DNA from: a phage
Sequence record: PZ445536.1
Length of the DNA stretch: 64,000 nucleotides
Direction: 5' to 3' (one strand)
In this document: in pieces, positions 1-64,000 of the stretch
Layout of the letters: the number at the start of each line of letters is the position of its first letter
How positions within the stretch are numbered: position 1 is the first letter of the stretch
Position numbers and translations under genes: made by a program
Notes under the pieces: generated by a model
Seen by the model: the letters and a program-made list of their open reading frames with translations, nothing else
Database searches by the model: none
What the model was told of the DNA's origin: nothing

Positions 1-12
1 TTTTCCTCAGTA

Positions 13-28
13 AGGGGCCGAAGCCCCT
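13..28. other. GC-rich stem-loop (AGGGGCCGAAGCCCCT) followed on + strand by T-rich tract; intercistronic hairpin or terminator
   Basis: Perfect 6-bp stem with CGAA loop read from sequence; T-run 31-40 on + strand; on - strand followed by GAGGAAAA SD-like motif. Confidence 0.4.
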
Positions 29-37
29 CATTTTATT

Positions 38-403
38 TTAAATATCAAATTCGTTAAGAACTACATCAAAGATTGCTTCAAGATGCTCAGGTTTAGCTCT
101 GTTACTCAGAATATGACGAATCCAAGTTTTAACTAAAAGCTTGCGATTAGCACCATTCCAGCAAGGATGAGTCCCTAAATCGCGTTGACGGAAATCATCA
201 TCTAATGCGATTTTGAAGTTGGAACCTTCCATCGTGATGGAAACTGTAATACCATTTTCAAATCGCATATAAACGTAGTTAGGAGTCATATACTGTTCAA
301 TTTCGCATACTGATCCATTTTGATGTTTCCAAAGGCAGATGGTATCAATAGAACCTGCAATACCATTAGAAACATATTTACGTTCAAAGTTGATGTAGTT
401 CAT
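38..403 (-). CDS. hypothetical protein (121 aa)
   Basis: Intact ORF in minus-strand early gene block downstream of rIII; no recognisable motif. Confidence 0.55.
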   Translation of the reverse strand: MNYINFERKYVSNGIAGSIDTICLWKHQNGSVCEIEQYMTPNYVYMRFENGITVSITMEGSNFKIALDDDFRQRDLGTHPCWNGANRKLLVKTWIRHILSNRAKPEHLEAIFDVVLNEFDI

Positions 404-471
404 TTTTATTCTCCGAGATGTTTAATTGTGGTACAGGTATATAATATCATGTCCTGTACCAAAGTAAACAA

Positions 472-804
472 TTATTTTACTACTTTCCAATGCTTCATGT
501 CAAGTTTACCAACTTTTTTCATCTTCTCAATTAAGCGTTCGGCACGTTGGCGAGCTGTAACATAATGCCATTCGCCTAATTCATTTTGTTCAATTTTTCC
601 AACGATTACTGTATTCAATTCATAAATCCAACCAGTAAAGAAATTATGAACTTGAATTGTAAAGGTGAAATCTGTTCCCATACCTTCTGTTGTTTCTACT
701 TCAATAATATCACCTTCAACTGCCATTAAGAACCACATAGTTTCATCATATTTACCATTGAAGCATTTAGTTTTAACTGCAGCGTTCAGATTAATCGTTT
801 TCAT
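472..804 (-). CDS. hypothetical protein (110 aa)
   Basis: ORF with AAGGAG SD 7 nt upstream of ATG and early promoter at 832-861. Confidence 0.6.
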   Translation of the reverse strand: MKTINLNAAVKTKCFNGKYDETMWFLMAVEGDIIEVETTEGMGTDFTFTIQVHNFFTGWIYELNTVIVGKIEQNELGEWHYVTARQRAERLIEKMKKVGKLDMKHWKVVK

Positions 805-831
805 TTTATTCTCCTTTGTTTGTGTAAGATA

Positions 832-861
832 ATACTATCACAAAGGAACTATACTGTAAAC
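832..861 (-). promoter_or_regulatory. T4-type early promoter (-35 GTTTAC, 18-bp spacer, -10 TAGTAT)
   Basis: rc of gtaaac at 856-861 and rc of atacta at 832-837; A/T-rich upstream tract. Confidence 0.5.
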
Positions 862-880
862 AACTTTATGCAATCTTTGG

Positions 881-909
881 AAAATAAAAAAGGACTCCCG
901 AAGGAGTCC
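881..909 (-). terminator. Rho-independent terminator (GGACTCC-UUCG-GGAGUCC + U-run)
   Basis: 7-bp perfect stem, UUCG tetraloop on - strand, followed by TTTTTTATTTT; identical 24-nt element recurs at 53326-53349. Confidence 0.7.
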
Positions 910-914
910 TCAAC

Positions 915-1091
915 TTATGCTTTCTGCTTACCAAAACGAGAAGCATCATCTCGAAGAACCGCACGTGCTCGACGCATGATCTTCTCAACAGTTTGATTGA
1001 TACGAGAGTTCGACACACGCTTGTAGCCAGCGCGTTTAGAATCACCAACTTTCTTTTCAACTGCTTTCTTTGCTTTAACTTGTTTTGCCAT
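915..1091 (-). CDS. small basic lysine-rich protein (about 58 aa from MAKQVKAKK)
   Basis: ORF 915..1133; likely start at internal ATG 1091 preceded by purine-rich spacer; terminator immediately downstream. Confidence 0.5.
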   Translation of the reverse strand: MAKQVKAKKAVEKKVGDSKRAGYKRVSNSRINQTVEKIMRRARAVLRDDASRFGKQKA

Positions 1092-1287
1092 TATAAATTC
1101 TCTTTTAAATGAAAATGCAGGACTTATTGACATTGCCTGCGCAAGCCCTCAAGGGGAACATAGGTTTTTGGATATTTAACGACCAGGATAACCATAAACC
1201 TCGTCAACATTCAAGAGGTACACCGTAAAACAAAGTTCGACGGCTCCTCGTTTTAACTTCACACTAAGGCAGTGACTCTCCAATAAA

Positions 1288-1536
1288 TTATTTCAGTGTT
1301 ACCACAAAGTGACGAACTGCTTTTCGTGCAGCAGAAGCCAGAGGCTTAGCATACTTAAGTTCATCTTTTTCCTGAAGCTCAGCAGCTAATGCAGTTTGAG
1401 CAGGATTCAGATGTTTGAAATAACGCAGGATTTCAAGAGCTTCGGCTTCAACATCAATAGATGCGCCATAGTTTTCGTGACCATTATTCCATGCGTTTCG
1501 TTGCAGTTCAAGAGCGTGTTGTAATTGTTTAATCAT
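1288..1536 (-). CDS. rIII: rIII lysis-inhibition accessory protein (82 aa)
   Basis: 82-aa ORF matching recalled T4 RIII in sequence, length and position next to gene 31. Confidence 0.85.
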   Translation of the reverse strand: MIKQLQHALELQRNAWNNGHENYGASIDVEAEALEILRYFKHLNPAQTALAAELQEKDELKYAKPLASAARKAVRHFVVTLK

Positions 1537-1683
1537 TTAAAAATTCTCGTTAGAGATTAAAACTCGGTAGTCACGTTCTTCTGAATTTCATCTTCTTTCG
1601 ACAGATCTCTCAGTTGTAGACTACCACATAGAATTGTTCGGTTAACTTATTATTCCGACACCCAATTCATATTATTATTTATA

Positions 1684-2019
1684 TCACTTATAAAGACACG
1701 GAATAGCTTTATAGTGACAGGTAACGAATTTTTGTTTAATTTCTTTTGGCTTCTTAAGACCCAGAGCTACAAAAGGATGCGGAACATTTCGAATTTGACC
1801 AACTGGAAGAGAAGTCAAATCACCAACTTCGCAGAAACCTTCAGGAACATCAGGACCAACAGAGTGAACTACACACAGTTCAGGAACTTCACCTTGAACA
1901 CGTTTACCGATAATAAGTCCTGATTCTGTAACTTCTTCATCACCGGCTTGTGCAGGTTCAGAAACTAAAATAACATATTCACCGACAGCACGAATTGGTA
2001 GCTGTTGTACTTCAGACAT
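1684..2019 (-). CDS. 31: gp31 co-chaperonin (GroES-like, capsid folding)
   Basis: 111-aa ORF starting [19 protein letters not shown], matches T4 gp31 length and sequence from memory. Confidence 0.9.
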
Positions 2020-2075
2020 CGTTTTTCCTTTTTGTTAACAGATGAGTTAATAATAACAAATAATTCTTAAAGCAT

Positions 2076-2384
2076 TTATTTACCAATAAATTGAAGCAAA
2101 TGCTCAACTTTCATACCATTAACGGAAATCAATTTGTCAATAGAAAAGCCTCGCCATGCACCAAGCTCAACATCAAATACTGGAATCATATCAATAGATT
2201 CTTTCCGAGTAGATTCAGTCAATTTACCGGTTTGCATAGTTGGCATAAAGTCAGCATCACGAGTGCCTTTCATAGTACGAATAGTACCATCAGACTTTTC
2301 AAAAACCACGTTTGAAATACCCATGGACAATTTAGTTTTCAAAATTTCACGAATTGCTTGCTTCTGCTTAGTTGTCAGTTTCAT
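2076..2384 (-). CDS. hypothetical protein (31.1-like, 102 aa)
   Basis: ORF between 31 and cd, synteny with T4 31.1/31.2. Confidence 0.65.
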   Translation of the reverse strand: MKLTTKQKQAIREILKTKLSMGISNVVFEKSDGTIRTMKGTRDADFMPTMQTGKLTESTRKESIDMIPVFDVELGAWRGFSIDKLISVNGMKVEHLLQFIGK

Positions 2385-2621
2385 TTATTTACCTATTACA
2401 GTTTTAATATGGGTTGTTCCACGTTCTTTAAGAGTGGAAAGCAATTTTTGGCATTTTTCTAAATCAGATTTCCAACTATATGGTCTATCAATACAAACCC
2501 ATTCTGACTTATAATACTGCTTCCATTTAGAGAAAAAATATTTCTTATACTCTACAGCAAATGAAATGTTCTCATTAGAATAAGAACTAATTGCTGTGAG
2601 TTGTACCAAACGAAATTTCAT
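2385..2621 (-). CDS. hypothetical protein (31.2-like, 78 aa)
   Basis: ORF abutting cd start; synteny. Confidence 0.6.
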   Translation of the reverse strand: MKFRLVQLTAISSYSNENISFAVEYKKYFFSKWKQYYKSEWVCIDRPYSWKSDLEKCQKLLSTLKERGTTHIKTVIGK

Positions 2622-3202
2622 TATTCACCACAGAATTCGTTGATATTTTCCCAATTTAACTTATTCAAGTTTTTCTTAGGAACATTAAACACTTCAATAC
2701 CTGCATTTCGCAGAATATCATCCCAGCCAGGTTTATTCTTATCGTATGTTTCGCAATAAACCAGCTTTTTAATTCCAGATTGAGCTATCGCTTTTGCACA
2801 ATCTGGGCAAGGAGAAAGTGTTACATACATAGTAGCACCTTCAATTGAAGAACCGTTTCGCGCAGCAAACAAAATTGCATTTAGCTCAGCATGAATTTCA
2901 TTTTTAGACGACCATTCAGAGTGAGCGCCGCGATGTTCTTTCGCCAAAACAAAACGATCAGTTGAACCAAACGATACACATTCGGGCTTATGACCTTGAA
3001 TGATAGTATGTTTAGGTTTATTCAGCAACCAACCTTGCTCAGCAGCATAATCACAACAGTTCACACCGCCTGCGGGCGAACCATTATACCCAGTAGAAAT
3101 AATACGTCCATTCTTTTCAATTACTGCTCCTACCTTCCAGGAGCAACATTTGGATTCTTGTGATACTAAATATGCAATTTGAAGTACTGTACTCGCTTTC
3201 AT
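2621..3202 (-). CDS. cd: dCMP deaminase
   Basis: 193 aa; cytidine/deoxycytidylate deaminase zinc motifs HAE...PCxxC (HAELNAI, SPCPDCAKAI); T4 Cd length. Confidence 0.9.
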   Translation of the reverse strand: MKASTVLQIAYLVSQESKCCSWKVGAVIEKNGRIISTGYNGSPAGGVNCCDYAAEQGWLLNKPKHTIIQGHKPECVSFGSTDRFVLAKEHRGAHSEWSSKNEIHAELNAILFAARNGSSIEGATMYVTLSPCPDCAKAIAQSGIKKLVYCETYDKNKPGWDDILRNAGIEVFNVPKKNLNKLNWENINEFCGE

Positions 3203-3537
3203 TTCATAATCACCAGATAAGCAGATTTAGCAGTTTCAACACGATAAATTTCATGACGAAGTTTAGTTATACTTTTAATAACAGAACTAATTATATTCTG
3301 CCCATCTTTAAAGCGGTTTTTCTTATCAATGAAAATTGCACCAGCCATCTTTTTGTGAAGCTCAACTGGATACTTCGTCACAATAATAGCATCATACACA
3401 GAAGGATGAATACTATTCACTAGAGTATCGTTCATTAAAGTTATTCTAATGAACTGTGCTGTTTCAGAATCAAGCGCTCTATGATCGCCAGTATCATTTT
3501 CAAGACAATTATCAATTATATCAGTTAAATTCATCAT
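3199..3537 (-). CDS. hypothetical protein (cd.1-like, 112 aa)
   Basis: ORF overlapping cd start by 4 nt (translational coupling). Confidence 0.6.
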   Translation of the reverse strand: MMNLTDIIDNCLENDTGDHRALDSETAQFIRITLMNDTLVNSIHPSVYDAIIVTKYPVELHKKMAGAIFIDKKNRFKDGQNIISSVIKSITKLRHEIYRVETAKSAYLVIMK

Positions 3538-3770
3538 AGTACGCCATACACCCTTTGTGCTTCAACTAATCCATCAAAATCCAATTTGAGATGTGTTATT
3601 TGGTCACCATCGCCTGGATTCACAATTACTAATACTGAACGAGGAGTTTCGGTAATAACACGAACCGATGTTTCAGGAAATCGTTCAGAAACCTTATTTA
3701 CCAATTCCTGAGCAAATAGTTTAACTTTTTCTTGGAATTCTTTAACAGTAATTGGTTTTTCACTTAGCAT
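3534..3770 (-). CDS. hypothetical protein (78 aa)
   Basis: ORF with GAGGAAA SD; early promoter at 3801-3830. Confidence 0.6.
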   Translation of the reverse strand: MLSEKPITVKEFQEKVKLFAQELVNKVSERFPETSVRVITETPRSVLVIVNPGDGDQITHLKLDFDGLVEAQRVYGVL

Positions 3771-3800
3771 TTCAATTTCCTCATTTATTTTGGTAGAGCT

Positions 3801-3830
3801 ATAATATCACAACTCTACCGTAAAGTAAAC
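3801..3830 (-). promoter_or_regulatory. T4-type early promoter (-35 GTTTAC, 18 bp, -10 TATTAT)
   Basis: rc gtaaac 3825-3830; rc ataata 3801-3806. Confidence 0.5.
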
Positions 3831-3832
3831 TA

Positions 3833-4108
3833 TTAAATTGCTTTGAATTCTGATGTCTGCGATTCAAAACGAATATCGCCTTTAATGACTAGCTCAGCAT
3901 CAAGACCGAATACGACAATGATATGCGCGGAACCTGGATACAGCGTAATGGCGATAGAATCAACCTGGTCTGGAAGCAAAGTGTTCAATACATGAGTCAC
4001 TTGAGCATGAATTCGAAGCTCAGCTGCGTTATCAAGCTTTTCAAACATATTATTAGCGATAATTTGGCTAAACACTACTTCTACGATTTTAGAATAAGTC
4101 GGAAACAT
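3833..4108 (-). CDS. hypothetical protein (91 aa)
   Basis: ORF in cd-pseT interval. Confidence 0.6.
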   Translation of the reverse strand: MFPTYSKIVEVVFSQIIANNMFEKLDNAAELRIHAQVTHVLNTLLPDQVDSIAITLYPGSAHIIVVFGLDAELVIKGDIRFESQTSEFKAI

Positions 4109-4110
4109 AT

Positions 4111-4311
4111 TTACCTCACATAATTTTCTTCAAGCCAATCAATAACATCCAACGCATTATCAAAAGTTGAACCATCTACTTTGTCTTCTGTTTCATAATC
4201 AAGAACATCTAAGCCTACTCTTCCATCAACAATAGGCCATAAACAAAATAGATATTTCTTTTCTTTTTCAATCTTATCGCAAAGACGATAAATCTTTTCT
4301 AAGTTATTCAT
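4111..4311 (-). CDS. hypothetical protein (66 aa)
   Basis: ORF in cd-pseT interval. Confidence 0.55.
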   Translation of the reverse strand: MNNLEKIYRLCDKIEKEKKYLFCLWPIVDGRVGLDVLDYETEDKVDGSTFDNALDVIDWLEENYVR

Positions 4312-4500
4312 AAGTTTTCCATGGTAAAGGCAGTTTAGTTTTCTTTACTGTTAGTTCAACATCGGGATTCTTTTCTCTTAATTTAAGACATTCCTCCCAA
4401 GCTCTGATTTCACTAGTGAAAACACAAAATTGACCATTACTAGTACCGACTAAACCACTATTTACAATAATAATAGCCCAAGTTTCATGATGCCACGCCA

Positions 4501-4501
<1 letters not shown>
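4304..4501 (-). CDS. hypothetical protein (65 aa)
   Basis: ORF abutting pseT stop. Confidence 0.55.
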
Positions 4502-5704
<1,203 letters not shown>

Positions 5705-5708
<4 letters not shown>

Positions 5709-5935
5709 TTATTTTTCTCAACCAATGATTGAATATAATCATGCAGGTCTTTAGATGCTTTACCCCACTTATTTTGGTATTCATTTTTAAGATTAGCACG
5801 TGATTGAGCTAATAAAACATCATTAGTTGGAGGTAAAGATTCTAATCGTTGAATCTGACGTCCATAAATCATTGCTGCCATCTCTGATTCATAAATCAAT
5901 CCTTTGAGATGTTCAAATTGATGCCATGAAATCAT
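5705..5935 (-). CDS. hypothetical protein (76 aa)
   Basis: ORF in pseT-alc interval. Confidence 0.55.
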
Positions 5936-6231
5936 TTACATTTATCCTCTTTTAACTCTTGACGATAATAACATATCATAGTTTTCTGGTCATGTACATA
6001 TCGTTTTACATCATTAAGCCAAATACGAAATTCCTGAGAATCTTCAAATGGCATACCGACCCAAGCTTTACCATCGATAACTTTAACTTGCCAAGATAGT
6101 TTAGCTTCGTCATATGACTTTATTTGCACAGGCCAATTAGGATGAACTGTTTCTTTCTTTACTTCTAGAGGCTTTGTCGAACAACCAACTAGAAGACCAA
6201 TAGATAATATTACTGCTGATAGTTTAATCAT
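5932..6231 (-). CDS. putative lipoprotein (99 aa)
   Basis: N-terminal signal peptide with lipobox LLVGC. Confidence 0.6.
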   Translation of the reverse strand: MIKLSAVILSIGLLVGCSTKPLEVKKETVHPNWPVQIKSYDEAKLSWQVKVIDGKAWVGMPFEDSQEFRIWLNDVKRYVHDQKTMICYYRQELKEDKCK

Positions 6232-6581
6232 TTAGAAAGGTCCTGGATGTCTTCTGCGAACTTGTTGAAGGAGTTGTTGATTTGTTTTTCAACCAATCCT
6301 GGCTTATGAGCCACCACATCCGCCTTCTTTGCGTCTTTGCGCAGCTTTTCATTTTCACGCTCAATTGCAGCAATTGATTCACGATTTTTATTATTCATTG
6401 CATCAATATAATTATATTGATTTTTTAAATCATTTAATGCTAAGGCGTTTTCATTGGCCGTTTTTGTAATTTCTACAACAGACGTTTCTAATCTTTCAAT
6501 TTTATTTTTTAAAATTAAAGAAGTTCCGCCCAATGCAATTACAATTAATAACAAGCCTGCTGTCGTATTACTTAATTGCAT
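6228..6581 (-). CDS. membrane-anchored coiled-coil protein (117 aa)
   Basis: N-terminal hydrophobic helix (LLLIVIALGG) followed by charged helical region. Confidence 0.6.
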   Translation of the reverse strand: MQLSNTTAGLLLIVIALGGTSLILKNKIERLETSVVEITKTANENALALNDLKNQYNYIDAMNNKNRESIAAIERENEKLRKDAKKADVVAHKPGLVEKQINNSFNKFAEDIQDLSK

Positions 6582-7075
6582 AAAGTTTTAATAACCTCTA
6601 TAATATCGTCTTGAGAAAGACCGTTAATTAAAATATGATGTTCCGCCGGAGATTTAGAAATTTTAAAGCATGCCGCAACATCTTCTGCCATATCTGATGC
6701 GCTACGATTTGGATTACTAATTCCAAGACGATGTTTTCCCGTTAAAGGATTAACGATAATATAGCATTTACAGCTATTGATATGAACATTAGGTTGAGTC
6801 TGATTAATGAACACTTCACAATCATACTTAGCGAGTTGATTTTCTAAAAAGACTTTCATCTCCTCAACCGCATCAGGAAGCATATCACGGGCTTGCTCAA
6901 GACGACGATTTCGATATTCTTTAATGGTCGTTTTCCGCTTGACTTGCTTAGCTAAATCTTTCTTAAGATCGGTGATATATCCAACTCGACGATTTCCTTT
7001 GAATACAGAAATCCCATCTGTAGTATCACCGTATGCTTCAACGACCATTTCAGTAGTAATAAGCTGTAAATCCAT
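6572..7075 (-). CDS. alc: Alc, inhibitor of host transcription on cytosine-containing DNA
   Basis: About 167-aa ORF at T4 alc position between pseT.x and rnlA; sequence recalled as Alc. Confidence 0.8.
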   Translation of the reverse strand: MDLQLITTEMVVEAYGDTTDGISVFKGNRRVGYITDLKKDLAKQVKRKTTIKEYRNRRLEQARDMLPDAVEEMKVFLENQLAKYDCEVFINQTQPNVHINSCKCYIIVNPLTGKHRLGISNPNRSASDMAEDVAACFKISKSPAEHHILINGLSQDDIIEVIKTLCN

Positions 7076-7106
7076 CATAAAGTCCTCATGTTATGTCAGT
7101 AAGACT

Positions 7107-7136
7107 ACTGTAACACAACATGAGGGACTTGTAAAC
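7107..7136 (-). promoter_or_regulatory. putative early promoter (-35 GTTTAC, 18 bp, weak -10 TACAGT) embedded in 17-bp imperfect inverted repeat
   Basis: rc gtaaac 7131-7136; inverted repeat 7081-7097 / 7114-7130. Confidence 0.35.
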
Positions 7137-7139
7137 AGC

Positions 7140-8727
<1,588 letters not shown>

Positions 8728-8734
8728 AATAAAA

Positions 8735-8750
8735 TGGGCCTTGCGGCCCA
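8735..8750 (-). promoter_or_regulatory. stem-loop (GGGCC-GCAA-GGCCC) between an AAGGAG Shine-Dalgarno and the denA start codon
   Basis: On - strand: TAAGGAG-hairpin-UUUUAUU-AUG; hairpin would bring SD near AUG (split-RBS architecture). Confidence 0.4.
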
Positions 8751-8754
8751 CTCC

Positions 8755-9933
8755 TTAAAAATATTTTTTAAAACTCATCATAACTTTATCATCAACATCA
8801 TTATCAATCTGTGCAACAAGGTAAGATGACAGTTCTACTTCTTGTGGCGCGGATTGAACATTATCAGAATTAAGATATTCACGAATCCAAGGATATGGAT
8901 GTTTAACCGGAGCATCGATAATTGGGCATGGAAGACCACACTGTTTCATACGAGATACAGTTAAGTAATCAATAAAGCTCCACATGCTATTTGTATTTAA
9001 TCCAGGAACATCGCCATCTTTAAATAAATGAACTGCCCAATCTTTTTCTTGGCGGTTAACTTCCATGAAAATATCAACTGCTTCTTGTTCACACTCTTGA
9101 GCAATTTTAACCCATTCATCGCCATCAGTACCAGATTGAAGTTGACGAATAATATATTGTGTACCTTTAAGATGAAGCTGCTCATCACGTGCAATGAACT
9201 TCATAATCTTTGCATTGCCTTCCATAATTTCCATGTTCTTATGGAAGTTAAAGGTACATGCGAAAGATACATAAAAACGAATAGCTTCCAATGCGTTGAT
9301 TACATGCAAACAGAGGTAAAGAGATTTCATTAGCTCACGCTTCCAATATGTCTCATGCTCAATAGCATCTTCAATAACATCTTCGTCTGCATTAATTTCT
9401 TTTTGGTATTCGATATCAGCTTTAGCGTTTTCCCAATAACGAGTTTTAGTCAGAACATCATCATAATAACGTCCAATGGATTCAGCACGTTTCATAATAG
9501 CTTCATCTAATACAATCTCATCAAATACCTTCGATGGATCAGTATAAAGATTTCGCATGATATGTGTATATGAACGAGAGTGAATAGTTTCACTAAAAGT
9601 CCACGTAGCAACCCATGTATCAAGGCTTGGGTCTGAAATTAATGACATAAGTACAGCAGACGGCGCACGACCCTGAATGCTATCCAAAAGTGATTGATAC
9701 TTCAGATTATTAGTAAAAATATTTTGCTGATACTGAGGAAGCTTATTAAACTGTGCAGCATCCATCATTAAGTTTACTTCTTCAGGACGCCAGAAAAATG
9801 ATAATTGCTTTTCGGTTAAATCTTCAAAAACTTTATGGCGTTGAATATCATAACGCGCAATACCAAGACCTGAACCAAAAAACATAGGTTCTTTTAAAAC
9901 ATCAACTGGATTTGTATTAAAAACTGTGCTCAT
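8755..9933 (-). CDS. nrdB: ribonucleotide reductase small subunit
   Basis: 392-aa uninterrupted ORF; class Ia R2 ferritin-like features; T4 NrdB synteny; no intron. Confidence 0.9.
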   Translation of the reverse strand: MSTVFNTNPVDVLKEPMFFGSGLGIARYDIQRHKVFEDLTEKQLSFFWRPEEVNLMMDAAQFNKLPQYQQNIFTNNLKYQSLLDSIQGRAPSAVLMSLISDPSLDTWVATWTFSETIHSRSYTHIMRNLYTDPSKVFDEIVLDEAIMKRAESIGRYYDDVLTKTRYWENAKADIEYQKEINADEDVIEDAIEHETYWKRELMKSLYLCLHVINALEAIRFYVSFACTFNFHKNMEIMEGNAKIMKFIARDEQLHLKGTQYIIRQLQSGTDGDEWVKIAQECEQEAVDIFMEVNRQEKDWAVHLFKDGDVPGLNTNSMWSFIDYLTVSRMKQCGLPCPIIDAPVKHPYPWIREYLNSDNVQSAPQEVELSSYLVAQIDNDVDDKVMMSFKKYF

Positions 9934-9984
9934 AAATTTTCCGCTTAGTTAATAGTTGGTGACTCGTCCGTGAGTCAAATTATA

Positions 9985-12249
9985 TCATAATTTACAGGAT
10001 GAACAATCTTCAGCTTTTGGAGTTTCTATTTCATAATCATCAGTACCAGAACCATCACGGGTATTATGATAATAGAAATTTTTTCCGCCAAAATACCAAA
10101 AATACAAAAGGTCATCAATCATTATTGACATTGGAACCTTTCCTTTTGGAAAAATCTGTGGGTCATAATATGTATTCGCTGAAGCTGATTGACATACCCA
10201 TTTCAGCATAATAGCTACCTGCGTAAGATAAGGTTTATTACCTTTCTTAGCTAATTTCCATGTATAATCATAGAGGTCTATGTTATGCTCAATATTGGGC
10301 ACGACTTGATTAAAGGAGCCCTCTTTTGATTCTTTAACAGAGACTGGTCCACGTGGAGGCTCGATACCGTTTGTACTGTTAGAAACTTGGGAAGATGACT
10401 CACATGGCATAAGTGCTGATAATGTGCTATTACGGATGCCAAAGAGCTTAAGGTCTTCCCGCAGCGACGACCAGTCACAAACGTATTTTGGAGCTGCGAT
10501 TTGGTCAATCTTTTTATTGTACCAGTCGATAGGTAATTCGCCTCGAGACCAACGAGTGTCTGAATAATATTCACAAGGTCCTTTTTCTTTGGCGAGCTTA
10601 ATGGATGCTTTAATGAGTCCATACTGTAATCTCTCAAATAGTTCATGTGTTAAATCGTTAGCATCTTCATAAGAAGCAAAGTTACTTGCCAGCCAAGCTG
10701 CATAGTTAGTAACACCTACACCAAGGTTTCGACGCTTTTTAGCTTTTTCTGCTTCAGGAACTGGATATCCTTGGTAATCCAAAAGATTATCAAGAGCACG
10801 AACTTGAACTTCTGCTAATTCATTAATTTTATCTTGGTCTTGCCAATCGAAGTTATCCAACACAAATGCAGATAACGTGCACAATCCAATTTCAGCATCA
10901 GGGCTATTCACATCATTTGTTGGAATAGCAATTTCACAGCACAAGTTACTCTGACGAATAGGTGCCTTTTCACGAATAAACGGAGTATAGTTATTCGTAT
11001 TATCAATGAACTGCACATAAATCCTTGCTGTTCCTGAGCGTTCAGTCATGAGCAATTCAAATAGTTCACGGGCTTTAATGCGCTTTTTACGAATATTAGG
11101 GTCTTTTTCTGCTGCTTCGTATAATTCACGGAAACGGTCTTGGTCTTTAAAATAAGAATAATAAAGCTCTCCACCCATTTCATGTGGACTGAACAAAGTA
11201 ATGTAATCGTTCTTTCCAAAACGTTCCATCATTAGATCATTCAGTTGAACACCATAATCCATATGACGAATGCGGTTTTCTTCTACACCTTTGTTATTTT
11301 TCAAAACGAGAAGATTTTCAACTTCCAAATGCCAAATAGGATAATAAGCAGTAGCAGCGCCGCCACGAATTCCACCCTGTGAGCATGATTTAACAGCAGT
11401 CTGAAAATGTTTCCAAAAAGGAATAACACCGGTATGGCGTACTTCACCCATGCCAATCTTAGAACCTTCAGCACGAATCATACCAACGTTAATACCAATT
11501 CCAGCGCGTTTAGAGATATATTCAACAATTGAAGCGGAAGCCTTATTGATAGACTTTAATGAATCACCTGCCTCAATAACAACACATGAACTAAACTGTC
11601 GAGTCGGAGTACGGCAACCAGCCATAATAGGAGTTGGCAATGAAATCTGTCGAGTAGATACTGCTTCATAAAAACGGATAACGTGTTTTAATCTATCAAC
11701 AGGTTCATCTTGATGCAATGCCATTCCAATAGTCATAAATGCAAACTGTGGAGTTTCATAAATTTGACCAGTGGTTTTATCTTTAACTAGATATTTTTCT
11801 TTTAATTGCATCGCCCCGGAATAAGTAAATTCCATATCCCGCTCGTGCTTAATTTTTGATTCTAAAAATGTAATTTCTTCTGCTGAATATTTTGACAATA
11901 ATTCAGGGTCGTATTTACCTTCATTTACACAGTAAGAAATATGGTCAATAAATGAACGTGGTTCATACTGCCCATAAACATGCTTACGAAGAGCGAACAT
12001 TAGACAACGTGCAGCTACATATTGATAATCAGGCTCTTCAACCGAAATAGAATTCGCAGCGGCCTTAATGACAATAGTCTGAATATCATCAGTTGTCATT
12101 CCATCACGGAGATAAGATTTAATATTTTCATATAATTCATAAGGATCTACCGATGTTCCTTCAGCTGCCCAAGATAAAACTTTAATAATTTTTTGTGGGT
12201 CAAAGCTCTGAGAAACACCACTACTTTTGATAACATTAATTAATTGCAT
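9985..12249 (-). CDS. nrdA: ribonucleotide reductase large subunit
   Basis: 754 aa (T4 NrdA length); ATP-cone N-terminus, catalytic Cys/Glu/Asn residues (SNLCCEIA). Confidence 0.92.
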   Translation of the reverse strand: MQLINVIKSSGVSQSFDPQKIIKVLSWAAEGTSVDPYELYENIKSYLRDGMTTDDIQTIVIKAAANSISVEEPDYQYVAARCLMFALRKHVYGQYEPRSFIDHISYCVNEGKYDPELLSKYSAEEITFLESKIKHERDMEFTYSGAMQLKEKYLVKDKTTGQIYETPQFAFMTIGMALHQDEPVDRLKHVIRFYEAVSTRQISLPTPIMAGCRTPTRQFSSCVVIEAGDSLKSINKASASIVEYISKRAGIGINVGMIRAEGSKIGMGEVRHTGVIPFWKHFQTAVKSCSQGGIRGGAATAYYPIWHLEVENLLVLKNNKGVEENRIRHMDYGVQLNDLMMERFGKNDYITLFSPHEMGGELYYSYFKDQDRFRELYEAAEKDPNIRKKRIKARELFELLMTERSGTARIYVQFIDNTNNYTPFIREKAPIRQSNLCCEIAIPTNDVNSPDAEIGLCTLSAFVLDNFDWQDQDKINELAEVQVRALDNLLDYQGYPVPEAEKAKKRRNLGVGVTNYAAWLASNFASYEDANDLTHELFERLQYGLIKASIKLAKEKGPCEYYSDTRWSRGELPIDWYNKKIDQIAAPKYVCDWSSLREDLKLFGIRNSTLSALMPCESSSQVSNSTNGIEPPRGPVSVKESKEGSFNQVVPNIEHNIDLYDYTWKLAKKGNKPYLTQVAIMLKWVCQSASANTYYDPQIFPKGKVPMSIMIDDLLYFWYFGGKNFYYHNTRDGSGTDDYEIETPKAEDCSSCKL

Positions 12250-12566
12250 AAGTCCTCAACTTGAAAATCGTCTTTAAACAATCGGTTAACTATATGAGCT
12301 ATTATATCACCATGACACGGCTTTGGTTTACATGTGCATCCTAGCCTCATTCCACGTAAAGGCTCTAAATGTGCTTTAGTTATTTCTCCGGATTTAATTC
12401 GACGTATAAAATCTTTTTTGAATAATTCAATGGCAGCCTCCCGGCTGCCAGCATCTTTACCGACGTAATTTCCCCAAAATGTACCGCGGTGAATATTAAC
12501 ATCAAAGTCGGATTTGTATTTATTCACTACCCGGCATAGACGGCCCGGTTGGTAATAATTCTTCAT
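12240..12566 (-). CDS. hypothetical protein (108 aa)
   Basis: ORF between td and nrdA. Confidence 0.6.
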
Positions 12567-12795
12567 ATTGTTTTTCCGTTAAAACAGTAATATCGTAGTA
12601 ACAGTCAGAAGAAGTTTTAACTGTGGAAATTTTATTGTCAAAATACTCACGAGTCATTTTATGAGTATAGTATTTTTTACCATAAATGGTAATAGGCTGT
12701 TCTGGTCCTGGAACTTCTAACTCGCTTGGATTAGGAAGTGTAAAAAGAACGACACCAGAAGTATCTTTAAATCGTAAAATCATATATCCTCTCAA
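12520..12795 (-). CDS. hypothetical protein (91 aa)
   Basis: ORF between td and nrdA, overlaps previous ORF by 47 nt. Confidence 0.5.
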
Positions 12796-12806
12796 TTAAA
12801 TTAAAA

Positions 12807-13667
12807 TTATACCGCCATTTTTCCTTTAATTGGCAGATGAGATACATAGTTGTTAAGAACAAAATTATGAGGCTTTGCAAATTGACTCAACCAAAATACC
12901 TGCGATTCTGTGTCCCATTCATCAAATTCATCTGGAAATTTTAATTGTAATTCGCATAAATCCATAGGTTCACGACGCAAAATTTCTTTACATTGTTCTA
13001 CGTGATTCATATAGATATGAGTATTACCACCAGAAAATATCAAATCTCCCGGAATAAGATTACACATCTTAGCTACAATATGAACTAACGTAGCATATGA
13101 TGCAATATTAAATGGAAGACCGAGGAAAACATCTACCGAACGTTGATACCACTGCAAATCTAAATAGCCATTACGCACATTAAACTGATAGAACATATGA
13201 CAAGGAGGTAATGCCATATATTTAAGTTCAGCTGGATTCCACGCAGAAACAATTTGACGCCTATCATTTGGCAGTTTTTTAATACGATCAACAACTTCTA
13301 TAATTTGGTCTACACCGCCAAAATCACGCCACTGTTTTCCATAAATTGGACCAAGTTCACCGCTATGGTATCCTAAATCTTTTGCCTGATTTTCGTAATT
13401 TTCATCCCAAACTGTTTTGCCTTGGATTAACGAATCGTGTTGAATTAATCGTAAATCATTAACATTTGTGCTTCCTGATAAAAACCATATTAGCTCAGCA
13501 ATGCATGCATTCCAGGCGAGCTTCTTAGTTGTTACTGCAGGAAAACCTTTGGTTAAATCCCAACGCAATTTAGTACCGAACAGAGCAATTGTTCCTGTGC
13601 CCGTTCGGTCATCGGTTTCATAGCCATTTTCAAAAATGTCTTTAATTAAATCTTGGTATTGTTTCAT
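12807..13667 (-). CDS. td: thymidylate synthase (intron-less)
   Basis: 286 aa (T4 Td length) as one continuous ORF; catalytic LPPCH motif. Confidence 0.92.
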   Translation of the reverse strand: MKQYQDLIKDIFENGYETDDRTGTGTIALFGTKLRWDLTKGFPAVTTKKLAWNACIAELIWFLSGSTNVNDLRLIQHDSLIQGKTVWDENYENQAKDLGYHSGELGPIYGKQWRDFGGVDQIIEVVDRIKKLPNDRRQIVSAWNPAELKYMALPPCHMFYQFNVRNGYLDLQWYQRSVDVFLGLPFNIASYATLVHIVAKMCNLIPGDLIFSGGNTHIYMNHVEQCKEILRREPMDLCELQLKFPDEFDEWDTESQVFWLSQFAKPHNFVLNNYVSHLPIKGKMAV

Positions 13668-13712
13668 TTAGTACCTTATATAAATTATAATACATTTTAT
13701 GAAGCTAAATAA

Positions 13713-14060
13713 TCAATACGGTTTAGCATCAAATTTTCTCTCAATTTCAGGTGTGAAATATAATTCTTTACCGCGTTTGGAAAAACGACCAATAATATGA
13801 TAATTATTCTCATCAAACGTGATATTACCAATATCCATAGCTTTCAACCAAATATCAATATTTCTATCCAGCTTTATGTCAAAATTCCAATACGGAGAAC
13901 TATTACCGAAAATACTGCAAGCGGATTCAGTGAAACAACTACTATAAATCTTGTCTTTAGGAACTACTAATTGATAAACGCCTTTAATAAACTGAGGACC
14001 CTGCCACTTTGGCTGTTTCTCATCTTTTTCTAATAGAATAGGGTAATAATTAAAATTCAT
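13713..14060 (-). CDS. hypothetical protein (115 aa) between frd and td
   Basis: Intact ORF; I do not recall a T4 counterpart at this position. Confidence 0.6.
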   Translation of the reverse strand: MNFNYYPILLEKDEKQPKWQGPQFIKGVYQLVVPKDKIYSSCFTESACSIFGNSSPYWNFDIKLDRNIDIWLKAMDIGNITFDENNYHIIGRFSKRGKELYFTPEIERKFDAKPY

Positions 14061-14079
14061 ATTTCCGCCACGCGTTATT

Positions 14080-14906
<827 letters not shown>

Positions 14907-14916
14907 ATTATTTTCC

Positions 14917-15159
14917 TTAAACAGACTTTTTCACAATTTTCCAATCGGCTTTAAACTGCTCGACGTCAGAATGGTAAATCCAAAATCCTGCGCTTTCACC
15001 GTCTTCATAAAGCGGACACCCATCACATTCATCTTCCCATCCCATGCCACGTAAAAGGTGTTCAGCTTTTTCAACAAGTTCAGAATCTTTACCGATGATA
15101 TTAAAATACCATTTACCTCTAACTTCCGAATCTTTGATGCTCTGACGTTGTAATCTCAT
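14917..15159 (-). CDS. hypothetical protein (about 80 aa from MRLQRQ)
   Basis: ORF 14917..15216; start moved to internal ATG because early promoter 15185-15214 and AAGGAGAATAAAATG SD lie upstream of it. Confidence 0.55.
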   Translation of the reverse strand: MRLQRQSIKDSEVRGKWYFNIIGKDSELVEKAEHLLRGMGWEDECDGCPLYEDGESAGFWIYHSDVEQFKADWKIVKKSV

Positions 15160-15184
15160 TTTATTCTCCTTAGTTGATAAGGCT

Positions 15185-15214
15185 ATAGTATCATTACCAT
15201 AGCCCGTTGTAAAC
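15185..15214 (-). promoter_or_regulatory. T4-type early promoter (GTTTAC, 18 bp, TACTAT)
   Basis: rc gtaaac 15209-15214; rc atagta 15185-15190. Confidence 0.55.
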
Positions 15215-15216
15215 AA

Positions 15217-15477
15217 TTATTTTTGAATTTTATCGAGCCACTTACCAAGCTTAATCATTTCTTTAGTAGCCTTTTCCATACTTCTGAACTTGACCAATAG
15301 AGGATAGGTATCGACACCCATAACTAAACCGGTTACAAGACTGTGTTCACCCACAAGCCATAACGAATACGTTTGAATATCGAGCCCGTAATTTCTGTCT
15401 TTATGGACCCGTACACCCATCACTTCAAATTTCTCACTAGCTTTTTCTACCGCATCCAGGAAATCATCTTTAGTCAT
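15217..15477 (-). CDS. hypothetical protein (about 86 aa)
   Basis: ORF 15217..15519; internal start chosen to avoid a 41-nt overlap with the upstream ORF. Confidence 0.5.
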   Translation of the reverse strand: MTKDDFLDAVEKASEKFEVMGVRVHKDRNYGLDIQTYSLWLVGEHSLVTGLVMGVDTYPLLVKFRSMEKATKEMIKLGKWLDKIQK

Positions 15478-15478
15478 A

Positions 15479-15859
15479 TTAGGCCTTAAAAGTTTTTCGC
15501 AAAAGTTCAATGATTTCATCTACATTGTTTTCATCTACAATGCAGTGAATTTTTGTTACGCCAGAAACCTTGTCTTTGACTTCATCTTCTTCAGAAGTCG
15601 GTTCTTTATACTCACGAAAACAATGAAATTCATCTTCGCAAATTTCTAAAAGTCTATCTTTGAGGTAAAAATGCTTTCCATTTGCGCATTCAATGTGTTT
15701 TACTGCTTTATATCCATTAGCGACGGAAACTTCTTTAACTTCAAACCATCCGCCATTATCTCGAATAGCTTTAACGATTGATGAATTAGAACGTGGGCTA
15801 TAATTAATAAATGTATCAATAAGTCTTGGAACAAGTTCATACTTTTTACCGGTATACAT
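15479..15859 (-). CDS. hypothetical protein (126 aa)
   Basis: ORF in frd-32 interval. Confidence 0.6.
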   Translation of the reverse strand: MYTGKKYELVPRLIDTFINYSPRSNSSIVKAIRDNGGWFEVKEVSVANGYKAVKHIECANGKHFYLKDRLLEICEDEFHCFREYKEPTSEEDEVKDKVSGVTKIHCIVDENNVDEIIELLRKTFKA

Positions 15860-15880
15860 TACGGTTTCCTCATTTTAATA

Positions 15881-15896
15881 GGGGCTTGATAGCCCC
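15881..15896 (-). other. intercistronic stem-loop GGGGCUAUCAAGCCCC
   Basis: 5-bp G/C stem read from sequence between two ORFs. Confidence 0.4.
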
Positions 15897-15903
15897 TTGA
15901 TAA

Positions 15904-16134
15904 TTATTGTTCAATCAGTCCCATGTAAAATTCTGCGTCTTCAGAATCCATGCCATCACAATATTCATTAGCCATAAAGCGGGTGAGGTCTTCAAGAGGA
16001 CCTTCAATGACAATAGAAAAATTGCAATAATTGGGATCATCGTGAATACTTGTGATACTAAGTTCAGGATAACGATTACGAATAATTTCTTCGATATATT
16101 CAAAATCAACGATGTCAATATCAACTTTAGCCAT
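15904..16134 (-). CDS. hypothetical acidic protein (about 76 aa from MAKVDIDIV)
   Basis: ORF 15904..16197; start set at internal ATG downstream of early promoter and AGAGGAAAATAATATG SD. Confidence 0.55.
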
Positions 16135-16177
16135 ATTATTTTCCTCTTTAATCATCAGCAGTATTGCCGATAGTTGT

Positions 16178-16207
16178 ATAGTACCATGGAAGGACAAGGA
16201 TGTAAAC
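16178..16207 (-). promoter_or_regulatory. T4-type early promoter cassette (GTTTAC, 18 bp, TGGTACTATA)
   Basis: rc gtaaac 16202-16207; rc atagta 16178-16183; member of conserved 55-bp cassette family. Confidence 0.6.
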
Positions 16208-16232
16208 TGTTTTGTGAAAAAAATTTTTGAAA

Positions 16233-16260
16233 TAAAAAAAGGGGACCTCTAGGGTCCCCC
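16233..16260 (-). terminator. Rho-independent terminator downstream of gene 32
   Basis: GGGGGACCCUAGAGGUCCCC hairpin followed by U7 on - strand. Confidence 0.75.
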
Positions 16261-16282
16261 AATTAATTAATAATATAATCTA

Positions 16283-17191
16283 TTAAAGGTCATTCAAAAG
16301 GTCATCCAGGTCCGTGTCATCAGCACTAGATGAACTGCCAGAGCTTGAGCTCATAAAATCATCTTCAGTTTTTGTATTGAAGTCATCAACATTGAATGCA
16401 TCCAAATCATCAGCAACTTTATCAGCTTTCTTAGCAGCAGTCGCTGCGGCACCGCCCATCACAGCAGTTCCCATAACTTGACCGAATTTAGTATTCAGTT
16501 CTTCAAATGATTTGAATTTATCTTTAGAAGTCATTTCAGAAAGGTCAACCATTTGTTCGAACAGTTCTTTCTGGAAAGATTCATCATCAATGTTTGGAAT
16601 CGCAGATTGATTCAGGAATTTAGATTCGTCGTAGTTACTAAATCCAGAAACTTGTTTAACTTTCAGTACAAAGTTAGCACCTTCCCACGGACAAGTTACA
16701 TCAACTGGAGTTTCACCCATTTCAACATCAACCGCAATCATTGCATTGATTTTATCCCAGATTTTCTTACCGAAACGGTATTTAAATACTTTACCTTCGT
16801 TTTCTGGAGCAGCTGGGTCTTTTACTACAAGAATGTTAGCCCAGTAAGAAGTTTTACGTTTAACAAGACTGTACTCTTTATTGTCAGTGTTGTACAGATC
16901 ATTTTTACTAATGTATTGACATACTGGGCAAGAATCGTAATCACCGTGGGTAGATGAACAGTTTTCAATATACCATTTACCATTTTTCTTGAAACCGTGA
17001 TTTACAAGAATTGCGAATGGTGCTTGTTCATCATTTTTAGACGGAAGAAAACGAATTACTGCTTGACCGTTACCCGCATTGTCGAGTTTCAGTTTCCACT
17101 CGCCTTTATCTTCAGAAGAAAAACCACCTTTATTTCCAGCCAGTTTAGCCATTTGTGCAGCGAGTTCAGCAGTAGATTTACGTTTAAACAT
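16283..17191 (-). CDS. 32: gp32 single-stranded DNA-binding protein
   Basis: 302 aa, [17 protein letters not shown], acidic C-terminal tail; T4 gp32. Confidence 0.93.
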
Positions 17192-17262
17192 TTTTATTTC
17201 CTTTTTAATTTAATTAACAGTTGGTGCTATGACGATGTATGACCTCATAGCTGGTCAGTGAG
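17192..17262 (-). promoter_or_regulatory. gene 32 5' leader: AU-rich translational operator with upstream stem (autogenous repression site)
   Basis: UUAAUUAAAUUAAAAAGGAAAUAAAAAUG upstream of the 32 start plus GCUAUGA...UCAUAGC stem; known gp32 autoregulation architecture. Confidence 0.55.
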
Positions 17263-17274
17263 ATAATTATAATC

Positions 17275-17282
17275 TATTTATA
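17275..17282 (-). promoter_or_regulatory. late promoter TATAAATA upstream of gene 32
   Basis: rc of tatttata on + strand. Confidence 0.5.
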
Positions 17283-17290
17283 ATAAGCAA

Positions 17291-17944
17291 TTAATACTTA
17301 CAAGATTTCACAGTTTCAATGAAAACACTTTTAGCTTTCTGTGAATCAATATTTAAAATTTTTCTATAAGCCTTTAACTTTATAGAATAATTATTCCAGA
17401 CTAAATTATCAGTCTGTTCATCATGTTTATCAATTATATTTAAAAATGAATCAAGCAAGATAAACGTCTCAAACGAAATTATGTTCGACTGAAGCAGTTT
17501 AAAAATATAACTTGATTGAACTTTTGGATTATATTCAAAAATTTCTTTAAAAGCAGAAACTTCAACTTTTTTACTAAAATAATAAATGTTGCGAATATCT
17601 TCTTCAAACTTAAATTTAATTTGCTTTAAGCGTCCGATATATTCACGATAAAACACAAGTGCATCAGCGTCAGAGATGTCACCAATCCAAGCATCTTGGT
17701 TAGCAACCAAATTACTTATAAAGATTAAAGCAAGTTCCTTTAATTTATATTTTTCTGATAACTTCTGGAAAAAATACTTATCCCTTCGCTTTTGATAAGC
17801 GGCATCAGACACCCGCATGCACCAATTATACTTAATTACATCATACTTTCCATTCATATGTTGTTTTATCATTAAGTATAATTTATAAACTGATTTACCA
17901 TCAATGTATCTTTCACCACCAGCAGGCATGCGGAGTTTAATCAT
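17291..17944 (-). CDS. 59: gp59 helicase loader
   Basis: 217 aa, MIKLRMPAGGERYIDGKSVYKLY; T4 gp59. Confidence 0.9.
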   Translation of the reverse strand: MIKLRMPAGGERYIDGKSVYKLYLMIKQHMNGKYDVIKYNWCMRVSDAAYQKRRDKYFFQKLSEKYKLKELALIFISNLVANQDAWIGDISDADALVFYREYIGRLKQIKFKFEEDIRNIYYFSKKVEVSAFKEIFEYNPKVQSSYIFKLLQSNIISFETFILLDSFLNIIDKHDEQTDNLVWNNYSIKLKAYRKILNIDSQKAKSVFIETVKSCKY

Positions 17945-18279
17945 AGTAGAAAATCTAATGTATTAGTTTTTTCACAACGAACAACAGAAGGACGTAAAAG
18001 ATTTTCGTCAATAGCTTCTGACTGAATTTTTTCAATTATACCCGAAGGAATAAATTTAGCAAATTGAGTTTCAGGAATAGAATTTTCTTCCAAGAATGCT
18101 GTCGTAGCTTCAAGATAACTCATTCCAAACTCTTCTACCATTTTTTCAATAATAAATCCATTTTCTTGACGATCAAGAAGCTTTGCTATTTCATCCTTTT
18201 CTTTCTTAATTGAAAGTTCTTTTTCTGAAAGACCGGTCTCATCGACCGGACGAATATCATTTAGAGAAAACTGTGTCAT
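17941..18279 (-). CDS. 33: gp33 late transcription co-activator
   Basis: 112 aa from MTQFSLNDIRPVDE; T4 gp33. Confidence 0.85.
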   Translation of the reverse strand: MTQFSLNDIRPVDETGLSEKELSIKKEKDEIAKLLDRQENGFIIEKMVEEFGMSYLEATTAFLEENSIPETQFAKFIPSGIIEKIQSEAIDENLLRPSVVRCEKTNTLDFLL

Positions 18280-18526
18280 AAAGTTCAACTACCTCTTCAG
18301 TTTCAGCTTCAAACACATCACGGTTATCTTTATGATACAAAGCTAATAGACGATTAAACATCTTACCATCAACGCCAAGTTCATCTTTGGCACGAATTCG
18401 AATATCTTTAATCAGTTCATTATAACCGGAAATTTTCAGTTTATGATCAGATGCTTCTTTAATAAATTTAGCCAAGTCTTCGCCATGGATAGCTTCATCA
18501 AATTCAACCATTTCTTTTTTAGCCAT
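18257..18526 (-). CDS. dsbA: DsbA double-stranded DNA-binding protein
   Basis: 89 aa; T4 DsbA length and position between rnh and 33. Confidence 0.85.
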   Translation of the reverse strand: MAKKEMVEFDEAIHGEDLAKFIKEASDHKLKISGYNELIKDIRIRAKDELGVDGKMFNRLLALYHKDNRDVFEAETEEVVELYDTVFSK

Positions 18527-18534
18527 TATTCACC

Positions 18535-19452
18535 TCAAAATTCATTAATGCTATTAGTTAATTTAGAAAGACCCGCTTTTACAAAATATGAATAAATTTT
18601 GCCACGCGGTGGTAATTTATATGAATTATAGTAATTCACAATGTTTGAAGCAATATTATCAGGAATATAATCAAAATCAATTAGAACTAAATTTTCTTTA
18701 TAACGATTATATTCAGATTCTGTGAGAAGCACCTTAGCTTGCTCACGGTCATTAGCAATAGCTTCAACGATTGAAGTTTTCATTGAAGGAGTTCGTTCAC
18801 CTTCAACTCTGGTAAACCAAAAGTCAGATCGTACTTTAACTGAAGCAACGTTATCCTTTTTGTCGCCTTTAAGGATTTTAGTCATGCAATCAATTTCAGC
18901 AGAACCGCTTTTAATTTTAACCCATTTCTTATGCATCGGTGACCATTGCTTAACATTTGGATATTTGTGAAGCTGTGTAAAGTCACCATCCGATGAAATG
19001 ATTAAAATCTTGTGTCCTTCTAAAGAGAACTTTTTAACAAGAACAGCAATGTGGTCATCCGCTTCATACTTATCAATATCCATAACAATGTATGGCATAT
19101 AAGCTTTCAATTCATCTATAACTTTATGGCTGGATTCAAAATAACCTTCCCAGTCCCAAGTAGATTCTTCTCGTGCTTTTCCACGGTTTTTCTTATAATA
19201 ATAAGCGAAATCACGACGCCAGTATCCAGATTTCGCGTTATCAATACACAGTACAATTTTAGTGTATCCAAGCGTTTTTGCTTTTTTGACATTAAACTTA
19301 ATTGAGTTCAATATCAAATGACGAACCATTGATAAATTAATTTTTTCTTTATCTGGGAAGTTTACTAAAGCAGTTGAAAGCGCAATTTGACTAAAGTCAA
19401 TAAAGCAAATTCCTTCTTTGTAATCTTCATCCAACATCATTTCTAAATCCAT
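18535..19452 (-). CDS. rnh: RNase H (FEN-1-like 5'-3' exonuclease)
   Basis: 305 aa from MDLEMMLDEDYKEG; T4 RNase H. Confidence 0.9.
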   Translation of the reverse strand: MDLEMMLDEDYKEGICFIDFSQIALSTALVNFPDKEKINLSMVRHLILNSIKFNVKKAKTLGYTKIVLCIDNAKSGYWRRDFAYYYKKNRGKAREESTWDWEGYFESSHKVIDELKAYMPYIVMDIDKYEADDHIAVLVKKFSLEGHKILIISSDGDFTQLHKYPNVKQWSPMHKKWVKIKSGSAEIDCMTKILKGDKKDNVASVKVRSDFWFTRVEGERTPSMKTSIVEAIANDREQAKVLLTESEYNRYKENLVLIDFDYIPDNIASNIVNYYNSYKLPPRGKIYSYFVKAGLSKLTNSINEF

Positions 19453-19481
19453 ATGAACCTCGTTCAATTAGTGAGATTTCT

Positions 19482-19511
19482 ATTATATACCATCCAAATC
19501 TTAAAGTAAAC
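19482..19511 (-). promoter_or_regulatory. T4-type early promoter for rnh (GTTTAC, 18 bp, TATAAT)
   Basis: rc gtaaac 19506-19511; rc attata 19482-19487; divergent from late P34. Confidence 0.55.
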
Positions 19512-19514
19512 AAG

Positions 19515-19522
19515 TATAAATA
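19515..19522 (+). promoter_or_regulatory. late promoter TATAAATA for gene 34
   Basis: Exact T4 late -10 consensus about 35 nt upstream of the gene 34 ATG, followed by GGAG SD. Confidence 0.7.
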
Positions 19523-19556
19523 CTTATTATTGAAAACACAATAGGAGCCCGGGAGA

Positions 19557-22500
19557 ATGGCCGAGATTAAAAGAAAGTTCAGAGCAGAAGATGGTCTGGA
19601 CGCAGGTGGCGATAAAATAATCAACGTAGCTTTAGCTGATCGTACCGTAGGAACTGACGGTGTTAACGTTGATTACTTAATTCAAGAAAACACAGTTCAA
19701 CAATACGATCCAACTCGTGGATATTTAAAAGATTTTGTAATCATTTATGATAACCGCTTTTGGGCTGCTATAAATGATATTCCAAAACCGGCAGGAGCTT
19801 TTAATAGCGGACGCTGGAGAGCATTACGTACCGATGCTAACTGGATTACAGTCTCATCTGGTTCATATCAATTAAAATCCGGTGAAGCTATTTCGGTTAA
19901 CACCGCAGCTGGTAATGATATTACATTTACTTTACCATCTTCTCCAATTGATGGTGATACTATCGTTCTCCAAGATATTGGAGGAAAACCTGGAGTTAAC
20001 CAAGTTTTAATTGTAGCTCCGGTGCAAAGTATTGTAAACTTCAGAGGTCAACAAGTACGTTCAGTACTAATGACTCATCCAAAGTCACAGCTAGTTTTAA
20101 TTTTTAGTAATCGTCTGTGGCAAATGTATGTTGCTGATTATAGTAGAGAAGCTGTAGTTATAACACCAGCAAGTCTCTATCAGGCGCAATCTAATGATTT
20201 TATCGTACGTAGATTTACTTCTGCTGCACCAATTAATGTTAAACTTCCAAGATTTGCTAATCATGGCGATATTATTAATTTCGTTGATTTAGATAAACTG
20301 AATCCACTTTATCATACAATTGTTACTACATACGATGAAACGACTTCAGTACAAGAAGTTGGAACTCATTCCATTGAAGGCCGTACATCGATTGACGGTT
20401 TCTTGATGTTTGATGATAATGAGAAATTGTGGAGATTGTTTGACGGTGACAGTAAAGCGCGTTTACGCATTATAACGACTAATTCTAATATTCGTCCAAA
20501 TGAAGAAGTCATGGTATTTGGTGCGAATAACGGAACAACTCAAACAATTGAGCTTCAGCTTCCAACTAATATTTCTGTTGGTGATACTGTTAAAATTTCC
20601 ATGAATTACATGAGAAAAGGACAAACAGTTAAAATCAAAGCTGCCGGTGAAGATAAAATTGCTTCTTCAGTTCAATTGCTGCAATTCCCAAAACGTTCAG
20701 AATATCCGCCTGAAGCTGAATGGGTAACTGTTCAAGAATTAGTTTTTAACGGTGAAACTAATTATGTTCCAGTTTTACAACTTGCTTATATAGAAGATTC
20801 TGATGGAAAATACTGGGTTGTACAACAAAACGTTCCAACCGTAGAAAGAGTAGACTCTTTGAATGATTCTACTAGAGCAAGATTAGGCGTAATTGCTTTA
20901 GCTACACAAGCTCAAGCTAATGTCGATTTAGAAAATTCTCCACAAAAAGAATTAGCAATTACTCCAGAAACATTAGCTAACCGTACTGCTACAGAAACTC
21001 GCAGAGGTATTGCAAGAATAGCAACTACTGCTCAAGTGAATCAGAACACCACATTCTCTTTTGCAGATGACCTTATCATTACTCCTAAAAAGCTGAATGA
21101 AAGAACTGCTACAGAAACTCGCAGAGGTGTTGCTGAAATTGCTACGCAGCAAGAAACTAATGCAGGAACCGATGATACTACAATCATCACTCCTAAAAAG
21201 CTTCAAGCTCGTCAAGGTTCTGAATCATTATCTGGTATTGTAACTTTTGTATCTACCACAGGCGCTACTCCAGCTTCTAGTCGTGAATTAAATGGTACAA
21301 ACGTTTATAATAAAAACACTAATAATTTAGTTGTTTCACCTAAAGCTTTGGATCAGTATAAAGCTACTCCAACGCAGCAAGGTGCAGTAATTTTAGCAGT
21401 TGAAAGTGAAGTAATTGCTGGACAAAGTCAGGAAGGATGGGCAAATGCTGTTGTAACACCAGAAACGTTACATAAAAAGACATCAACTGATGGAAGAATT
21501 GGTTTAATTGAAATTGCTACTCAAAGCGAAGTTAATACAGGAACTGATTATACTCGTGCAGTCACTCCTAAAACTTTAAATGACCGTAGAGCAACTGAAA
21601 GTTTAAGTGGTATAGCTGAAATTGCTACACAAGTTGAATTCGACGCAGGCGTCGACGATACTCGTATCTCTACACCATTAAAAATTAAAACTAGATTTAA
21701 TAGTACTGATCGTACTTCTGTTGTTGCTCTATCTGGATTAGTTGAATCAGGAACTCTCTGGGACCATTATACCCTTAATATTCTTGAAGCAAATGAGACA
21801 CAGCGTGGTACACTTCGTGTAGCTACACAGGTCGAAGCTGCTGCAGGAACATTAGATAATGTTTTAATAACTCCTAAAAAGCTTTTAGGTACTAAATCTA
21901 CCGAATCACAGGAAGGTGTTATTAAAGTTGCAACCCAGTCTGAAACTGTTACTGGAACGTCAGCAAATACTGCTGTATCTCCAAAAAATTTAAAATGGAT
22001 TGTGCAGAGTGAACCTACTTGGGCAGCTACTACTGCGATAAGAGGTTTTGTTAAAACTTCATCTGGTTCAATTACATTCGTTGGTAATGATACAGTTGGT
22101 TCTACACAGAGCTTAGAGCTATACGAGAAAAATAGCTATGCAGTATCACCATATGAATTAAACCGTGTATTAGCAAATTATTTGCCGTTAAAAGCAAAAG
22201 CTGCTGATACAAATTTATTAGATGGTCTAGATTCATCTCAGTTCATTCGTAGGGATATTGCACAGACGGTTAATGGTTCACTAACCTTAACCCAACAAAC
22301 GAATCTGAGTGCCCCTCTTGTATCATCTAGTACTGCTACGTTTGGTGGATCAGTTTCGGCAAATAGTACATTAACTATTTCTAATACTGGAACGGCAACT
22401 CGTCTGATATTTGAGAAAGGACCTCAAACTGGAACGAACCCAGCGCAGACGATGACTATCAGAGTTTGGGGAAATCAGTTTGGTGGTGGATCAGATACAA

Positions 22501-23426
22501 CACGTTCTACTGTATTTGAAGTTGGTGATGAAACATCTAATCACTTTTATTCTCAACGTAATAAAGCTGGTAATATTACGTTTAGCATTAATGGTACTGT
22601 GATGCCAATAAATGTTAACGCTTCCGGTTCATTGAATGCGAATGGCGTTGCAACATTTGGTAGTTCAGTTACTGCTAATGGCGAATTCATCAGCAAGTCT
22701 GCAAATGCTTTTAGAGCAATTAGTGGTGATTACGGATTCTTTATTCGCAATGATGCTGCTACCACATATTTTATGCTCACTGCATCCGGTGATCAGACTG
22801 GCGGATTTAATGGATTACGTCCTTTAGCTATTAATAATGCATCTGGCCAAGTAACGATTGGTGAAAGCTTAATCATTGCCAAAGGTGCTACTATAAATTC
22901 AGATGGTTTGACTGTTAACTCGAGAATTCGTTCTCAGGGTACTAAAACATCTGATTTATATACCCGTGCGCCAACATCTGATACTGTAGGATTCTGGTCA
23001 ATCGATATTAACGATTCAGCCACTTATAACCAGTTCCCGGGTTATTTTAAAATGGTTGAAAAAACTAATGAAGTGACTGGACTTCCATACTTAGAACGTG
23101 GCGAAGAAGTTAAATCTCCTGGTACACTGACACAGTTTGGTAACACACTTGATTCGCTTTACCAAGATTGGATTACTTATCCAACGACACCAGAAGCGCG
23201 TACCACTCGCTGGACACGTACATGGCAGAAAACCAAAAACTCTTGGTCAAGTTTTGTTCAGGTATTTGACGGAGGTAACCCTCCTCAACCATCTGATATC
23301 GGTGCTTTACCATCTGATAATGCTACAATGGGGAATCTTACTATTCGTGATTTCTTACGAATTGGTAATGTTCGCATTATTCCTGACCCAGTGAATAAAA
23401 CGGTTAAATTTGAATGGGTTGAATAA
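19557..23426 (+). CDS. 34: gp34 long tail fiber proximal subunit
   Basis: 1289 aa (T4 gp34 length); internal ~40-aa repeats (TETRRG..IAT..TPKKL); late promoter. Confidence 0.93.
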   Translation: MAEIKRKFRAEDGLDAGGDKIINVALADRTVGTDGVNVDYLIQENTVQQYDPTRGYLKDFVIIYDNRFWAAINDIPKPAGAFNSGRWRALRTDANWITVSSGSYQLKSGEAISVNTAAGNDITFTLPSSPIDGDTIVLQDIGGKPGVNQVLIVAPVQSIVNFRGQQVRSVLMTHPKSQLVLIFSNRLWQMYVADYSREAVVITPASLYQAQSNDFIVRRFTSAAPINVKLPRFANHGDIINFVDLDKLNPLYHTIVTTYDETTSVQEVGTHSIEGRTSIDGFLMFDDNEKLWRLFDGDSKARLRIITTNSNIRPNEEVMVFGANNGTTQTIELQLPTNISVGDTVKISMNYMRKGQTVKIKAAGEDKIASSVQLLQFPKRSEYPPEAEWVTVQELVFNGETNYVPVLQLAYIEDSDGKYWVVQQNVPTVERVDSLNDSTRARLGVIALATQAQANVDLENSPQKELAITPETLANRTATETRRGIARIATTAQVNQNTTFSFADDLIITPKKLNERTATETRRGVAEIATQQETNAGTDDTTIITPKKLQARQGSESLSGIVTFVSTTGATPASSRELNGTNVYNKNTNNLVVSPKALDQYKATPTQQGAVILAVESEVIAGQSQEGWANAVVTPETLHKKTSTDGRIGLIEIATQSEVNTGTDYTRAVTPKTLNDRRATESLSGIAEIATQVEFDAGVDDTRISTPLKIKTRFNSTDRTSVVALSGLVESGTLWDHYTLNILEANETQRGTLRVATQVEAAAGTLDNVLITPKKLLGTKSTESQEGVIKVATQSETVTGTSANTAVSPKNLKWIVQSEPTWAATTAIRGFVKTSSGSITFVGNDTVGSTQSLELYEKNSYAVSPYELNRVLANYLPLKAKAADTNLLDGLDSSQFIRRDIAQTVNGSLTLTQQTNLSAPLVSSSTATFGGSVSANSTLTISNTGTATRLIFEKGPQTGTNPAQTMTIRVWGNQFGGGSDTTRSTVFEVGDETSNHFYSQRNKAGNITFSINGTVMPINVNASGSLNANGVATFGSSVTANGEFISKSANAFRAISGDYGFFIRNDAATTYFMLTASGDQTGGFNGLRPLAINNASGQVTIGESLIIAKGATINSDGLTVNSRIRSQGTKTSDLYTRAPTSDTVGFWSIDINDSATYNQFPGYFKMVEKTNEVTGLPYLERGEEVKSPGTLTQFGNTLDSLYQDWITYPTTPEARTTRWTRTWQKTKNSWSSFVQVFDGGNPPQPSDIGALPSDNATMGNLTIRDFLRIGNVRIIPDPVNKTVKFEWVE

Positions 23427-23434
23427 GAGGTATT

Positions 23435-24550
23435 ATGGAAAAATTTATGGCAGAGTTTGGACAAGGATATGTCCAAACGCCATTTTTATCGGAAAGCAAT
23501 TCAGTAAGATACAAAATAAGTATAGCGGGTTCTTGCCCGCTTTCTACTGCAGGGCCATACGTTAAATTTCAAGATAATCCTGTAGGAAGTCAAACATTTA
23601 GCGCAGGTCTTCATTTAAGAGTTTTTGACCCTTCCACAGGAGCATTAGTTGATAGTAAGTCATATGCTTTTTCGACTTCAAATGATACTACATCAGCTGC
23701 TTTTGTTAGTTTCATGAATTCTTTGACGAATAATCGAATTGTTGCTATATTAACTAGTGGAAAGGTTAATTTTCCTCCTGAAGTAGTATCTTGGTTAAGA
23801 ACCGCCGGAACGTCTGCTTTTCCATCTGATTCTATATTGTCAAGATTCGACGTATCATATGCTGCTTTTTATACTTCTTCTAAAAGAGCTATCGCATTAG
23901 AGCATGTTAAATTAAGTAATAGAAAAAGCACAGATGATTATCAAACTATTTTAGATGTTGTATTTGACAGTTTAGAAGACGTCGGAGCTACCGGGTTTCC
24001 AAGAAGAACGTATGAAAGCGTTGAGCAATTCATGTCAGCGGTTGGTGGAACTAATAACGAAATTGCGCGTCTACCAACTTCAGCTACTATAAGTAAATTA
24101 TCTGATTATAATTTAATTCCTGGCGATGTTCTTTATCTTAAAGCCCAGTTATATGCTGATGCCGATTTACTTGCTCTTGGAACTACGAATATATCCATTC
24201 GATTTTATAATGCATCGAACGGATATATTTCCTCGACACAAGCTGAGTTTACTGGACGGGCTGGGTCTTGGGAATTAAAAGAAGACTATGTAGTTGTTCC
24301 AGAAAACGCTGTAGGATTTACGATATACGCACAAAGAACTGCACAAGCTGGCCAAGGTGGCATGAGGAATTTAAGCTTTTCTGAGGTATCAAGAAATGGC
24401 GGTATTTCAAAACCTGCTGAATTTGGCGTCAATGGTATTCGTGTTAATTATATCTGTGAATCTGCTTCACCTCCGGATATAATGGTACTTCCTACGCAAG
24501 CATCGTCTAAAACTGGTAAAGTGTTTGGGCAAGAATTTAGAGAAGTTTAA
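23435..24550 (+). CDS. 35: gp35 long tail fiber hinge connector
   Basis: 371 aa, position between 34 and 36. Confidence 0.9.
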   Translation: MEKFMAEFGQGYVQTPFLSESNSVRYKISIAGSCPLSTAGPYVKFQDNPVGSQTFSAGLHLRVFDPSTGALVDSKSYAFSTSNDTTSAAFVSFMNSLTNNRIVAILTSGKVNFPPEVVSWLRTAGTSAFPSDSILSRFDVSYAAFYTSSKRAIALEHVKLSNRKSTDDYQTILDVVFDSLEDVGATGFPRRTYESVEQFMSAVGGTNNEIARLPTSATISKLSDYNLIPGDVLYLKAQLYADADLLALGTTNISIRFYNASNGYISSTQAEFTGRAGSWELKEDYVVVPENAVGFTIYAQRTAQAGQGGMRNLSFSEVSRNGGISKPAEFGVNGIRVNYICESASPPDIMVLPTQASSKTGKVFGQEFREV

Positions 24551-24555
24551 ATTGA

Positions 24556-24580
24556 GGGAGCCTTCGGGTTCCCTTTTTCT
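24556..24580 (+). terminator. Rho-independent terminator after gene 35 (UUCG tetraloop)
   Basis: GGGAGCC-UUCG-GGUUCCC hairpin then UUUUUCUUU. Confidence 0.65.
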
Positions 24581-24581
24581 T

Positions 24582-24589
24582 TATAAATA
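24582..24589 (+). promoter_or_regulatory. late promoter TATAAATA for gene 36
   Basis: Exact consensus about 24 nt upstream of the gene 36 ATG. Confidence 0.7.
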
Positions 24590-24612
24590 CTATTAAAATA
24601 AAGGGGCATACA

Positions 24613-25278
24613 ATGGCTGATTTAAAAGTAGGTTCAACAACTGGAGGCTCTGTCATTTGGCATCAAGGAAATTTTCCATTGAATCCAGCCGGTGACGATG
24701 TACTCTATAAATCATTTAAAATATATTCAGAATATAACAAACCACAAGCTGCAGATAACGATTTCGTTTCTAAAGCTAACGGTGGTACTTATGCATCAAA
24801 GGTAACATTTAATGCTGGTGTTCAAGTACCATATGCTATAAACAATACAAACCAAAGTGGTATTTATCCTGGTAATGGAGATGCAGCTACTTTTGTTACA
24901 GCAAATATTGATATTGTTTCATGGTATGGTATTGGTTTTAAATCATCACAGGGTTCAGCAGCCAGAACTGTAGTAATCAATACACGTAATGGTGATATTA
25001 GTACAAAAGGCGTTGTATCCGCTGCAGGTCAAGTAAGAAGTGATGCAGCTGCTCCTATAGCAGCGAATGACCTTACTAGAAAGGACTATGTTGATGGAGC
25101 AATAAATACTGTTACAGCAAATGCAAACTCTAGAGTGTTACGATCTGGTGACACTATGACGGGAAACTTAACCGCACCAAACTTTTTCTCGCAGAATCCT
25201 GCATCTCAACCTTCACATGTTCCACGATTTGACCAAATCGTAATTAAGGATTCTGTTCAAGATTTCGGCTATTATTAA
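24613..25278 (+). CDS. 36: gp36 long tail fiber distal connector
   Basis: 221 aa (T4 gp36 length). Confidence 0.9.
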
Positions 25279-25286
25279 GAGGACTT

Positions 25287-28200
25287 ATGGCTACTTTAAA
25301 ACAAATACAATTTAAAAGAAGCAAAACCGCAGGTGCACGTCCTGCTGCTTCAGTATTAGCCGAAGGTGAATTGGCTATAAACTTAAAAGATAGAACAATT
25401 TTTACTAAAGATGATTCAGGAAATATCATTGATTTAAGCATTTCCGCTGGCGGTAATATCAGTGGAAATGTAACTATTGATGGAACTTTACGCGTCAATG
25501 GACCAATAAACAATTTTGGAAATTTTTCCACAAGTGGCCAGATTACCGCTGGTAGTAGTATTTCAGCTCAAGTTTTTAGAGCATTGCAAGGTTCGTTTTA
25601 TACAAGAGCATCAAATGATGTCTCAAATGCCCATTTATGGTTTGAAAATGCCGATGGCACTGAACGAGGTGTTATATATGCTCGTCCTCAAACTACAACT
25701 GACGGTGAAATACGCCTTAGGGTTAGACAAGGAACAGGAAGCACCATTAATAGCGAATTCTATTTCCGTTCTATAAACGGCGGTGAATTTCAAGCCAATC
25801 GTATTTTAGCATCAGATTCGTTAGTAACAAAACGCATTGCAGCTGATACAGTTATTCACGGTGGCAAAGCCTTTGGTGTATATGATACGGATTCATTAGT
25901 TAACTACGTATACCCAGGCACCGGTGAAACTAACGGAGTAAACTATCTTCGTAAAGTTCGCGCTAAATCAGGCGGTACCATATGGCATGAGCTTTGTACT
26001 GCTCAATCAGGCCAAGCTGATGAAATGTCTTGGTGGACCGGTTCTACTCCTATTTCAAAACAATTTGGTATTCGTCATGACGGTCGGATGATTGTCCGCA
26101 ATAGTCTTGCATTAGGCACTATGACTACTGATTTTCCATCGAGCGATTATGGTAATGGTGGCGCATTAGGATTCGGTGCTTATTTGGCTCTAGGTGATAA
26201 CGGAACTGGTTTACGCTATCAAAAAACCGGTGTTTATGATTTAGTTGGTTCCGGATTGTCTGTTGCATCTATTACTCCAGATAGTTTCCGTAGTACTCGT
26301 AAAGCATTATTTGGACGTTCAGAAGACCAAGGCACCACATGGATTATGCCTGGAACGAACGCTGCATTTTTATCAGTTCAAACACAGGCTGATGAAAACA
26401 CTGCTGGAGACGGCCAGACGCATATTGGCTATAACTCAGGCGGAAAAATGAACCACTATTTCCGTGGTAAAGGCAAAACTAATATTAATACTCAGGAAGG
26501 TATGGAAGTTAATCCGGGTATTTTGAAATTGGTAACTGGCTCTAATAATGTAATGTTTTATGCTGATGGCGGTATTACATCTGTTAAGCAGCTTTCAATA
26601 TATAATGGCATATATTTAGCAGCTAATAATTCTACTGCTGGGCTAACATTCGCTCCAACTACTACAGTTGATGGTACTAAGCAAATTTTGTGGGAAGGCG
26701 GTACTCGTGCTGGGCAGAATAAAAGCTATGTAACTGTTAAAGCGTGGGGTAATTCATTTAACGCATCTGGCGATCGTTCCCGTGAAACAGTTTTTGAGGT
26801 AGGTGATGGGCAAGGTTACCATTTTTATTCTCAACGTGTAGCTCCTGCGCCTGGTTCGACTGTCGGGCCTATTCAACTCCGAGTTGATGGTGGTTTATTA
26901 ACTTCAGGTAGTATTGTTGCTTCTGGTTCTATTACAACCGAATCTTCTTTGAGTGTTAATAATGGCATGTCAGTAAACGGACAAGCTAAATTCGGTGGAA
27001 CTGCTGATGCATTAAGAATTTGGAATGCCGAATACGGTGCTATTTTCCGTCGCTCAGAAACAGCATTACATATTATCCCGACTCCCAAAGATGCCGGTGA
27101 AAGTGGTGGAATAAGTAATCTCCGCCCACTTAGTATTAGTCTTAATAATGGTATGGTACAAATGCGCCATTCTGTTACGTTAGGCGATGATGGCGCTGGC
27201 GGTAATATGATTACTGTGGACAACGATACCAAACTTGTTGTTGTTACTAGTAATAGTCGCATTTCTCCTAATTACCGTATGCAGGTAGGACAAGCAGCTT
27301 ATATTGATGCTGAATGTACTGACACAGTTCGCCCGGCTGGTGCAGGGTCTTTTGCTTCACAAAATAATGAAAACGTTCGTGCTCCATTCTATATGAATAT
27401 TAATCGCACAGATACAAGTACTTACGTTCCTATTTTGAAACAGCGATATGTCCAAGGAAACAGTTGTTATTCTCTGGGAACTCTAATTAACGGCGGTAAC
27501 TTCAGAGTTCATTATCATGAAGGCGGCGATGGCGGTTCGACTGGCGCTATTATAAAGGATTTAGGTTGGGAATTTACCAAAAATGGTGATTTTATATCTC
27601 CTAAGCGTGTTTCTGCTGGGGGTTCAGTTTATTTAGGTACAGACGGCAATATTACAGGTGGTTCTGGCAATTTTGCTAATTTAAACAGTACAATTGAATC
27701 ACTTAAAACCGATATTGTATCGAGTTACCCAATCGGTGCTCCTATTCCATGGCCAACGGATACTCCTCCTGACGGTTACGCTATTATGGAAGGCCAGACT
27801 TTTGATAAGTCTGCATACCCAAAATTGGCTATGGCTTACCCATCTGGCGTAATTCCAGATATGCGCGGGCAAACTATTAAAGGTAAACCAAGTGGTCGAG
27901 CTGTATTAAGCGCAGAAGCCGATGGTGTTAAGGCTCATAGCCATAGTGCATCGGCTTCAAGTACTGACTTGGGTACTAAAACTACGTCGAGTTTTGATTA
28001 TGGTACTAAGACGACAAGTAGCTTTGACTATGGCACTAAGACTAGCAATACCACAGGTAACCACTCTCATACTGTAAGCGGTACTACGAGTTCTGCTGGT
28101 GCACACCAACATGCGCGCTCAGGTCCTCAGTTACAAGCCGGCATACCCAATAACATATTCTATGACGGATATAATAGTGTAGGTGCAAACGCCAACGCTA

Positions 28201-28481
28201 AAATCACCGGATCTGTGAGCGGTGCTACTGCAGGGTCGAATATAGCCAAAACTTCTTCAGACGGTGCTCATACCCATACTTGGTCTGGTACTACAAGCAC
28301 TACAGGTAACCATGCTCACACAGTAGGTATTGGTGCTCATACCCATACTGTAGGTATCGGTGCTCATACCCACACGGTAGCAATTGGCTCGCATGGTCAT
28401 ACTATCACTGTAAATAGTACAGGTAATACAGAAAACACGGTTAAAAACATCGCTTTTAACTATATCGTTCGTTTAGCATAA
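25287..28481 (+). CDS. 37: gp37 long tail fiber distal subunit (receptor-binding tip with His-box)
   Basis: 1064 aa; C-terminal HxH repeats ([36 protein letters not shown]) typical of the T4-type gp37 needle; shares VFEVGD..HFYSQR box with gp34. Confidence 0.9.
27972..28031 (+). repeat. tandem 30-nt coding repeat ([10 protein letters not shown] x2, partial third) in gp37
   Basis: Direct repeat read from sequence with synonymous differences. Confidence 0.75.
28323..28403 (+). repeat. tandem 27-nt coding repeat x3 (VGIGAHTHT His-box units) in gp37
   Basis: gtaggtattggtgctcatacccatact repeated with 2-3 substitutions. Confidence 0.8.
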
Positions 28482-28486
28482 GGAGA

Positions 28487-28500
28487 GGGGCTTCGGCCCC
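28487..28500 (+). other. stem-loop GGGGC-UUCG-GCCCC between genes 37 and 38
   Basis: 5-bp G/C stem with UUCG loop; weak U-tail, likely a processing/stability hairpin rather than a strong terminator. Confidence 0.45.
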
Positions 28501-28508
28501 TTCTGAAT

Positions 28509-29060
28509 ATGAAAATATATCATTATTATTTTGACACTAAAGAATTTTACAAAGAAGAAAATTACAAACCGGTTAAAGGACTCGGTCTTCCTGCTCATTC
28601 AACAATTAAAAAACCTTTAGAACCTAAAGAAGGATACGCAGTTGTATTTGATGAACGTACTCAAGATTGGATTTATGAAGAAGACCATCGCGGCAAACGA
28701 GCATGGACTTTTAATAAAGAAGAAATTTTTATAAGTGACATTGGAAGCCCGGTTGGTATAACCTTTGATGAGCCCGGCGAATTTGATATATGGACTGATG
28801 ACGGTTGGAAAGAAGACGAAACATATAAACGCGTTTTAATTCGCAATAGAAAAATTGAAGAATTATACAAAGAATTCCAAGTTTTAAATAATATGATTGA
28901 AGCTTCTGTCGCGAATAAAAAGGAAAAATTCTATTATAAAAACCTTAAGCGGTTCTTTGCTCTTTTAGAAAAGCATGAGCATTTAGGTGGTGAATTCCCT
29001 TCATGGCCTGAAAAAGAACGGAAACCTTGGTATAAGCGTTTATTCAAGCATTACGTATAA
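28509..29060 (+). CDS. 38: gp38 tail fiber assembly chaperone (T4-type)
   Basis: 183 aa (T4 gp38 length), immediately downstream of 37. Confidence 0.88.
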   Translation: MKIYHYYFDTKEFYKEENYKPVKGLGLPAHSTIKKPLEPKEGYAVVFDERTQDWIYEEDHRGKRAWTFNKEEIFISDIGSPVGITFDEPGEFDIWTDDGWKEDETYKRVLIRNRKIEELYKEFQVLNNMIEASVANKKEKFYYKNLKRFFALLEKHEHLGGEFPSWPEKERKPWYKRLFKHYV

Positions 29061-29063
29061 ATA
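29056..29063 (+). promoter_or_regulatory. late promoter TATAAATA for holin t (overlaps gene 38 stop)
   Basis: Exact consensus 18 nt upstream of the t ATG, followed by AAGGAGG SD. Confidence 0.65.
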
Positions 29064-29080
29064 TCTTAAAAGGAGGGTCT

Positions 29081-29737
29081 ATGGCAGCACCTAGAATATC
29101 ATTTTCGCCCTCTGATATTCTATTTGGTGTTCTAGATCGCTTGTTCAAAGATAACGCTACTGGGAAAGTTCTTGCTTCCCGGGTAGCTGTCGTAATTCTT
29201 TTATTTATGATGGCGATTGTTTGGTATAGGGGAGATAGTTTCTTTGAGTACTATAAGCAATCAAAGTATGAAACATACAGTGAAATTATTGAAAAGGAAA
29301 GAAATGCACGCTTTGAATCTGTCGCCCTGGAACAACTCCAGATAGTTCATATATCATCTGAGGCAGACTTTAGTGCGGTGTATTCTTTCCGCCCTAAAAA
29401 CTTAAACTATTTTGTTGATATTATAGCATACGAAGGAAGATTACCTTCAACAATAACTGAAAAATCACTTGGAGGATATCCTGTTGATAAAACTATGGAT
29501 GAATATATAGTTCATTTAAATGGACGTCATTATTATTCTGACTCAAAATTTGCTTTTTTACCAACTAAAAAGCCTACTCCCGAAATAAACTACATGTACA
29601 GTTGTCCATATTTTAATTTGGATAATATCTATGCTGGAACGATAACCATGTACTGGTATAGAAATGATCATATAAGTAATGACCACCTTGAATCAATATG
29701 CGCTCAGGCGGCCAGAATATTAGGAAGGGCTAAATAA
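29081..29737 (+). CDS. t: holin T (lysis timing, lysis-inhibition sensor)
   Basis: 218 aa (T4 T length); single N-terminal TMD (VAVVILLFMMAIVWY) and large periplasmic domain. Confidence 0.9.
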   Translation: MAAPRISFSPSDILFGVLDRLFKDNATGKVLASRVAVVILLFMMAIVWYRGDSFFEYYKQSKYETYSEIIEKERNARFESVALEQLQIVHISSEADFSAVYSFRPKNLNYFVDIIAYEGRLPSTITEKSLGGYPVDKTMDEYIVHLNGRHYYSDSKFAFLPTKKPTPEINYMYSCPYFNLDNIYAGTITMYWYRNDHISNDHLESICAQAARILGRAK

Positions 29738-30010
29738 TTATTTGTTCGTATACATCTCTAGATATCGATATACACCCTCAAAACCCTCGTTGAATTCGTC
29801 GATGAGGGTTTTCTTATCTTCTTGAGTTAATTCAGAAACAATTTTACGGAATGAATTCTGATTTAATTTTCTACCTTCATGCGTTACTCCAATCTCATTC
29901 AGAAATGCAATAAAATTAGCACGATTCTCAACAATATCTTCTCTGGAAAATTTAATCAAAATAGACGCAACAGTAATAATTTCACGAACTGTATCAATGT
30001 TTTTATTCAT
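29738..30010 (-). CDS. asiA: AsiA anti-sigma70 factor
   Basis: 90 aa, MNKNIDTVREIITVASILIKF; T4 AsiA. Confidence 0.9.
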   Translation of the reverse strand: MNKNIDTVREIITVASILIKFSREDIVENRANFIAFLNEIGVTHEGRKLNQNSFRKIVSELTQEDKKTLIDEFNEGFEGVYRYLEMYTNK

Positions 30011-30019
30011 TAACTATAC

Positions 30020-30175
30020 CACTCAATTAGTTGACTTTGTTATAATATCATCAGACGCTTGATTTGTAAACTGGTCTGTGTTATTTTCTTCAAAAATTTT
30101 TTCTACGAATTCCTTGAACGACTTACGTTCCTGAGCTACATTATGCTCGATTACTTTTTCAAGATTATGACTCAT
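30020..30175 (-). CDS. small hypothetical protein (51 aa)
   Basis: Hand-translated ORF (MSHNLEKVIEHNVAQERKSF...) with ATGA overlap to the arn stop; below ORF-track size cutoff. Confidence 0.4.
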
Positions 30176-30450
30176 TCGAAATAATCTTCAATTTCATAAT
30201 CATGGACGTAAATCATTATAGTTTTTAATACATCATCAATACTTTTTCCTGGAGCTGGAATTACGTAGAAATATCCTGCTTTTGAGAGGTCTTTATAAGT
30301 TCCAATCAAGAAATCATTATTCTCAAGATGTAGTTCTTCAACTAATTCATTAACAATTGAATGGTATAGGTTTGGTAGAAACTTATATAGCTTTTCTAGA
30401 ATATCAATTTTGATTGTGTATTGAACCACGGATTGAGAATCAATAATCAT
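30172..30450 (-). CDS. arn: Arn anti-restriction protein (inhibitor of McrBC)
   Basis: 92 aa (T4 Arn length), highly acidic, position next to asiA. Confidence 0.75.
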   Translation of the reverse strand: MIIDSQSVVQYTIKIDILEKLYKFLPNLYHSIVNELVEELHLENNDFLIGTYKDLSKAGYFYVIPAPGKSIDDVLKTIMIYVHDYEIEDYFE

Positions 30451-30533
30451 AGACCTTCCCCTTATGTTTCTGTTTGCGATTAGATTCTTTAAACGCTTTC
30501 TTCTTATCCTTATGAACAGAAGCTTTATTAAAA

Positions 30534-30752
30534 TTATGTTTTGCGACTAAATTGTTCATAGTGCTGAATTACCTCTCTCAAACATTTGCATGTGAATGAA
30601 AACTTTTTAGCTACACCACATTCAAATATATGTTCTCTTAAATCGCGTGTATCGGTATATCCCATCTCAACAATAAAATGCCGTATTAGATTTTTATCTT
30701 TATCATTGAGAGAATTAAAATAGTCAGATTTTGAATTAATTTCCCTGGCCAA
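30534..30752 (-). CDS. hypothetical protein (72 aa)
   Basis: ORF in arn-motA interval. Confidence 0.55.
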   Translation of the reverse strand: MAREINSKSDYFNSLNDKDKNLIRHFIVEMGYTDTRDLREHIFECGVAKKFSFTCKCLREVIQHYEQFSRKT

Positions 30753-31032
30753 ATTGAATCACCTTCAGTTGACGTTTTAACTCTTTTATCATTTCTTCGT
30801 TCATCGCAATATAAAGATCGCGCAAAGCAGGTTTTAGCGTTCCATTTACTGGAGAACTAAATGGACATATATAATCTTTTCCTACAAGCTTTTTAGTGAA
30901 TTCCATATCACAGAACTTAAATCCAGGCTCATTGGTATAAATTCCCCAATTGGTTGACATCATTTTATTGGCATATTCTAGTGCCTGGATTTGATTCATA
31001 ATTCCATCAATTTGAAACTTTTTAATATTCAT
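30736..31032 (-). CDS. hypothetical protein (98 aa)
   Basis: ORF in arn-motA interval. Confidence 0.55.
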   Translation of the reverse strand: MNIKKFQIDGIMNQIQALEYANKMMSTNWGIYTNEPGFKFCDMEFTKKLVGKDYICPFSSPVNGTLKPALRDLYIAMNEEMIKELKRQLKVIQFGQGN

Positions 31033-31493
31033 TAGTAAAGGTCCTCAGAGTAAAGTTCTTTTTCACTACCACCACGTTCAATACGTACTTGTCCAGCGTA
31101 AGTTGCAATAATCATTGCTTCTTCACGTGTCCAATAATTACTATATTGGTCAATAAACCCTTGGTCATCATCACAAACTTGTTGAGTAACTAATTGAGGT
31201 TTAACTACATCTAAAACTTCTGCCATATCTTTAGAATAATGACGAGCACCTGGAATAATAAGAGTTCGTCCATCTTTTAATTTAAAACGGTTGGCTGCAC
31301 AGACAATTCGTCGTTGATACTTTTGGTTTTCATCCCAATACGCAGTCTGCCAACAGATTTCAGGAACTTCTTTCAGAATATCTTCTTCTGTGCATTTATA
31401 ACCATGCGCTTTAAATTTTTCAACAAGACTTTCTGGAGTTTCACGAGATAAAGGAACATTCAGCATTTTTAAACGATTAATAAATGGGTTCAT
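31032..31493 (-). CDS. hypothetical protein (153 aa)
   Basis: ORF in arn-motA interval. Confidence 0.6.
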
Positions 31494-31819
31494 TTAAACC
31501 ATCCTTTAATACGTTGCCACAAAGTTTTCTGCTGAGCTTTGTTAACACCAATTGAACGAATAACCGGTTGAGATTCCTGGAATTCTTTATAATCAGCAAG
31601 GTAAATTTCGTAAGCTGCATCTGTAAATGAACTTATTGCTGCCATAAAATTATTGCGAATACCTACTGGAGCATCTTTACTTTCACGAATAATCATGTAT
31701 TTACCAGTCTTAATCTTTACGATAGTTCCAAGATAAGCTCCATGGTACCAAATATCCCAACCCTCTTGAGTAGGTTCTGCGCAACGACGAAGTTCATTAA
31801 CGATTTCTAACTTGTTCAT
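31490..31819 (-). CDS. hypothetical protein (109 aa)
   Basis: ORF immediately downstream of motA. Confidence 0.6.
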
Positions 31820-31829
31820 TATTTATTCC

Positions 31830-32465
31830 TCACAGTTCAGATGCTACAGTGATTACAGCTTCAATGTTTTCTACCGAGCGTTTAATGTCAAGATACACAT
31901 TACCGTTTTTAGCGATTTTACATGACATTCCGATATCAGTAAATTTCTGAATATGATGTTCCATCATTTTGTATCCAAAAATTCGCATATTTCCATTGTT
32001 GTTAATTTCAAAATTGCGAATTCCGTGAGTGCGTTTTTCTAAAATAGCGAGATAGTTACTGCGATAAGTTTCAACCTTTTTAAGAACAAATCCATTTTCA
32101 TCCAAAAGTTTTAACATGAGGTCTTTATCTTCTTCCATATCAGAAGTAATCTCGCGAGCTTTACGAGTTGCTCGTTTTTTCAGCAGTTCCGGAGCATTTT
32201 CCTGTGCGTATAAAGTTGCTGCGTTTGAAATAATATCCTGAGCTTCACCTGTAATGATTAATCCATCACCAGATTTCTCTACCAGGCCTTTTTTAATCAA
32301 TACCCCAATATTACTATTAACTACTGCGTTACCTAAATCTGGATGCACCTCACGAACTTCTGCAGCTGTAATGAAATCTTTCTTAGCAATAGTAATTAAA
32401 ATCGCAGCAGTTTTTTCATTCAGAACATCGTTAGAAGCTTTGATGATGTAAGTTACTTTAGACAT
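31830..32465 (-). CDS. motA: MotA middle-transcription activator
   Basis: 211 aa, MSKVTYIIKASNDVLNEKTAAIL; T4 MotA. Confidence 0.9.
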   Translation of the reverse strand: MSKVTYIIKASNDVLNEKTAAILITIAKKDFITAAEVREVHPDLGNAVVNSNIGVLIKKGLVEKSGDGLIITGEAQDIISNAATLYAQENAPELLKKRATRKAREITSDMEEDKDLMLKLLDENGFVLKKVETYRSNYLAILEKRTHGIRNFEINNNGNMRIFGYKMMEHHIQKFTDIGMSCKIAKNGNVYLDIKRSVENIEAVITVASEL

Positions 32466-32506
32466 TTTCTAATCTCCGTAATTCTGTATCAGTAGTTGAT
32501 AGTTGT

Positions 32507-32536
32507 ATAGTACCACAGTATGCTTTGGTTGTAAAC
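32507..32536 (-). promoter_or_regulatory. T4-type early promoter cassette for motA
   Basis: rc gtaaac 32531-32536; rc atagta 32507-32512; conserved cassette. Confidence 0.6.
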
Positions 32537-32555
32537 CGTTTTGTGAAAAAATTTT

Positions 32556-32585
32556 AAAATAAAAAGGGAGAGCCTCGGCTCTCCC
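32556..32585 (-). terminator. Rho-independent terminator downstream of gene 52 region
   Basis: GGGAGAGCC-GA-GGCUCUCCC hairpin followed by UUUUUAUUUU on - strand. Confidence 0.7.
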
Positions 32586-32736
32586 TAAAATTACTGCATG
32601 ACAGTTATCACAGTCATGATAACACGTTGAATTCCGAACGCAAGAAGACCTCCTGCTATGGCTGGAACAACGCCTAAACCCGCCAGTAAAATGCCGCCAG
32701 ATACTAATGCTGCGCTTGTAATACCTATAAATGGAC

Positions 32737-34065
32737 TCATTTGATTTCCTCTAAATCTTTAGTGTATTCTGTAACTACATCAGTAGTTTTCCAATATTCG
32801 TTTTCTTCTTTCTTAGCTTTAGCTTCTTCAGCAAGTTTCTTTGCTTCGTCGGAAGTCATATGAAAAATATTCATTCCGACTAGTTTATCAACATAAGAAG
32901 AATACATATCAATTTTAGAAAGTTCTTCGGTCAGTTCTTTGCGAGTTTTACCCTGTACAACGATTTCACCTGAAATTACTTTCTTAATGAAATGTGCCTT
33001 GGCAAAGGCTAAACGAAATGCTGATTCAGTTTCTTTGATTTTGTTATCAATTCGTTTTTGGACATAAGTTTTACGAACTTCAACGAAGTCTTTGATTAAA
33101 TCAACTACGTTATCGTAAACTTGTAGCTTTCCTTTCTCATTAATAACGGTAATATTTTGGGAACGACGCTCAATCAACCCGAAGTCTTTCATAATTTTCG
33201 CGTGACGTTCTTCTTCGTTATCGCTCAAAGCGTATTCTTTGCGGAATTTAACTTTAAAGCCAAAACCATGCTCACCACAAGCATCATCCCATGTAATGAA
33301 GCCTTTATCTTCAAGTGGGTCTAAGATTTTACTCACATAAGTTTCACGATCATACTTATACGGAATCTCAGTGATGTGCATTTGAGTTCGTGAAGTAAAC
33401 TTATATGTTCCACGAATTTCATATTGTCCATCAATTTCAACGACTTCACCACGAAATTCTGGGAATTCTACCTTCGGTTTAGTTACTTTCTTTCCTTGAA
33501 GAGCTTGTAGTACAGCTTTCTTGACAGAAGAAACACTATGAGGAAGAATGTAAGTTGCATAACCAGTTGCAATACCGGAAACGCCATTAAGAAGAACAGT
33601 AGGAATAATAGGCAAATAGAAAGCAGGCGGAATGTGTTCTTTATCTTGATGTACCGGAGCATATTCAGTATCTTTATATACGTTATAGAAATTTTTACTT
33701 ACACGAGCAAAAATATAACGACTTGCTGCTGCCTTTTGGACAGTACGAGAACCGAAGTTTCCTTGACCATCTAACAAAGGAAAGTTATTATTCCAAGTAT
33801 TAGCCATCAAAGCGCCTGCGTCTTGTGCAGAGTTTTCGCCATGATGATATCCAAGGTCCGCTACACCACCTGCAATAGAAGCGAGTTTGTGAAACTTATC
33901 TTTATTTCCTCGTGCCAAATCAAGAGCTCGAGCAATAACAAATCGTTGAACTGGCTTAAATCCATCAATCATATTTGGGATAGCACGATTTTCAACCGTG
34001 TACATAGCATAAGCCAATGCTTCATTATCAATGATACTTTTTAAATCGCGATTATTCAGTTGCAT
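32737..34065 (-). CDS. 52: gp52 topoisomerase II medium subunit (GyrA-like)
   Basis: 442 aa (T4 gp52 length); DNA breakage-reunion domain. Confidence 0.92.
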   Translation of the reverse strand: MQLNNRDLKSIIDNEALAYAMYTVENRAIPNMIDGFKPVQRFVIARALDLARGNKDKFHKLASIAGGVADLGYHHGENSAQDAGALMANTWNNNFPLLDGQGNFGSRTVQKAAASRYIFARVSKNFYNVYKDTEYAPVHQDKEHIPPAFYLPIIPTVLLNGVSGIATGYATYILPHSVSSVKKAVLQALQGKKVTKPKVEFPEFRGEVVEIDGQYEIRGTYKFTSRTQMHITEIPYKYDRETYVSKILDPLEDKGFITWDDACGEHGFGFKVKFRKEYALSDNEEERHAKIMKDFGLIERRSQNITVINEKGKLQVYDNVVDLIKDFVEVRKTYVQKRIDNKIKETESAFRLAFAKAHFIKKVISGEIVVQGKTRKELTEELSKIDMYSSYVDKLVGMNIFHMTSDEAKKLAEEAKAKKEENEYWKTTDVVTEYTKDLEEIK

Positions 34066-34069
34066 AAAT

Positions 34070-34210
34070 TTACCATACTAGTGAATGTAGTGCCATAATA
34101 ACATCAGAAATGAAAAGCACGACTTGAATTAATCCGAACATTATTCCGTAATATAACGCTATCAATAAAATAGCAAGGGCTAATGAATAGCCCAAGATTT
34201 TCTTAATCAT
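34070..34210 (-). CDS. small hydrophobic membrane peptide (46 aa)
   Basis: Hand-translated ORF MIKKILGYSLALAILLIALYYG...; below ORF-track cutoff. Confidence 0.4.
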   Translation of the reverse strand: MIKKILGYSLALAILLIALYYGIMFGLIQVVLFISDVIMALHSLVW

Positions 34211-34361
34211 TAGTAGATAACAACACAAATGTTAAATATGCACACATACCCTGAGCTAAAGCTTGCGAAAACACACTGCTGGCATCAATACAGATAGTTA
34301 AAACACATGCTACTATCCAACAAATAAATGAAATAACTCCTAATAATTTTGCAATATTCAT
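34203..34361 (-). CDS. ac: small membrane protein, probable Ac (acridine sensitivity)
   Basis: 52-aa hydrophobic ORF (MNIAKLLGVISFICWIVACVL...) at the T4 ac position between 52 and stp. Confidence 0.5.
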   Translation of the reverse strand: MNIAKLLGVISFICWIVACVLTICIDASSVFSQALAQGMCAYLTFVLLSTND

Positions 34362-34368
34362 ATTTTCC

Positions 34369-34449
34369 TCACTGGCGTCCGAAGACGCCTTTGGTTTTAA
34401 GATTGTTACGATAGAACTGCATCACGTGTTCGTTGTGGAAATTACTCAT
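34369..34449 (-). CDS. stp: Stp peptide (26 aa; activator of host PrrC anticodon nuclease)
   Basis: Hand translation [26 protein letters not shown] matches recalled T4 Stp; start overlaps ndd stop (TAATG). Confidence 0.75.
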
Positions 34450-34907
34450 TAATATGCCTGCAAAACGAATTTAAAGTTATCAGCCAACATACGATTCATT
34501 TCTTCAAGTGTTTGATACTCAGAATGATGATTACGAGTAAACGCCAAAGCTAACTGACCTTTACCAAATCCCGTCGTCAGAGGTTTCATCTTAGAAGCAG
34601 GCAGATAAAATACTGTGTATGGAACATTGTTATTTGCAATAGTACGCGCAAGCTGAGACCGACGTTGACGAATATGACTTAGAACTGCGCTGAATCCTTG
34701 CTTAGAACGTTGATTACCTACATAAAATCGTGCAGACACACATGGATTACTAAATGGACGACCATCTAATTTACTTACTAAAAAGTAAAATCCAGGTTTA
34801 GATAAAATATCTTTATGTGGAACTCCCAAAAACCATTCACCGTTCTTGATTGTACCAATAACGGTAGCGCCTGCATTGTTCAGATCAGTAACAGTCATAT
34901 ATTTCAT
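34449..34907 (-). CDS. ndd: Ndd nucleoid disruption protein
   Basis: About 152 aa from [18 protein letters not shown]; T4 Ndd. Confidence 0.88.
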
Positions 34908-34967
34908 ATTAATTTCCTCTAAATTATTTTCTACTCCAAGGCCGCATGAATACACACGGCCATTAAA

Positions 34968-35183
34968 TTAATCGTCGCAGTCGACGCTCAATTCCCAGAA
35001 CTCTTCTACAGTATAAGTTTCAGTATCATTTTCAATACAGAAACGTTCATTACTATTATTTGCTAAAGTAGCATTAACTGTCGGTTTCTCGCTAGTGCTC
35101 TTAAGAGGTGAAATACGAATTAACTGATCACCGTTATCTAAACAAAAAATTTCACCAACTTTTACATCTTTAAAGCTTTTCAT
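34968..35183 (-). CDS. hypothetical protein (71 aa)
   Basis: ORF in ndd-denB interval. Confidence 0.55.
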   Translation of the reverse strand: MKSFKDVKVGEIFCLDNGDQLIRISPLKSTSEKPTVNATLANNSNERFCIENDTETYTVEEFWELSVDCDD

Positions 35184-35298
35184 AATTCACCTCAAGGAGT
35201 ATAAAATCCAAATGCAGTTGTTGACCATCCCATCCAATATGGGAAATTTGCACCAATGTAAAACATAAGAATATAAAACCAAATGTTTAGTAAATTCA

Positions 35299-35496
35299 TC
35301 ATTTTACACCATTCCAAATTGTTTCAACTACGGATTTTAAACCATTTTGATGAATATCAATTCCGACTACTGTCATCAAATAGATTCCAACTACAACTGA
35401 ACCTAAGGCAAAAATCAGCATGAAAATGAATAAAGCCGGAAAAATATTATCGAAAAACCATTCAATAAATGTAAAAGCACTGCGTTTACGCTTCAT
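35299..35496 (-). CDS. small membrane protein (about 65 aa from MKRKRSAF)
   Basis: ORF 35299..35517; start set at ATG following GAGGAAAATATG SD; two predicted TM helices. Confidence 0.5.
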   Translation of the reverse strand: MKRKRSAFTFIEWFFDNIFPALFIFMLIFALGSVVVGIYLMTVVGIDIHQNGLKSVVETIWNGVK

Positions 35497-35645
35497 ATTT
35501 TCCTCACATAAATCCAAAGTAAACGTTTAATACATCAATCATTAAAACGATTGGGAATATACTCAAAACTATTAGTATTATAACTACATTCCATATAGCT
35601 TTAACAATCTTTTTCATTTTCTGTTCCTCCGTAGTTGATAGGGTA

Positions 35646-35675
35646 ATAGTACCACGGAAGAACAGTCTTGTAAAC
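35646..35675 (-). promoter_or_regulatory. T4-type early promoter (GTTTAC, 18 bp, TACTAT)
   Basis: rc gtaaac 35670-35675; rc atagta 35646-35651. Confidence 0.55.
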
Positions 35676-35861
35676 AACTTTTTTTAAAAATATTCGTAAT
35701 AAATGTGAATACCAACTACTACCGCTGAAACTTGCACAGCCCACCACGCACAAGCAATAAGTACAGAATTCAAAATTTTCATAATAACCTCATCACAAAA
35801 GTAAATGTTAAACAAATTACTGGAATACTAATTAACCAAACAAAACACCACCATAATGAAC

Positions 35862-36125
35862 TCATAGCTCAATCTCAGCGATTTTCATTTCATTACTATT
35901 AATAGCCGCTTTAAGACTATCTGAAAGAATTACATTCCAGTGGTCATTCATATGACCATTAACTAAGCGTGTAATTTCTTCAGGAGTTGAAAAATAAGGC
36001 TGATCAGACTCCCAATGCGATAATCCTAAGCGAGTATAAATCATGCCTTCATCATCGCTAGAATATTCAACTGACACAAACTCATCAGTTATTTTATGTT
36101 TAGCGTAATAAAATTTAAATTTCAT
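35862..36125 (-). CDS. hypothetical protein (about 87 aa from MKFKFYYAKHK)
   Basis: ORF 35862..36224; start set downstream of early promoter 36160-36189 and GGAGAATAAAATG SD. Confidence 0.55.
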   Translation of the reverse strand: MKFKFYYAKHKITDEFVSVEYSSDDEGMIYTRLGLSHWESDQPYFSTPEEITRLVNGHMNDHWNVILSDSLKAAINSNEMKIAEIEL

Positions 36126-36159
36126 TTTATTCTCCAAATCCGTATCAGTTGATAGTTGT

Positions 36160-36189
36160 ATAGTACCACGGTCCTTGTGGTATGTAAAC
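36160..36189 (-). promoter_or_regulatory. T4-type early promoter cassette
   Basis: rc gtaaac 36184-36189; rc atagta 36160-36165. Confidence 0.6.
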
Positions 36190-36205
36190 CGTTTTGTGAA
36201 AATTT

Positions 36206-36763
36206 TTAAATGGAAAGATACCATCCGTTGTAGTTGCTTTTTCTTACAACCTTACGAAGGTCTTCTCTATCACCGATGAACTTTGGAGTGTACTGGATGA
36301 CACCTGGATGAATTTCTTTAGTGTTGAATATAATTATACAGTCAGCGACCTGATGATTCAGAATGGGCCCTAGATTTATTCCAGAACCATATGGATACTC
36401 TCCGCTGCATCCCGTTGTTACCGAAATCCATCGTGAGTCAGTTTGATGGGTCTTAACTTCTACACGAAGCCCACAGTATTTTGGATGCGCCAATACATCC
36501 CATGCATATGTGTACGGATCATCGACATCTTCTTGACCTTTGTTAACATACCCGCTCAGCCAATCTGCCACAAAAAACTCTGCGTACACAGCGATACGAC
36601 ATCTTTCAATAACTTCTGCCTTATTCTGATTTGGGTTTTGTTTTAAAGAGTATCTTGCAGTATCAGCAATTTTGACCTTCATTTCACTAGTCAAGTCACC
36701 GTTCGATAGAGTAAATGTCGGAATCTGAAATAGTCTCTGTAACCCAGGATTCGTTTTCTGCAT
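36206..36763 (-). CDS. denB: endonuclease IV (DenB)
   Basis: 185 aa (T4 DenB length) at conserved position between ndd cluster and rIIB. Confidence 0.75.
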   Translation of the reverse strand: MQKTNPGLQRLFQIPTFTLSNGDLTSEMKVKIADTARYSLKQNPNQNKAEVIERCRIAVYAEFFVADWLSGYVNKGQEDVDDPYTYAWDVLAHPKYCGLRVEVKTHQTDSRWISVTTGCSGEYPYGSGINLGPILNHQVADCIIIFNTKEIHPGVIQYTPKFIGDREDLRKVVRKSNYNGWYLSI

Positions 36764-36820
36764 TTAAACTTTCCTTTATGTCGGAATCACTGATATTCAT
36801 ATAATAAATCATAATTTCTC

Positions 36821-36843
36821 TTAAAACAAAAGGGCCGAAGCCC
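36821..36843 (-). terminator. putative terminator (GGGC-UUCG-GCCC + UUUUGUUUU)
   Basis: Hairpin and U-tract on - strand downstream of ORF 36850..37044. Confidence 0.5.
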
Positions 36844-36849
36844 TTTATT

Positions 36850-37044
36850 TTACTTGAATTGTGCAATTCTTTTCTCTAGACATTCAGCGTAAGATTTCAT
36901 TGAGATGAACTGTGAAAGTAGCAGTTCTTGCTCAACTGCGTTAACTGTTAGAAACTTTGCGCTTTCTAAAAATTTGCTCAGTGCATTAATTTTGAGCATT
37001 AATTGATCGTATTCTTCTTTTACTCGTGCTTGATAACCTAACAT
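36850..37044 (-). CDS. hypothetical protein (64 aa)
   Basis: ORF between rIIB and denB with AAGGAAAATTATG RBS. Confidence 0.55.
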   Translation of the reverse strand: MLGYQARVKEEYDQLMLKINALSKFLESAKFLTVNAVEQELLLSQFISMKSYAECLEKRIAQFK

Positions 37045-37060
37045 AATTTTCCTTAGTTAA

Positions 37061-37072
37061 GGGCCGAAGCCC
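37061..37072 (-). other. stem-loop GGGC-UUCG-GCCC immediately after rIIB stop
   Basis: Read from sequence; followed by SD of the next ORF. Confidence 0.4.
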
Positions 37073-38010
37073 TTATTTAAATTGTTCAGTAACGTCTTCA
37101 ACTACTTCGTATTGGCAGGTACGCATTTTAGCATCGTTGTAATCAATCGGAATTGATACTACATCACGCGGATGTACTTTAACTTTTACGACTCGGCTGG
37201 TTGAACTGCCAAAGTGACGAATATAAGATTTAGAACACACATGCAGACCACGAGAACAAGTTTGTGTATCATCGTCATTCACACGAGTACGTGGCATTTT
37301 AACTACTTTACCCGGACTGTTATCAAAGGTGTTTGAGTGACAGTCAAAGTAATTGCTGCGAACTACTTTCCAAGCATAGAAGTAACCATCTTCTGTAATT
37401 TCAATATCGTTTGCTACCAAGAAATCAAAGAGTCGAGATACCGCTTTTTGGCTTGGGTTTTCCAGCAGATTTTCCAAGAACGGAAAATAAAATTCAAAGT
37501 TTTCGCCTTTTTCCATCGAATCAAGAATACGATCAACTAAACCAGACCGCAATTCAATATTTTGATAGAACAAGCTTCCACCTTCAATTCGAACATCGCC
37601 GGAAATATATTTTTCAACAGCGCGACGAACATTAATTTTTGTGCAGCTTCTTCCAGCTTATCTGTTACAAGCAGATTAAGAATTTCCTGGAAGTTTGAAT
37701 GAGTATTAGGAGTTGCGTTATAAGTTACACCCTCAACAGTAATTGAAATGAATTTTTTAGATGCATTCCAAATAATGTCAGATTTAGCAACTGGAGCAAT
37801 AACTGCATCGCTATTAACTTTAACTGTAATATCACCACTAATAGTAACTTTAGGGCGTTTAGCTTCTTCAGCATTTTTCAAAACACGACGGATTGTGTCA
37901 ACCGATACATCCTTCCAATAAGCTAATTCCTGCTGAGTGTAATTACCACTTGAATACAGTTTAACAATTTCAGCTTGTTCGTTTTTGGTCAGGCATTTAA
38001 TATTGTACAT
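37073..38010 (-). pseudogene. rIIB: rIIB, split by an apparent -1 frameshift in an A5 run (two ORFs 37537..38010 and 37073..37573)
   Basis: N-terminal ORF begins MYNIKCLTKNEQAEIVKLYSSGNYTQQELA (rIIB); reading frame shifts after ...LEEAAQK at coding-strand CAAAAATTAATG (+ strand T-run 37636-37640); restoring one A gives a continuous ~312-aa protein (...AAQKINVRRAVEKYISGDVRIEGGSLFYQNIELRSGLV...). Confidence 0.8.
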
Positions 38011-38021
38011 AATTTTCCTTA

Positions 38022-40199
38022 TTAGGCCGCAAGGGCCTTCATAGTTTTAGCGATTTGGGAAACTTCATCATCACTTAAAGAGTTGCGATAACCGATGAAG
38101 TCGGAAACAATACGGAATTTCTTGGTAAACTCAGCAACCATTTTATCACTATTTTTTGAAGCATTACGTGATAATTCATCAAAAAGATTAGTTACCGTCC
38201 AGATGTCATGACCGATGGTATCTTTTCCACCATTAAAATATACACCGCGCAATGAACTAACTATATTAGCGAGTCGTGTATATTCTTCAGAAACTTCATC
38301 TGTACTGAAGTACTTCATCATAAAATCTAGTTCAGGATACTTGATAATTTTATCAATATATCGTTGAGCTGAACTTGAATAACCTACATACTTATCATAA
38401 TCTACATCATCAAAAGCATCTACATATAAATCACGCAAAGCTTCAAAAATACATTGGCACTGACCGAGTTCTTTTACCTTTTTCTGTAAAAGCGGACGAA
38501 TAACATAAAATTCATTAATGCCAATAAGATTAGCCATACGAATCAAAATATTCATAGATGGATGACAAAGTGATGTAGTACCATCCATAGAGAAAATATC
38601 AGAACGATGCATATACGCTACATAACCAGTAATTTCATCTGCTTCTGACGTAAGTGTAAATAATTCCTCTTTTTCCCAACGCCCATCTTTAATTTCAAAC
38701 TTAAATGCTGTAGCAGCTTTAGGACGAGGAGCTTTACTTTTAACTACCTTTGGAATATAGCTTTTAACTAAAGCTTCAATTTCTGACAAATAATGAATGT
38801 TAACTTCATCACTTTCAAACATTGCCATAATATCAGGTAGTAAATCAATCTGCGATTCTACTTCCGGATTAATAAACAGAAGACGCTCATTGTGATGAAT
38901 ATTTAAAGTGTTATTAAATTCACTATCATCTAGCGCATGTGCTAATCCACGGACAATATTAACACGATTTTTAATATTATCAATAACGATATTAATTTTT
39001 GTTGTATTAATACCAAACAGACGATAACTTGACGCAACGACTGATGTTTCATGACTTTGCTTAATGCGCTTCAGTCGAGGGTCAAGATTTACTTCATACA
39101 CAACTCCTGCATTACATAACTTACTGTCAGGTTCAAACATGCTCTGCATTTTCTTATATGACAGATTTTTAGTCGTGAATTTGACTGAATTACTAATCAT
39201 ATAATCTCGAGCAGAATACCCCATCTTCATCAATTCACGATATGTGTGACGAGGAGATGTAGATTCTTTAAATCGTTTTACATCTTCATTAAATGCTTTC
39301 TCACTAAGCTCTTTAACTCGTTCAATAATATTTTTACGAGTGCGATCATCTAATGAAAGAGCTTCACGTGATGGAGCAATATCAAGTGAACCCATTGGAA
39401 ATTTAATGTAATTCACTTCATTACGAATGCTTAGCCAGTTACGGTCTCTAATAACACCATCGATAGGATAAACAATACCACCATAGATAGCATATAATCC
39501 ACCACGATCAGGCCAGTATCTTTCTGGATTTACACCGTAATAGTCATCAAAATCCGGAAAATAATCAATTTCGCGGTCAAGACCATTAATGATAGCCAAA
39601 TCTTTGAACGGTCGCATGATATAAGAAACTTCATAAGCAAAGTTTCTAAAGTCTTTTTCTTCAACTGGAACTACGATTTCAATACCAGTTTTATCATCTG
39701 GACCCATTTCTTTCACGAATGTAGGTTTAATTTGTGGACCATCGCCATCCATGTAAGCTACATAACCACGAATTTCACCTTTATGATACGAAGTAATACT
39801 AAACGTATCAGTATAACTAAACGGAGATTTAGAACCTAAACCAAATCCGCCAATAAAGTCATTAGATTCAGCCTTAGATAAACTGAAGTATGAATTATAC
39901 AAACCAGGAGAATTATCATCACCCTGAATATCAAAATCACTCATACCCGGACCAAAATCTCGGCAAACAAATCGTGGATCTAAACGTCCAGGAACTTGAA
40001 TGATAAATTTTTCAGGATTTCCATTGAGAGCATGGGCATCAATCATGTTGGTAATCAATTCACGGACTACTGCGCGAATTTTGTTTGTATACAAATCAGA
40101 TGACAGAATTTTAAATACTTTAGGATTTGCTGCGATGCTAAATGCTTTTGATTTAGAACCATTGCCAAGAATAGTTTCTTTTTCAGTGGTGATAATCAT
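38022..40199 (-). CDS. rIIA: rIIA (membrane-associated GHKL-type ATPase-like protein)
   Basis: 725 aa (T4 RIIA length); N-terminal ATPase-like motifs; rIIA-rIIB junction TAATAAGGAAAATTATG. Confidence 0.92.
38024..38038 (-). other. stem-loop AGGCC-GCAAG-GGCCU at 3' end of rIIA coding sequence, just upstream of rIIB RBS
   Basis: Read from sequence. Confidence 0.35.
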
Positions 40200-40209
40200 A
40201 ATTTCCTCA

Positions 40210-40413
40210 TTAATTCATATTGCGTTTAATAACTTCAGCAACTTCTAGTAGTTCATCTTTAGTTGCAGTGTCGGATTGAATTTTATCTCTAATATCTTTA
40301 AAGCGGTTTTTAAATTCTTCGGCTTCTCCCATATCGAAAAAGCGTTGAATGATTCTATATTCTCGATGAACTGCTTTATCAAAAAGTTCTAAATTTACTC
40401 TATATGATTTCAT
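40210..40413 (-). CDS. hypothetical protein (rIIA.1-like, 67 aa)
   Basis: ORF immediately upstream of rIIA; early promoter at 40439-40468. Confidence 0.6.
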
Positions 40414-40438
40414 TTCAATATCCTCATTTGCCCAATTA

Positions 40439-40468
40439 ATTATACCACATCCTTGTGGTAAAGTAAAC
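40439..40468 (-). promoter_or_regulatory. T4-type early promoter (GTTTAC, 18 bp, TATAAT)
   Basis: rc gtaaac 40463-40468 overlapping gene 39 stop; rc attata 40439-40444. Confidence 0.6.
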
Positions 40469-42285
40469 TACTGGCTCATCCATTCTTTACGAAGGTCAGC
40501 ATTATCTCCCATGAGCATTTCAAAAAGCTCTTTCCAATTCTCAGGAAGTTTAACAACATCATATACTGGATTTTGAATCATCTCACGATATTCAGATTTT
40601 TCCAAAGAGCCAAGTCCTTTAATATAACGGATGCTATGTTTAGGTAGAGCATCTTTGGCACTCTCATATTCAGCGACTGTATAAAACCATTCTTGTTTTT
40701 TACCGACCTGAGCGATGATTACAGGAGTTTTGACGAAGCGAATTCGTCCTTGCTCAAACAATTCTGGCCAATTACTAAAAAATCCGAGCAGAGAAGGATA
40801 AATGCTTCCTAGACCATCATGGTCAGCATCAGTCATAATAGCAATATTGCGATAATTCAAGTTTTCAGCTTTTTCACCAAGAACTAATCCAGTGATTGCG
40901 CAAATATCAAATAGCTCTTTGTTTTTAAGCATATCTGCATAAGACATACCCCAACTGTTGAGAACTTTACCGCGCAATGGATAACCACCATGAAGTTCTT
41001 TATCACGAACATCAATAAGATATCCGATAGCCGAATCACCCTCAGTCAAGAAAAGAGTAGTATCAGCATCTTTACCACAAAGATTCGCTTTGATATGTTT
41101 ATGAACCTTAGCTTTAGAAGCCTTTTTAGCTGCTTTAGTTTCTGCTGCTTTTTCTGCCGCCAATTTACGAGCCAAAGCAGCTTCGATAATCGGCATTAGA
41201 ATTGCTTCATTATTTAGAATAGCGCGTGAAATCTTTTTAGCATCAAGCTGAATATGACTACGAATTTCGCCAAATGGAGAAGTCAAACGCTCTTTAGTTT
41301 GAGAATCAAATCGCATGTTTTTCATATCACGGACAAACATAACGATAGTCAAACATTCTTTAACGCGTGCTTTAGTCACATCAATTTTGAACTTACGTTT
41401 GATTTGTGGAATAAGGTCTTCACAAATATCATCCATAACACAGTCAATGTGATGGCCACCATTCTTAGTATGAATGTTATTGACGTATGTTAATTGACGA
41501 AAACCATCCGGTGAACGACCAACCGCAATAGAACAATTTTCTTGTTCTTGAACGATAGCATGCTCATCATATTGGCGTGCATATTTCTTAAAATTGCCCT
41601 GAACCTTTTTACCATTAAAGGTAAATTGAATATCAGGATAAACTACTGCAAGTGTCTGGAGACGATCTAGTGTAATGTCAAGATAAACCTGAGATAGCTC
41701 ATTAGTTTCAAATGACATAAAATCAGGAATGAAAGTAACACTGGTTCCTTTCCATTTTCCAGGAATAGTTTCCCAGGATTTATTTTCCATGCCATTTGAA
41801 CAACGAACTACAATATTATTTTGACCATCGCCAGTTTCACCGACAAACATCACAGAAAAAATGTTAGTTAAACTAGAACCAACACCATTCATACCACCGG
41901 TGACGCGTTCTTTATCATCACCAAAGTTACCACCTGCTTTTGGAATAGTCCATGCAGCAACAGGACCAGGAATTTCTTCACCGGTAGGTGTTTTAACCAT
42001 CGCTTGTGGAATACCGCGACCGTTATCTTCAACTGTTACTTGATTGTTTTTAATAGTAACATTAATTTTATTTGCGAATTTAAACTTAGTACGAATACCT
42101 TCATCTACTGAGTTATCGATAATTTCATCAATAAGCTTAACAAGACCAGGTACATACTGAACACTTTCCCATTTACCAAACAGAAAGCGCTCATGCATTT
42201 CATTAGCTGAAGAGCCAATGTACATGCCGCTACGCTTTTTGATATGTTCAATATCGCTCAGAATTTTAATTTCATTCTTAATCAT
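40468..42285 (-). CDS. 39: gp39 topoisomerase II large subunit (GyrB-like), uninterrupted 39+60-type ORF
   Basis: 605 aa from ATG at 42285; GHKL ATPase and Toprim features; no split into genes 39 and 60. Confidence 0.9.
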   Translation of the reverse strand: MIKNEIKILSDIEHIKKRSGMYIGSSANEMHERFLFGKWESVQYVPGLVKLIDEIIDNSVDEGIRTKFKFANKINVTIKNNQVTVEDNGRGIPQAMVKTPTGEEIPGPVAAWTIPKAGGNFGDDKERVTGGMNGVGSSLTNIFSVMFVGETGDGQNNIVVRCSNGMENKSWETIPGKWKGTSVTFIPDFMSFETNELSQVYLDITLDRLQTLAVVYPDIQFTFNGKKVQGNFKKYARQYDEHAIVQEQENCSIAVGRSPDGFRQLTYVNNIHTKNGGHHIDCVMDDICEDLIPQIKRKFKIDVTKARVKECLTIVMFVRDMKNMRFDSQTKERLTSPFGEIRSHIQLDAKKISRAILNNEAILMPIIEAALARKLAAEKAAETKAAKKASKAKVHKHIKANLCGKDADTTLFLTEGDSAIGYLIDVRDKELHGGYPLRGKVLNSWGMSYADMLKNKELFDICAITGLVLGEKAENLNYRNIAIMTDADHDGLGSIYPSLLGFFSNWPELFEQGRIRFVKTPVIIAQVGKKQEWFYTVAEYESAKDALPKHSIRYIKGLGSLEKSEYREMIQNPVYDVVKLPENWKELFEMLMGDNADLRKEWMSQ

Positions 42286-42312
42286 CACTTATCCTCGTTT
42301 GGTTTCGGGAAT

Positions 42313-42337
42313 ATTATACTCCAGTAATCATAAAGCT
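42313..42337 (-). promoter_or_regulatory. putative MotA-dependent middle promoter for gene 39 (AGCTTTA-12-TATAAT)
   Basis: rc taaagct 42331-42337 and rc attata 42313-42318 with 12-bp spacer. Confidence 0.45.
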
Positions 42338-42340
42338 AAA

Positions 42341-42352
42341 GGCCCGAAGGCC
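42341..42352 (-). other. stem-loop GGCC-UUCG-GGCC downstream of ORF 42355..42624
   Basis: Read from sequence; moderate U-rich tail. Confidence 0.4.
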
Positions 42353-42354
42353 TT

Positions 42355-42624
42355 TTATTTAAAACGAATAGTTGAATCCTTAAAGAACAGCCCAGAACAT
42401 ACTGTTCCTTCTACTTTCTGCCCGGTAGGTCCAATAGCACGAAATCCAGTATGTTGGAAATCATTTTCAGAGCAACCGAACCAGTTATATCCAGTGATTT
42501 CAATATTAGTAAAACCGCTTGAAGATAAAACTTTGGTTGCATTATCAGCATCAGTACATCCTACTAAAGATACTGCTAATACTAATGCTGCAATAGAACG
42601 ATTAATATATTTCATAATTTTCAC
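42355..42624 (-). CDS. putative lipoprotein (89 aa)
   Basis: Signal peptide with lipobox LVGC. Confidence 0.6.
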   Translation of the reverse strand: MKIMKYINRSIAALVLAVSLVGCTDADNATKVLSSSGFTNIEITGYNWFGCSENDFQHTGFRAIGPTGQKVEGTVCSGLFFKDSTIRFK

Positions 42625-42992
42625 TTAAATTTAATGGCTTGAAGAAGACTAATAATTCTCAAACGGCTTCTTTCATCTTTAACTGTAAAAGAAAGAGGGT
42701 CACCAGATTTCATAGTAATAGTACATTCAAAATCAAAATCTTCGGGAACTTCTTCGAATAGGTCAAATTCTTCATCATAAATTAGAACATTACTCTGAAA
42801 ACTGTGAAGAATTTTTCCATCATTTCCAGATGCTGTACTAATCATTGTAACATTATTACCTTTCATATCTTCAACGATAAATTCGCTTGTAGATATTACA
42901 TTACTAATAGAACCATTCCTATAAATAGCAGAAAATAGATATTTCTTTTCTTCGCCTTCGCGAATACGATACTTCTTACCGATTTTAAACAT
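42621..42992 (-). CDS. hypothetical protein (123 aa)
   Basis: ORF in 39-dexA variable region. Confidence 0.6.
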   Translation of the reverse strand: MFKIGKKYRIREGEEKKYLFSAIYRNGSISNVISTSEFIVEDMKGNNVTMISTASGNDGKILHSFQSNVLIYDEEFDLFEEVPEDFDFECTITMKSGDPLSFTVKDERSRLRIISLLQAIKFK

Positions 42993-42994
42993 AA

Positions 42995-43171
42995 TTACCC
43001 TTTAAGTAAGTCGTAAAAACCGCCATTCACATGCTTAGGAGCAGAAGGCCGACGAGTAGACAGACGATGACATTTAGGGCAAACATCATTTTCTCGTTCA
43101 GAAATCTTTTTAATTTTTTCATATTCATGCCCGCAATCTTCGGATTGGCATTTATAATCATACATTGGCAT
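42995..43171 (-). CDS. small zinc-ribbon protein (FmdB-like, 58 aa)
   Basis: Hand translation MPMYDYKCQSEDCGHEYEKI...CPKCH: two CxxC pairs and MPxYxYxC N-terminus typical of FmdB-family zinc ribbons. Confidence 0.5.
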   Translation of the reverse strand: MPMYDYKCQSEDCGHEYEKIKKISERENDVCPKCHRLSTRRPSAPKHVNGGFYDLLKG

Positions 43172-43173
43172 AA

Positions 43174-43593
43174 TTATTCCTTAAAATGTGCTTTCAACAT
43201 CTGATACAAGGACCATGCGTGTTCATTATTTTCAATAGTAACTTTCATTACCGGGAATTCTGTGAAATCTTCTATCTGTTCTTGCTCTTCCTGCTTTTGC
43301 TCTTCGGACGCTTGATATGGATTTCCAACTTCGTCAAAGAACTCTGCTTCATTCGTAGAGAGCCAGATAAAGTTTTCGTCAAGGATATCAGCGCCGGCAC
43401 AACGTTTGAGTACACCCGTGGATGTCACAATTTTAGTAGGACGACTGAGATGGTCAACATCTAAAATTTTAAAAGGTTCCATACCTAAACGTCGTGCATA
43501 GATTCCGTTATCAGTATGGTCTTTAATAAAAGCTTCCTGAGCTTGTTTATTTTTAAATTGATACCATTTATTAACTTCAAATCTAATAGCCAT
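43174..43593 (-). CDS. hypothetical protein (139 aa)
   Basis: ORF with acidic [10 protein letters not shown] tract. Confidence 0.6.
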
Positions 43594-43808
43594 TAATAAA
43601 TTTCCTTCCAGTAAGTTGTACCGTCTTCAGTGATTTCACGGAATACACCATAAATCGGTTGTTTATCACCAACCTTTTCATACACATAAACCGAAGTCAA
43701 GTGAGTAAACTTGATGGTGTGTTCCTTTTGAACTACTACCAAATCTGGATCGAATAATACATCTTCAAATTCGTCATTAGTACAATTCTGAACAATTTTA
43801 CGTTTCAT
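43593..43808 (-). CDS. hypothetical protein (71 aa)
   Basis: ORF, start overlaps upstream gene stop. Confidence 0.55.
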
Positions 43809-43821
43809 TACAATTTCCTCA

Positions 43822-44091
43822 TTAATTAAACAGTGGAGCGATGCGTTTCAGAAGAGTAGCAGCACCTTTGGCGAATTTTACATCATGAAAAACAGTTTCT
43901 TCTTCCGTTACAACACGAGCTTTAATGTTTTCACAATCCCAATTTTTACGAACAATCTTCAAAAGCTGCAGTAAATCTTTACATTCAGCAATATCGATAA
44001 CACATCCACGAGAATCTTCCATTATCGCACGATAACCGTAAGCCATACCATAATCGTTGAAAGATTGCTCGATGATAATTAAGTTTTCCAT
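43822..44091 (-). CDS. hypothetical protein (about 89 aa from MENLIII)
   Basis: ORF 43822..44103; GGAGAATAAAATG SD supports second ATG. Confidence 0.55.
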   Translation of the reverse strand: MENLIIIEQSFNDYGMAYGYRAIMEDSRGCVIDIAECKDLLQLLKIVRKNWDCENIKARVVTEEETVFHDVKFAKGAATLLKRIAPLFN

Positions 44092-44117
44092 TTTATTCTC
44101 CAAGTTGTTTTCTGTAT

Positions 44118-44156
44118 CAGTAGTTGATATTGATATAGTACCATAATCAACTACTG
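44118..44156 (-). promoter_or_regulatory. early-promoter-like -10 (TGGTACTATA) embedded in a perfect 11-bp inverted repeat; -35 degenerate
   Basis: cagtagttgat (44118-44128) and atcaactactg (44146-44156) flank rc atagta 44135-44140. Confidence 0.4.
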
Positions 44157-44198
44157 ATGTATATAGTTTTATGAAAAAATTTTAAACTTTATGCAAAT

Positions 44199-44618
44199 TT
44201 ATGCTAAAGCTGCTTCGCACCATTTTTTAATTTGGAATTCAGGAACTACCATGAACTGGCCTGCAAAAACAATATTGTAGAGCTTGACACCATCTTCTAC
44301 CCAACGGTCCGAAATAAAACCAGCGACTTGATTCGTTGTCCATGGAGTTCCATCTGTTGCCGCCGCAATTGTGAATTTATGGTCTTTTACAACTAAAACT
44401 GAAGAACAAAGTTTCCATTTAAATGCGCTTTCTTCTGGCTCAATGAACTGACTTGAGACATAACCAATGTTACCATCAGCGTCACGAACTTTAACCTCGT
44501 TACGACCAAAAACTGGATCACTTACAGAAAGAACTTCAACCAGCTTTCCTGCAACTTTAGAACGAGAAGCAACGGATACATATACGTAATCACCAGTAGA
44601 GAGATTTACAATATTCAT
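44199..44618 (-). CDS. hypothetical protein, tandem paralog A (139 aa)
   Basis: Shares N-terminal SVASRSKVAGKLVEV and C-terminal GFISDRWVEDGVKLYNIVFAGQF motifs with the next two ORFs. Confidence 0.6.
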   Translation of the reverse strand: MNIVNLSTGDYVYVSVASRSKVAGKLVEVLSVSDPVFGRNEVKVRDADGNIGYVSSQFIEPEESAFKWKLCSSVLVVKDHKFTIAAATDGTPWTTNQVAGFISDRWVEDGVKLYNIVFAGQFMVVPEFQIKKWCEAALA

Positions 44619-44627
44619 AATAATTCC

Positions 44628-45101
44628 TTAAGCTTTACGAGGAGAAGCATAACGAGTGATTTCAGATTCTTCAACAACCCGGAAGTCACCTAAGAATACG
44701 ATATTGTAGAGCTTTTCACCATCTTCAACCCATTGGTCTGTGATGAAGCCACACATCCTATCAGTTTTACTTGGACCAGCGAAATCATCAATATAATCGA
44801 ATTCTTCATCAGTTACAAATTCAACGCCTTTACACAACGCCCATTTAAATTGTGCATTAGACTCAGTGGATTCAACTTCTTCAACAGAAGCAAAATGAGA
44901 GCTAACACGAGTTTCCAGAAATTTAGGACTTACGTAAGCGTACTGAGTTTCAGTTTTTCCAGAACTAGGAATGATTCGAACTTTAACTTCTATAACACGA
45001 CCAGTACCATTAGTACGAAGTCCTACCACTTCAACTAGACGACCTGCAGCTTTAGAACGAGATGCAGACGATACACGCTTAATTTCACCGATAGTAATCA
45101 T
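44628..45101 (-). CDS. hypothetical protein, tandem paralog B (157 aa)
   Basis: SSASRSKAAGRLVEV ... GFITDQWVEDGEKLYNIVFLGDF. Confidence 0.6.
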   Translation of the reverse strand: MITIGEIKRVSSASRSKAAGRLVEVVGLRTNGTGRVIEVKVRIIPSSGKTETQYAYVSPKFLETRVSSHFASVEEVESTESNAQFKWALCKGVEFVTDEEFDYIDDFAGPSKTDRMCGFITDQWVEDGEKLYNIVFLGDFRVVEESEITRYASPRKA

Positions 45102-45173
45102 AATTTTTCTCTCTTTGTTGTTAAGATTTATTCTCCATGAGAGCCATTATAACAGGCTCTCTATAAAGTAAAC

Positions 45174-45668
45174 TTAATTAAGGATATTAATTACTGCACT
45201 GCGTGGAACTACACTAAAATCACCTGCATGAACAACGTTCAGAAGTTCAACACCATCTTCAAGCCACTGGTCAGTTACCCAACCACTTACTGGACCAGCA
45301 AATGGTCGACGAATTGAAACAGCTTTACACAACAAGTCAGTAGGCTCGATAGGCTTAACCAGAGTACCGTACATACAAGCGATATCCATATCAATACAGA
45401 TGTCTTTAACGGGTTCTACTTCTTCAATCAACAGTTCAAAGTCGGTGCTTGGAAGGGCGGTAGTAGAAATTGTACCGTATGAATTTTTAATTTCTAAGAA
45501 TAACCAAGGGCCTTCAGCTTGTTTGATGAAGTTAACAATAGTGAAACTATTACCTTGAGTGGCGCCTAAAATTTCACAAAACTTTTCATAAGCTCGCACT
45601 GAAGCACCATACCAGTTGATTTGTTTTTCGTCTTTCAGGATGTAAGTAGCTGTAGTACTGATATTCAT
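45174..45668 (-). CDS. hypothetical protein, tandem paralog C (164 aa)
   Basis: Divergent N-terminus but shared C-terminal GWVTDQWLEDGVELLNVVHAGDF motif. Confidence 0.6.
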   Translation of the reverse strand: MNISTTATYILKDEKQINWYGASVRAYEKFCEILGATQGNSFTIVNFIKQAEGPWLFLEIKNSYGTISTTALPSTDFELLIEEVEPVKDICIDMDIACMYGTLVKPIEPTDLLCKAVSIRRPFAGPVSGWVTDQWLEDGVELLNVVHAGDFSVVPRSAVINILN

Positions 45669-45680
45669 GATGTTTTCCCC

Positions 45681-46184
45681 TTAATCTAAGGTAATAAAGC
45701 CTTTTAATTCGGCATGTGACTTGCGGAACATTACTTGATGACCGCCAATGATAACTTGGTCATCAGGTACTTCGTATACAGCGAGATAAAATCCTTTAGA
45801 AGCTAATTCTTCACGCTCTTCTCGTGTGAACCATCTCATCATATCATATTCGCTAGCGAAAGCAAAATGATAAAGAGCTATAAACCATCCTGGAATATAG
45901 TGATCTACGCCTACATATTCTTCTTTCTCAAAATTAGTATTAATTGCTATATTAGCATTTTTAACTAATAATTTGTCTTCATGCGGCACAGGAATTCTTT
46001 TATTATCATTACTATGATGCATAAAATTGGGTCTGTCATAACCTACGCGTAATAACCACTCTTCACTCCATGAATCTATTATACTCCTGTACGGAGTTAT
46101 TTGAACACAAAGATCTCGACGTATTGTTATAGCATCTTCATAATTAAGAATACTAAATGATGATTCAACACGATAAATTTTCAT
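45681..46184 (-). CDS. hypothetical protein (about 167 aa from MKIYRVESSF)
   Basis: ORF 45681..46223; start set downstream of early promoter 46212-46241 and GAGGATAATAAAATG SD. Confidence 0.55.
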   Translation of the reverse strand: MKIYRVESSFSILNYEDAITIRRDLCVQITPYRSIIDSWSEEWLLRVGYDRPNFMHHSNDNKRIPVPHEDKLLVKNANIAINTNFEKEEYVGVDHYIPGWFIALYHFAFASEYDMMRWFTREEREELASKGFYLAVYEVPDDQVIIGGHQVMFRKSHAELKGFITLD

Positions 46185-46211
46185 TTTATTATCCTCAGTA
46201 GCTATGGTGTT

Positions 46212-46241
46212 ATAATACCACAACTAACCGAGGAAGTAAAC
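46212..46241 (-). promoter_or_regulatory. T4-type early promoter (GTTTAC, 18 bp, TATTAT)
   Basis: rc gtaaac 46236-46241; rc ataata 46212-46217. Confidence 0.5.
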
Positions 46242-46247
46242 AACTTT

Positions 46248-46931
46248 TTATCGTTTTGTTGGAAGAGATAGAGGATCGCAATCTTCCTCTGATGGAGCAT
46301 CTTCAAGACCCATAGCATATCGCAAAGCGTACTTCATCATCAGGATGTCTTTCGCACAGTCATGAATAGAATCATGTGCAACGAATCCATCTAAAGTTCC
46401 CTTTGGAAGAGGACATGTGGTCATATCACGAACAAGCAGAAGTGCTTCAATTCTGGTACGAATATCACGCTGATTCCAGAATTTACATGGTTCTAACTTA
46501 AATGTGTCAAGCTCATTCTCGGAAACACCATTAAGACGTTGAATATCGCGAATGAGATCGACTAAAATTGGAAAATCAAACGACATTCCACGGCACCAAC
46601 CTTGAGATTTCCAAGGATCGATGTTATGTGCATTGATGTAATCATTAAATTTTGCAATACCATCGATAGTGCTTACATCTTCATCTGATGGTGCAATATT
46701 TTTTCGAGCTTCAGGAGACTGATTTTTCCACCATTCGATAGTGCTTTTAGTAAAAAGACGATGTCCTTTTTGGCTTTTTAAATCAAATTTGATTTTAATG
46801 CCGCGTGAAACTAATTCATCAAATGTTTCAACTACTTCTGGATTAGGGTCAAAAGCAATTACAGCCAAATCAATAACAGCTGCTTTTTCACCACTTCCCA
46901 TTGTTTCAAAATCTATAATAAAATCAAACAT
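46248..46931 (-). CDS. dexA: exonuclease A (DEDDh 3'-5' exonuclease)
   Basis: 227 aa (T4 DexA length); DFETMG and HD motifs. Confidence 0.88.
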   Translation of the reverse strand: MFDFIIDFETMGSGEKAAVIDLAVIAFDPNPEVVETFDELVSRGIKIKFDLKSQKGHRLFTKSTIEWWKNQSPEARKNIAPSDEDVSTIDGIAKFNDYINAHNIDPWKSQGWCRGMSFDFPILVDLIRDIQRLNGVSENELDTFKLEPCKFWNQRDIRTRIEALLLVRDMTTCPLPKGTLDGFVAHDSIHDCAKDILMMKYALRYAMGLEDAPSEEDCDPLSLPTKR

Positions 46932-47173
46932 TAAATTTTCCTTGCTAAATCGCGAATTTGACCTACAGTATAATCTTGAATATAAACTTTATTAATAGGT
47001 TCATCAATAAATTTTGCCATAGATTCAATATCTTTTTGTATTTCTTCAAGACTGTATACTATCTTTAAAGCTTTTTCGCGAATAGTAATATTTTCAGGAC
47101 CCTGATTTTCTTCAATGACAGCTTTAACATTTGTCATAAGAGATTTAAACTGGTACCAACTCAATTCAATCAT
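46931..47173 (-). CDS. hypothetical protein (dexA.1-like, 80 aa)
   Basis: ORF; paralogous to next ORF (LEEIQKDI...DYTVGQIRDLARKI vs LEEIERDL...DYILGEISYLYKAI). Confidence 0.55.
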   Translation of the reverse strand: MIELSWYQFKSLMTNVKAVIEENQGPENITIREKALKIVYSLEEIQKDIESMAKFIDEPINKVYIQDYTVGQIRDLARKI

Positions 47174-47426
47174 TAATAATCGCCTTATAAAGATAGCTAA
47201 TTTCGCCTAAAATATAATCATTGATTGTAACAGTTTTTACTTCACCACAAAAGAATTCTAACGCAATCAAATCTCGTTCAATTTCTTCTAATTGAAGCCT
47301 CAACTTACTAGATTCTATTTTTACAGTTTCACGATTTTTGCTATAAGCAATTTCATAAATTTCGCTTACTTTATCTTGAAGAAGATAAAACTGATCTTTA
47401 GTTATTTCCACGAATAGCTTCCTCAA
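47166..47426 (-). CDS. hypothetical protein (dexA.2-like, 86 aa)
   Basis: ORF, paralog of previous. Confidence 0.55.
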   Translation of the reverse strand: MRKLFVEITKDQFYLLQDKVSEIYEIAYSKNRETVKIESSKLRLQLEEIERDLIALEFFCGEVKTVTINDYILGEISYLYKAIIND

Positions 47427-47432
47427 ATTTAA

Positions 47433-48752
47433 TCATACATAAAACACATCATAACGACCACGGGTAACACCAACATAAAGAAGCTGCTGAGCTAATTCAG
47501 CATCTGCATAATGAATACAAGGCGTATAGATGAAAGCACGGTCTACAGACATACCCTGAGCTTTATGGAATGTTGACGCAGGAAGTGCTTTCACTTTACT
47601 AAACTGTGATTTAGCATCCCAAAAATCACTCCACGGAGCTTTTCCACCTTTATTCCAATTTTTGTAAGTTTCTGCCGTTTTACCTAAAAATAAGTTAAAC
47701 TTATACAGCTCTTCATCAGATGAAATTATTTTAATCTTTTCACGATAATATTCATCATCGCCGTAAGTTTCTACTGTTAAATCCCAATGACGAATTAGAT
47801 ATTCTCCAGAAACACCACGAGCTTTAACAAAGGTTGATGTATACTCTGCTTCTATAATACGAACTAATTGTCCGTTATTAAAAATAATTTCTGACACAGG
47901 CTTTCCATCAATTTTATATGTTTTAATTAATGGTTCCTGCATTACAATAATTTCACCGACAATAAAATCTTTATCAGTTTCAAAAATCTTTTTACGAATG
48001 ATGCTATTTAACTTATCAACAGATTTATTCGTAAATGCTATTACGCGATTTTCAAACAAATCATCTAGTGATTTGACGATTGAAAAATAATTTACCATAA
48101 AATCGCGTAAAGCGGTATCACCGGTAAATCCACGTACTCCATGACCGTCAACAACTTTATCATAAATCCACTTACCGTTACGAACGTCAGTAGCTACATC
48201 AATAATAGGAGCATTACTGCGTTTAACTTCAGTGAGTTCACACTGATAAAAGTCTTTGTGTGTAAAGAATGGACTGATATAAGCAGTGTTTTCTCCTGGG
48301 TCAACAGGTCTAATTTGCTTATTATCGCCTATTCCAATTATAGTACACCACGGCGGGATAGTTGAAAGCAGAATTTTAAATAGCTTTCTATCATACATTG
48401 ATACTTCATCGCAGATTAATACCCTGCATTTAGCTAAATCCGGTACTTCTTTTTGTTCAAAAAGAACGTTTTCTTCATATGTTACTGGGTTAATTTTGAG
48501 AATACTGTGAATAGTACTTGCTTCTTTCCCAGATAGTTTTGAAAGAATCTTTTTAGCTGCATGAGTAGGAGCTGCTAAAATAATACCAGTTTCACCTGTA
48601 GATATTAGGGCTTCAATAATGAACTTAGTAAGAGTAGTCTTACCAGTACCAGCAGGTCCATTAATAGTTACATGATGTTTCTTTTCTTTGATAGCCCTCA
48701 TAACGATGTTAAAGGCATTTTTCTGGCCTTCGGTCAAATCATCAAATGTCAT
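47433..48752 (-). CDS. dda: Dda DNA helicase (SF1B)
   Basis: 439 aa (T4 Dda length); Walker A GPAGTGKTT, DEVSM motif. Confidence 0.93.
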   Translation of the reverse strand: MTFDDLTEGQKNAFNIVMRAIKEKKHHVTINGPAGTGKTTLTKFIIEALISTGETGIILAAPTHAAKKILSKLSGKEASTIHSILKINPVTYEENVLFEQKEVPDLAKCRVLICDEVSMYDRKLFKILLSTIPPWCTIIGIGDNKQIRPVDPGENTAYISPFFTHKDFYQCELTEVKRSNAPIIDVATDVRNGKWIYDKVVDGHGVRGFTGDTALRDFMVNYFSIVKSLDDLFENRVIAFTNKSVDKLNSIIRKKIFETDKDFIVGEIIVMQEPLIKTYKIDGKPVSEIIFNNGQLVRIIEAEYTSTFVKARGVSGEYLIRHWDLTVETYGDDEYYREKIKIISSDEELYKFNLFLGKTAETYKNWNKGGKAPWSDFWDAKSQFSKVKALPASTFHKAQGMSVDRAFIYTPCIHYADAELAQQLLYVGVTRGRYDVFYV

Positions 48753-49060
48753 CGGAAAGTCCCTGCAATTGGAATACTAACAATACGCCCAGTATCTAAA
48801 ATTCGCTGATATAATCTTTGTGTGTCTACGTCAGGCTTAACGTGTTTAACTTCTATTTTATTAAACCAAAATTTACGTGGAGTCTCAACTAATCTTGGAA
48901 TTCCCTTACCTAAAGCTAGTCGATACTGCTCTTTAAGAGTGGTAAATACTTTATCAGCAATCTTCCATTCAAAAAACACAGCAGGACGATGTTCATCAAG
49001 CGGAACTGGCGCCGTAAATCCGTCTTTATCTCGGTAAACTATCGCGTATACATAAACCAT
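48749..49060 (-). CDS. hypothetical protein (dda.1-like, 103 aa)
   Basis: ORF overlapping dda start by 4 nt. Confidence 0.6.
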   Translation of the reverse strand: MVYVYAIVYRDKDGFTAPVPLDEHRPAVFFEWKIADKVFTTLKEQYRLALGKGIPRLVETPRKFWFNKIEVKHVKPDVDTQRLYQRILDTGRIVSIPIAGTFR

Positions 49061-49061
49061 A

Positions 49062-49808
49062 TTATCCTCGGATAAGTTTAAAAATTGAACAATTTAGCGG
49101 GTATCCTCTTTTCAGTTTAAGTTTATCAATAAAAGACAAGTTTTGATACCGCTCTACACCTTGAATAATTTTATCACACATATCATATTGCATTTCTGCT
49201 TCTGACAACTTTTTCACGGTTTTCCAATCCGAGCCTTTAAGAAGAACGTTCAATTTAACAACTTCAGCGCCTTCTGCTATACGAGAACCATCAATACGAG
49301 CTTTAAGTGCTATAATCGTTAGCTTAACGTCAGAAGTTTGTTTTGATTTAGAAAGCTGAGAAATGTGCTCAATTCGGTTTTCACGTTTTTTCTGTATAGC
49401 TTTAATTTGATTATAAGTCTTTTTGATTTTAGCCCATTTCTTTTCATCTAAATTTAGTTTATGAACTTTTTTCGCAGATGAACGACCAATTCGCAAAGCA
49501 AATAAATCACGCTTTTCAATCAACTCTTCTAAAGTATAATCAGAACGAAATGTATTATACTTTTTCTTTACTGCAATAACATTCCCTTTAATGTATCCAA
49601 CGTTATTATCAAAACGTTCTAATGATAATTTCTCTCCTTCAATACGATTATCAAAAGGTTCTCCCGAATAAGCACAAACTTTTTGATCTAAAATGTTCTT
49701 AATGTAATTGAAGTCTAAGTTAAAATCTTTAGAACGTCTTTTTGCAGATGCCTGAGTATGCTCTAGACGACGTTTAATTTTACGAATTTGATTATTAGAC
49801 AGCTTCAT
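49062..49808 (-). CDS. srd: probable Srd (sigma-related decoy protein), 248 aa
   Basis: Size and position downstream of dda.1 as in T4; basic helical protein; identity by synteny only. Confidence 0.5.
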   Translation of the reverse strand: MKLSNNQIRKIKRRLEHTQASAKRRSKDFNLDFNYIKNILDQKVCAYSGEPFDNRIEGEKLSLERFDNNVGYIKGNVIAVKKKYNTFRSDYTLEELIEKRDLFALRIGRSSAKKVHKLNLDEKKWAKIKKTYNQIKAIQKKRENRIEHISQLSKSKQTSDVKLTIIALKARIDGSRIAEGAEVVKLNVLLKGSDWKTVKKLSEAEMQYDMCDKIIQGVERYQNLSFIDKLKLKRGYPLNCSIFKLIRG

Positions 49809-49844
49809 ATTTTTCTCACATCTTACGGACGGTTAACTACTTAT

Positions 49845-49874
49845 ACTATAACATTTTTACTTTAGCTTGTAAAC
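49845..49874 (-). promoter_or_regulatory. T4-type early promoter (GTTTAC, 18 bp, TATAGT) upstream of srd
   Basis: rc gtaaac 49869-49874; rc actata 49845-49850. Confidence 0.5.
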
Positions 49875-49889
49875 AACTTTATGTAAAAA

Positions 49890-49914
49890 TGCTTTAAAAA
49901 TTTCATGGTATAAT
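49890..49914 (+). promoter_or_regulatory. consensus MotA-box middle promoter on + strand (TGCTTTA-12-TATAAT), antisense to modA
   Basis: tgcttta 49890-49896, 12-bp spacer, tataat 49909-49914 with upstream TGG; no + strand ORF downstream. Confidence 0.35.
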
Positions 49915-49932
49915 GAATCTAAGTCCTTCCCA

Positions 49933-50535
49933 TTATAGATTAAATCCTTCAAAATCAAGAGTATAGATAGTATATGTTGAATACTTTTTATACTCATATC
50001 TATCTGCAATTCTAAATACACTTCCAGCTGGTATCATTACTTCTTGTTCATCTGAAACTAATTCCATATTACGATAACGATGGCTATCCGGAAACTTAAA
50101 GTTTGGATTGTATTCTTTACAGCGTAGAGCTTTTATAGCATACTCCTGGAAATTGAATACCATAGGAGCTTTGAATTCAAAAATAACCTGTGTGTTATAC
50201 TCTAAACCGGAAGCAAAATGTAGAGCTATATTTTTATCATATGAAGCTGATACTACTTTATCAAATGTAATAATATCAATTCCTTGATTTAATATTTGTT
50301 TAGTCTCGACTGGAACACCTCTCCAAAGAGGTTTATCGTTTGGAACCAAACGAGATTTGATTATTTCATTTAACCAAGTATGGTCATCTGGCTTATTAGT
50401 AATACAATGAATTAAAAGTTCAATTTCAGATAAATTAAACCCTTCAGAAAGTAATTCTTCACGAATAGAAGCACGCACCGATGCATCCATTGATTTTATT
50501 TTAAAATCTTTTAGTTGCATTACTGAGTATTTCAT
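49933..50535 (-). CDS. modA: ModA ADP-ribosyltransferase
   Basis: 200 aa (T4 ModA length); R-S-E ART motifs (LWRG, VVSAS, EQEVMIP). Confidence 0.8.
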   Translation of the reverse strand: MKYSVMQLKDFKIKSMDASVRASIREELLSEGFNLSEIELLIHCITNKPDDHTWLNEIIKSRLVPNDKPLWRGVPVETKQILNQGIDIITFDKVVSASYDKNIALHFASGLEYNTQVIFEFKAPMVFNFQEYAIKALRCKEYNPNFKFPDSHRYRNMELVSDEQEVMIPAGSVFRIADRYEYKKYSTYTIYTLDFEGFNL

Positions 50536-51157
50536 TCAACTACCTCAATATCATAAACTTTAAATGTTCCAAATGAATCGTGTAATTTTTCTTTTGAAAT
50601 AGAAGTTATTCTATACTTTCCAATTGGAATCATCCATTCTTGTTCACGCACAATCATCATTAAGTTATCAGTACGCTCTGAATCTAGCCCATCAGTATCT
50701 TCATACGTGTACTTGAACTCAGTATTAGGAGAAGAAAGTATAATATCGCTGATATGGTCAGAATAATTAAAAGCTTTATCAGTTTTTAAGCGAAGTATTA
50801 TTTTAGTAAAATATTCAGCATAAGAAAAAGAACATGCTGTGAGTAAACTAGTAGTAAATGAATCTACTCTGTTCGTTGAAAACACTTCTCCAACTTGTAA
50901 ATCTTTTTAATAAGTTCTTCTGTTGATTTTGATATACCACGATATAGCTGATAAGGTGATTTAGTTAAATGCTTTTTAATGATTTTATTCAATTGCCGAT
51001 GAAGAGCTTCATTCTTTTTAGCTTCCATACATTGCCAAAGAACAGACTGCTCAAAATCAGTAAATTTTTCACAGACCTTTTTATACATATCATATTGAAA
51101 ATCGACGCTTTCAGCTTTTATAGATAACTGTTCAACATCTGCAAGATTAATAATCAT
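50532..51157 (-). pseudogene. modB: ModB ADP-ribosyltransferase, split by an apparent -1 frameshift in an A5 run (ORFs 50864..51157 and 50532..50885)
   Basis: N-terminal ORF carries the R motif (QLYRGISKS) and ends at 50864; overlapping ORF carries STS-like (VFSTN) and catalytic EQEWMIP motifs; coding-strand run ATTAAAAAGATT (+ strand T5 50904-50908); one extra A would give a continuous ~207-aa protein. Confidence 0.6.
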
Positions 51158-51183
51158 GATAGCCTCCGTATACTTCAGAAGCT

Positions 51184-51213
51184 ATCATATCATCGTTAGA
51201 AAGGAAAGTAAAC
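51184..51213 (-). promoter_or_regulatory. T4-type early promoter (GTTTAC, 18 bp, TATGAT) upstream of modB
   Basis: rc gtaaac 51208-51213; rc atcata 51184-51189; GGAGG SD before the ATG. Confidence 0.5.
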
Positions 51214-51224
51214 AACTTTTTGAA

Positions 51225-51407
51225 TTATTTTGCCCAGGGAGCCCAGGGCGGAGGGTCAAGATGGTATGAAGCTAGTTCTTCTAGAAGAGCATCTGGGGCT
51301 TCAATTCCATAATTCTGTAATACTATACGGTACTCTTTCTTATAATCACTAGAATCATTCTGGATATTCGTAGAATGATTATCTTCTAACATCTCAAATA
51401 AATCCAT
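51225..51407 (-). CDS. hypothetical protein (60 aa)
   Basis: ORF in modB-soc interval. Confidence 0.5.
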   Translation of the reverse strand: MDLFEMLEDNHSTNIQNDSSDYKKEYRIVLQNYGIEAPDALLEELASYHLDPPPWAPWAK

Positions 51408-51415
51408 ATTAATTC

Positions 51416-51886
51416 CTAGCGATAAAAACCAAATTGACGATTAGCTTCAATAATCTTTCTTTCTTCTTCGGACATTCTCCAGCGTAGTCCAACATCAAAA
51501 TGGGCCCAGACCATCTTAACAAATGCGTGTATGTCTTTAATATCCTCAATAATGAATGTTTTACTTTTAGAAGGTTGACTCGCTAATTTAACCTTATCAT
51601 CTTCAAACAGGTCAAAAAGACCATATTCATGAGCTCTTTTATAGCCTTTAATAGTTAAAGCTTCGGAAGAAGAAAACGGTGAATCAGTATTCTGCAAAAT
51701 ATCTTCAGTATGCTTTATAATTAGAATAACATTTTCTGGATATTTTCTTTCTTTTATATCTTTAATTAAAATATCCGGATTTTCTGCTAAAGGAATAATT
51801 AATGAGCACTTTTTGTCAAGTGTATTTACTGATTTACCTTCTTTAGACATAAATTCTATTGAATAATGTTTTGCTACTTCAATCAT
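51416..51886 (-). CDS. hypothetical protein (156 aa)
   Basis: ORF in modB-soc interval. Confidence 0.6.
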
Positions 51887-52039
51887 GTGATTTCCTCTTG
51901 CCTACTAATGGGCCGTCAGGAATTTTGTTTTCCTGGATATATTTCTCATTTTCTTCCATCATTTTACTGCCAATTTTAAGAAGCAAATCCAATGCTTCAT
52001 TTGCTTTAGCCTTGGCCTCTTCTAGCGTCATATCTCTGT

Positions 52040-52243
52040 TCACGATTTATCCCCATAGATGTCTCTCATCAATTTAAGCGCTGAGCGTTCTAATTTCTTT
52101 TCTTTCTCAGCACTAATCATTGATTTCATCCATTCTTCTGATTCGTTCTGCATTTCTTTATTTGCTTGTTCAACCCAACCATCATCAATGTACATTGAGT
52201 TTGGTCTACTGAACCATTCAAGCATTTTCTTCAGAACTTTCAT
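52040..52243 (-). CDS. hypothetical protein (67 aa)
   Basis: ORF in modB-soc interval. Confidence 0.5.
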
Positions 52244-52715
52244 TTGTTTTACCTAAAACAACAGTAGGAGCATCATCAAATTCATGAATTTTTAGCAAAT
52301 TTGGATGTAAACTATTCCATACAGAAGAAATAAAGTATGATAAAGCATCTTCACTCACAATTATAAATTTATTTCCTTTATCTATTTTCCAGCTATATAC
52401 TGAATCATACGAATAGAAAGATAAAGGTTTATCATTATATTGTTCTGCGCTAACATTGATGTATTCGGATTTAGTAAATGCTTCAATTGCTCTAAACGGA
52501 ATATTTGGTACAGTTTCAATAATTCCGATCTTTTTAAGTTTTATTTCAGCATCTTCTGGAACTGGCATTGAAACAAAATTTTCTACGAGATACATTGGGT
52601 CACAATAACCCTTATCAATCATTACTGCTACGGTAATTGGAACGTCTTTAGCAAACGACATACTATTACTGCTAATATACATTTCAAACAAAATCGCTTC
52701 CATAATTTTCCTCAA
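52218..52715 (-). CDS. hypothetical protein (165 aa)
   Basis: ORF in modB-soc interval. Confidence 0.6.
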
Positions 52716-53053
52716 TCACAAGATGTAGATGAACAACTAGAATCACAAGAATTTCCACATGAATCGCCCGTCCATACATGAACAGGAACATTAGTGTCAT
52801 ATGAATCAGAACTAGACTGTGTATTCTGCGTATTAGATGATGTAGTAGGTGTTGACCAGCGCCAAGGATTTTTATAATATTCTTGGGCTTCTTCATAAGT
52901 CATAGTAACTGCTTCTACTGTTCCATCTCCCATATAAACATATTCAACTACAGTTAAAGGAAGGTAGTCATTTGAAATAGGAACTACACCTTCTCCAGGA
53001 GTCGTAGAGAAAAAATCTGTAAAGAAACTTTTAAACCAATTAAAGATAAACAT
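52712..53053 (-). CDS. hypothetical protein with Cys/Ser-rich C-terminal tail (113 aa)
   Basis: C-terminus [19 protein letters not shown]. Confidence 0.55.
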
Positions 53054-53259
53054 TACAAAAAGCCTCTCTTAAATTCGACTTGCTTCTCGCCATAATCATA
53101 TCGAATCTCTGCATTAAATTCGACAGAACCATCTGCGTACATCATAAATGAATGCACAACAACTTCTGTAGACCATGGCTGTAGTTCATATTTCTTCATT
53201 ACATGTCGTGAAATGATAATATCTAAATCTTCATTTGGTTTAATCCAGCGATTTAACAT
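53053..53259 (-). CDS. hypothetical protein (68 aa)
   Basis: ORF downstream of promoter 53286-53315. Confidence 0.5.
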   Translation of the reverse strand: MLNRWIKPNEDLDIIISRHVMKKYELQPWSTEVVVHSFMMYADGSVEFNAEIRYDYGEKQVEFKRGFL

Positions 53260-53285
53260 AGTGCTCTCCTCTATAAGATAATTCT

Positions 53286-53315
53286 ATTATACCATACTCA
53301 TTTTGGAAAGTAAAC
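53286..53315 (-). promoter_or_regulatory. T4-type early promoter (GTTTAC, 18 bp, TATAAT)
   Basis: rc gtaaac 53310-53315; rc attata 53286-53291. Confidence 0.45.
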
Positions 53316-53323
53316 CATTTAAA

Positions 53324-53349
53324 TGAAAAAAGGACTCCCGAAGGAGTCC
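53324..53349 (-). terminator. Rho-independent terminator after soc (identical to element at 886-909)
   Basis: GGACUCC-UUCG-GGAGUCC then UUUUUUCAUUU on - strand. Confidence 0.7.
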
Positions 53350-53355
53350 TTGAAT

Positions 53356-53601
53356 TTATTCACCAGTTACTTTCCACAAATCTTCATTTGCAGCAATCCA
53401 TTCAGTACGTTGATTTTCTTCATATACTGTAGAATATGCTGCTTTTTCTGAAGGGAATGTCTGATAATGAGCACCAGAAATTTTGTGAACGTCAGAATAA
53501 AGAGGGAAAGCTACAGAAATTTCCTTTCCTTCAATTTTCTTATTTCCATCTAATTTCTGCTCAAATGTTTTGATATTAACATAACCGCGAGTACTAGCCA
53601 T
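53356..53601 (-). CDS. soc: Soc small outer capsid protein
   Basis: 81-codon ORF MASTRGYVNIKTFEQKLDG...; matches recalled T4 Soc; late promoter upstream. Confidence 0.85.
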   Translation of the reverse strand: MASTRGYVNIKTFEQKLDGNKKIEGKEISVAFPLYSDVHKISGAHYQTFPSEKAAYSTVYEENQRTEWIAANEDLWKVTGE

Positions 53602-53618
53602 GTAATTCTCCTTTTATT

Positions 53619-53828
53619 TTAAATTACATGATTATTTATAATAAATTCTCGCGGAACGTTAAAATACCCAATTTTAGTTAATATAACAATATCGCCGTTA
53701 ATAATTACCGGAGAATAATCGGCTAGAGCATTAAATTTCCAATGGGCTCTAATATTATATCCATCAGAACCAAATGCTCGACTAGCCGGTCTCCCGGCTT
53801 TTTGCCATGCATAAAAATCAAATTTCAT
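53619..53828 (-). CDS. hypothetical protein (69 aa)
   Basis: ORF between soc and 56. Confidence 0.5.
   Translation of the reverse strand: MKFDFYAWQKAGRPASRAFGSDGYNIRAHWKFNALADYSPVIINGDIVILTKIGYFNVPREFIINNHVI
53633..53640 (-). promoter_or_regulatory. late promoter TATAAATA for soc
   Basis: rc of tatttata about 30 nt upstream of the soc ATG. Confidence 0.6.
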
Positions 53829-54028
53829 TTTGAATGCTCTATAATTAATTTTAAGGCTTCTTCACGCACCAACTTGTCTAATGGTATATGCCCAGTTTTA
53901 ATTGTGTAAGCTTTGTGGAGCTGATTAGATAAGAGCTCGTATGTGAGCTCTTTGTCATAATCTTTAAATAGCTGGTCAATACGTTTCTTGCAGGCTTTCT
54001 TAAGCTGGCGTTTATTTAAACGAGCCAT
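53825..54028 (-). CDS. hypothetical basic protein (67 aa)
   Basis: ORF between soc and 56. Confidence 0.5.
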   Translation of the reverse strand: MARLNKRQLKKACKKRIDQLFKDYDKELTYELLSNQLHKAYTIKTGHIPLDKLVREEALKLIIEHSK

Positions 54029-54546
54029 TAATAGCCTCTGTCTTGACGAGCGAAGTTTTCAGCATTTTTCAGATAATAAAGTTTAAATATTTCTTCAGCT
54101 GACATTCCAAGAGCAATAAATTTATTCATGAAAAAGTGAAATTGATCAATCAGTTCAAATTTAATTTCAAGTTGATCTTCAGGAGATAAATCTTGAATTT
54201 TCTTGGATTGCATTTCAGAATAACGTTTCTTCCAAGGTTTCCATACAGCAGAAGCTTCTTTTTCACCATTACTCATACCACCAAGAGAAGTATATAGTTC
54301 GCGAGTTTCATCTGCGATATAATCGTCTTGGTTTCGCAACCAAGCAAGAACTTCTCCTGCGGTTTCAAGTGAATCAGGATGACGATTTGTTTCTGGTTTA
54401 TCATTAGCCAAACGAATCTGTAAATGCCGCTGCATATCAAGCATAACCTGCAGTGGGTCAATATTGTGCATAATATTCTCAGCATATGCACGATTTGCTT
54501 TATCAACACCTTCGATCAAATGAGCACATTCATTAAAGTAAGCCAT
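54028..54546 (-). CDS. 56: gp56 dCTPase/dUTPase (MazG-like NTP pyrophosphatase)
   Basis: About 172 aa from MAYFNECAHLIEG; C-terminus ...FKLYYLKNAENFARQDRGY as recalled for T4 gp56; AAAGGAAAAATAATG RBS. Confidence 0.8.
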   Translation of the reverse strand: MAYFNECAHLIEGVDKANRAYAENIMHNIDPLQVMLDMQRHLQIRLANDKPETNRHPDSLETAGEVLAWLRNQDDYIADETRELYTSLGGMSNGEKEASAVWKPWKKRYSEMQSKKIQDLSPEDQLEIKFELIDQFHFFMNKFIALGMSAEEIFKLYYLKNAENFARQDRGY

Positions 54547-54580
54547 TATTTTTCCTTTCAATTCATGGGTTAGTAGATTA

Positions 54581-54604
54581 ATTATACAATAAATATATAA
54601 AGCA
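54581..54604 (-). promoter_or_regulatory. putative MotA-dependent middle promoter for gene 56 (TGCTTTA-11-TATAAT)
   Basis: rc taaagca 54598-54604; rc attata 54581-54586. Confidence 0.45.
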
Positions 54605-54617
54605 ATAAGGAGGACAT

Positions 54618-54818
54618 ATGGTACAAAAATTAATGGCACTTGTTAATGCCATAAAAGGTAATAAAAAACGTATAGCTTTTACTATTTCTGCTATGGTAGG
54701 AATTTTACTCTGGAACTTTATTCTATCACCTGTTGCAATTGCGCATGGTATTAATATTCCAGTAGTTACTCTTGATACATTTGTAGATTTAGCATTTGCT
54801 TTAGTTGGGTTGATTTAA
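54618..54818 (+). CDS. small hydrophobic protein on + strand (66 aa), uncertain
   Basis: ORF with strong AAGGAGG SD 5 nt upstream; two predicted TM segments; lies opposite to all neighbouring genes. Confidence 0.35.
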   Translation: MVQKLMALVNAIKGNKKRIAFTISAMVGILLWNFILSPVAIAHGINIPVVTLDTFVDLAFALVGLI

Positions 54819-55843
54819 ATCTTAGCATATTTAGATAGCCGCATTTTAGCCATCAACCCCTGGGCAATATTATTTTTCATATATTCCATAATTTGTTCAG
54901 GGGTTGCACCTTCCTTTCTAATCATATCATTGACATCTTTTGATTTCCAGGGAGATTTATCCCAAAACATAACCCTTTCTCCTGCATCAACTAATTTAGT
55001 CATTCGTTTGATAGTGTCAGGGTGACGAGGTTCATTATCTAAAACCCACACTCGTCTATCTTTAAATGGAACAACTTCTAGGTCTAATTGACCACCTGTA
55101 ATAGCTATACCATTTTCAATAAAAAGTGAATCTATAGGTCCTTCTAGGACATATACATCACCATCTTTAACTCGTTCAACACCGTAAATTTTTGTTGCCT
55201 CAGGATAAGCTTTAATGGTGATATATTTTTGAGGAGCATCTTTCTTTAATGCACGTCCTTGAAAAGACTCAGCTTTTCCATTAGCATTATAAATTGGAAT
55301 AACAAGACGAGGCTCAGAAATTTCCTTTTTGTATGTTCCCGGTGCTATGCTATTAACTAATTTAGGCCATTCGGTTGTAAACCAAAGATATTTCCATTTA
55401 TCCTTTGGAATACAACGAGCTTTTACATATTTTATAATTGGATGGTCTTCCGCCAGTTTATCTAATCTAACACATGACGGAAGAGATTTAATTATTTTCT
55501 TCTCAGGTTGCTTAGGAAGTTCTTTAGGTTTTTCTACTGGACGACTTTTACCTTTTTCTTTTCTTATTTCAAAGATATACTCACGATATAAATCAGGTTC
55601 AAACTCCTTTAAATATATTCCGATTGGTGCATGATAATTACAGTTATAACAATGAATATTTCCTTCATTATTATCACCATAATACCATCCACGAGCTTTA
55701 TTCTGGTCGGTTTTTGAATCTCCACAAACAGGACATCTAAACCGCAATTTAAAAGTTGAACTATTATTTACTTGTGTGAATTTAGGTAAATGAGCCAATG
55801 CACGATACGCAAACTCATTATCAATCCAAGGTATTGATGACAT
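54815..55843 (-). CDS. 61: gp61 DNA primase
   Basis: 342 aa (T4 gp61 length); N-terminal zinc ribbon CPVC...CYNC and Toprim domain. Confidence 0.9.
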   Translation of the reverse strand: MSSIPWIDNEFAYRALAHLPKFTQVNNSSTFKLRFRCPVCGDSKTDQNKARGWYYGDNNEGNIHCYNCNYHAPIGIYLKEFEPDLYREYIFEIRKEKGKSRPVEKPKELPKQPEKKIIKSLPSCVRLDKLAEDHPIIKYVKARCIPKDKWKYLWFTTEWPKLVNSIAPGTYKKEISEPRLVIPIYNANGKAESFQGRALKKDAPQKYITIKAYPEATKIYGVERVKDGDVYVLEGPIDSLFIENGIAITGGQLDLEVVPFKDRRVWVLDNEPRHPDTIKRMTKLVDAGERVMFWDKSPWKSKDVNDMIRKEGATPEQIMEYMKNNIAQGLMAKMRLSKYAKI

Positions 55844-55845
55844 TT

Positions 55846-56010
55846 TTACTCTTCTTTTTCTTTAGATTCCTCTTTTTTCTTTTTAGGAATCTGTTCAGGA
55901 CCTTTATTTACTACAGCGCCTGATGTTGTTCCAGTAGAGATATTTTCAGGACTACCACCTGAATCTCCAGCGACCATATCTTCTTTGATAAATTCTTTAT
56001 ATGTTTTCAT
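55846..56010 (-). CDS. small hypothetical protein (54 aa, K/E-rich C-terminus)
   Basis: Hand-translated ORF MKTYKEFIKEDMVAGDSGG...; below ORF-track cutoff. Confidence 0.4.
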   Translation of the reverse strand: MKTYKEFIKEDMVAGDSGGSPENISTGTTSGAVVNKGPEQIPKKKKEESKEKEE

Positions 56011-56059
56011 ATTAACCTCTATTCATAAAAGCATTAAAAATTTGGTCATCAATAGATGG
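56008..56059 (-). repeat. 52-nt duplicated gene-end cassette (copy 1)
   Basis: About 90 percent identical to 56366-56417; spans stop codon and last ~12 codons. Confidence 0.7.
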
Positions 56060-56368
56060 CGCAGTAATATTTTCTGCATCATTTAGCAAATCATTAATTT
56101 CATCAGATAGCATAACACATGTACCTTTATTTCCCGTAATTGTTACTGCGCAATTACGAACGTTTTCTTTATTAAATTTTAAGTTAATATTTTCGTAATG
56201 AAAATCCTTTAATGCTGAATATATTTTTAAAATAAAACTGTCTTTTACTACAATAAACCCAACCTCACTATTAAAACGTGGTTCATGGAAACTGTAATAA
56301 ACCTTTTCATCTATAAAATCGTATGAAATTTTTTCCATTTTTAAATATGAAAATTCAGAACTATACAT
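56012..56368 (-). CDS. hypothetical protein, 61-41 interval paralog 1 (118 aa)
   Basis: C-terminus SIDDQIFNAFMNRG shared with next ORF; GFIVVKD core. Confidence 0.6.
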   Translation of the reverse strand: MYSSEFSYLKMEKISYDFIDEKVYYSFHEPRFNSEVGFIVVKDSFILKIYSALKDFHYENINLKFNKENVRNCAVTITGNKGTCVMLSDEINDLLNDAENITAPSIDDQIFNAFMNRG

Positions 56369-56417
56369 ATTAACCTTTATTCATAAAAGCATTAAAAATT
56401 TGATCGTCAATAGAAAC
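56366..56417 (-). repeat. 52-nt duplicated gene-end cassette (copy 2)
   Basis: See 56008-56059. Confidence 0.7.
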
Positions 56418-56786
56418 TTTTACTTTAGGCTGTTCTTCAAACGGTAATTCATATCCACATATTACAATTTTGTGATCGATACCAAAATACACAGAAGCAA
56501 TATGATTAATGATGTTTTCAGTAAAGTCTAAATTAACATCAATATCTTTTTGACCACAGCCCAAAGGATAAATAATGCGAGTAATTCGATTATCTTTAAC
56601 AAATATTCCACCGACATACTCTGTGCTGCGTTTAAAGTTTACACGTTTCCTAAATGAAAAATATTCAGGTTCTTTATGGGCTCGACTCATAGGGCTTAAA
56701 GTGTATTCCGAATATGAAATATCAAATCCTACACCTTCAATATGAGCCAAAGTGTCATGATTAAACCAATTATAATCGTATGCCAA
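56370..56786 (-). CDS. hypothetical protein, paralog 2 (138 aa)
   Basis: GGIFVKDNRITRIIYP core and SIDDQIFNAFMNKG C-terminus. Confidence 0.6.
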   Translation of the reverse strand: MAYDYNWFNHDTLAHIEGVGFDISYSEYTLSPMSRAHKEPEYFSFRKRVNFKRSTEYVGGIFVKDNRITRIIYPLGCGQKDIDVNLDFTENIINHIASVYFGIDHKIVICGYELPFEEQPKVKVSIDDQIFNAFMNKG

Positions 56787-57004
56787 ATATCCATTAAATT
56801 GTAATATGTGAAAGGCACCGGATTAACATCATATGTTGTACCTTTAAAATCTGCCCAGGCAACGATTTCGTTATCTTTAACAATTACAAAAATTGTGCCA
56901 ATAAGATATCCACGGTTATTTTCATCAGGCGTTATATTATAACATTGTGCATCAGGAAATTTACCGTATTTAAACGGTGGATTTTTGTGCATATAATAAA
57001 TCAT
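56729..57004 (-). CDS. hypothetical protein, truncated paralog 3 (91 aa)
   Basis: GTIFVIVKDNEIVA core similar to paralogs 1-2 but lacks the shared C-terminus; overlaps next ORF by 58 nt. Confidence 0.45.
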   Translation of the reverse strand: MIYYMHKNPPFKYGKFPDAQCYNITPDENNRGYLIGTIFVIVKDNEIVAWADFKGTTYDVNPVPFTYYNLMDIWHTIIIGLIMTLWLILKV

Positions 57005-57005
57005 A

Positions 57006-57299
57006 TTATTCGCCTGTGATTTCGGTTACGATATTTTTGTTATTAAAGTTTTTATCGCAATACAGAACATAATTATACTGCATTACACCACCAGACTTAA
57101 GTTGTTTTTGCACTTCAGCTTTCATTTCAGGACGATCGCGCTCAACGATATTCATAATATCCGCTTCAATTTGAGTTTCAACTTCAGTCTGATCTGCAGT
57201 CATAGACCATTCACACAAATCTTTATCATATCCTGCCATAGCAGGCTGAGCAGCACAAGAAGCCAAAGTAAAAATTGTAGCAAAAATAAATTTTTTCAT
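57006..57299 (-). CDS. putative lipoprotein (97 aa)
   Basis: Signal peptide with lipobox LASC. Confidence 0.6.
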   Translation of the reverse strand: MKKFIFATIFTLASCAAQPAMAGYDKDLCEWSMTADQTEVETQIEADIMNIVERDRPEMKAEVQKQLKSGGVMQYNYVLYCDKNFNNKNIVTEITGE

Positions 57300-57359
57300 G
57301 ATAATCTCCTCAGTAGTTTATGTTTATATAGTATCTCAATTTCCAACAAAAGTAAACAG

Positions 57360-57617
57360 CTATTTTAAAACTTCTGCGTAATCACATGTTACAAACTGTT
57401 TCTCTAGCTTAACGATTTTACGAAAATACCTTTTATACTGACGAATCTGCCTCTTCGTAGGACGTACAGCAAACTTAATAAATTCCACTCGACCAAATGG
57501 AGGACTTTCTTCTGCTGGAATATCTAACACCAATTCCCACGTATCTGCAATAAGTGCTTTGAATTGAGTATTTTTCCTGACGTTATACGGAGTAGGTTTA
57601 AATAAAACAATATGCAT
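57360..57617 (-). CDS. hypothetical protein (about 85 aa)
   Basis: ORF 57360..57671; internal start chosen to avoid overlap with dmd. Confidence 0.5.
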   Translation of the reverse strand: MHIVLFKPTPYNVRKNTQFKALIADTWELVLDIPAEESPPFGRVEFIKFAVRPTKRQIRQYKRYFRKIVKLEKQFVTCDYAEVLK

Positions 57618-57618
57618 A

Positions 57619-57801
57619 TTATCCTCGGCAATCCACTTCGCACACTTTCTTGTCATCAATGAAAGCTTCAACTAATGCTTTATTAACTTCAGCATATTGA
57701 GTAGTAGCCCATTGAACGTCATCTTTCATCATTGTGATTTCTTTAGTAAACATGCTTTCATTCTTAAACCACCCCATAAAAACTACCTTTACCAATTCCA
57801 T
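57619..57801 (-). CDS. dmd: Dmd (antitoxin against host RnlA/LsoA mRNA endoribonucleases)
   Basis: 60-aa ORF at T4 61.5/dmd position adjacent to gene 41; identity by size and synteny and partial recall. Confidence 0.65.
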   Translation of the reverse strand: MELVKVVFMGWFKNESMFTKEITMMKDDVQWATTQYAEVNKALVEAFIDDKKVCEVDCRG

Positions 57802-57830
57802 AACAATCTCCTCATTTAACCAACAAGACT

Positions 57831-57860
57831 ACTATACCATAGTCTTGTCAGCTTGTAAAC
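57831..57860 (-). promoter_or_regulatory. T4-type early promoter (GTTTAC, 18 bp, TATAGT) with 8-bp inverted repeat around the -10
   Basis: rc gtaaac 57855-57860; rc actata 57831-57836; IR caagacta/tagtcttg at 57824-57831 and 57840-57847. Confidence 0.5.
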
Positions 57861-59287
57861 TAAAATTTTAATTCATTTGCCAAAGCATCTAACTGAGCTC
57901 GAGCTGATTCGTTTCTTTGATAGCGATTCTGTTCAGCCTGAATCTGTTGTGAACCTGCTACTTCACTCACTTCAGTTGGAGTAGAATCTTGTTCAATTTC
58001 TACCCATTTCTGATTTCCCTTTTGAACACCCATTAAAAACTTATTCCACTTATTCTTATCGCCATATCGTGATTTGATTTGCTTAATGAGTTGTTGTTCA
58101 GCAGCTGCTAGCTCCTCGGTTTCAATGACCGCAAGCATAAAATCAGCTGTTGCTGGAAGACCAGCAGATTCTGCAATATCGCTCATGTTAACATCGGAAG
58201 AGTCCCAAGCTTGTTTACCGACCTGTGCTGCAGTCCAAAGAACAGTTTCGGTTTCAACAGCCAGAGCACGCAATTCCTCTGCAATAGCTTTAACAGTTGT
58301 GTAACTATTTTCTGAATAAACTCTGATGCGGCAAGATTTACAAATACCTAGATAGTCGACAATAATGATTGTTGGAACAAAATTCTTCTTGAGCTTCAAT
58401 TCATTCAAGAGAGACCTGAATGTGTTAGCGTCTGCTCCACCAGTAGGATACTGTTTAACGATTAAACGACCAAGGGTAGATTTCTCACGCCATTTTTCCA
58501 TTTTTCCTTTATATTCAGCGTAAGAAATATGCCCATCATCAATGTCATCAAGAGAAACATCAAGCATGTTAGCGTCAATACGCTTAGCACAGACTTCTTC
58601 TGCCATTTCCATGGAAATGTAAAGAACATTATGTCCGAGCTGCAAATAATCTGCTGCCAATGAACACAATCCTAATGACTTACCAACGTTAACGCCAGCC
58701 ATTAAAACGTTCAGTGTTCCAGTCTCAGCTCCGCCTTTAGTAATTTTGTTCAGAATTCTGAGTTTAAATGGAACCTTACGAGCTTTATTCATATAAGATA
58801 GCCAACGTGCTTCGTAGTCATCCATCCAATCATGACCAACGTAACTATCAAATGAAATTGATAATGCTTGACGCATGATGTCAGGAATAGCACCAACATC
58901 CGGCATTTTCTTATTTCGTTTTTCCGGAGGAAGTTCAGCATTAGTTTGAATTTCGATTATTTTAGACGTAGCATTAAACATCGCCCTTTGCTGAACATAT
59001 TTTTCTGTTTCTTTTATTAACCAACTGTGGTCTTCCGGAGAATCAGCCAGTTTTGAAATAAGTGTTTTTACACCAGAATATTCTGTTTCAGTAAATGAAC
59101 TATTTTCTAATGCAACATTTAACGCATTAATAGATGGAACGCTATGATACTCATTGACATGAGATTTAATTAATTTGAATGTATTTTTAGCTGGACCACT
59201 TTCAAAATATTCTGAATCCATATATGGCCAAACTTTTGAAAAATAAGCTTGATCAAATATGAGATGAGAAAGAATAATTTCTACCAC
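57860..59287 (-). CDS. 41: gp41 replicative DNA helicase (DnaB-like)
   Basis: 475 aa (T4 gp41 length); Walker A GAGVNVGKS. Confidence 0.93.
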   Translation of the reverse strand: MVEIILSHLIFDQAYFSKVWPYMDSEYFESGPAKNTFKLIKSHVNEYHSVPSINALNVALENSSFTETEYSGVKTLISKLADSPEDHSWLIKETEKYVQQRAMFNATSKIIEIQTNAELPPEKRNKKMPDVGAIPDIMRQALSISFDSYVGHDWMDDYEARWLSYMNKARKVPFKLRILNKITKGGAETGTLNVLMAGVNVGKSLGLCSLAADYLQLGHNVLYISMEMAEEVCAKRIDANMLDVSLDDIDDGHISYAEYKGKMEKWREKSTLGRLIVKQYPTGGADANTFRSLLNELKLKKNFVPTIIIVDYLGICKSCRIRVYSENSYTTVKAIAEELRALAVETETVLWTAAQVGKQAWDSSDVNMSDIAESAGLPATADFMLAVIETEELAAAEQQLIKQIKSRYGDKNKWNKFLMGVQKGNQKWVEIEQDSTPTEVSEVAGSQQIQAEQNRYQRNESARAQLDALANELKF

Positions 59288-59296
59288 ACTTACTCC

Positions 59297-59659
59297 TTAA
59301 AAGAATTTAAATTTTTTCTTTGACCTTTTATTAAATGCATCTTGCAGTTGCATTGTAATACATTTTTCTACATGAGGAGCTAACTCAGCTTTTCTTTCTT
59401 GGTCAAGAACAGCAAAGTCCATTACAACCTTTCCATCAACCCAATCCAGTTTAGTTACATACACTATATGCGTAGAACCATCTTCTAGTTTAATGACAAT
59501 CTCCTGGATAACATTTTCCATAGCAGATTTAATTATCTTAAGAGACTCATTAAAAAGACGTTCTTTTCTTTCTTCTTCCCCCTCCGAAGAGGGGGATTCA
59601 TCGATAATTTCTAGATCTAAATCTAAATCATCTTTATTCATTAAATTCTTCCATATCAC
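59297..59659 (-). CDS. 40: gp40 head vertex assembly chaperone (probable)
   Basis: About 115-120 aa ORF between 41 and uvsX as in T4; start uncertain. Confidence 0.6.
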   Translation of the reverse strand: MIWKNLMNKDDLDLDLEIIDESPSSEGEEERKERLFNESLKIIKSAMENVIQEIVIKLEDGSTHIVYVTKLDWVDGKVVMDFAVLDQERKAELAPHVEKCITMQLQDAFNKRSKKKFKFF

Positions 59660-60815
59660 TTAACTGTTCGAGGTCAGTTTCTAAATCAGCAGCTGATTTA
59701 CTTTTACTTTCTGGAGATTTAAATTTTTCAACCTTTGAGTTAATCAATTCATCAACTTCAGCTTCAACAATTTCATTACTATCAATAGCACCTAATTGAT
59801 AAGCACGTTTAATAGCATCTCTGAATGGTTGATGCTTAAATAAAGGACCCCAGAATGTAGTGCAGTTGGTATCTTTTGCACGCCAAGATTTTTCTTCGCG
59901 AATCATCTCGCCGGTTTCTTCGTCAAGAAATTCACGAGCATACCAGCCATTTTTAGGTTTTACCACGAATCCTAATTCTAGAGCCATATCTAACAATCCA
60001 GAATAAGGATCGATACCACCGTCAAATTTAACATCAATAAAGAATTTACTTTTTTCTTTAACGGTACGAGATTTTTCTACATTTAGAACAAATTGATACC
60101 CCTGAAGATCAGAACCATCTTTAATCTGACGCTTACCGATAATGAATACAGTATCAGCCGAATACATTACGCCTGTACCACCTGTCATCACGGTTTTACT
60201 AAACATTTCAATTGTTTCAATTGTATGGTTAACCGCAACACATGGAATATTTTTAATGCTAAAATAAGGAGTAACAATACGGAATAATGACTTCAGTGAT
60301 TTAGCACGAGTCATATCTGCCACAGATTTTTCATTCAAGGCATCTTCCGTTTCTTTCTTAGAAGCCATATTACCGATTGAGTCGATGAATACAATAACCT
60401 TTTCACCACGCTCAATAGCTTCAAGCTGGTTCACCATATCAATTTTCAGTTGTTCAACTGACTGAATCGGCGTATGAATTACTCGTTCCGGGTCAACTCC
60501 CATGGATCGCAAATAAGCTGGAGTAATACCAAATTCGCTATCATAGAATAGACAAACCGCGTCAGGATATTTGTTCAAATATGCCGCAACCATAGTCAAA
60601 GACATATTTGATTTAAAGTGTTTAGAAGGCCCTGCGAAAATAGTTAAACCAGACTGCATACCGCCATCAATCGCACCAGAAATAGCAATATTAAGCATTG
60701 GAATTTTTGTACGAATTACATCCTTTTCATTAAAGAATTTAGATGTAGTCAGTTCAGCAGTCATTTTAGAAGTGGAAGCTTTAATCAAACGGGATTTTAA
60801 ATCTGCAATAGACAT
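59634..60815 (-). CDS. uvsX: UvsX recombinase (RecA-like)
   Basis: 393 aa; Walker A GPSKHFKS; T4 UvsX. Confidence 0.93.
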   Translation of the reverse strand: MSIADLKSRLIKASTSKMTAELTTSKFFNEKDVIRTKIPMLNIAISGAIDGGMQSGLTIFAGPSKHFKSNMSLTMVAAYLNKYPDAVCLFYDSEFGITPAYLRSMGVDPERVIHTPIQSVEQLKIDMVNQLEAIERGEKVIVFIDSIGNMASKKETEDALNEKSVADMTRAKSLKSLFRIVTPYFSIKNIPCVAVNHTIETIEMFSKTVMTGGTGVMYSADTVFIIGKRQIKDGSDLQGYQFVLNVEKSRTVKEKSKFFIDVKFDGGIDPYSGLLDMALELGFVVKPKNGWYAREFLDEETGEMIREEKSWRAKDTNCTTFWGPLFKHQPFRDAIKRAYQLGAIDSNEIVEAEVDELINSKVEKFKSPESKSKSAADLETDLEQLSDMEEFNE

Positions 60816-60868
60816 TCATTTTTTCCATAGGCATCATTATATTTTCCTCACTGGTTAAAGATAGAGTA

Positions 60869-60894
60869 ATTATAACACAATAAATTTAGGCATT
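60869..60894 (-). promoter_or_regulatory. putative MotA-dependent middle promoter for uvsX (TGCCTAA-11-TATAAT)
   Basis: rc ttaggcatt 60886-60894; rc attata 60869-60874. Confidence 0.4.
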
Positions 60895-61741
60895 AATCAA
60901 CTGCTATTGGATGAATAGCATTAAACTTATGAAATGCTTCTGATTTTTCTTTACGAGAAACACACATGCGAAGAACCTTTAATGGCTCGTCTTCTTCACC
61001 CAACGATTTTCGTTTTTCAATATTAGAAGTTTTCCAACGAGCTTGCTCTGGAAACTCTCTATTGATTTGCTCAAGCGCTCTATTATGTTTAGAATTACTA
61101 CGAATTGAACTACACCCACCAGGAGCTTGCGCTTTACCTGATACAACCAGATATTTGAACAAGGCCAAATGCGGATAACCTTGATTAATTAAATTGAGAA
61201 ATGCATACATATCTTCGCACAAATCAATTTTTCCATACCCAATTTGTTCTGTCGTAAGTTTTCCAAGGTCATACCATGTATTCGTGAATCCATATGAATT
61301 TTCACGATAATTACCCCAAGATGAAGTAATTTTAAAAATTGGTAGACGAGCATGGTCATGATAATACCCACAATCCATGGCATCCTCAACATATTGAATC
61401 AATTCATAGAACTGTTCACGAGTCAATTGATTGACTTTATCTACACAGCGTCGATCATCTCTCTTTCGCATTGAACTCATACGAATAGTAGTATCATCAT
61501 CAATCATCCAAATTCGTTGACCTGCATACATATCAGTAATTGCTTTACGAGTACCAGCAATTCCGTTTACATCATCAGGAATAGTTATAATTTTAGCTCT
61601 AGACCCATAAGCATCATAATAAGCTTTTTCTTCGTGTTCACGCACTACAATATGCGGTTCATAATCAGTCGGAAACATATCAAGGGCAGAAACTGCCCCG
61701 ACACGTTGATAACTTGGAATTACGAATTGAATCATTTCCAC
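60893..61741 (-). CDS. putative GT-A-type glycosyltransferase at the beta-gt locus (possibly beta-glucosyl-HMC alpha-glucosyltransferase as in T2/T6)
   Basis: 282 aa with DxD-like IWMIDDDTTIR; shorter than T4 beta-gt (351 aa); located between uvsX and 42. Confidence 0.5.
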   Translation of the reverse strand: MEMIQFVIPSYQRVGAVSALDMFPTDYEPHIVVREHEEKAYYDAYGSRAKIITIPDDVNGIAGTRKAITDMYAGQRIWMIDDDTTIRMSSMRKRDDRRCVDKVNQLTREQFYELIQYVEDAMDCGYYHDHARLPIFKITSSWGNYRENSYGFTNTWYDLGKLTTEQIGYGKIDLCEDMYAFLNLINQGYPHLALFKYLVVSGKAQAPGGCSSIRSNSKHNRALEQINREFPEQARWKTSNIEKRKSLGEEDEPLKVLRMCVSRKEKSEAFHKFNAIHPIAVD

Positions 61742-62472
61742 TCACCGTTATAATCTTTTTTCACAATATGAGTTTCGCCAGTATTCCACCAATGATCAAC
61801 CAAGTAAAAATGACGAGAATATACATGAAGACTTCCGACATTCCATATAATAGAACCTGCTTTATACTGACGAGTTGAATCGCCTGCATTCAAATCAGAT
61901 ACTAATTTATCTAATACGTATTTTTGCCATGCATAATCATTACGGAATCCGAAGACCACGTCATTTGAGCGCATGCTTACTACCGCATTGACTTTCTTAT
62001 CACGAATCAGGTACTGTACTGTATTAGTACACATGAAATCTGACATACCATCTTTATTGTAGTCAAATTGCATGGATGGACGAGTATAAATCATGATACC
62101 ACGCCGAGAATCAGGATTTTGACCAAGTTCAGCTAAACACATATCATACTGGGCATAGTTATCTTCTGACCAAATAGCCCAACCATAATTCGAGTTAATT
62201 TCGCCTTTAGAAGATGCTACCTGCTGCCAAATCTTTGGTGTTTCACCTGGAATATCTTTAACAAACAAACTCTTAGATTTATACCATTCAAGTTCACGCT
62301 GAATGTATTCATCATTAAGAGCGCCAAAAATAAACGGTTCATCTGCTACAAATGATGCGCCAATAATTTCAATAGTTTTAACACCAGTTTTATCAACTAC
62401 GAAATCTTTTTCTTTTAATGCAAGCCCCAAATGAAGACGGATTTCTTCAACTGTCATAGAGTCACTAATCAT
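61732..62472 (-). CDS. 42: gp42 dCMP hydroxymethylase
   Basis: 246 aa (T4 gp42 length); thymidylate-synthase-like fold. Confidence 0.9.
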   Translation of the reverse strand: MISDSMTVEEIRLHLGLALKEKDFVVDKTGVKTIEIIGASFVADEPFIFGALNDEYIQRELEWYKSKSLFVKDIPGETPKIWQQVASSKGEINSNYGWAIWSEDNYAQYDMCLAELGQNPDSRRGIMIYTRPSMQFDYNKDGMSDFMCTNTVQYLIRDKKVNAVVSMRSNDVVFGFRNDYAWQKYVLDKLVSDLNAGDSTRQYKAGSIIWNVGSLHVYSRHFYLVDHWWNTGETHIVKKDYNGEWK

Positions 62473-62479
62473 TTAAACC

Positions 62480-62629
62480 TCAATTGATACATTCATATTT
62501 AACTTGTAACAGTAATAAACTCCAACCTAAAATAATAGTTGGAATCATAAGAGGAACCGTTACACTATAGTATATACTTATTATAATCATCAAGATTAAA
62601 AGCAACACTGCTATAATTTTGCTTTTCAT
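62480..62629 (-). CDS. small hydrophobic membrane peptide (49 aa)
   Basis: Hand-translated ORF MKSKIIAVLLLILMIII... with ATGA overlap to imm stop. Confidence 0.4.
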   Translation of the reverse strand: MKSKIIAVLLLILMIIISIYYSVTVPLMIPTIILGWSLLLLQVKYECIN

Positions 62630-62877
62630 TCCTTCTCTCTGATGATAATTACCTGATTTGGTTGTGCAGACTTTTTAGTTTCACCCGCAATTGACCAAAT
62701 AAATGTAATAAACCAACCAATAATTGACCAGTTAAACAGTAAAGATGTGAAAAAGATTCCTACTGTCGATTTTGACCCACGCATCAAAGCAATAAACCAT
62801 GGAAGCATGTATATAATAATAGCCAACACGCCTGAAACTAAAACCATAAAAATTGAACCTGCTACTAAAGTTTCCAT
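62626..62877 (-). CDS. imm: Imm superinfection immunity membrane protein
   Basis: 83 aa, two TM helices; T4 Imm. Confidence 0.85.
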   Translation of the reverse strand: METLVAGSIFMVLVSGVLAIIIYMLPWFIALMRGSKSTVGIFFTSLLFNWSIIGWFITFIWSIAGETKKSAQPNQVIIIREKE

Positions 62878-62884
62878 GTTTTCC

Positions 62885-63265
62885 TCACTTAGTCAAATTT
62901 TTTACGCATGAATTATAAGAATTCACTACATACTCCATCGGAGCATTTTTACCAGTACGCCATTGGTAATTATTAGCCCAATTAGCCCAAATTTCGGCGC
63001 AGTAGTTTTCAATTTTTTCTTCGCGTGTAATTACATCAGAATTACGATATGCTTGAGCAGATTCATCTGGACGAATAGCTTCGTCAAAATTCGCCTGCAT
63101 TTGTTCGACTGTTTGCTTTGGAGCTTCTTTATAACACTTGACATTAGGATTATAAAATTTGCTTGAACAGTTTACAATTTTTCCTACATCAGACTGATTT
63201 ACTACCGGTCCTTGAGCTACACAACCAGTAAGACCTAATGCAATAACCAAAATAGCGATTTTCAT
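62885..63265 (-). CDS. putative lipoprotein (imm.1-like, 126 aa)
   Basis: Signal peptide with lipobox LTGC. Confidence 0.6.
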   Translation of the reverse strand: MKIAILVIALGLTGCVAQGPVVNQSDVGKIVNCSSKFYNPNVKCYKEAPKQTVEQMQANFDEAIRPDESAQAYRNSDVITREEKIENYCAEIWANWANNYQWRTGKNAPMEYVVNSYNSCVKNLTK

Positions 63266-63275
63266 AATAATTTCC

Positions 63276-63512
63276 TCAAATGCAAGTAGTAATTACTCCA
63301 GTAGTGCTTATGCAGGTATTACCCATTTGCACACCTAAAGATCCATTTGTATTCACATGAAGATTATCATCAATTTTAACTGATATTTTACCATTAGTGT
63401 GAATAACGGTGCTAGATTCAATCACAGGTTGAGTATCATTTTCAACACTAACAAATGGAACTGCTGCTAATGCAACTAAACAAACTGCTAAGCATCCCAT
63501 AACAATTTTCAT
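63276..63512 (-). CDS. small secreted/membrane protein (about 78 aa from MKIVMGCLAV)
   Basis: ORF 63276..63524; GGAGAATAAAATG SD supports ATG at 63512; signal-peptide-like N-terminus. Confidence 0.55.
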   Translation of the reverse strand: MKIVMGCLAVCLVALAAVPFVSVENDTQPVIESSTVIHTNGKISVKIDDNLHVNTNGSLGVQMGNTCISTTGVITTCI

Positions 63513-63546
63513 TTTATTCTCCAAATCCGTATTAGTTGACAGTTGT

Positions 63547-63576
63547 ATAGTACCATGGAAGAACAGTCTTGTAAAC
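63547..63576 (-). promoter_or_regulatory. T4-type early promoter cassette
   Basis: rc gtaaac 63571-63576; rc atagta 63547-63552. Confidence 0.6.
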
Positions 63577-63654
63577 AGTTTTGTGAAAATTTTTTAGGGA
63601 ATTCTAAAGGTCCAGAATCATCTGTTTTTCATAAGTATAGATTTATATTACTTG

Positions 63655-63679
63655 TATGAAAAAGGGACCCGGAGGTCCC
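63655..63679 (-). terminator. Rho-independent terminator after gene 43
   Basis: GGGACC-UCCG-GGUCCC hairpin followed by UUUUUC on - strand. Confidence 0.7.
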
Positions 63680-63692
63680 TAGATTTATTCTA

Positions 63693-64000
63693 TCAGCCAA
63701 ACAGGAAGTCTAACGAAGCTTTTTCTTCATAGTCCATACCAGCCGATTCACACATGCCTGCAAGCGGTTTAACAAACGATTTTTGGAACAAAGTTGAGTA
63801 GTCAATCCAAGACAGTACGTCAGAACGAATTTCTTTTGGAAGTTCTGTACCCGACGGCCAAGCAATGCATTTGTCACCAAATGGATTTCCTTCACGCAAT
63901 GGAAGAACCATTACTTTATTTCCATCCAAAATTGGAGCTACACCTAAACCGCTAACAGCTCGACGATAAGTTAGCACCCCACGAATATGGAATGGACATT
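63693..64000 (-). CDS. 43: gp43 DNA polymerase, C-terminal fragment (gene continues beyond window)
   Basis: C-terminus ...EEKASLDFLFG, the clamp-binding tail of T4-type DNA polymerase; ORF open to window edge. Confidence 0.85.
   Translation of the reverse strand, partial: CPFHIRGVLTYRRAVSGLGVAPILDGNKVMVLPLREGNPFGDKCIAWPSGTELPKEIRSDVLSWIDYSTLFQKSFVKPLAGMCESAGMDYEEKASLDFLFG

Follow-up and report, generated by a model that had tools for sequence, protein, structure and literature searches.

We propose that denA, the gene for endonuclease II (EndoII) in T4-type phages, is translated from a hairpin-bridged (split) initiation region of the same kind as that of T4 gene 38, a reading to which we give a probability of about 0.7. 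As judged from folding predictions and the comparison of related phages, the junction between nrdB and denA is very probably a real, functional RNA element and the third split ribosome-binding site (RBS), in which a Shine–Dalgarno (SD) sequence on the nrdB stop codon would be brought close to the denA start codon by a stable stem-loop. The mechanism itself is already known from genes 38 and 25, and denA is a further example of it, not a new mechanism. Only two split RBS, both in T4, have been known so far, and denA would add a third natural example. In the literature searched we found accounts of genes 38 and 25 and no mention of the split arrangement at denA, with an earlier mention being possible. 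EndoII is the nuclease that starts the breakdown of host DNA and it is toxic to cytosine-containing DNA. The arrangement bears on how T4 might keep EndoII at a suitable level, tied to the expression of nrdB.

Results and Discussion

The nrdB–denA junction

All coordinates refer to the window, which is the whole stretch of 64,000 nucleotides (64 kb) of phage DNA that was analysed, and they are collected in Table 1. The initial annotation of this DNA had described, on the minus strand, an nrdB stop codon overlapping an AAGGAG SD, followed by a GGGCC-GCAA-GGCCC hairpin, UUUUAUU and the AUG of denA, and the coordinates of all these elements were confirmed. It had also put the distance from the SD to the AUG at about 25 nt; the long gap stands, with an exact figure of 23 nt from the last G of GGAG to the A of the AUG (21 nt when aligned), which exceeds the 15 nt taken as the upper limit for normal initiation. 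Between the nrdB stop codon and the denA AUG there is a gap of 27 nt, and an overlapping stop/start is thus absent from the junction in the window. The open reading frame starting at this AUG (MKEIATEY..., 136 aa) is identical to T4 EndoII, and the nrdB–denA junction of the T4 genome is identical to that of the window.

Table 1: Features of the nrdB–denA junction and of the gene 37/38 junction in the 64-kb window.
Feature	Position	Strand	Details	Basis
nrdB (class Ia ribonucleotide reductase beta subunit)	8755..9933	-	392 aa, intronless	ORF list and annotation of near-identical phages
nrdB stop codon UAA	8757-8755	-		sequence
UAAGGAG, candidate denA SD	8751..8757	-	overlaps the nrdB stop codon; AAGGAG at 8756-8751	sequence
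Hairpin UGGGCC-GCAA-GGCCCA	8735..8750	-	6-bp stem with GNRA tetraloop	folds, covariation
Hairpin, 5' arm U-GGGCC	8750-8745	-		
Hairpin, loop GCAA	8744-8741	-		
Hairpin, 3' arm GGCCC-A	8740-8735	-		
U-rich tail UUUUAUU	8728..8734	-	7 nt from hairpin to AUG, without SD; doubles as U-tract in T4-type phages	
denA (endonuclease II, EndoII, GIY-YIG)	8317..8727	-	136 aa; AUG 8727-8725; stop 8319-8317	
In-frame GUG	8749..8751	-	8 codons 5' of the denA AUG; denA start in T4 RefSeq	
Gene 37/38 junction, classic split SD	28479..28511	+	gene 37 stop UAA overlaps UAAGGAG; gene 38 AUG at 28509	
Gene 38 hairpin AGGGGC-UUCG-GCCCCU	28486-28501	+	tail UCUGAAU	

Folding of the hairpin and pairing of the SD

The split RBS put forward in the initial annotation presupposes that the hairpin forms in its context, and in folding predictions it dominated whether 39, 81 or 111 nt of context were given. 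For the 39-nt context a free energy of −16.4 kcal/mol was predicted (z = −3.9), with one of 200 shuffled sequences being as stable, and the hairpin in isolation accounts for about −11.6 kcal/mol. In the minimum free energy (MFE) structure of the T4-type phages, G–U pairs between GGAG and UUUU lengthen the stem (about −4.8 kcal/mol), and this lower helix would have to open for the SD to be used. A search with Rfam 15 gave no family at gathering score anywhere in the window.

For the UAAGGAG of denA a duplex of −8.7 kcal/mol with the 3' end of the 16S rRNA was predicted, compared to +2.8 for the tail. Over the 26 junctions described below the anti-SD duplex ranges from −2.4 to −9.3 kcal/mol for the 5' flank and is never better than −0.1 for the tail, and according to these predicted duplexes none of the 26 tails holds a usable SD at normal distance from the denA AUG. 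No canonical SD was found 5–10 nt before the AUG or before an alternative start; the GUG at 8751 directly abuts the SD and the extension encoded from it is not conserved.

The T4-type phages, and no others, have an AAGG that spans the loop and the 3' arm, 11 nt 5' of the denA AUG. Buried in the hairpin as it is, this AAGG could serve as a weak SD upon melting of the stem.

Conservation in related phages

We compiled a set of 26 distinct nrdB–denA junctions from Tequatro-, Mosig-, Dhaka-, Gelderland-, Winkler-, Gapriver-, Karam- and Marfavirus as well as from unclassified phages (Tevenvirinae). The tripartite arrangement described for the window is kept in the upstream regions of denA in these relatives, with covariation in the stem: the order of SD, hairpin, short tail and AUG is found in all 26 junctions, and AAGG(A)(G) at the nrdB stop codon is retained in nearly all of them, although linkers and tails differ. 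In the alignment of the stem 94.9% of the cells are paired, and compensatory changes (GC/AU/CG/UA) occur in four of the six pairs. Cells altered on both sides number 25 compared to 7.3 expected, and the observed score was matched in none of 500 shuffles, statistics which overstate the significance as related junctions are not independent. The pairing signal collapses when the stem partners are slid against each other, and RNAalifold predicts the same helix from the junction alignment. On the denA strand only, the loops stay within stable classes, namely GCAA or GUAA in the T4-type phages and UUCG in most others.

The stems vary from 4 to 7 bp, the loops comprise GNRA, UUCG, UUAG, UUUG and one pentaloop, and the tails are 5–10 nt long. 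Across the junctions the AUG stays within 5–10 nt of the hairpin and the aligned linear spacing between SD and AUG is held at 19–22 nt; excising the hairpin leaves an aligned spacing of 5 nt for the window, with a mode of 5 and a range of 2–10 nt in the set. One relative (L006) has a stem that is 2 bp longer than that of relative L025, and the linear spacing goes from 21 to 25 nt with unchanged flanks. Weaker SDs are present in some relatives, as in Serratia phage 92A1 (UAAAGAG) and in L053 and L054 (UAAGAG).

Occurrence of the architecture and comparison with genes 38 and 25

A strict search of both strands of the 64-kb window, for an SD core at most 4 nt 5' of a hairpin (at least 5 bp with at least 4 GC pairs and a loop of 4–5 nt) that is followed by a tail of 4–11 nt and ATG, returned exactly two sites, denA and the gene 37/38 junction. 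Block shuffles of the window contained a mean of 0.065 sites, and none of the 200 shuffles contained two or more. In the window and 100 kb of T4 taken together (about 164 kb, the T4 part omitting coordinates 123.9–129.2 kb) the architecture occurs only at gene 38 and gene 25, both of which are known, and at denA, which makes denA the sole other split-RBS candidate in this amount of T4-type sequence. A first relaxed scan passed over denA, as it took the AAGG of the hairpin for an SD close to the AUG; the gene 25 element was recovered by the relaxed scan at T4 115828-115811. The initial annotation had called the split RBS a rare architecture known for a few T4 genes, and the 37/38 junction has a geometry identical to that of denA.

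Both junctions carry UAAGGAG on the stop codon with the hairpin directly after it, a 6-bp stem with five inner G–C pairs, a stable tetraloop, a 7-nt tail, an AUGAAA start and a 27-nt gap, and both lie in the same genome and window. A covariance model built from the denA junctions alone gave the 37/38 junction as second-best match (37.7 bits, E about 1.5e-4). They differ in the loop, which is UUCG at gene 38 and GCAA (GNRA) at denA of the T4-type phages, UUCG being found in most denA junctions outside Tequatrovirus, and also in the tail, which is U-rich and terminator-like at denA (score +24.7) in contrast to that of gene 38 (−21.4). Moreover, denA belongs to the prereplicative nrd cluster and is encoded on the minus strand; gene 38 serves tail-fibre assembly and is encoded on the plus strand. 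The SD of gene 38 has been described as split and as relying on the hairpin in between, a case that is backed by experiment (PMC3014915). The structures reduce the spacing from 22 to 5 nt in gene 38 and from 27 to 11 nt in gene 25, and mutations that destabilise them lower initiation (PMC3014915).

The work on gene 25 (26–25 junction; Nivinskas 1999, Malys and Nivinskas 2009, as summarised in PMC3014915) describes an element that has the distal SD and the intervening hairpin in common with denA. We also count as a likeness that the gene 25 structure is conserved in close T-even phages and not in distant relatives. It differs from denA in its 7-bp AU-rich stem (CUCAAAG/CUUUGAG), the loop AGUU, the SD GAGG and a tail of 8 nt, and it is located inside the overlapping end of gene 26, whereas the denA element occupies an intergenic gap.

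Other hairpins of T4 resemble the one at denA in parts. Stable intercistronic C(UUCG)G or GNRA hairpins of T4 mRNAs were reportedly described by Tuerk et al. in 1988; they share the stem and loop classes and the location just past a stop codon with denA, and many of them are present in the window. In such ordinary intercistronic hairpins the SD of the downstream gene lies 3' of the hairpin, whereas the sole SD of denA lies 5' of it. This can be seen for the UUCG-type hairpins at 38038, 37075, 36846, 34389 and 15897 on the denA strand, all five of which have an ordinary SD-like sequence near the AUG, with the AUG 12–20 nt past the hairpin. The RBS-sequestering hairpins of e, soc, I-TevI and mobE of Aeh1 (PMC3014915, PMC2988022) are, like that of denA, local hairpins at the initiation region. 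There the stem encloses the SD or the AUG and blocks translation, while at denA neither of the two is part of the conserved stem and the hairpin is expected to help.

Start codon of denA

In the T4 RefSeq record the denA CDS (137517–137951, 435 nt) starts at the GUG, and the records of WG01 and IME540 have an annotated AUG at the equivalent position. If the GUG (8751–8749) were the real start, EndoII would have 144 aa, the hairpin would be coding sequence (codons 1–8) and there would be no split RBS; located 3 nt past the nrdB stop codon, it could also allow reinitiation. We consider this very improbable. An in-frame start at −24 is found only in four lineages (T4-type phages, Dhakavirus, Serratia phage 92A1 and L047), while in L010, L036 and L051 the frame is interrupted by stop codons from the −24 position to the denA AUG and several further junctions are without any start codon in this interval. 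In tblastn comparisons with relatives the EndoII homology begins at the AUG-encoded M1-K2, and the structure PDB 2WSH and the published constructs begin with MKEIATEY, in line with the E118 numbering. The GUG would furthermore have zero spacing to the SD and would be located at the foot of a stable hairpin. The GUG was rejected as denA start on conservation, as the 8-codon extension is not conserved, and the comparison indicates that the AUG (136 aa), not the GUG of RefSeq, is probably the conserved start. For the T4 reference record this makes a case for the AUG over the GUG (144 aa).

Transcription of denA

On the minus strand from 10100 to 7100 no exact TATAAATA (late) or MotA-box motif was found, and sigma-70-like matches are at background level. 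A separate denA promoter was rejected on these grounds. Without a promoter motif near denA, the gene needs read-through from nrdB.

The sole near match to the late or MotA-box motif in this stretch is TATAAAT at 8608, inside denA.

Alternative explanations

As the stem is GC-rich and followed by UUUUAUU, the hairpin might mainly or only be an element of the nrdA–nrdB transcript end, that is a leaky intrinsic terminator or attenuator or a barrier to 3'-exonucleases, and its place before denA might be incidental. The T4-type denA hairpin with its tail indeed looks like a weak-to-moderate intrinsic terminator and has a terminator score of d = +24.7, within the 14 to 41 of the terminator-looking hairpins in the window, where the score was calculated with the d'Aubenton-Carafa formula and only relative values are trustworthy. 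The records of Yersinia phage fPS-90 and Klebsiella phage PhiKpNIH-6 label the hairpin 'terminator', T4 genes commonly end in stable UUCG hairpins, a weak intrinsic terminator has been documented nearby in T4 mobE (PMC2790892), and relatives from Krischvirus have a hairpin with U-rich tail 5' of denA that is followed by a separate canonical SD. However, the terminator scores are not conserved and run from −43 to +23 in the relatives, many being clearly negative: Mosigvirus (−43), Gaprivervirus (−33), L034 (−31) and L053 (−38, tail GUAAAGCU) have nevertheless retained hairpin, SD and short tail. Compared to intrinsic terminators, with which it shares the GC-rich stem-loop and the U-rich tract, the denA hairpin has a short stem (5–6 bp) and an interrupted U-tract of 7 nt that is not conserved, and it is located 7 nt before a co-oriented gene without a promoter motif or SD of its own. 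Since neither nrdB nor the stretch from the hairpin to the AUG contains a promoter motif, efficient termination would silence denA. The constrained 5–10 nt between hairpin and AUG and the tails, all of them without SD, also argue against a pure transcript-end role, and relatives in which denA overlaps the upstream gene by ATGA or TAATG have no hairpin at all. The denA site was not listed by an automated terminator scan either, probably because the G–T-tolerant extension of the stem uses up the T run. Taken together, a transcript end as main or sole function appears rather unlikely. It would be compatible with a split RBS, so that a dual role is possible, and part of the conservation of the hairpin could come from a function at the transcript end; the 'terminator' labels on the denA hairpin may then tell only half of the story.

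Two further explanations concern translation. In a termination–reinitiation model ribosomes ending at the nrdB UAA would restart at the AUG 27 nt further on, with AAGGAG not being a conventional SD and the hairpin only shortening the path or holding the ribosome. The overlap of the nrdB stop codon with the SD fits to such a model, and so do two relatives with direct coupling between nrdB and denA, L048 (ATGA overlap) and L060 (TAATG overlap), which have neither SD nor hairpin before denA and therefore indicate that denA can be translated by direct coupling alone. In Aeromonas relatives denA overlaps an upstream ORF by ATGA, and the denA–rnlA overlaps in many relatives point to operon-style coupling. 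On the other hand, AAGG(A)(G) is conserved in nearly all junctions in non-coding sequence just past the stop codon, the twin of this element at gene 38 has been reported to use the distal SD (PMC3014915), and a gap of 27 nt with a hairpin of about −11 kcal/mol should be poorly suited for simple diffusion after termination, so that we regard reinitiation without a true SD as unlikely. A repressor helix is more unlikely still. Here the tail would pair with the SD (GGAG:UUUU in T4-type phages, UAAGG:CUUUA in Mosigvirus) and sequester it in order to keep the toxic nuclease low, and the MFE structures of several phages do contain such a lower stem. It consists mostly of G–U and A–U pairs, though, and is weaker than the predicted duplex of SD and anti-SD, and predictions for gene 38 show this weak pairing as well. 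At least 70% of the shuffled tails pair equally well or better in 15 of 23 junctions, and with shuffled tails of the same composition performing this way the SD-sequestering helix was rejected; the SD does not seem to be selected for sequestration, which leaves this possibility barely credible.

Proposed mechanism

For the split RBS, which is the reading that we prefer, the following model can be suggested. The gene would be read from transcripts running on out of nrdB, and on these read-through transcripts the 16-nt GC hairpin with its stable tetraloop would fold autonomously. The 3' end of the 16S rRNA would pair with UAAGGAG directly 5' of the stem. With the stem closed the AUG would be located 7 nt past the stem base, giving an effective distance between SD and start codon of about 5–7 nt instead of 21–23 nt, and the 30S subunit could then set the AUG in the P site. 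As denA has no usable SD unless the hairpin is folded, EndoII synthesis would depend on RNA structure. We infer that the ribosome uses the distal SD and that the hairpin enhances initiation, and the same holds for any coupling to nrdB translation: with the SD placed on the nrdB stop codon, ribosomes that finish nrdB would probably interact with initiation at denA, through occlusion or hand-over. From this overlap and from the relatives with ATGA or TAATG, a dependence of denA on nrdB translation seems plausible.

It is also conceivable, if doubtful, that the same 27 nt form a bifunctional cassette, in which the hairpin and the U-tract terminate or pause a fraction of nrdA–nrdB transcription and the hairpin, on read-through, serves as an obligatory scaffold for the SD. 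In that case read-through, RNA folding and nrdB translation would together determine the dose of a toxic nuclease. The close likeness of the nrdB/denA and 37/38 junctions would on this reading make 'UAAGGAG, tetraloop hairpin, 7 nt, AUG' a portable module of T4-like phages, which might have been reused for coupling a downstream gene at a low and fixed ratio.

The 26 junctions can be regarded as a natural allelic series for how the 30S subunit might accommodate a folded spacer, next to two lineages that have swapped the module for an overlapping stop/start. A split RBS may also explain why gene callers have mis-started, truncated or missed denA in several phage records.

Results and Discussion

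The nrdB–denA junction

On the minus strand nrdB and denA are joined by the sequence UAU UUU UAA-GGAG-U-GGGCC-GCAA-GGCCC-A-UUUUAUU-AUG, and in T4 the stretch from UAAGGAG to the AUG is identical. The initial annotation of a Shine-Dalgarno sequence (SD) separated from the denA AUG by a stable hairpin was accurate, with the spacing, given there as about 25 nt, counted by us as 23 nt between the final G of GGAG and the A of the start codon. The window belongs to a Tequatrovirus (T4-like) genome; across the 901 nt queried the Escherichia phage vB_EcoM-101117BS1 shows 99.9% identity to it, and 741 phage records match this query. Unlike in T4 (4956-7417 of the T4 locus L002), in the corresponding stretch 8755-9984 nrdB carries neither the intron nor I-TevIII, and the nrdA-nrdB gap of ~51 nt contains neither mobE nor nrdB.1. 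The nrdB UAA shares its reading frame with denA and no other stop intervenes (8727-8757), so that read-through would join NrdB to EndoII through a 9-residue linker.

Coordinates of the features at the denA junction and of the compared elements
Feature	Position	Strand	Remark
nrdA	12249-9985	minus	
nrdB	9933-8755	minus	intronless; stop 8757-8755
SD (AAGGAG)	8756-8751	minus	overlaps nrdB stop
In-frame GUG	8749-8751	minus	L002 4952; T4 137951
Hairpin	8750-8735	minus	
Tail	8734-8728	minus	
denA AUG	8727	minus	
denA	8727-8317	minus	136-aa ORF identical to T4 endonuclease II
rnlA (gene 63)		minus	follows denA in gene order
Gene 37/38 junction	28479-28511	plus	classic split SD
Gene-end hairpins	38038-38024, 37075-37058, 36846-36829, 34389-34374, 15897-15880	minus	mostly UUCG loops
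Repeated hairpin	911-890 and 53351-53330	minus	(G/A)AGGACUCC-UUCG-GGAGUCCUU then UUUU
Extra denA-rnlA ORF	L009 1108-1722; L011 1108-1722; L012 1114-1722; L018 1108-1755		loci of relatives

The structure prediction proposed with the initial annotation gave the hairpin as the dominant fold in all three contexts of 39, 81 and 111 nt (-16.4 kcal/mol and z = -3.9 for 39 nt). A strict composite search (SD core directly 5' of a GC hairpin, loop of 4-5 nt, tail of 4-11 nt, ATG) on both strands of the 64-kb window returned exactly two sites, the denA and the gene 37/38 junctions, while mononucleotide shuffles within 200-nt blocks, which do not preserve dinucleotides, gave a mean of 0.065 sites and never two or more (0/200).

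Conservation among relatives

DenA homologues are present in 1264 phage records, and 17 annotated and 51 IMG/VR loci were compared. All loci in which denA comes directly after nrdB with a gap keep the order of SD, hairpin, tail and AUG, and the 26 distinct junctions span Tequatro-, Mosig-, Dhaka-, Gelderland-, Winkler-, Gapriver-, Karam- and Marfavirus together with unclassified Klebsiella, Serratia and metagenomic phages. The stems vary with pairing retained (GGGCC/GGCCC, GGGAC/GUCCC, GGGGC/GCCCC, GGGAGAC/GUCUCCC, GAGGGC/GCCCUC): 94.9% of the cells are paired, four of six stem pairs show changes on both sides, and such double changes affect 25 cells compared with 7.3 in shuffles, none of which (0/500) reached 25. 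Sliding the 3' partners by 1-3 columns made pairing and covariation collapse, and RNAalifold independently predicted the same helix. T4-type phages carry GCAA or GUAA loops and most others UUCG, while UUAG, UUUG and a pentaloop occur once each; since these loops form stable classes solely on the minus-strand transcript, they point to a role at the level of the mRNA.

The SD lies exclusively 5' of the stem: in every junction AAGG(A)(G) is found at or just past the stop codon, 0-4 nt from the stem, with a predicted 16S 3'-end duplex of -2.4 to -9.3 kcal/mol, whereas in the tails no SD was detected across the junctions and the duplex is never better than -0.1 kcal/mol. Spacing is constrained as well, with an aligned linear distance, measured against the 9-mer UAAGGAGGU, of 19-22 nt. 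With the hairpin excised it ranges from 2 to 10 nt with a mode of 5 nt (12 of 27 junctions, namely 26 denA and gene 38); the optimum in E. coli is reportedly about 5 nt, a value said to go back to Chen et al. in 1994. Between the relatives L006 and L025 the stem has grown by 2 bp in L006 and the linear spacing from 21 to 25 nt, with unchanged flanks. Judged by its sequence, the denA junction is a real and conserved element, predicted to be functional, and not an artefact.

The start codon of denA

The T4 RefSeq entry starts denA (435 nt, 144 aa) at an in-frame GUG overlapping the last G of the SD, and Dhakavirus records (WG01, IME540) use an AUG at the equivalent position. An in-frame start at -24 is confined to T4-type phages, Dhakavirus, Serratia phage 92A1 and locus L047; three relatives (L010, L036, L051) have in-frame stops in this interval and several other junctions no start codon. 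Tblastn and the protein alignment start from M1-K2 of the protein initiated at the AUG, and the constructs made for the crystal structure (2WSH) and for biochemical work have their tags fused to MKEIATEY. As the extension is neither conserved nor uninterrupted in relatives, and homology and constructs begin at the AUG, the 144-aa form is disfavoured and we conclude that the predicted start is AUG 8727, 24 nt downstream of the GUG, giving 136 aa. An alternative start served by an SD at 5-10 nt, the case against the initial annotation, was not found in this GUG, which has the SD at zero distance and, lying at the base of a stable hairpin, would be a poor initiation site. The element also favours correcting the annotated start of this well-known T4 gene. 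In Klebsiella phage PhiKpNIH-6 (L010 679-1109) denA is cut to a 45-aa 'hypothetical protein' and in Cronobacter phage Pet-CM3-4 (L011 701-1108) it is not annotated; tblastn gives a full-length DenA homologue in both (about 70% identity), and the mis-calling is likely due to gene callers finding no SD near the true AUG.

Comparison with genes 38 and 25

The 37/38 junction (UAA-GGAG-A-GGGGC-UUCG-GCCCC-U-UCUGAAU-AUG; gene 37 up to 28481, gene 38, MKIYHYYF..., from 28509) is identical in geometry to that of denA, with the same 27-nt gap, stop-codon SD, 6-bp stem, tetraloop and 7-nt tail, and its sequence resembles the UUCG-type denA consensus found in other genera more closely than does the denA junction of T4. 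A covariance model built from the 26 denA junctions alone scored the denA site with 51.1 bits and ranked the 37/38 junction second in the window (37.7 bits, E about 1.5e-4 by rough calibration), well above the rest. RNA structure between SD and AUG shortens the spacing from 22 to 5 nt in gene 38 and from 27 to 11 nt in gene 25, destabilising mutations lower initiation, and the gene 25 arrangement is kept among close T-even phages only (Uzan and Miller, PMC3014915). The proposed kinship with a few T4 genes was borne out by gene 38; a denA split site is mentioned neither in PMC3014915 nor in the other literature that could be searched.

The census was extended to 100 kb of T4 (24,000-123,899). 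In this added sequence the strict scan gave no further site and the covariance model nothing below E = 0.07, and a relaxed scan recovered gene 25 (115828-115811) along with three matches that we judge to be false positives by T4 annotation coordinates, since one falls in the tRNA cluster and the other two lie within coding regions. By these scans the architecture is limited to gene 38, gene 25 and denA in about 164 kb of T4-type sequence. The denA junction is a further case of a known rare type of initiation region and not a new mechanism; denA would be the third example known from nature and would bring with it a rich natural series of alleles.

Function of the hairpin

The hairpin could also be read as an intrinsic terminator, and two GenBank records label it so. 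With its U-A closing pair and UUUUAUU the T4-type form scores +24.7, inside the range of the window's other terminator-looking hairpins (+14 to +41), in a d'Aubenton-Carafa formula of which the relative values alone are meaningful. However, the relatives score from -43 to +23, many clearly negative, L053 and L054 keep the hairpin with the tail GUAAAGCU, and the value for the hairpin of gene 38 is -21. Neither a late nor a MotA-box promoter motif for denA was found on the minus strand between nrdA and rnlA, and sigma-70-like matches are at background level, so denA must be read from transcripts crossing the hairpin. Moreover, the SD-hairpin module has been lost from two T4-like IMG/VR loci, in which nrdB and denA overlap directly (L048 1201-1204, ATGA; L060 1183, TAATG) and which amount to natural 'deletion mutants'. 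In the RB49-like Krischvirus (L013, L061, L063), with a different gene upstream, a GGCGGGA-GAAA-UCCCGCC hairpin with a U-rich tail lies ~60 nt before denA and is followed by a normal SD GAGGAAAGGA adjoining the start, i.e. the same parts in conventional order. Taken together, the score spread, the missing promoter motif, the two deletions and the Krischvirus layout indicate that termination is not the conserved function, and caution is advised in annotating such hairpins as terminators. In T4-type phages the hairpin may in addition act as a partial terminator or 3' stabiliser, which is compatible with a split site. Sequestration of the SD does not appear to be selected either: four weak GGAG:UUUU pairs lengthen the stem in the T4-type MFE structure, but across the junctions real tails are predicted to pair with the SD flank no better, and usually worse, than shuffled ones.

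We consider a split initiation site the main function of the element with a probability of about 0.7. The 16S rRNA would pair with UAAGGAG and the closed hairpin would be looped aside, allowing the AUG at 7 nt past the stem to reach the P site. Since SD and nrdB stop overlap, ribosomes terminating on nrdB would probably mask the SD for a short time or be passed on to it, and denA would thereby be coupled to nrdB translation.

Further observations

An additional ORF of ~205-215 aa that overlaps the denA stop separates denA from rnlA in Karamvirus, a Serratia phage and one Dhakavirus; it is annotated as homing endonuclease in three of four records and as hypothetical protein in the Dhakavirus record. 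Five stable hairpins at gene ends in the window, several sharing the motif AAGGAAAAUUAUG, differ from that of denA in having an ordinary SD-like sequence on the 3' side, followed by a near AUG 12-20 nt past the hairpin; as they score as non-terminators, they may be mRNA-stabilising or processing elements. A further hairpin occurs in two copies ~52 kb apart, both resembling intrinsic terminators, and may represent a repeated terminator module.

Follow-up and report, generated by a model that had tools for sequence, protein, structure and literature searches.

Early promoter cassettes of a T4-like coliphage: a subfamily with consensus UP elements and spacer sequences shared between loci

The early promoters (Pe) of phage T4 have reportedly been compiled by Liebig & Ruger in 1989, by Wilkens & Ruger in 1996 and by Miller et al. 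in 2003. T4 early promoters have been reviewed as 'uber' promoters, in which UP, -35, TGn and -10 elements are combined with further consensus positions and whose activity is boosted by Alt (Hinton 2010, PMC2988021). Early promoters accompanied by a stem-loop (PeSL) have been described as cassettes that mediate modular shuffling, with a T4/PST consensus of TTTACW-N17-TAYWAT and an example taken from the ndd region, which lies inside the window studied here (Arbiol 2010, PMC2839356; Comeau 2014, PMC4122927); some PeSL subclasses have a stem-loop that overlaps the -10 (Arbiol 2010, PMC2839356). Regarding the early messages, GGAGAAUAAAA is required for efficient cleavage by RegB/S1 in T4, the consensus of the site being GGAGRAYARAA, and the motA and motB RNAs are among the published substrates (Durand 2006, PMC1702504).

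The window, i.e. the whole 64,000-nucleotide stretch of sequence record PZ445536.1 analysed here, comes from a Tequatrovirus (T4-like coliphage) ~98% identical to sequenced isolates, and maps on the T4 reference from ~129.5 kb through the record end to ~27.5 kb. A 6-kb piece around 16178-16220, which spans rnh, 32, 59, frd and 34, matched 809 records and showed 98.5% identity to Tequatrovirus isolates. A first-pass annotation had drawn attention to a repeated element in this DNA and read it both as strong early promoters and as cassettes for recombination. Since both halves of this interpretation are in the literature, the element is already known: early promoters, their UP/-35/TGn/-10 build, the RegB site in early leaders and the shuffling of promoter cassettes are all published. 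What is new here is that spacer barcodes reveal recurrent ectopic gene conversion among the cassettes, which is a small extension of the PeSL idea.

Several further differences from T4 were observed in the window. About 0.6-1.1 kb is missing at the td intron/I-TevI, the nrdB intron/I-TevIII, mobE, segG and mobA, and in the segF, dam and segA regions (window positions 9257-9989, 13118/13119, 17254-17290, 40803-40868, 53640-54607 and 60803-61750), and the phage appears to be largely free of T4 homing-endonuclease genes and introns here. The distal tail-fibre region of genes 37/38 (25587-28338, plus strand) is only 77-84% identical to T4 and includes unalignable stretches; it is the usual host-range hypervariable region, in which the closest relative annotates a different gp38-type protein. 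The motB region contains three tandem paralogous ORFs on the minus strand (44199-44618, 44628-45101 and 45174-45668; 139, 157 and 164 aa) that have a common C-terminal motif, GF(I/V)(S/T)D(R/Q)W(V/L)EDG..L.N(I/V)V, in a stretch with only 72-74% identity to T4 or unalignable to it. A 49-nt direct repeat (56008-56056 and 56366-56414, 94% identical, 358 nt apart) surrounds a 309-bp segment absent from T4, where a single copy of the repeat is found at 19128-19176 in the 61.1/61.2 region; the arrangement suggests the gain or loss of a small gene between the two repeat copies, with no promoter involvement.

Early promoters of the window and their register

By searching the window for GTTTAC-N16-19-TAnnAT, 19 matches were obtained against an expectation of 1.1 ± 1.1 estimated from dinucleotide-preserving shuffles, and 18 of the 19 lay on the minus strand, which carries the early genes of the window. 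The equivalent pattern in the whole T4 genome gave 41 matches on the early strand and 0 on the opposite strand. Filtering for intergenic position and an extended -10 left ~21 credible promoters (Table 1; copies are named after the coordinate of their -36 base). All of them are on the minus strand (21/21), in the orientation of the early-gene homologues that they precede, and each has a T4 counterpart at the syntenic site; the genes behind them include frd.3, motA, ndd.4, asiA, rnh, alc, dmd, modB and srd. The seven copies reported by the first-pass annotation (16178-16220, 32507-32550, 36160-36203, 63547-63590, 15185-15214, 35646-35675 and 57831-57860) were all recovered, on the minus strand. 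A generic scan of the window for the E. coli sigma70 hexamers TTGACA/TATAAT gave no enrichment over shuffles (60 vs 63; 28 vs 25) and was dropped as evidence for or against the cassettes; the scan is at chance in this A+T-rich DNA, so the promoter signal resides in the extra positions.

The register of these promoters was set by T4. The T4 RefSeq record names an 'early promoter Pe133295' between cd.2 and cd.3, which is the orthologue of window copy 3830, and the G of GTTTAC of this orthologue is at 133331, exactly 36 nt upstream of the Pe133295 position. Together with the published location of GTTTAC at -36 to -31 (Nolan 2006, PMC1524935), this makes the G of GTTTAC -36 and the A seven bases after the -10 +1. 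We infer promoter activity and the exact +1 from orthology and this T4 register, in which the predicted transcripts would start with AUCAACUA.

The window promoters carry GTTTAC at -36 to -31 (ATATAC in copy 44164) followed by a TAnnnT -10 at 17-bp hexamer spacing, an A/T-rich UP element at -40 to -57, and an extended -10 (TGn) with a GT-rich run 5' of -12. The TG is present in 19 of the 21, and all six copies of the subfamily described below have TGG. The dmd promoter falls outside the TAnnAT pattern with its TATAGT, yet it is real. T4 Pe likewise have GTTTAC at this position, a 17-bp spacer, TGn, TAnnAT, an A/T-rich UP region and early-gene orientation, and they show no difference of substance from those of the window, although some spacers and downstream ORFs differ. 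T4 has sequence-identical orthologues of the subfamily at 6.6, 27.1, 146.9, 163.7, 166.8 and 167.1 kb, and further members at 55.4 and 70.7 kb, outside the window. We are almost certain that the repeated element represents host-sigma70-dependent early promoters (Pe) of a T4-type phage. The first-pass reading as T4-type strong early promoters is borne out by the orthologous near-identical T4 elements, by Pe133295, by UP scores of 11-14/14 and by the published description (PMC2988021).

Table 1. Positions of early promoters and flanking features in the window
Feature	Position	Strand	Details
Subfamily promoter 16207	16164..16228	-	-57 to +8; G 16207, predicted +1 A 16171; UP 14/14
Subfamily promoter 32536 (motA)	32493..32557	-	G 32536, predicted +1 32500; T4 163673 orthologue; UP 13/14
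Early promoter 35675 (ndd.4 homologue)	35632..35696	-	G 35675, predicted +1 35639
Subfamily promoter 36189	36146..36210	-	G 36189, predicted +1 36153; T4 167086 orthologue; UP 11/14
Subfamily promoter 44164	44121..44185	-	predicted +1 44128; T4 6630 orthologue; UP 13/14
Subfamily promoter 63576	63533..63597	-	G 63576, predicted +1 63540; T4 27080 orthologue; UP 12/14
Early promoter (frd.1 homologue)	15185..15214	-	-36 to -7; general T4 early class
Early promoter (dmd)	57831..57860	-	-36 to -7; -10 TATAGT
Early promoter (30.7 homologue)	441..469	-	general class
Early promoter	832-861	-	general class
Early promoter	3801-3830	-	general class; = T4 Pe133295
Early promoter	7107-7136	-	general class
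Early promoter	19482-19511	-	general class
Early promoter	30042-30071	-	general class
Early promoter	40439-40468	-	general class
Early promoter	45146-45173	-	general class
Early promoter	46212-46241	-	general class
Early promoter	49845-49874	-	general class
Early promoter	51184-51213	-	general class
Early promoter	53286-53315	-	general class
Early promoter	57328-57357	-	general class
Intrinsic terminator of gene 32	16240..16260	-	8-bp G+C-rich stem + T run; annotated in related records
Intrinsic terminator	32565..32586	-	9-bp stem + T run; directly upstream of motA promoter
GGAGAATAAAA, predicted RegB/S1 site + Shine-Dalgarno	36125..36135	-	immediately before ATG
GGAGAATAAAA, identical site	404-414	-	
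GGAGAATAAAA, identical site	804-814	-	
GGAGAATAAAA, identical site	15159-15169	-	
GGAGAATAAAA, identical site	44091-44101	-	
GGAGAATAAAA, identical site	63512-63522	-	
Inverted repeat around -10	44116-44158	-	13-bp arms
Inverted repeat around -10	430-465	-	
Inverted repeat around -10	3790-3825	-	
Inverted repeat around -10	7080-7130	-	
Inverted repeat around -10	45135-45165	-	
Inverted repeat around -10	57820-57855	-	
Inverted repeat around -10	805-850	-	

Conserved blocks, leaders and inverted repeats

When the 21 promoters were aligned, the information content came to ~8 bits for the 32 nt preceding GTTTAC, 10.9 for GTTTACw itself, 3.4 for TGn, 6.8 for the -10 and ~6.4 for the 28 nt past it, whereas the 14-nt spacer held ~0 bits. 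This information in the UP, TGn and start regions, along with the chance-level hexamer scan, agrees with the first-pass claim that conservation reaches beyond the hexamers. The near-identical element of ~55 bp that had been described was correct in that two conserved blocks are alike, but there is no uniform 55-mer: the subfamily consists of these two blocks on either side of a 14-nt spacer that varies at chance level (average spacer identity of the five core copies 16207, 32536, 36189, 63576 and 44164, 4.5/14 vs a background of 4.0/14), with the pair 63576/35675 as an exception (13/14). A repeat search grouped 16153-16229, 32482-32558, 35621-35697, 36135-36211 and 63522-63598 as one 77-nt family and added a sixth member at 44110-44186, with a -35 of ATATAC, which had been overlooked in the earlier list of copies. 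The extent of 16178-16220 given for the first copy takes in the stretch from -35 to -10 with a portion of the UP block; the ACAACTATC that was described with it, which reaches ~16164, is left out.

The upstream block of the subfamily, AAAAATTTTTTCACAAAAC, lies at about -57 to -38. It was scored against the SELEX consensus of the UP element, AAAWWTWTTTTNNNAAA (as quoted in PMC2412878), and the six subfamily copies matched 14, 13, 13, 12, 12 and 11 of the 14 specified positions, whereas random window positions scored 6.8 ± 1.6 and only 0.18% of them reached 12. The mean over the early promoters was 9.3, with the non-subfamily promoters at 5-11. The scores of 11-14/14 indicate that the subfamily comprises early promoters with a consensus full UP element. 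The register, -57 to -41, is that of the full UP element of E. coli (rrnB P1 type). What sets the phage promoters apart is that, as described for T4, ADP-ribosylation of Arg265 by Alt/ModA modulates contact by the alpha-CTD (PMC2988021).

The downstream block is made up of TGn, the -10 hexamer and the start region (+1 ATCAACTA). Known RNA polymerase contacts do not account for its part from -6 to +13 (ACAACTATCAACTACTGAT), which may reflect in part hitch-hiking with conversion, or a signal at the RNA level. Individual members vary around this plan. Copy 44164 has ATATACA in place of GTTTACA, and with this poor -35 it may rely mainly on the UP, TGn and -10 elements; it also has a 13-bp perfect inverted repeat (ATCAGTAGTTGAT / ATCAACTACTGAT) around its -10. 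Promoter 35675 is a partial member, which shares the -10/start block and the spacer of 63576 but has a different UP block. The frd.1-homologue promoter has the ATCAACTA start region and a RegB-type leader, with homology to T4 starting just past the -10. Promoter 36189 is located between denB and ndd.6, and 63576 between gene 43 and imm.1.

Regarding the leader, the first-pass annotation had described GGAGAATAAAATG as following most copies. This was overstated, as only three of the seven listed copies (15185, 36160 and 63547), and two of the four main ones, have it; the window contains 5 exact copies of the 13-mer. Judged by its match to the RegB/S1 consensus, the GGAGAATAAAA leader is a Shine-Dalgarno sequence combined with the published optimal RegB/S1 cleavage site, not a promoter feature (PMC1702504). 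GGAGRAYARAA has 6 exact sites in the window against 0.37 expected, all on the minus strand, and each is the Shine-Dalgarno sequence of the first gene behind an early promoter, in the intergenic translation-initiation region of an early transcript. The leader matches the RegB/S1 target at 11/11 positions, and cleavage here is predicted; the motA leader of the window, GGAGAUUAGAA, is two positions off the consensus. The regB gene itself is outside the window.

Like PeSL, the window cassettes consist of a sigma70-like early promoter preceded by an A/T-rich region and end, at the 3' side, in a Shine-Dalgarno sequence with a start codon; they stand beside variable ORFs, and the T4/PST consensus of PeSL fits them. 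Of the stem-loop that is often combined with the promoter in PeSL, the window shows less: only 4/21 have an upstream terminator, and 7/21 a stem around the -10. Upstream intrinsic terminators were found at 16207, 32536, 861 and 53315, compared with 3.6% of random positions; those of 16207 and 32536 are strong and end 28-32 nt before the -36 G, and the one at 16207 is the gene 32 terminator, 32 nt upstream, which creates a terminator-promoter composite. Promoters 36189 and 63576 have neither an upstream terminator nor a stem around the -10. Two repeated hairpins were also observed: a terminator hairpin, AGGACTCCCGAAGGAGTCCT, at 881-910 and 53321-53350 (93% identical), immediately upstream of promoters 861 and 53315, and GGGCCGAAGCCC, which occurs three times (1-37, 36818-36854 and 37047-37083).

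Perfect inverted repeats of at least 7 bp surround the -10 in 7/21 promoters against ~1 expected, and 0 of 2000 permutations reached seven. Their 5' arm is in the spacer and their 3' arm at or after +1; the arms vary among promoters while complementarity is kept (8-10 bp at the dmd promoter, for instance), and the 3' arms of promoters 861 (30.8) and 7136 (alc) extend over the Shine-Dalgarno sequence. None was found in the four core copies 16207, 32536, 36189 and 63576. Since the -10 and +1 are in the loop, the hairpin is possible only in RNA that reads through from upstream, and in a third of the early promoters the inverted repeats may make downstream translation dependent on the gene's own promoter. 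The hairpins of T4 e, soc, 49 and I-TevI (PMC3014915) similarly have the -10/+1 in the loop, and their arrangement over the Shine-Dalgarno sequence is found at two promoters here; in T4, however, the internal promoter is late or middle, whereas those of the window are early, with predicted hairpins and with four core copies lacking the feature.

These observations bear on whether the start region (+1 AUCAACUACUGAUAC...) is additionally an element at the RNA level, acting in 5'-end stability, S1/RegB recruitment or translation, or as an arm of the read-through hairpin. Such a role would account for the ~6.4 bits downstream of the -10 and for the distribution of TATCAACTA, of which T4 has 10 copies on its early strand and a single one on the opposite strand, 9 of the 10 being at the start region of early-promoter matches; the excess of inverted repeats, and the 3' arms of 861 and 7136 over the Shine-Dalgarno sequence as in the T4 e/soc/49/I-TevI structures (PMC3014915), would also fit. 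On the other hand, RegB/S1 cleavage has no specific sequence need 5' of GGAG (Durand 2006, PMC1702504), no Rfam family matched anywhere in the window, the inverted repeat is absent from all four core copies, and the block could be an effect of the initial transcribed sequence on promoter escape or hitch-hiking with conversion. We consider this additional role unlikely, although it survives better than the other alternatives weighed below.

Spacer alleles and exchange between cassettes

A blastn search with the 16207 region found the cassette in 711 phage records, typically at about five places in each, and it is also present in Mosigvirus phiC120, i.e. in a second genus. From the window, T4, IMG/VR and metagenomes, 72 distinct subfamily cassettes were collected and classed by upstream flank, spacer and downstream flank. 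Among these, the motA, 167.1-kb and 55.4-kb loci have one spacer each in every phage; the motA spacer, ACCAAAGCATACTG, is identical in 10 of 11 other cassettes with the same upstream context, the remaining one being a single-base variant. The syntenic 32|frd.3 locus, in contrast, has at least 5 unrelated spacers among phages, each of which matches that of another cassette: the motA type (L035, L063), the 55.4-kb type (T4), the 167.1-kb type (L039, L055), the 27.1/70.7-kb type (L029) and the 70.7-kb type (16164-16228 in the window, L005, L044, L057). L009 is also among the recipient loci. Promoter 16207 of the window, which is upstream of the frd.3 homologue and is the orthologue of T4 146875, thus has a spacer, TCCTTGTCCTTCCA, unlike that of T4 at the same locus.

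The copied tracts extend beyond the spacer. In T4, the frd.3 and 55.4-kb cassettes match exactly along 58 nt (-55 to +3), and two metagenomic genomes have an frd.3 cassette that does not differ from their own motA cassette over 54-58 nt; where whole genomes exist, the donor cassette is found in the same genome. The same upstream half and spacer are also joined to different leaders and genes (L011, L015, L018, L054). These sequence comparisons show directly that ectopic gene conversion and exchange within the conserved blocks are real and recurrent, especially into the 32|frd.3 promoter, and the pattern suggests that the frd.3 promoter beside gene 32 is a conversion hotspot. The potential for recombination and gene shuffling that the first-pass annotation had seen in the cassettes is that of the published PeSL model (PMC2839356, PMC4122927) and agrees with the spacer barcodes common to different loci; in-place conversion of cassettes is clearest here and is not explicitly described in the PeSL papers. 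No paper that specifically reports ectopic conversion among the early promoters of T4 turned up in a literature search.

Recurrent conversion raises the question of whether the likeness beyond the hexamers has a function at all, or whether concerted evolution, through conversion or duplication, has simply kept young copies similar, only the -35 and -10 being of importance. The 13/14 spacer bases shared by 63576 and 35675 and the 58-nt identity of the T4 146.9-kb and 55.4-kb cassettes would be expected of such repeats. However, the chance-level spacers of the five core copies (4.5/14 vs 4.0/14) are not expected from recent copying and rule out simple recent duplicates for the family as a whole; the upstream block fits a SELEX consensus derived independently for alpha-CTD binding; the blocks are kept with different spacers across many phages and Mosigvirus phiC120; and in this A+T-rich genome the hexamers by themselves are no more frequent than chance. 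A lack of function outside the hexamers is therefore improbable, somewhat more so than the RNA-level role.

The dispersed consensus-UP early promoters of T-even phages might form a repeat family that evolves in concert, with the polymerase-contact blocks serving as homology arms and the neutral 14-nt spacer as a carried barcode. The 32|frd.3 promoter would then have been overwritten independently, in different lineages, from at least three or four donor cassettes, and ectopic conversion would routinely homogenise and reshuffle early regulation, beyond the insertion and deletion of ORFs in the PeSL model. We put this forward only tentatively, as a reading that has less than an even chance of being right.

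Three small ORFs were observed directly behind cassettes 36189, 44164 and 63576 (35862-36125, 43822-44091 and 63276-63512, all on the minus strand; ~87, 89 and 78 aa, the last with an apparent signal peptide); they are missing in T4, where the promoter, leader, ATG and a short stub remain. At the junctions of the three losses there are direct repeats of 8-14 nt at the gene starts (AATnAAATGAAA, ATGkAAAA and ATGAAAAT), which points to loss in the T4 lineage by microhomology deletion, to judge by the junction sequences. Microhomology recombination in T4 has been shown experimentally (Srikant et al. 2022, PMC9391042). When the window was compared with T4, 3 edges (3/26 homology breaks) lay within ~60 bp of a cassette, where a rough estimate predicts ~2, so that no enrichment of the 26 breaks at cassette cores was found; most breaks are homing-endonuclease or intron differences.

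These data also bear on the idea that the cassettes are mobile elements, i.e. PeSL-type mini-circle units that carry gene cargo and possibly use a dedicated recombinase, for which promoter activity would be secondary. Mini-circles have been published for RB49/phi1 (PMC2839356), and both the joining of one upstream half and spacer to different leaders and genes (L011, L015, L018, L054) and the three small ORFs absent from T4 might be seen as traces of such units. However, all window cassettes are syntenic with T4, the number of break edges near them is close to chance, the adjacent indels are direct-repeat deletions at gene starts and not exchanges at the cassette core, which is also a difference from PeSL, and no recombinase is associated with the cassettes; we regard the idea as very unlikely. 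The least probable reading, with hardly any likelihood left, is that TTTTCACAAAAC serves not as a UP element but as the target of a specific regulator (for example a CRP-like half-site, or the site of a phage DNA-binding protein). The block does contain TCACA and is conserved more sharply than a generic A/T tract. However, this TCACA, at -46 to -42, is a lone half-site that lacks a second one at the distance needed for CRP, its CAC falls in the NNN positions of the UP consensus, and the flanking A5-T6 and AAA tracts fit that 17-bp consensus in the correct register with up to 14/14 matches, so that a CRP-type site was rejected on geometry.

Proposed mechanism and use

In the mechanism that we propose, the early promoters would fire on injected DNA before any phage protein exists. 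The alpha-CTDs of RNA polymerase would bind the A/T-rich UP block, which in the subfamily (AAAAATTTTTTCACAAAAC) is a near-consensus full UP element, and, following the E. coli promoter model, sigma region 4 would contact (G)TTTACA at -36 to -30, sigma region 3 TGn and sigma region 2 TAYTAT at -12 to -7. The first base of the RNA would be the A located seven bases past the -10, so that transcripts would open with AUCAACUA; in the T4 model, Alt-mediated ADP-ribosylation of alpha further favours some early promoters (PMC2988021). Several copies would be insulated by the intrinsic terminator just upstream, and in several copies the Shine-Dalgarno sequence of the first gene, GGAGAAUAAAA, would at the same time be an optimal site for the RegB/S1 nuclease, so that the early message is proposed to be shut down within minutes. 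Selection on the polymerase-contact blocks, together with repeated ectopic gene conversion, would keep the four to six near-identical copies alike; the conversion would leave a visible trace, since the 14-nt spacer, neutral in function, is transferred with the blocks.

As a discovery these results carry little weight, and their use is mainly in annotation, where they add ~21 early transcription units with starts predicted at the base level and six RegB-type leaders. In addition, the spacer barcodes offer a simple measure of ectopic recombination between short homology blocks (~20-25 nt) across hundreds of Tequatrovirus genomes.

Follow-up and report, generated by a model that had tools for sequence, protein, structure and literature searches.

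Does the enlarged fiber tip encoded by gene 37 of this phage (sequence record PZ445536.1) result from a recent, slippage-prone expansion of coding repeats, as a sequence-only reading of the DNA had proposed, or are the repeats ordinary parts of a T4-type fiber? The window, that is, the whole 64,000-nucleotide stretch analyzed, carries gene 37 at positions 25287 to 28481 of the plus strand, on which all of the features described below also lie. The gene encodes the distal subunit of the long tail fiber with a built-in adhesin tip (1,064 residues), as indicated by the ORF list, the translation, and the order of the neighboring genes (gp34-35-36-37-38-t, the same as in T4). Along its full length, the gene shares 99.6% nucleotide identity with its counterpart in Shigella phage ESh17, and 744 residues of the product are identical in T4 gp37. 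The identity and length given in the sequence-only reading, including the excess over T4 gp37, which has 1,026 residues, are thus confirmed. Downstream, gene 38 (positions 28509 to 29060) encodes a 183-residue tail fiber chaperone, assigned by direct comparison with T4 gp38 (182 of 183 residues identical) and from the chaperone annotation in the T4 and BASEL records; a Pfam search of gp38 found no family. This gp38 is of the T4 type, as opposed to the T2-type gp38 adhesin.

The C-terminal part of gp37 (residues 787 to 1064) matches residues 2 to 242 of the T4 gp37 tip chain in PDB entry 2XGF (phmmer, E = 1.9e-96), the structure of Bartual et al. 2010 (PNAS). The similarity spans the collar, the stem, and the C terminus, and the two proteins have in common an architecture of collar, HxH needle, and tip. 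A phage tail collar domain (PF07484, positions 27735 to 27878, residues 817 to 864), which aligns to 2XGF and is part of knob D10, precedes the needle and scores 44 bits against a curated cutoff of 24 (E = 2.1e-11). The Pfam Phage_fiber repeat PF03335 reached 17.3 bits at residues 921 to 934, under its cutoff of 20 bits, and is not claimed. An AlphaFold2 model of residues 787 to 1064, computed from a 50-sequence alignment as a monomer of what is an obligate intertwined trimer, left the needle almost without secondary structure (mean pLDDT of 52, pTM of 0.19).

Mapping of the T4 stem boundaries (residues 882 to 931 and 960 to 1009; PMC6957217) through the alignment with T4 gp37 delimits two needle strands, with a variable tip between them. 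The outbound, ascending strand (positions 27933 to 28112, residues 883 to 942, 60 residues) has HxH motifs at residues 884, 926, and 940, and the return, descending strand (positions 28251 to 28427, residues 989 to 1047, 59 residues) has them at residues 995, 1009, 1018, 1027, and 1036, which makes eight in the needle. Each strand contains its own repeat family, and the span from 27972 to 28403 singled out in the sequence-only reading does frame the repeat region. On the outbound strand, Tandem Repeats Finder reported a period of 30 nucleotides at 27965 to 28044 (2.7 copies, 74% matches, score of 83). In codon register, three 10-residue units beginning with GTK occupy positions 27972 to 28061: the first two (27972 to 28001 and 28002 to 28031) encode the same 10 residues, the tandem duplication noted earlier, while the third (28032 to 28061) is degenerate. 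On the return strand, the same program found a period of 27 nucleotides at 28317 to 28380 (2.4 copies, 86% matches, score of 100). Repeat search, codon register, and comparison with T4 define four His-box units there (28293 to 28400) with three 9-residue spacings; among them are the three repeats of the sequence-only reading, TVGIGAHTH twice (28320 to 28346 and 28347 to 28373) and TVAIGSHGH (28374 to 28400). An adjacent identical 10-residue pair and an adjacent identical 9-residue pair, both conserved in homologs, do not arise by chance. The first two GTK units differ at 8 of 30 nucleotides (73% identity), in six codons, and the two TVGIGAHTH units differ at 3 of 27 (89% identity); every one of these differences is synonymous. 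Such divergence, combined with strict amino acid conservation, shows that the protein units themselves are under selection.

The view that metal is coordinated through the HxH units, as in other tips of the T4 type, holds, given the match to 2XGF and the seven iron sites of the T4 gp37 tip (PMC6957217). In a needle of this type (domain D11), each of the three chains extends to the tip and then returns, and iron is coordinated on the fiber axis by HxH motifs that all three contribute. The T4 contacts G921-F970 and H929-G964 (PMC6957217), together with the stem boundaries, give an i + j of approximately 1891 to 1893, which places the 10-residue GTK unit of T4 (895 to 904) opposite A988-S997. The His-free, 10-residue GTK units would therefore face the 9-residue His boxes on the return strand, a physical pairing that we infer from register extrapolation and covariation. 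The same two lines of evidence suggest that the eight HxH motifs probably provide an eighth iron site per trimer, and the predicted stem exceeds that of T4 by one rung, or roughly 3 nm. A rung of 10 residues facing 9 would imply a bulge.

The T4 C terminus, when aligned, shows one fewer of each repeat rather than an equal number: the 10-residue unit that is duplicated here and VGIGAHTHT each occur once. In total, T4 has two GTK units, the second being GTKGTNSTGG, against three here, two 9-residue His-box spacings against three, seven needle HxH motifs against eight, and a tip of 28 residues against 46, 18 residues shorter and unrelated in sequence. These differences are not scattered. The two proteins are nearly identical over their last 47 residues and in the region of residues 787 to 905, and blastn against T4 matched only 27300 to 28010 (79%) and 28338 to 29100 (96.9%). 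The blastn result and a codon-wise difference profile delimit a cassette at positions 28011 to 28337 that lacks blastn similarity to T4 and contains all 37 extra residues, namely, one GTK unit, the longer tip, and one His-box unit. The cassette is not an insertion into an otherwise identical sequence; it is 327 nucleotides of full divergence, and its edges, near residue 906 and near residues 1018 to 1024, fall inside repeat units. One contiguous divergent cassette is consistent with recombination rather than two independent slippage events, and the 99% identity of gp38 to its T4 counterpart likewise accords with a single exchanged segment. The difference from T4 is thus best explained by a cassette swap, in which a GTK unit, the tip, and a His-box unit would have been exchanged together and the conserved repeats would have provided the end points. 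Since T4 represents a minority short form, the change may have run in either direction. T4 is not a typical reference for stem length, and differences in gp37 tip length are to be read as whole cassettes, not as independent repeat expansions.

The long form is widespread. ESh17 is 100% identical over 27900 to 28481, and the HxH spacing of gp37 (42-14-55-14-9-9-9) recurs in ESh17, in the BASEL phages AdolfPortmann and FelixPlatter, and in SHSML-52-1 and TuIa. Of 13 phages sampled across four genera, 11 have three 9-residue spacings; the number of units is the same in Tequatrovirus, Mosigvirus, and Nonagvirus phages, and Gaprivervirus SP18 has an equal number, its outbound segment being 41 residues long and diverged. 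In phage records, at least 80% of the cassette is covered in 107 and at least 80% of the 582-nucleotide tip region in 116; among the matches listed of the latter, the repeats align ungapped and length differs only where the tip differs. TuIa gp37 (GenBank X55190; Montag, Hashemolhosseini & Henning 1990) has a module layout identical to that seen here, although its tip sequence differs (73% nucleotide identity over the cassette). Like this phage, TuIa and the ESh17/"teqdroes" group (AdolfPortmann, FelixPlatter) have the 10-residue GTK unit twice, VGIGAHTHT twice, the same C-terminal 29 residues, and a T4-type gp38 chaperone downstream. Comparing orthologous with paralogous unit identity gave no clear signal as to the age of the duplications, the units being too short (27 to 30 nucleotides), and age was judged instead from the synonymous-only divergence and the spread across genera. 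This divergence and the shared layout in ESh17, AdolfPortmann, FelixPlatter, TuIa, and the 116 records indicate that gp37 carries an old, fixed allele and not a fresh slippage product. It is the common "long-stem" allele of TuIa, ESh17, and the BASEL OmpC phages, T4 having the shorter variant. The allele is already known, its layout having been sequenced in TuIa in 1990, and the repeats represent normal architecture; its significance for gp37 of this phage is therefore small.

What the comparison adds is a relation between the two repeat families. For n nine-residue return spacings, the outbound His-free segment measures 12 + 10n residues in 190 of 192 unique homologous C termini (n = 1 to 4 and 6), a set of phylogenetically nonindependent sequences in which independent copy number changes are few, perhaps 5 to 10. 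In gp37 of this phage n is 3, in T4 it is 2, and n = 5 was met once, by hand, in P0124. Extra 14-residue modules occur on both strands together. Different stem layouts coexist in five of the 20 tip clusters, and the strands are matched in every layout of four of them; the fifth, to which this gp37 belongs, includes an unmatched member, L002 (IMG/VR UViG_3300030021_000020). This metagenomic relative, the sole copy number exception among close relatives, has three GTK units and only two 9-residue spacings, exactly one 27-nucleotide unit being missing. If L002 is real and viable, the matching is not absolute; this metagenome assembly suggests that unit loss can occur, though rarely. No explicit statement of the 12 + 10n rule came up in the searchable literature, which does not include Bartual et al. 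2010 or Montag et al. 1990.

We consider it very probable that both repeat families belong to the standard structural modules from which the needle of T4-type gp37 is built and that, within the same explanation, the GTK and His-box repeats are structural partners, inferred to pair, whose copy numbers must match. The proposal that replication slippage or unequal crossing-over recently expanded both repeats, creating an active hypervariable hotspot that alters tip length or host range, draws on the presence of tandem in-frame repeats with one fewer of each in T4, on an 18-nucleotide exact direct repeat at 28263 and 28332, and on the loss of a single unit in L002. Laboratory duplications of a small adhesin segment in T4 gene 37 also reportedly expand host range, a result credited to Tetart et al. 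1996 (J Mol Biol 258:726). Those mutants concern the same region of gp37, but their duplications were new, whereas the copies in this gp37 are old, differ by synonymous changes, and are a fixed feature of many phages. Near-identical DNA copies and a number that varies among close relatives would both be expected of a recent slippage variant; instead, the copies have diverged silently, their number is constant across TuIa and three genera, repeat length does not vary among the matches listed of the 116 records, and the difference from T4 is one fully divergent cassette. Recent slippage is largely refuted and now seems improbable, and with it the hotspot of the sequence-only reading. That the extra copies are an assembly artifact of a short tandem repeat is more improbable still, to the point of being negligible: nothing specific speaks for it apart from the generic risk of tandem repeats and the metagenomic origin of the unmatched L002, and diverged units of 27 to 30 nucleotides are spanned by reads. 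Moreover, the layout is identical in independent isolates and assemblies (ESh17, AdolfPortmann, FelixPlatter) and in TuIa, which was sequenced by the Sanger method in 1990.

A more serious alternative, to which we give somewhat less than even chances, is that the importance of the GTK units and GxHxH boxes lies mainly in their DNA, as short patches of homology through which recombination swaps tips between fibers, with protein pairing being secondary. Both ends of the cassette, as defined against T4, lie within repeat units, one tip cluster can sit on stems of differing length (the 5 of 20 clusters above), and the tip family is spread over T-even phages, Nonagvirus, and prophage fibers. Strict amino acid conservation despite synonymous divergence argues in the other direction, and the 12 + 10n relation is a constraint of protein geometry and hence not imposed by DNA homology alone. 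Such a role would complement structural pairing of the two families, which it does not exclude. Extending the pairing further, we tentatively propose, as an idea that we regard as rather less likely than not to hold in full, that the needle is a quantized, length-tunable ladder in which each rung consists of a 10-residue GTK unit and a 9-residue GxHxH unit, with a second type of rung adding 14 residues per strand. Such a rule would explain the near absence of unmatched recombinants and, if undescribed, could serve as a design rule for fiber tips of set length and iron content. Unit matching itself may help tip grafting for host range engineering, unequal strands being likely to misfold.

The sequence-only reading had also suggested that repeat expansion may alter receptor specificity. 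Specificity resides more plausibly in the tip (head) subdomain between the repeats (positions 28113 to 28250, residues 943 to 988, 46 residues), presumed to form the receptor-binding surface. Neither phmmer against 2XGF, nor the alignment, nor blastn detected similarity between this tip and that of T4. With FelixPlatter (Bas40), 48 of 52 residues are identical, with four differences. FelixPlatter targets OmpC (PMC8594841), and the receptor of TuIa is OmpF (PMC9659904). A receptor call should rest on the tip, which here is FelixPlatter-like; by likeness to this one tested phage, the receptor is probably OmpC.

The C-terminal module of approximately 215 residues extends beyond T-even phages. The T4/lambda receptor-binding protein family, which includes Ur-lambda Stf and the side tail fibers of enterobacterial prophages (PMC9659904), has the same module, in which a collar is combined with GTK units, His boxes, and a variable tip, and hundreds of prophage proteins match it at 57 to 88% identity. 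The tip family of this gp37 itself occurs not only in T-even phages but also in Nonagvirus and in many fibers of enterobacterial prophages. The prophage fibers belong to other phage types, have unrelated N-terminal shafts, and employ chaperones of the Tfa type instead of the gp38 type (PMC9659904); the fibers of the T4/lambda family also follow the unit-matching rule.

The gp37 ORF of the window (25287..28481, plus strand; 1064 aa by ORF listing and translation) carries its repeats at the 3' end. Its neighbors are arranged in the T4 order (reference NC_000866): gp34 (19557-23426, 1289 aa), gp35 (23435-24550) and gp36 (24613-25278) upstream, gp38 (28509-29060, 183 aa) and holin t (29081-29737) downstream. 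Tandem Repeats Finder detected two arrays, at 27965-28044 (period 30, 2.7 copies, 74% matches) and 28317-28380 (period 27, 2.4 copies, 86% matches). In codon register, two His-free 10-residue "GTK units" of identical peptide (27972-28001 and 28002-28031) and a degenerate third (28032-28061) lie on the outbound strand of the needle stem, while the return strand has 9-residue HxH "His-box units," namely, TVGIGAHTH twice (28320-28346 and 28347-28373) and TVAIGSHGH (28374-28400). The tandem repeats announced for this C terminus in the sequence-only reading are thus correct in coordinates and content.

The C-terminal 278 residues of gp37 match the solved T4 gp37 tip (PDB ID 2XGF, E=1.9e-96). In the full-length alignment, T4 gp37 is shorter (1026 aa), with one intact GTK unit followed by GTKGTNSTGG instead of two intact units and a degenerate one, and with a single VGIGAHTHT, rather than two TVGIGAHTH copies, ahead of the last box (VAIGSHGHT in T4). 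T4 has seven needle HxH motifs (at 883, 915, 929, 966, 980, 989, and 998), whereas the gp37 of the window has eight (at 884, 926, 940, 995, 1009, 1018, 1027, and 1036); the motifs flanking the tip are 37 residues apart in T4 and 55 in the window, and the outbound and return strands measure 60 and 59 aa, compared with 50 and 50 in T4. The alignment with T4, which gave fewer units there, agrees with the earlier description of a longer gp37 with extra repeat units, and the assignment of the HxH repeats as metal-coordinating units of a T4-type tip is upheld.

In T4, domain D11 is a stem built from residues 882-931 and 960-1009, with the tip at 932-959 and seven iron atoms arranged along the needle (PMC6957217). 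The stem boundaries and two contacts (G921 with F970; G964 with H929 of the neighboring subunit) (PMC6957217) provide four pairs for which i+j is about 1891-1893, defining an antiparallel register along the whole stem. By extrapolation, the T4 GTK unit 895-904 would lie opposite A988-S997, i.e., one His-box unit, and the His-free outbound segment 886-914 would face the return-strand boxes at 980, 989, and 998. Counting one GTK unit facing one His-box unit as a rung, the gp37 of the window would have one extra rung (an extended strand of about 9-10 residues, or some 3 nm), with an eighth axial metal site predicted per trimer. A monomer structure prediction of the tip was uninterpretable (mean pLDDT, 52; pTM, 0.19).

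The register prediction was tested against natural variation in homologous C-termini, drawn from a search of 5.8 billion proteins (120 homologues), 80 IMG/VR loci, phage records, and 147 further representatives from an exhaustive HMMER search. We parsed 192 unique C-termini and, with n standing for the count of terminal 9-residue HxH spacings, compared the first HxH spacing with 12+10n (tolerance, 1 residue). The rule held in 190 of them, with n=1 in 1 sequence, n=2 in 76, n=3 in 105, n=4 in 7, and n=6 in 1; an n=5 case, P0124, was read by hand (62, then 9 five times). The 14-residue His modules adjoining the tip are likewise equal in number (0, 1, or 2) on both strands, the gp37 of the window having n=3 plus one 14/14 module. 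When tips were grouped at 50% identity, 5 of the 20 clusters contained more than one stem layout, and in 4 of these 5, all layouts have matched strands.

The window's own tip cluster includes the one unmatched case, the IMG/VR relative L002 (IMGVR_UViG_3300030021_000020, locus 7-2310), which has three GTK units and is short of exactly one 27-nt His-box unit, the gap corresponding to window 28338-28364. Besides its T-even-like gp37, whose tip is of the TuIa type, the contig carries gp38-like and holin-like ORFs. The missing unit may truly have been deleted by slippage, in which case the variant is perhaps defective, or it may have been collapsed during assembly. The other exception, P0239, keeps the expected count of GTK units and has lost one outbound His box; L002 is the sole true exception among the 192 unique sequences. 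The literature searched, which did not extend to the primary structural paper, contained no statement of this quantitative unit-matching rule, the single addition of this analysis. The E. coli proteins P0030, P0035, P0039, P0055, P0056, and P0064 also end in the needle/tip module. Their source names are either "terminase large subunit family protein" or "tail tape measure protein," and Pfam domains of those kinds are found in them; they seem to be prophage genes that are fused or wrongly called, or else misannotated proteins.

The long stem is common. Shigella phage ESh17 shares 99.6% nucleotide identity over the whole of gene 37 and 100% over the 582-nt tip region. Among 13 phage records parsed for HxH spacing, 11 have three 9-residue His-box spacings, 10 of them with a first spacing of 42 residues; they comprise Tequatrovirus (ESh17, AdolfPortmann, FelixPlatter, SHBML-50-1, slur14, AV122, and ECO07P2), Mosigvirus (GADS24, AV116, and SHSML-52-1), and Nonagvirus (JenK1) members. 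SP18 (Gaprivervirus) has a first spacing of 41, then 9,9,9, with diverged outbound units, and the short form (32, then 9,9) occurs only in T4 and Salmonella phage GRNsp7 among the sampled phage records. With the 582-nt tip region as query, 116 records of the phage collection matched over 80% or more of its length in one place; among the matches listed, the aligned lengths were 580-582 nt, apart from those with a different tip (561 and 585 nt). A central cassette (28011-28337) is present in 107 phage records. Among these is the TuIa entry X55190, a partial gene 37 sequence that accompanied the 1990 paper by Montag et al. and has the layout of the window (intact GTK unit twice; HxH spacing, 42-14-55-14-9-9-9). 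T4 is the minority short form, and since the layout is shared with this deposit and many phage records, the long-stem architecture has been in databases for decades. The feature, read earlier as an expansion in this phage, is a known and widespread allele within a family that has been studied in depth (PMC9659904; 2XGF).

The two intact GTK units encode the same peptide and differ at 8 of 30 nt, in six codons, all synonymously, which indicates an old duplication under purifying selection and not recent slippage. The two TVGIGAHTH copies differ at 3 of 27 nt, again synonymously, and in other phages, identity between two GTK units within one genome ranges from 0.53 to 0.90. With blastn, similarity to T4 was confined to 27300-28010 (79%) and 28338-29100 (96.9%); the cassette between (327 nt, about aa 906-1020) had no detectable similarity to its 216-nt counterpart in T4 and contains all 37 extra residues (10 + 18 + 9). 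Codon-wise difference counts place its left boundary inside the GTK units and its right boundary inside the His-box units (about aa 1018-1024). The simplest history is that the cassette was exchanged in one step, with both end points inside conserved motifs. The synonymous divergence and the single divergent cassette argue against a slippage-prone hotspot. The cassette fits the region (907-996) to which, according to a citation in PMC9659904, Montag et al. assigned the receptor specificity of T4 gp37. The mosaic boundary at 28338 is sharp, the T4-like sequence running from the last His-box units through gp38 (182 of 183 residues identical to T4 gp38). The longest exact repeat of the tip region is an 18-nt direct repeat, GGTGCTCATACCCATACT, at 28263-28280 and 28332-28349, 69 nt apart within the return strand; recombination across its copies would delete 23 codons, from one strand only.

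In the alignment with T4 gp37, the tip (aa 943-988) is unrelated to that of T4, so that it lacks counterparts of the T4 residues to which LPS and OmpC binding has been mapped. It matches the FelixPlatter tip at all but 4 of 52 positions; FelixPlatter is listed as OmpC targeting in the BASEL study (PMC8594841), and because of this near-identity, OmpC is most likely the receptor. TuIa combines the same stem with another tip and reportedly uses OmpF (PMC9659904), which suggests that stem length is not what determines specificity. The sequence-only reading thus stands where it concerns unit numbers unlike those of T4 and metal binding by the HxH motifs, and gives way on expansion, hotspot, and altered specificity.

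In the gp37-gp38 gap (28480-28511), AAGGAG (28480-28485), a Shine-Dalgarno-like sequence, lies between the gp37 stop codon (28479-28481) and the gp38 ATG (28509). Its distance to that ATG is 24 nt, unless the two are drawn together by the hairpin 3' of it (GGGGC-UUCG-GCCCC, 28487-28500). The surrounding 46 nt have a folding energy of -15.8 kcal/mol (z=-2.3). T4 has the same arrangement, with a stem one C shorter; in T4, gene 38 is known for this split ribosome-binding site. In the shaft, an 11-residue deletion relative to T4 near aa 532 and an 11-residue insertion at aa 625-635 cancel in length, both within a poorly conserved stretch (window, about 26880-27200; aa about 532-636), and aa 451-660 resemble part of gp34 (PDB IDs 4UXE/5NXF, E about 1e-15). 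The mechanically listed minus-strand ORFs at 26873-27262 (129 aa) and 25244-25531 (95 aa), inside or overlapping gp37 and gp36, are most likely spurious.

Follow-up and report, generated by a model that had tools for sequence, protein, structure and literature searches.

Loss of one A from a conserved six-A tract splits rIIB in a T4-like phage genome, probably through a recent mutation

RESULTS

The rII locus lies in a mosaic segment of a T4-like genome

The whole stretch of DNA analyzed here, 64 kb in length and called the window below, comes from the genome of a T4-like phage (genus Tequatrovirus). It runs collinear with T4 between about gene 30.7 and the beginning of gene 43, a span that takes in the tail-fiber genes, rIIB and rIIA. 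The window is a mosaic: T4, Ec_O157kw and ESh18 are each roughly 95 to 98% identical to it, and short stretches are ~100% identical to one or other of these relatives. No entry identical to the window was found in the phage record collection, in which the best match reached 99.1% over rIIB and ~96 to 97% over 24 kb. Exact-protein look-ups likewise returned no entry for the 157-aa ORF at the rIIB start or for the 725-aa rIIA product. The mosaic joints are sharp, since the gp37/gp38 tail-fiber tip region (window 27000 to 29000) is 99.9 to 100% identical to Shigella phage ESh18 and the sp-61.2 region (window 56300 to 57100) is identical to Ec_O157kw, with the adjoining kilobases only 90 to 97% identical to ESh18 or Ec_O157kw.

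Several T4-specific insertions are missing from the window. Relative to T4, ~600 nt are absent at window ~9257 to 9260, the position of the T4 nrdB intron (I-TevIII), and ~1017 nt at window 13118 to 13119, the position of the T4 td intron (I-TevI), and it appears that nrdB and td of the window phage carry no introns. The topoisomerase large subunit (window 40468 to 42288, minus strand) is encoded by one 606-aa open reading frame (ORF) without the T4-specific gene 39/60 split, the mobA insertion or the 50-nt translational bypass element, and it is likewise unsplit in Ec_O157kw, ESh18 and vB_Eco_EH2 (EH2).

In the rII region, rIIB lies directly downstream of rIIA (rIIB start at 38010) and upstream of denB.1 and denB, which is the gene order of T4. 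The features of this locus are as follows.

36850 to 37044: denB.1 homolog, flanking rIIB
37073 to 38010, minus strand: rIIB, frameshifted, a pseudogene as written (938 nt versus 939 nt)
37073 to 37635, minus strand: native-frame remainder of rIIB, residues 126 to 312, cut off from the start codon and holding the conserved C-terminal domain
37537 to 38010, minus strand: ORF translated from the rIIB start, 157 aa, made of 125 native and 32 out-of-frame residues
37636 to 37640, minus strand: A5 tract (T5 on the plus strand), the site of the 1-nt deletion; A6 at rIIB nt 371 to 376 of 939 in relatives
37753 to 37758, minus strand: second rIIB A6 tract (nt 253 to 258), intact
38022 to 40199, minus strand: rIIA, intact, 725 aa, with its own A6 tract (nt 2043 to 2048, window 38152 to 38157) also intact

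One missing A takes rIIB out of frame

The minus-strand rIIB gene runs from an ATG at 38010 to 38008 to a TAA at 37075 to 37073. Reading from the start codon yields native RIIB residues 1 to 125, up to LEEAAQK, then 32 residues in the wrong frame (LMFVALLKNIFPAMFELKVEACSIKILNCGLV), and ends on a TAG at 37537 to 37539. When the window was searched with T4 RIIB by tblastn, residues 1 to 126 aligned on 38010 to 37633, and residues 122 to 312 aligned on 37648 to 37076 in another frame. Adding one A gave an uninterrupted 312-aa protein, which is identical to T4 RIIB at 307/312 positions and, along its residues 1 to 312, hits phrog_609 ("RIIB lysis inhibitor"; E = 2e-109).

The original prediction, that rIIB is split by a 1-nt loss in an A5 run at 37636 to 37640 and that one extra A would restore a protein of ~312 residues, is confirmed by the nucleotide alignments, the two-frame tblastn match and the repaired translation. 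It had also proposed a comparison with rIIB of the closest relatives, and nucleotide alignments with T4, QOTSP, NR1, Ec_O157kw and ESh18 all place an A6 at this site; the whole difference is one column, the flanks of the run match the relatives, and there is no other change nearby. The break site was thus correctly placed, with the refinement that A6 is the wild-type length. The frame is indeed lost after LEEAAQK, but the stop does not fall right there, as the prediction had it, because the ORF runs on for 32 shifted codons.

The conserved C-terminal domain of RIIB (~166 to 310), which is the part common to all RIIB PHROG families, lies wholly downstream of the break, and the matches to phrog_36818, phrog_3803, phrog_11221 and phrog_2886 are confined to the 37073 to 37635 part. 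Since Lys125 is the last residue translated in the native frame and only 32 more codons follow it, the C-terminal domain is not made. As written, the ORF from the start codon has only 157 codons versus the ~312 of the family and the C-terminal domain sits in another frame; judged by its reading frames, this rIIB is a null or near-null allele. In the native-frame remainder, the first canonical start is a TTG at 37573, and an ATG (M166) lies further downstream. One small family, phrog_36818 (163 positions), begins at Met166 and looks as though it had been built from C-terminal fragments of split rIIB genes. A Pfam search of RIIB matched no RIIB model and returned one weak match, a helix-turn-helix at residues 7 to 44 (HTH_7, E = 2.8e-4) that misses the curated cutoff; the RIIB family PF26926 (Phage_T4_rIIB) is known here from precomputed annotations. 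No solved structure was found for RIIB.

The age of the lesion can be read from the part of the gene that it disconnects. Downstream of the break there are 11 nucleotide differences from T4, yet residues 126 to 312 are identical to the T4 protein, and all five amino-acid differences from T4 RIIB lie upstream of the break. Because the downstream frame has not drifted, the lesion is very recent, or not real. An unchanged downstream protein fits a very recent mutation and an artifact equally well.

The A5 allele is rare among relatives

The A6 state is also found in T2, T6 and about 480 records. By querying with 53 nt of DNA, we recovered an ungapped A5 form from 1/346 records, namely, EH2; a DNA query with T4-type flanks gave an ungapped A5 in 0/140 records. 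Because a short A5 megablast query also pulled A6 records with a gap, its matches were scored by identity bands and alignment spans. A tblastn search with the 34-aa junction peptide was cleaner for A5 detection, and it matched in a single piece in 1/262 records, again EH2; in the remaining 261 its two parts matched separately, each in its own frame. The frequency of A5 among deposited genomes is therefore about 1 in 260 to 480. An exact-pattern scan of IMG/VR gave four A6 contigs and no A5 or A7, and a protein-based search for the rIIB locus gave eight loci, all intact; these four contigs and eight loci are too few to yield an A5 frequency outside cultured phages.

Other public sequences carry the same or different rIIB lesions

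The identical A6-to-A5 change is present in EH2 (OZ034684.1), 10 single-nucleotide polymorphisms (SNPs) from the window within rIIB, and in a Logan contig of 9.5 kb (run ERR13298094), 30 SNPs from the window within rIIB; the three sequences differ mutually by 10 to 30 SNPs in this gene. It seems probable from these distances that the A5 allele has recurred independently in separate genetic backgrounds, and a recurrent artifact would look alike.

EH2 resembles the window in the tract change itself and in its first ORF, which is equally 474 nt including the stop (157 aa); its record annotates the split rIIB as two hypothetical proteins. By the 10 SNPs within rIIB, however, EH2 is a different phage, and whereas rIIA of the window is intact, rIIA of EH2 carries two further -1 deletions, one at nt 1690 (a run of four T cut to three) and one in the rIIA A6 at 2043 to 2048. 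Gene 61.2 is absent altogether from EH2, while the window has a frameshifted copy. No other T4-homologous gene of EH2 is broken in 49 kb. All three EH2 lesions fall within 3 kb of rII (EH2 24100 to 27224), a pattern that suggests relaxed selection on a function the phage can do without and not random read error.

Different rIIB knock-outs were also found in public assemblies. In ENA ERZ28646692 scaffold_13, a 170.5-kb metagenome scaffold, rIIB (3001 to 3939) has a CGA-to-TGA nonsense change at codon 141; a BYEP01 cluster of 20 NCBI sequences has a +1 rIIB frameshift near codon 191; and another public T4-like assembly has a -1 rIIB frameshift near codon 183. These different knock-outs argue that real rIIB loss does occur, and to judge from the assemblies it is evidently no rarity in the T4-like phages sequenced so far.

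Two other genes of the window are frameshifted, by a different kind of lesion

By scanning the window with all ORFs of four relatives, we found no broken gene other than rIIB and the following two.

50532 to 51157, minus strand: modB (ADP-ribosyltransferase), frameshifted by an insertion at ~50904 to 50908; ORFs of 97 aa (50864 to 51157) and 117 aa (50532 to 50885)
56370 to 57004, minus strand: gene 61.2/adfA, frameshifted by a tandem AT duplication (+2) at 56789 to 56790

In modB, a 2-nt insertion private to the window changes ATT AAA GAT to ATT AAA AAG AT and so turns an A3 run into A5; among the best 40 relatives, modB is intact and 2 nt shorter in 40/40. The AT duplication in gene 61.2, which the Ec_O157kw annotation calls "anti-DarT factor A," is private to the window as well, in surroundings that are otherwise 799/799 identical to Ec_O157kw. 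All three broken genes are nonessential accessory genes of host interaction; no essential gene is broken, and the replication, nucleotide-metabolism and tail-fiber genes are unhit. An apparent stop at codon 5 of cd.5 was dismissed, since the annotated start in Ec_O157kw is a downstream Met.

Homopolymer runs of length 5, 6 and 7 number 340, 60 and 4 in the window. We compared the runs of at least 5 that have matched flanks in a relative, and their length was the same in 167/168 against T4, 197/202 against Ec_O157kw and 123/125 against ESh18. All discrepancies of this audit are intergenic, and every compared run of at least 5 in coding DNA, rIIB excepted, equals that of the relatives. The intergenic differences, at 32546 to 32591, 35679 to 35685, 36199 to 36203 and 16223 to 16260, fall in promoter- or terminator-like A/T runs such as TGTGAAAAAATTTTAAAAT, and they look like natural polymorphism.

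According to these comparisons, the claim that modB shows the same type of lesion as rIIB is refuted: modB has a +2 insertion in an A3 run and not a 1-nt miscount. The argument for a systematic artifact that the original prediction built on this likeness fails with it, since the lesions of modB and 61.2 are both +2 and the coding homopolymers agree with those of the relatives. Most of the sequence is coding, and a platform prone to such errors would have left them there too, so we see no systematic homopolymer error here. The pair of options that the prediction offered, a genuine rII frameshift mutant or a homopolymer error at this site, was nevertheless the right one.

DISCUSSION

A genuine mutation or a dropped base

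We consider it probable that the sequenced phage stock carries a genuine, very recent loss-of-function mutation in rIIB. Under this explanation, one A:T pair would have been lost from the conserved A6 at rIIB nt 371 to 376, presumably by replication slippage (Streisinger strand misalignment), the classical origin of the rII frameshift hotspot mutants. From T4 genetics, such a phage is predicted to show rII behavior, with rapid lysis on E. coli B-type hosts and failure to grow under RexAB-type exclusion (lambda lysogens), and to revert from A5 to A6 at high frequency. By analogy, it may also escape defense systems that sense RIIB. Where the host makes rII dispensable, mutants in rIIB would easily become fixed as a phage is plaque purified or serially passaged. 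The T6 example gives such alleles a plausible selective setting, since rIIB-null T6 is viable and is selected by a CARD/gasdermin defense system (PMC10312443). The genuine-mutation reading is also favored by the listing of tract 371 to 376 among length-variable repeats and by the fast reversion of an engineered +1 in the rIIA A6 (bioRxiv 10.1101/2025.10.21.683753).

The main rival is that the phage has A6, that the consensus dropped one A, and that rIIB is intact and functional. We hold this to be possible but on the whole rather unlikely. On several platforms no class of sequence is more prone to error than a 6-nt homopolymer, and consensus errors of 1 nt typically fall in runs of this length. 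The 187 codons downstream of the break are perfectly conserved in the protein, as they would be in an intact gene, and A5 is rare among deposited genomes; its presence in EH2 and in the Logan contig could be an artifact that recurs at the tract. Two more frameshifted genes could also mean that the assembly is imperfect, three per 64 kb being many for a clean wild isolate. However, their +2 insertions have a form atypical of sequencing errors, and all the other compared coding runs of at least 5 have the length seen in relatives. In addition, the A5 of EH2 is accompanied by two rIIA frameshifts while its other T4-homologous genes over 49 kb are intact, and since such clustering in rII is unexpected from random read errors, it supports biology. 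The lack of a systematic homopolymer problem, the recurrence of A5 in apparently independent backgrounds and the classical hotspot type of the A6 site together tilt the balance toward a real mutation.

Reversible switching and residual expression as less likely readings

A further reading is compatible with the genuine-mutation explanation and adds to it selection for mutability. It takes the A6 as a maintained contingency locus, at which rIIB is switched on and off as a bet-hedge between hosts with RexAB-type exclusion and hosts with RIIB-sensing defenses, with the window caught in the off phase. If so, T-even-like phage populations would harbor a fraction in a reversible rIIB-off state, able to escape RIIB-sensing defenses such as the CARD/gasdermin type at the cost of RexAB sensitivity. 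The window, EH2 and the Logan contig would then represent off-phase clones that became fixed because the hosts used for isolation favored them. The occurrence of the off allele in three backgrounds is suggestive. Contingency behavior has been demonstrated for the A6 of rIIA, where an engineered +1 reverts ~10,000 times faster than a point mutant, and tract 371 to 376 of rIIB is among the length-variable repeats of T2, T4 and T6 (bioRxiv 10.1101/2025.10.21.683753). The trade-off of rIIB-null phages is also documented: rIIB-null T6 is viable, is selected by a Lysobacter CARD/gasdermin defense system and is RexAB sensitive (PMC10312443). However, the part of the preprint that gives read counts for the rIIB tract reports it as almost invariant, with variation in 1/2072 reads for T2, 0/1321 for T4 and 0/1396 for T6 (bioRxiv 10.1101/2025.10.21.683753). 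The off allele is rare, and RIIB homologs at 51% identity have only A5 runs in place of any A6, so the A6 is not conserved outside the genus and we see no sign that it is maintained for mutability. Selection for mutability is in any case unneeded if, as we assume, the codons CAA AAA ATT are favored in an AT-rich genome. Taken together, we regard a maintained switch at this tract as unlikely.

It is very improbable that the A5 state is still productively expressed, whether by -1 tRNA-Lys slippage on CAAAAAT, by transcriptional slippage, or as two halves that function as separate chains after a restart at TTG 37573 or ATG M166. If tRNA-Lys slipped once by -1 on the A5, the exact native sequence (QK followed by INVRR) would be regenerated; TTG 37573 has an SD-like GAAGGTGGA close upstream; and the C-terminal halves of other split rIIB genes have been called as separate ORFs. 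Against these points, 261/262 relatives have an in-frame A6, so the out-of-frame arrangement is not conserved; the zero frame lacks a canonical X XXY YYZ heptamer; and the 111-nt segment that begins a little ahead of the tract and ends at the premature stop has a minimum free energy of -22.8 kcal/mol, which does not improve on shuffled versions (mean, -21.96; z = -0.25). A programmed frameshift was rejected on this conservation and folding. Unstimulated slippage usually yields a few per cent at most, and a restart product would lack residues 126 to 146 or 126 to 165. The sequence may still allow native RIIB at a low level through -1 slippage, or a product restarted at TTG 37573 or Met166.

What the lesion means for the phage

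Whichever reading holds, this kind of lesion has been known since the 1960s, and the value of the case is practical, in the annotation and the predicted phenotype of the phage. The gene is best flagged as a frameshifted rIIB pseudogene, or its base call corrected where the reads call for it, and not annotated as two hypothetical proteins as in EH2. If real, an rIIB-null genotype predicts failure on lambda or RexAB hosts, altered lysis timing, possible escape from RIIB-triggered defense and frequent revertants, which is relevant to host-range work, therapy and defense-system screens that use the phage. The window would then offer a modern natural-isolate case of the textbook rII slippage frameshift and one data point for the idea of a reversible switch; it opens no new question.

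Comparison with known rII mutants and switches

The two great spontaneous hotspots of rII, r131 in the A cistron and r117 in the B cistron, are both A6-type runs, and r117 is presumably one of the two rIIB A6 tracts, 253 to 258 or 371 to 376. The rIIB site of the window shows the features of a slippage hotspot, namely, a six-A:T wild-type run, the loss of a single unit and recurrence at the same site. The sequence AAAAAA is reported for the rII hotspot of Benzer, with slipped mispairing as the explanation (PMC11603525, which cites Pribnow et al. 1981 and Streisinger et al. 1966). The rII A6 tracts of T2, T4 and T6 are rIIA 2043 to 2048 and rIIB 253 to 258 and 371 to 376 of 939 (supplement of bioRxiv 10.1101/2025.10.21.683753). 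The window therefore resembles the spontaneous T4 hotspot mutants of Benzer (1961), Pribnow and Streisinger in the gene pair, in the six-A wild-type motif and in the one A:T pair lost, at a tract that is present in T4, and by analogy the same null, revertible phenotype would be expected. It differs in that those were selected laboratory mutants, whereas the window is a genome sequence of a non-T4 Tequatrovirus.

Two other systems are close to this one. With the contingency loci described by Gomez, Barrick & Waters (bioRxiv 10.1101/2025.10.21.683753), the rIIB site shares a homopolymer of at least 6, an accessory gene of T-even phages and a frame that +/-1 changes would switch off and on; the difference is that a switching rate was shown there for the rIIA A6, whereas the rIIB tract is known here as sequence. 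The T6 rIIB-null escape mutants (PMC10312443) likewise carry an early rIIB frameshift or nonsense change in a viable, RexAB-sensitized phage; those mutants, however, were deliberately selected.

Follow-up and report, generated by a model that had tools for sequence, protein, structure and literature searches.

The 58-codon open reading frame (ORF) at 42995..43171, on the minus strand of a 64,000-nucleotide stretch of phage DNA (sequence record PZ445536.1; the whole stretch is herein referred to as the window), is, judged from its sequence and genomic position, the ortholog of T4 gene 39.2 (NwgI), and it very probably encodes, in a Tequatrovirus, an early zinc-ribbon protein that acts on host GroEL. 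The comparisons described below show its orthology, its coding status and its fold family. The gene is already known and named; it is an ordinary accessory gene of the T-even phages and nothing about it is new. The initial annotation of this DNA described an unannotated FmdB-like mini-protein and did not recognize T4 39.2 in it, so no novelty follows from that description. Indeed, the gene is unannotated only in the ORF track of that first stage, whereas hundreds of public genomes annotate it (as 39.2, as zinc ribbon protein or as FmdB-like regulator).

The window belongs to Tequatrovirus and shares 97.7% nucleotide identity with Escherichia phage vB_Eco_Solly and the slur02 group. Its gene order in this region runs, entirely on the minus strand, from a cef-position ORF (43593..43808) and a goF-position ORF (43174..43593) through the 58-codon ORF, an ORF of 123 amino acids (42621..42992), 39.1 (42355..42624), an unsplit topoisomerase gene 39 (40468..42288) and rIIA.1 (40210..40413) to rIIA (38022..40199). 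Because this is the order of T4 apart from the 123-amino acid ORF, the 58-codon ORF is placed at gene 39.2, immediately after the goF-position ORF and ahead of 39.1 and gene 39, the arrangement seen in T4. Its product (MPMYDYKCQSEDCGHEYEKIKKISERENDVCPKCHRLSTRRPSAPKHVNGGFYDLLKG, the translation of 42995..43171) aligns without gaps to the 58-amino acid Gp39.2 of re-sequenced T4, with 47 of 58 residues identical (81%; E=5e-37), and shares 91% identity with RB69 ORF006c and 47% with the RB49 copy. The 39.2 slot is kept in Mosigvirus, Dhakavirus, Tegunavirus and Krischvirus; Certrevirus carries more distant copies, in another gene context.

In the ORF listing of the window the frame extends from ATG to TAA at the positions first reported, on the minus strand, a point absent from the initial annotation. 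The tight packing between flanking ORFs that had been noted there is borne out by gaps of 2 nt on either side: the stop codon of the goF-position ORF (43174..43176) is followed, after 2 nt, by the ATG of 39.2, and between the TAA of 39.2 and the ATG of the ORF that follows (42992) there are likewise 2 nt. A Shine-Dalgarno-like AAGGA (43178..43182, minus strand), read from the sequence 6 nt 5' of the 39.2 ATG, overlaps the final codons of the goF-position ORF and is a candidate ribosome binding site that would permit translational coupling with that ORF. A promoter and terminator scan found no terminator between goF and 39.2; it found more promoter-like sites in shuffled sequence than in the real sequence and is uninformative.

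The length of the ORF is no evidence for a gene, given the 57 ORFs, each 30 amino acids or longer, that overlap the surrounding 6 kb. The abundance of ORFs of like length, the shortness of this one and the fact that Gp39.2 went undetected in T4 proteomics (a search that used an erroneous 45-amino acid reference, for a protein that is very small) are the points in favor of a chance ORF in AT-rich DNA, a reading to which we assign practically no probability. It is contradicted by purifying selection that is specific to one frame: Nei-Gojobori estimates from four pairwise comparisons of the window 39.2 with its orthologs in T4, fPS-90, UTI-E2 and Bp7 give a dN/dS of 0.10-0.12 in the 39.2 frame, with a dS of ~1.0-1.4, whereas the two alternative frames give dN/dS values of 1.2-2.0. 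Codon position 3 takes 21-24 of the 36-41 nucleotide differences in these comparisons, and three of the four cysteine codons show synonymous TGC/TGT changes relative to T4. Homologs were found by tblastn in 886 phage records, in 852 of which they are nearly full length; a word-indexed protein search with Gp39.2 returned 7 clusters only, all near-identical or fragments. The profile matches given below exceed curated cutoffs, and the T4 ortholog has a genetic function according to the passages of PMC5153855 that concern it. Taken at the sequence level, the profile matches, the 886 records, the dN/dS values and the cysteine codons already refute the idea of a chance ORF.

The 39.2 ORF is a real gene. 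The initial annotation had held its packing to be consistent with this, and the view is now upheld by purifying selection, by cysteines that are kept through synonymous codon changes and by synteny in five Straboviridae genera. Loss of the ORF or of its cysteines in related phages had been named as evidence that would speak against it; we examined both, and both are clearly conserved. Two overlapping ORFs, at 43031..43204 on the plus strand and at 43027..43161 on the minus strand, were also considered as genes and were rejected on account of the dN/dS above 1 in the alternative frames.

Profile searches place Gp39.2 in the FmdB family. The protein matches PF09723 Zn_ribbon_8 of Pfam (E=6.7e-12; 45.7 bits vs. 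a gathering cutoff of 34.4) and TIGR02605 "FmdB family zinc ribbon protein" of NCBIfam (44.9 bits vs. a cutoff of 31.3), and its best PHROG is 1076, "FmdB-like"; with both curated thresholds passed and the PHROG matched, the profile HMM search confirms the family originally proposed from a MPxYxYxC...CxxC signature. That signature is present, with one correction: the N-terminus, MPMYDYKC, fits MPxYxYxC and the second knuckle is C-x2-C (C31, C34), but the first is C-x4-C (C8, C13) and not C-x2-C, a variant found also in other FmdB-family members. We took MPxYxYxC together with two cysteine pairs ~17-20 residues apart as the mark of the family, and Gp39.2 carries both. Its zinc-ribbon core (43070..43150, minus strand) contains four putative zinc ligands on the same strand, namely Cys8 (43148..43150), Cys13 (43133..43135), Cys31 (43079..43081) and Cys34 (43070..43072). 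The four cysteines are invariant among Tevenvirinae copies, and in an alignment of 57 family sequences the cysteine and N-terminal motif columns show conservation of at least 90%; Krischvirus copies are without C13 and have one extra cysteine, and Certrevirus copies show a CxxC...CxC pattern.

The AlphaFold2 model built with the 57-sequence alignment reached an overall pLDDT of 76.9, as compared with 48.5 for a 5-sequence alignment, which was unusable. Residues 1-40 of the model (pLDDT ~83) form four short beta-strands, as expected of a zinc ribbon, and residues 41-58 form an extended tail that is predicted with lower confidence (pLDDT 61-65). The profile matches, the conservation and this model suggest that Gp39.2 folds as a zinc ribbon, and it putatively binds zinc. 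Single-sequence and profile searches of the PDB gave no significant solved relative, Foldseek against the PDB returned generic zinc ribbons only, none of them significant (best E=0.44), and the PADLOC defence models gave no meaningful match.

The most conserved segment of Gp39.2 is its C-terminal tail, SAPKHVNGGFYDLLKG (residues 43-58; 42998..43045, minus strand), which is by virtue of its conservation a candidate interaction motif. The Tequatrovirus, Mosigvirus and Dhakavirus copies agree throughout residues 43-56 (SAPKHVNGGFYDLL) and vary only in the last two residues; tail codons 43-57 show four synonymous and no nonsynonymous differences from T4, and the ribbon body, in contrast to the fixed tail, differs between alleles at as many as 12 positions. 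This tail is one version of a motif widespread in the FmdB family, SAPxxxFKGSGWYxTDY; an exhaustive representative search identified the motif in 66 of the 145 short relatives, and a tail of this type is present in many IMG/VR viral copies. We speculate that the conserved tail could be a contact element for GroEL. A much broader proposal, that this tail (SAPxxxNGGFYD) docks onto GroEL and that cellular FmdB-family proteins are general modulators of chaperonins mislabelled as transcriptional regulators, seems to us distinctly improbable. At the three bacterial FmdB-family loci that were checked no groES or groEL neighbors were found; the neighbors were DUF502 and aspartyl-tRNA synthetase at one locus, D-Tyr-tRNA deacylase at another and an NTP-transferase with TsaD at the third, a result that with only three loci (n=3) is weakly negative for a family-wide link to chaperonins.

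The function of the gene is known from T4. As related in passages of PMC5153855 and PMC4396842, which report the work of Ang and Georgopoulos (2012; Genetics 190:989), T4 Gp39.2 (NwgI) moves host GroEL toward an open, co-chaperonin-accepting state, and this open state binds both host and phage co-chaperonins; T4 lacking 39.2 fails to grow on particular groEL mutants, and the effect on GroEL was reported from genetics and biochemistry alike. The same passages agree with the guess of the initial annotation that such a small zinc ribbon would act on a host enzyme, inasmuch as the T4 ortholog modulates host GroEL (PMC5153855, PMC4396842). The T4 39.2 transcript is of the early class. We ascribe a probable GroEL role to the window ORF on the strength of the identity of its product to T4 Gp39.2 (81%) and to the RB69 copy (91%). 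The RB69 39.2 is reported to be the one that the GroEL selection recovered first, and the RB69, RB43 and RB49 homologs reportedly behave alike; over-production of 39.2 is reportedly lethal to the host.

On the account that we hold very probable, Gp39.2 would be expressed early within the tightly packed cef-goF-39.2 run, as the T4 transcript class and the gene spacing suggest, and would combine a four-cysteine zinc ribbon (residues 1-40) with an extended, invariant tail (residues 43-58), as indicated by the profiles, the conservation and the model. It would then push host GroEL toward an open conformation, ready to take up host GroES or phage Gp31 as co-chaperonin, and would thus aid the GroEL-dependent folding of phage proteins where the host GroEL/GroES alleles serve the phage poorly. 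For T4, the key client of GroEL is the major capsid protein. The window also encodes a gene 31 ortholog (1684..2019, minus strand), a Cpn10/GroES-like co-chaperonin of 111 amino acids (Pfam Cpn10; E=4.1e-07; 30.4 bits vs. a cutoff of 21.1) that serves host GroEL as its phage-encoded partner, a context that is consistent with a GroEL role of 39.2.

Two other accounts of the protein deserve consideration. Gp39.2, though a genuine small protein, might in nature act chiefly on a host protein other than GroEL, with the effects on GroEL arising from over-expression. The GroEL phenotypes came from a selection with plasmid-expressed protein, the reported lethality of over-production would accord with another target, and a zinc-ribbon body that varies at 11 positions beside a fixed tail fits adaptation to a variable partner. 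We nevertheless judge this account unlikely, given that no result here indicates another target and that the T4 39.2 deletion was blocked on specific groEL mutants at natural expression levels, as stated in the part of PMC5153855 devoted to it. Still less probable, and in our estimate very improbable, is a transcriptional regulator that uses its zinc ribbon to bind DNA or RNA polymerase. PHROG 1076 and many RefSeq records do carry the label "FmdB-like transcriptional regulator", and the weak fold neighbors of Gp39.2 include the RNA polymerase binders RbpA and archaeal RNAP subunit P, at E-values of 0.4 or worse; but the label derives from the name of the family, the fold matches are nonsignificant, Pfam and NCBIfam recognize only a 40-residue zinc ribbon and no DNA-binding domain, and the only experimental work cited on the T4 ortholog, recounted in the relevant passages of PMC5153855 and PMC4396842, points to GroEL.

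A literature search on FmdB zinc-ribbon function turned up one unrelated paper and no study of what any protein of the family does; within this very large family, T4 Gp39.2 may be alone in having a function that has been tested. The regulator label is one that has been widely propagated, for which we found no functional support and which conflicts with the GroEL experiments, and phage Gp39.2 gives the uncharacterized FmdB family one experimentally anchored member. For the window itself the consequence is small, as this is a well-conserved, named gene with a function that is already published.

The T4 reference annotation calls for caution in such comparisons. The T4 RefSeq record NC_000866 (5398..5839, compared with 1262..1701 of MT984581) gives 39.2 as 45 amino acids and 39.1 as 65 amino acids, and the T4 DNA downstream of the 45-amino acid product, read in another frame, encodes ...PKHGNNGFYDLLKG. 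Compared with this old reference, the re-sequenced T4 isolates (T4T, KJ477684-6, MT984581 and others) all show a divergence of ~4% over a 341-bp stretch and encode a 58-amino acid Gp39.2 and an 86-amino acid 39.1; a length of 58 amino acids for T4 Gp39.2 also appears in the passages of PMC5153855 on this protein, in agreement with the re-sequenced T4. By this comparison of sequences, the RefSeq 39.2 and 39.1 products owe their truncation to indels in M89919, a sequence of the 1992 era, and the truncated 45-amino acid entry can mislead proteomics and homology work. Additionally, deposits of Shigella phage vB_SsoM_113 and Salmonella phage Manna contain a 47-amino acid product that shifts to an overlapping frame after the CP of the second knuckle; these products are probably assembly frameshifts, because tblastn matches those records in two pieces.

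Several observations concern the neighboring genes. The 123-amino acid ORF (42621..42992, minus strand) is present in UTI-E2-type Tequatroviruses and absent from T4 and fPS-90. Both this ORF and the goF-position ORF (43174..43593) match PHROG 622, and no similarity between the two was detected by pairwise BLASTP; the 123-amino acid ORF may be a very divergent goF-family paralog gained by insertion. The 39.1 ortholog (42355..42624, minus strand) begins ...MKYINRSIAALVLAVSLVGC and resembles a lipoprotein signal peptide with a lipobox, and its true start is probably an internal ATG that would give 86 amino acids, as in re-sequenced T4. The topoisomerase II large subunit (40468..42288, minus strand) is one unsplit ORF of 606 amino acids with a GTG start as listed, whereas T4 has the gene 60 split, the 50-nt bypass and a mobA remnant, which the window gene 39 is without. 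Farther upstream, three consecutive minus-strand ORFs (44199..44618, 44628..45101 and 45174..45668) have in common the C-terminal motif D(Q/R)WVEDG.KLYN(I/V)V..G.F.VV, from which we take them to be tandem paralogs in the motB region.

The 39.2 allele of the window is nearer to that of the Mosigvirus RB69 (91% amino acid identity) than to that of T4 (81% amino acid and 79.7% nucleotide identity), and its aligned flanks are nearer to T4, at 88.7% nucleotide identity over a 900-bp block that includes 39.2 and 97.8% in the 39.1 region. Two 39.2 allele classes thus occur among Tequatroviruses, and an RB69-like 39.2 amid T4-like flanks suggests local recombination.

In comparison with known systems, the closest functional reference is T4 Gp39.2, which likewise has 58 amino acids and the same four cysteines, whose last 16 residues are identical to those of the window protein and whose gene occupies the same slot in the same type of genome, one that also carries the gene 31 co-chaperonin. 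The window protein differs from it by 11 substitutions in 58 residues, all within residues 3-42 and including positions 11, 14, 15, 27, 28, 33 and 38-42, and the window has the 123-amino acid ORF between 39.2 and 39.1, which T4 does not. RB69 ORF006c (Mosigvirus) is the closest named reference allele, with 91% identity and the same neighbors; it has 59 amino acids, ends in KKG where the window protein ends in KG and carries 4 further substitutions. The cellular FmdB family (PF09723; TIGR02605, CxxC_CxxC_SSSS) shares with the window protein its small size, the MPxYxYxC motif, two cysteine knuckles and a glycine-aromatic tail after SAP. Its first knuckle is C-x2-C, whereas that of the window Gp39.2 is C-x4-C, and its tail reads KGSGWYxTDY, whereas that of the window protein reads NGGFYD and is without the Ser/Gly-rich extension.
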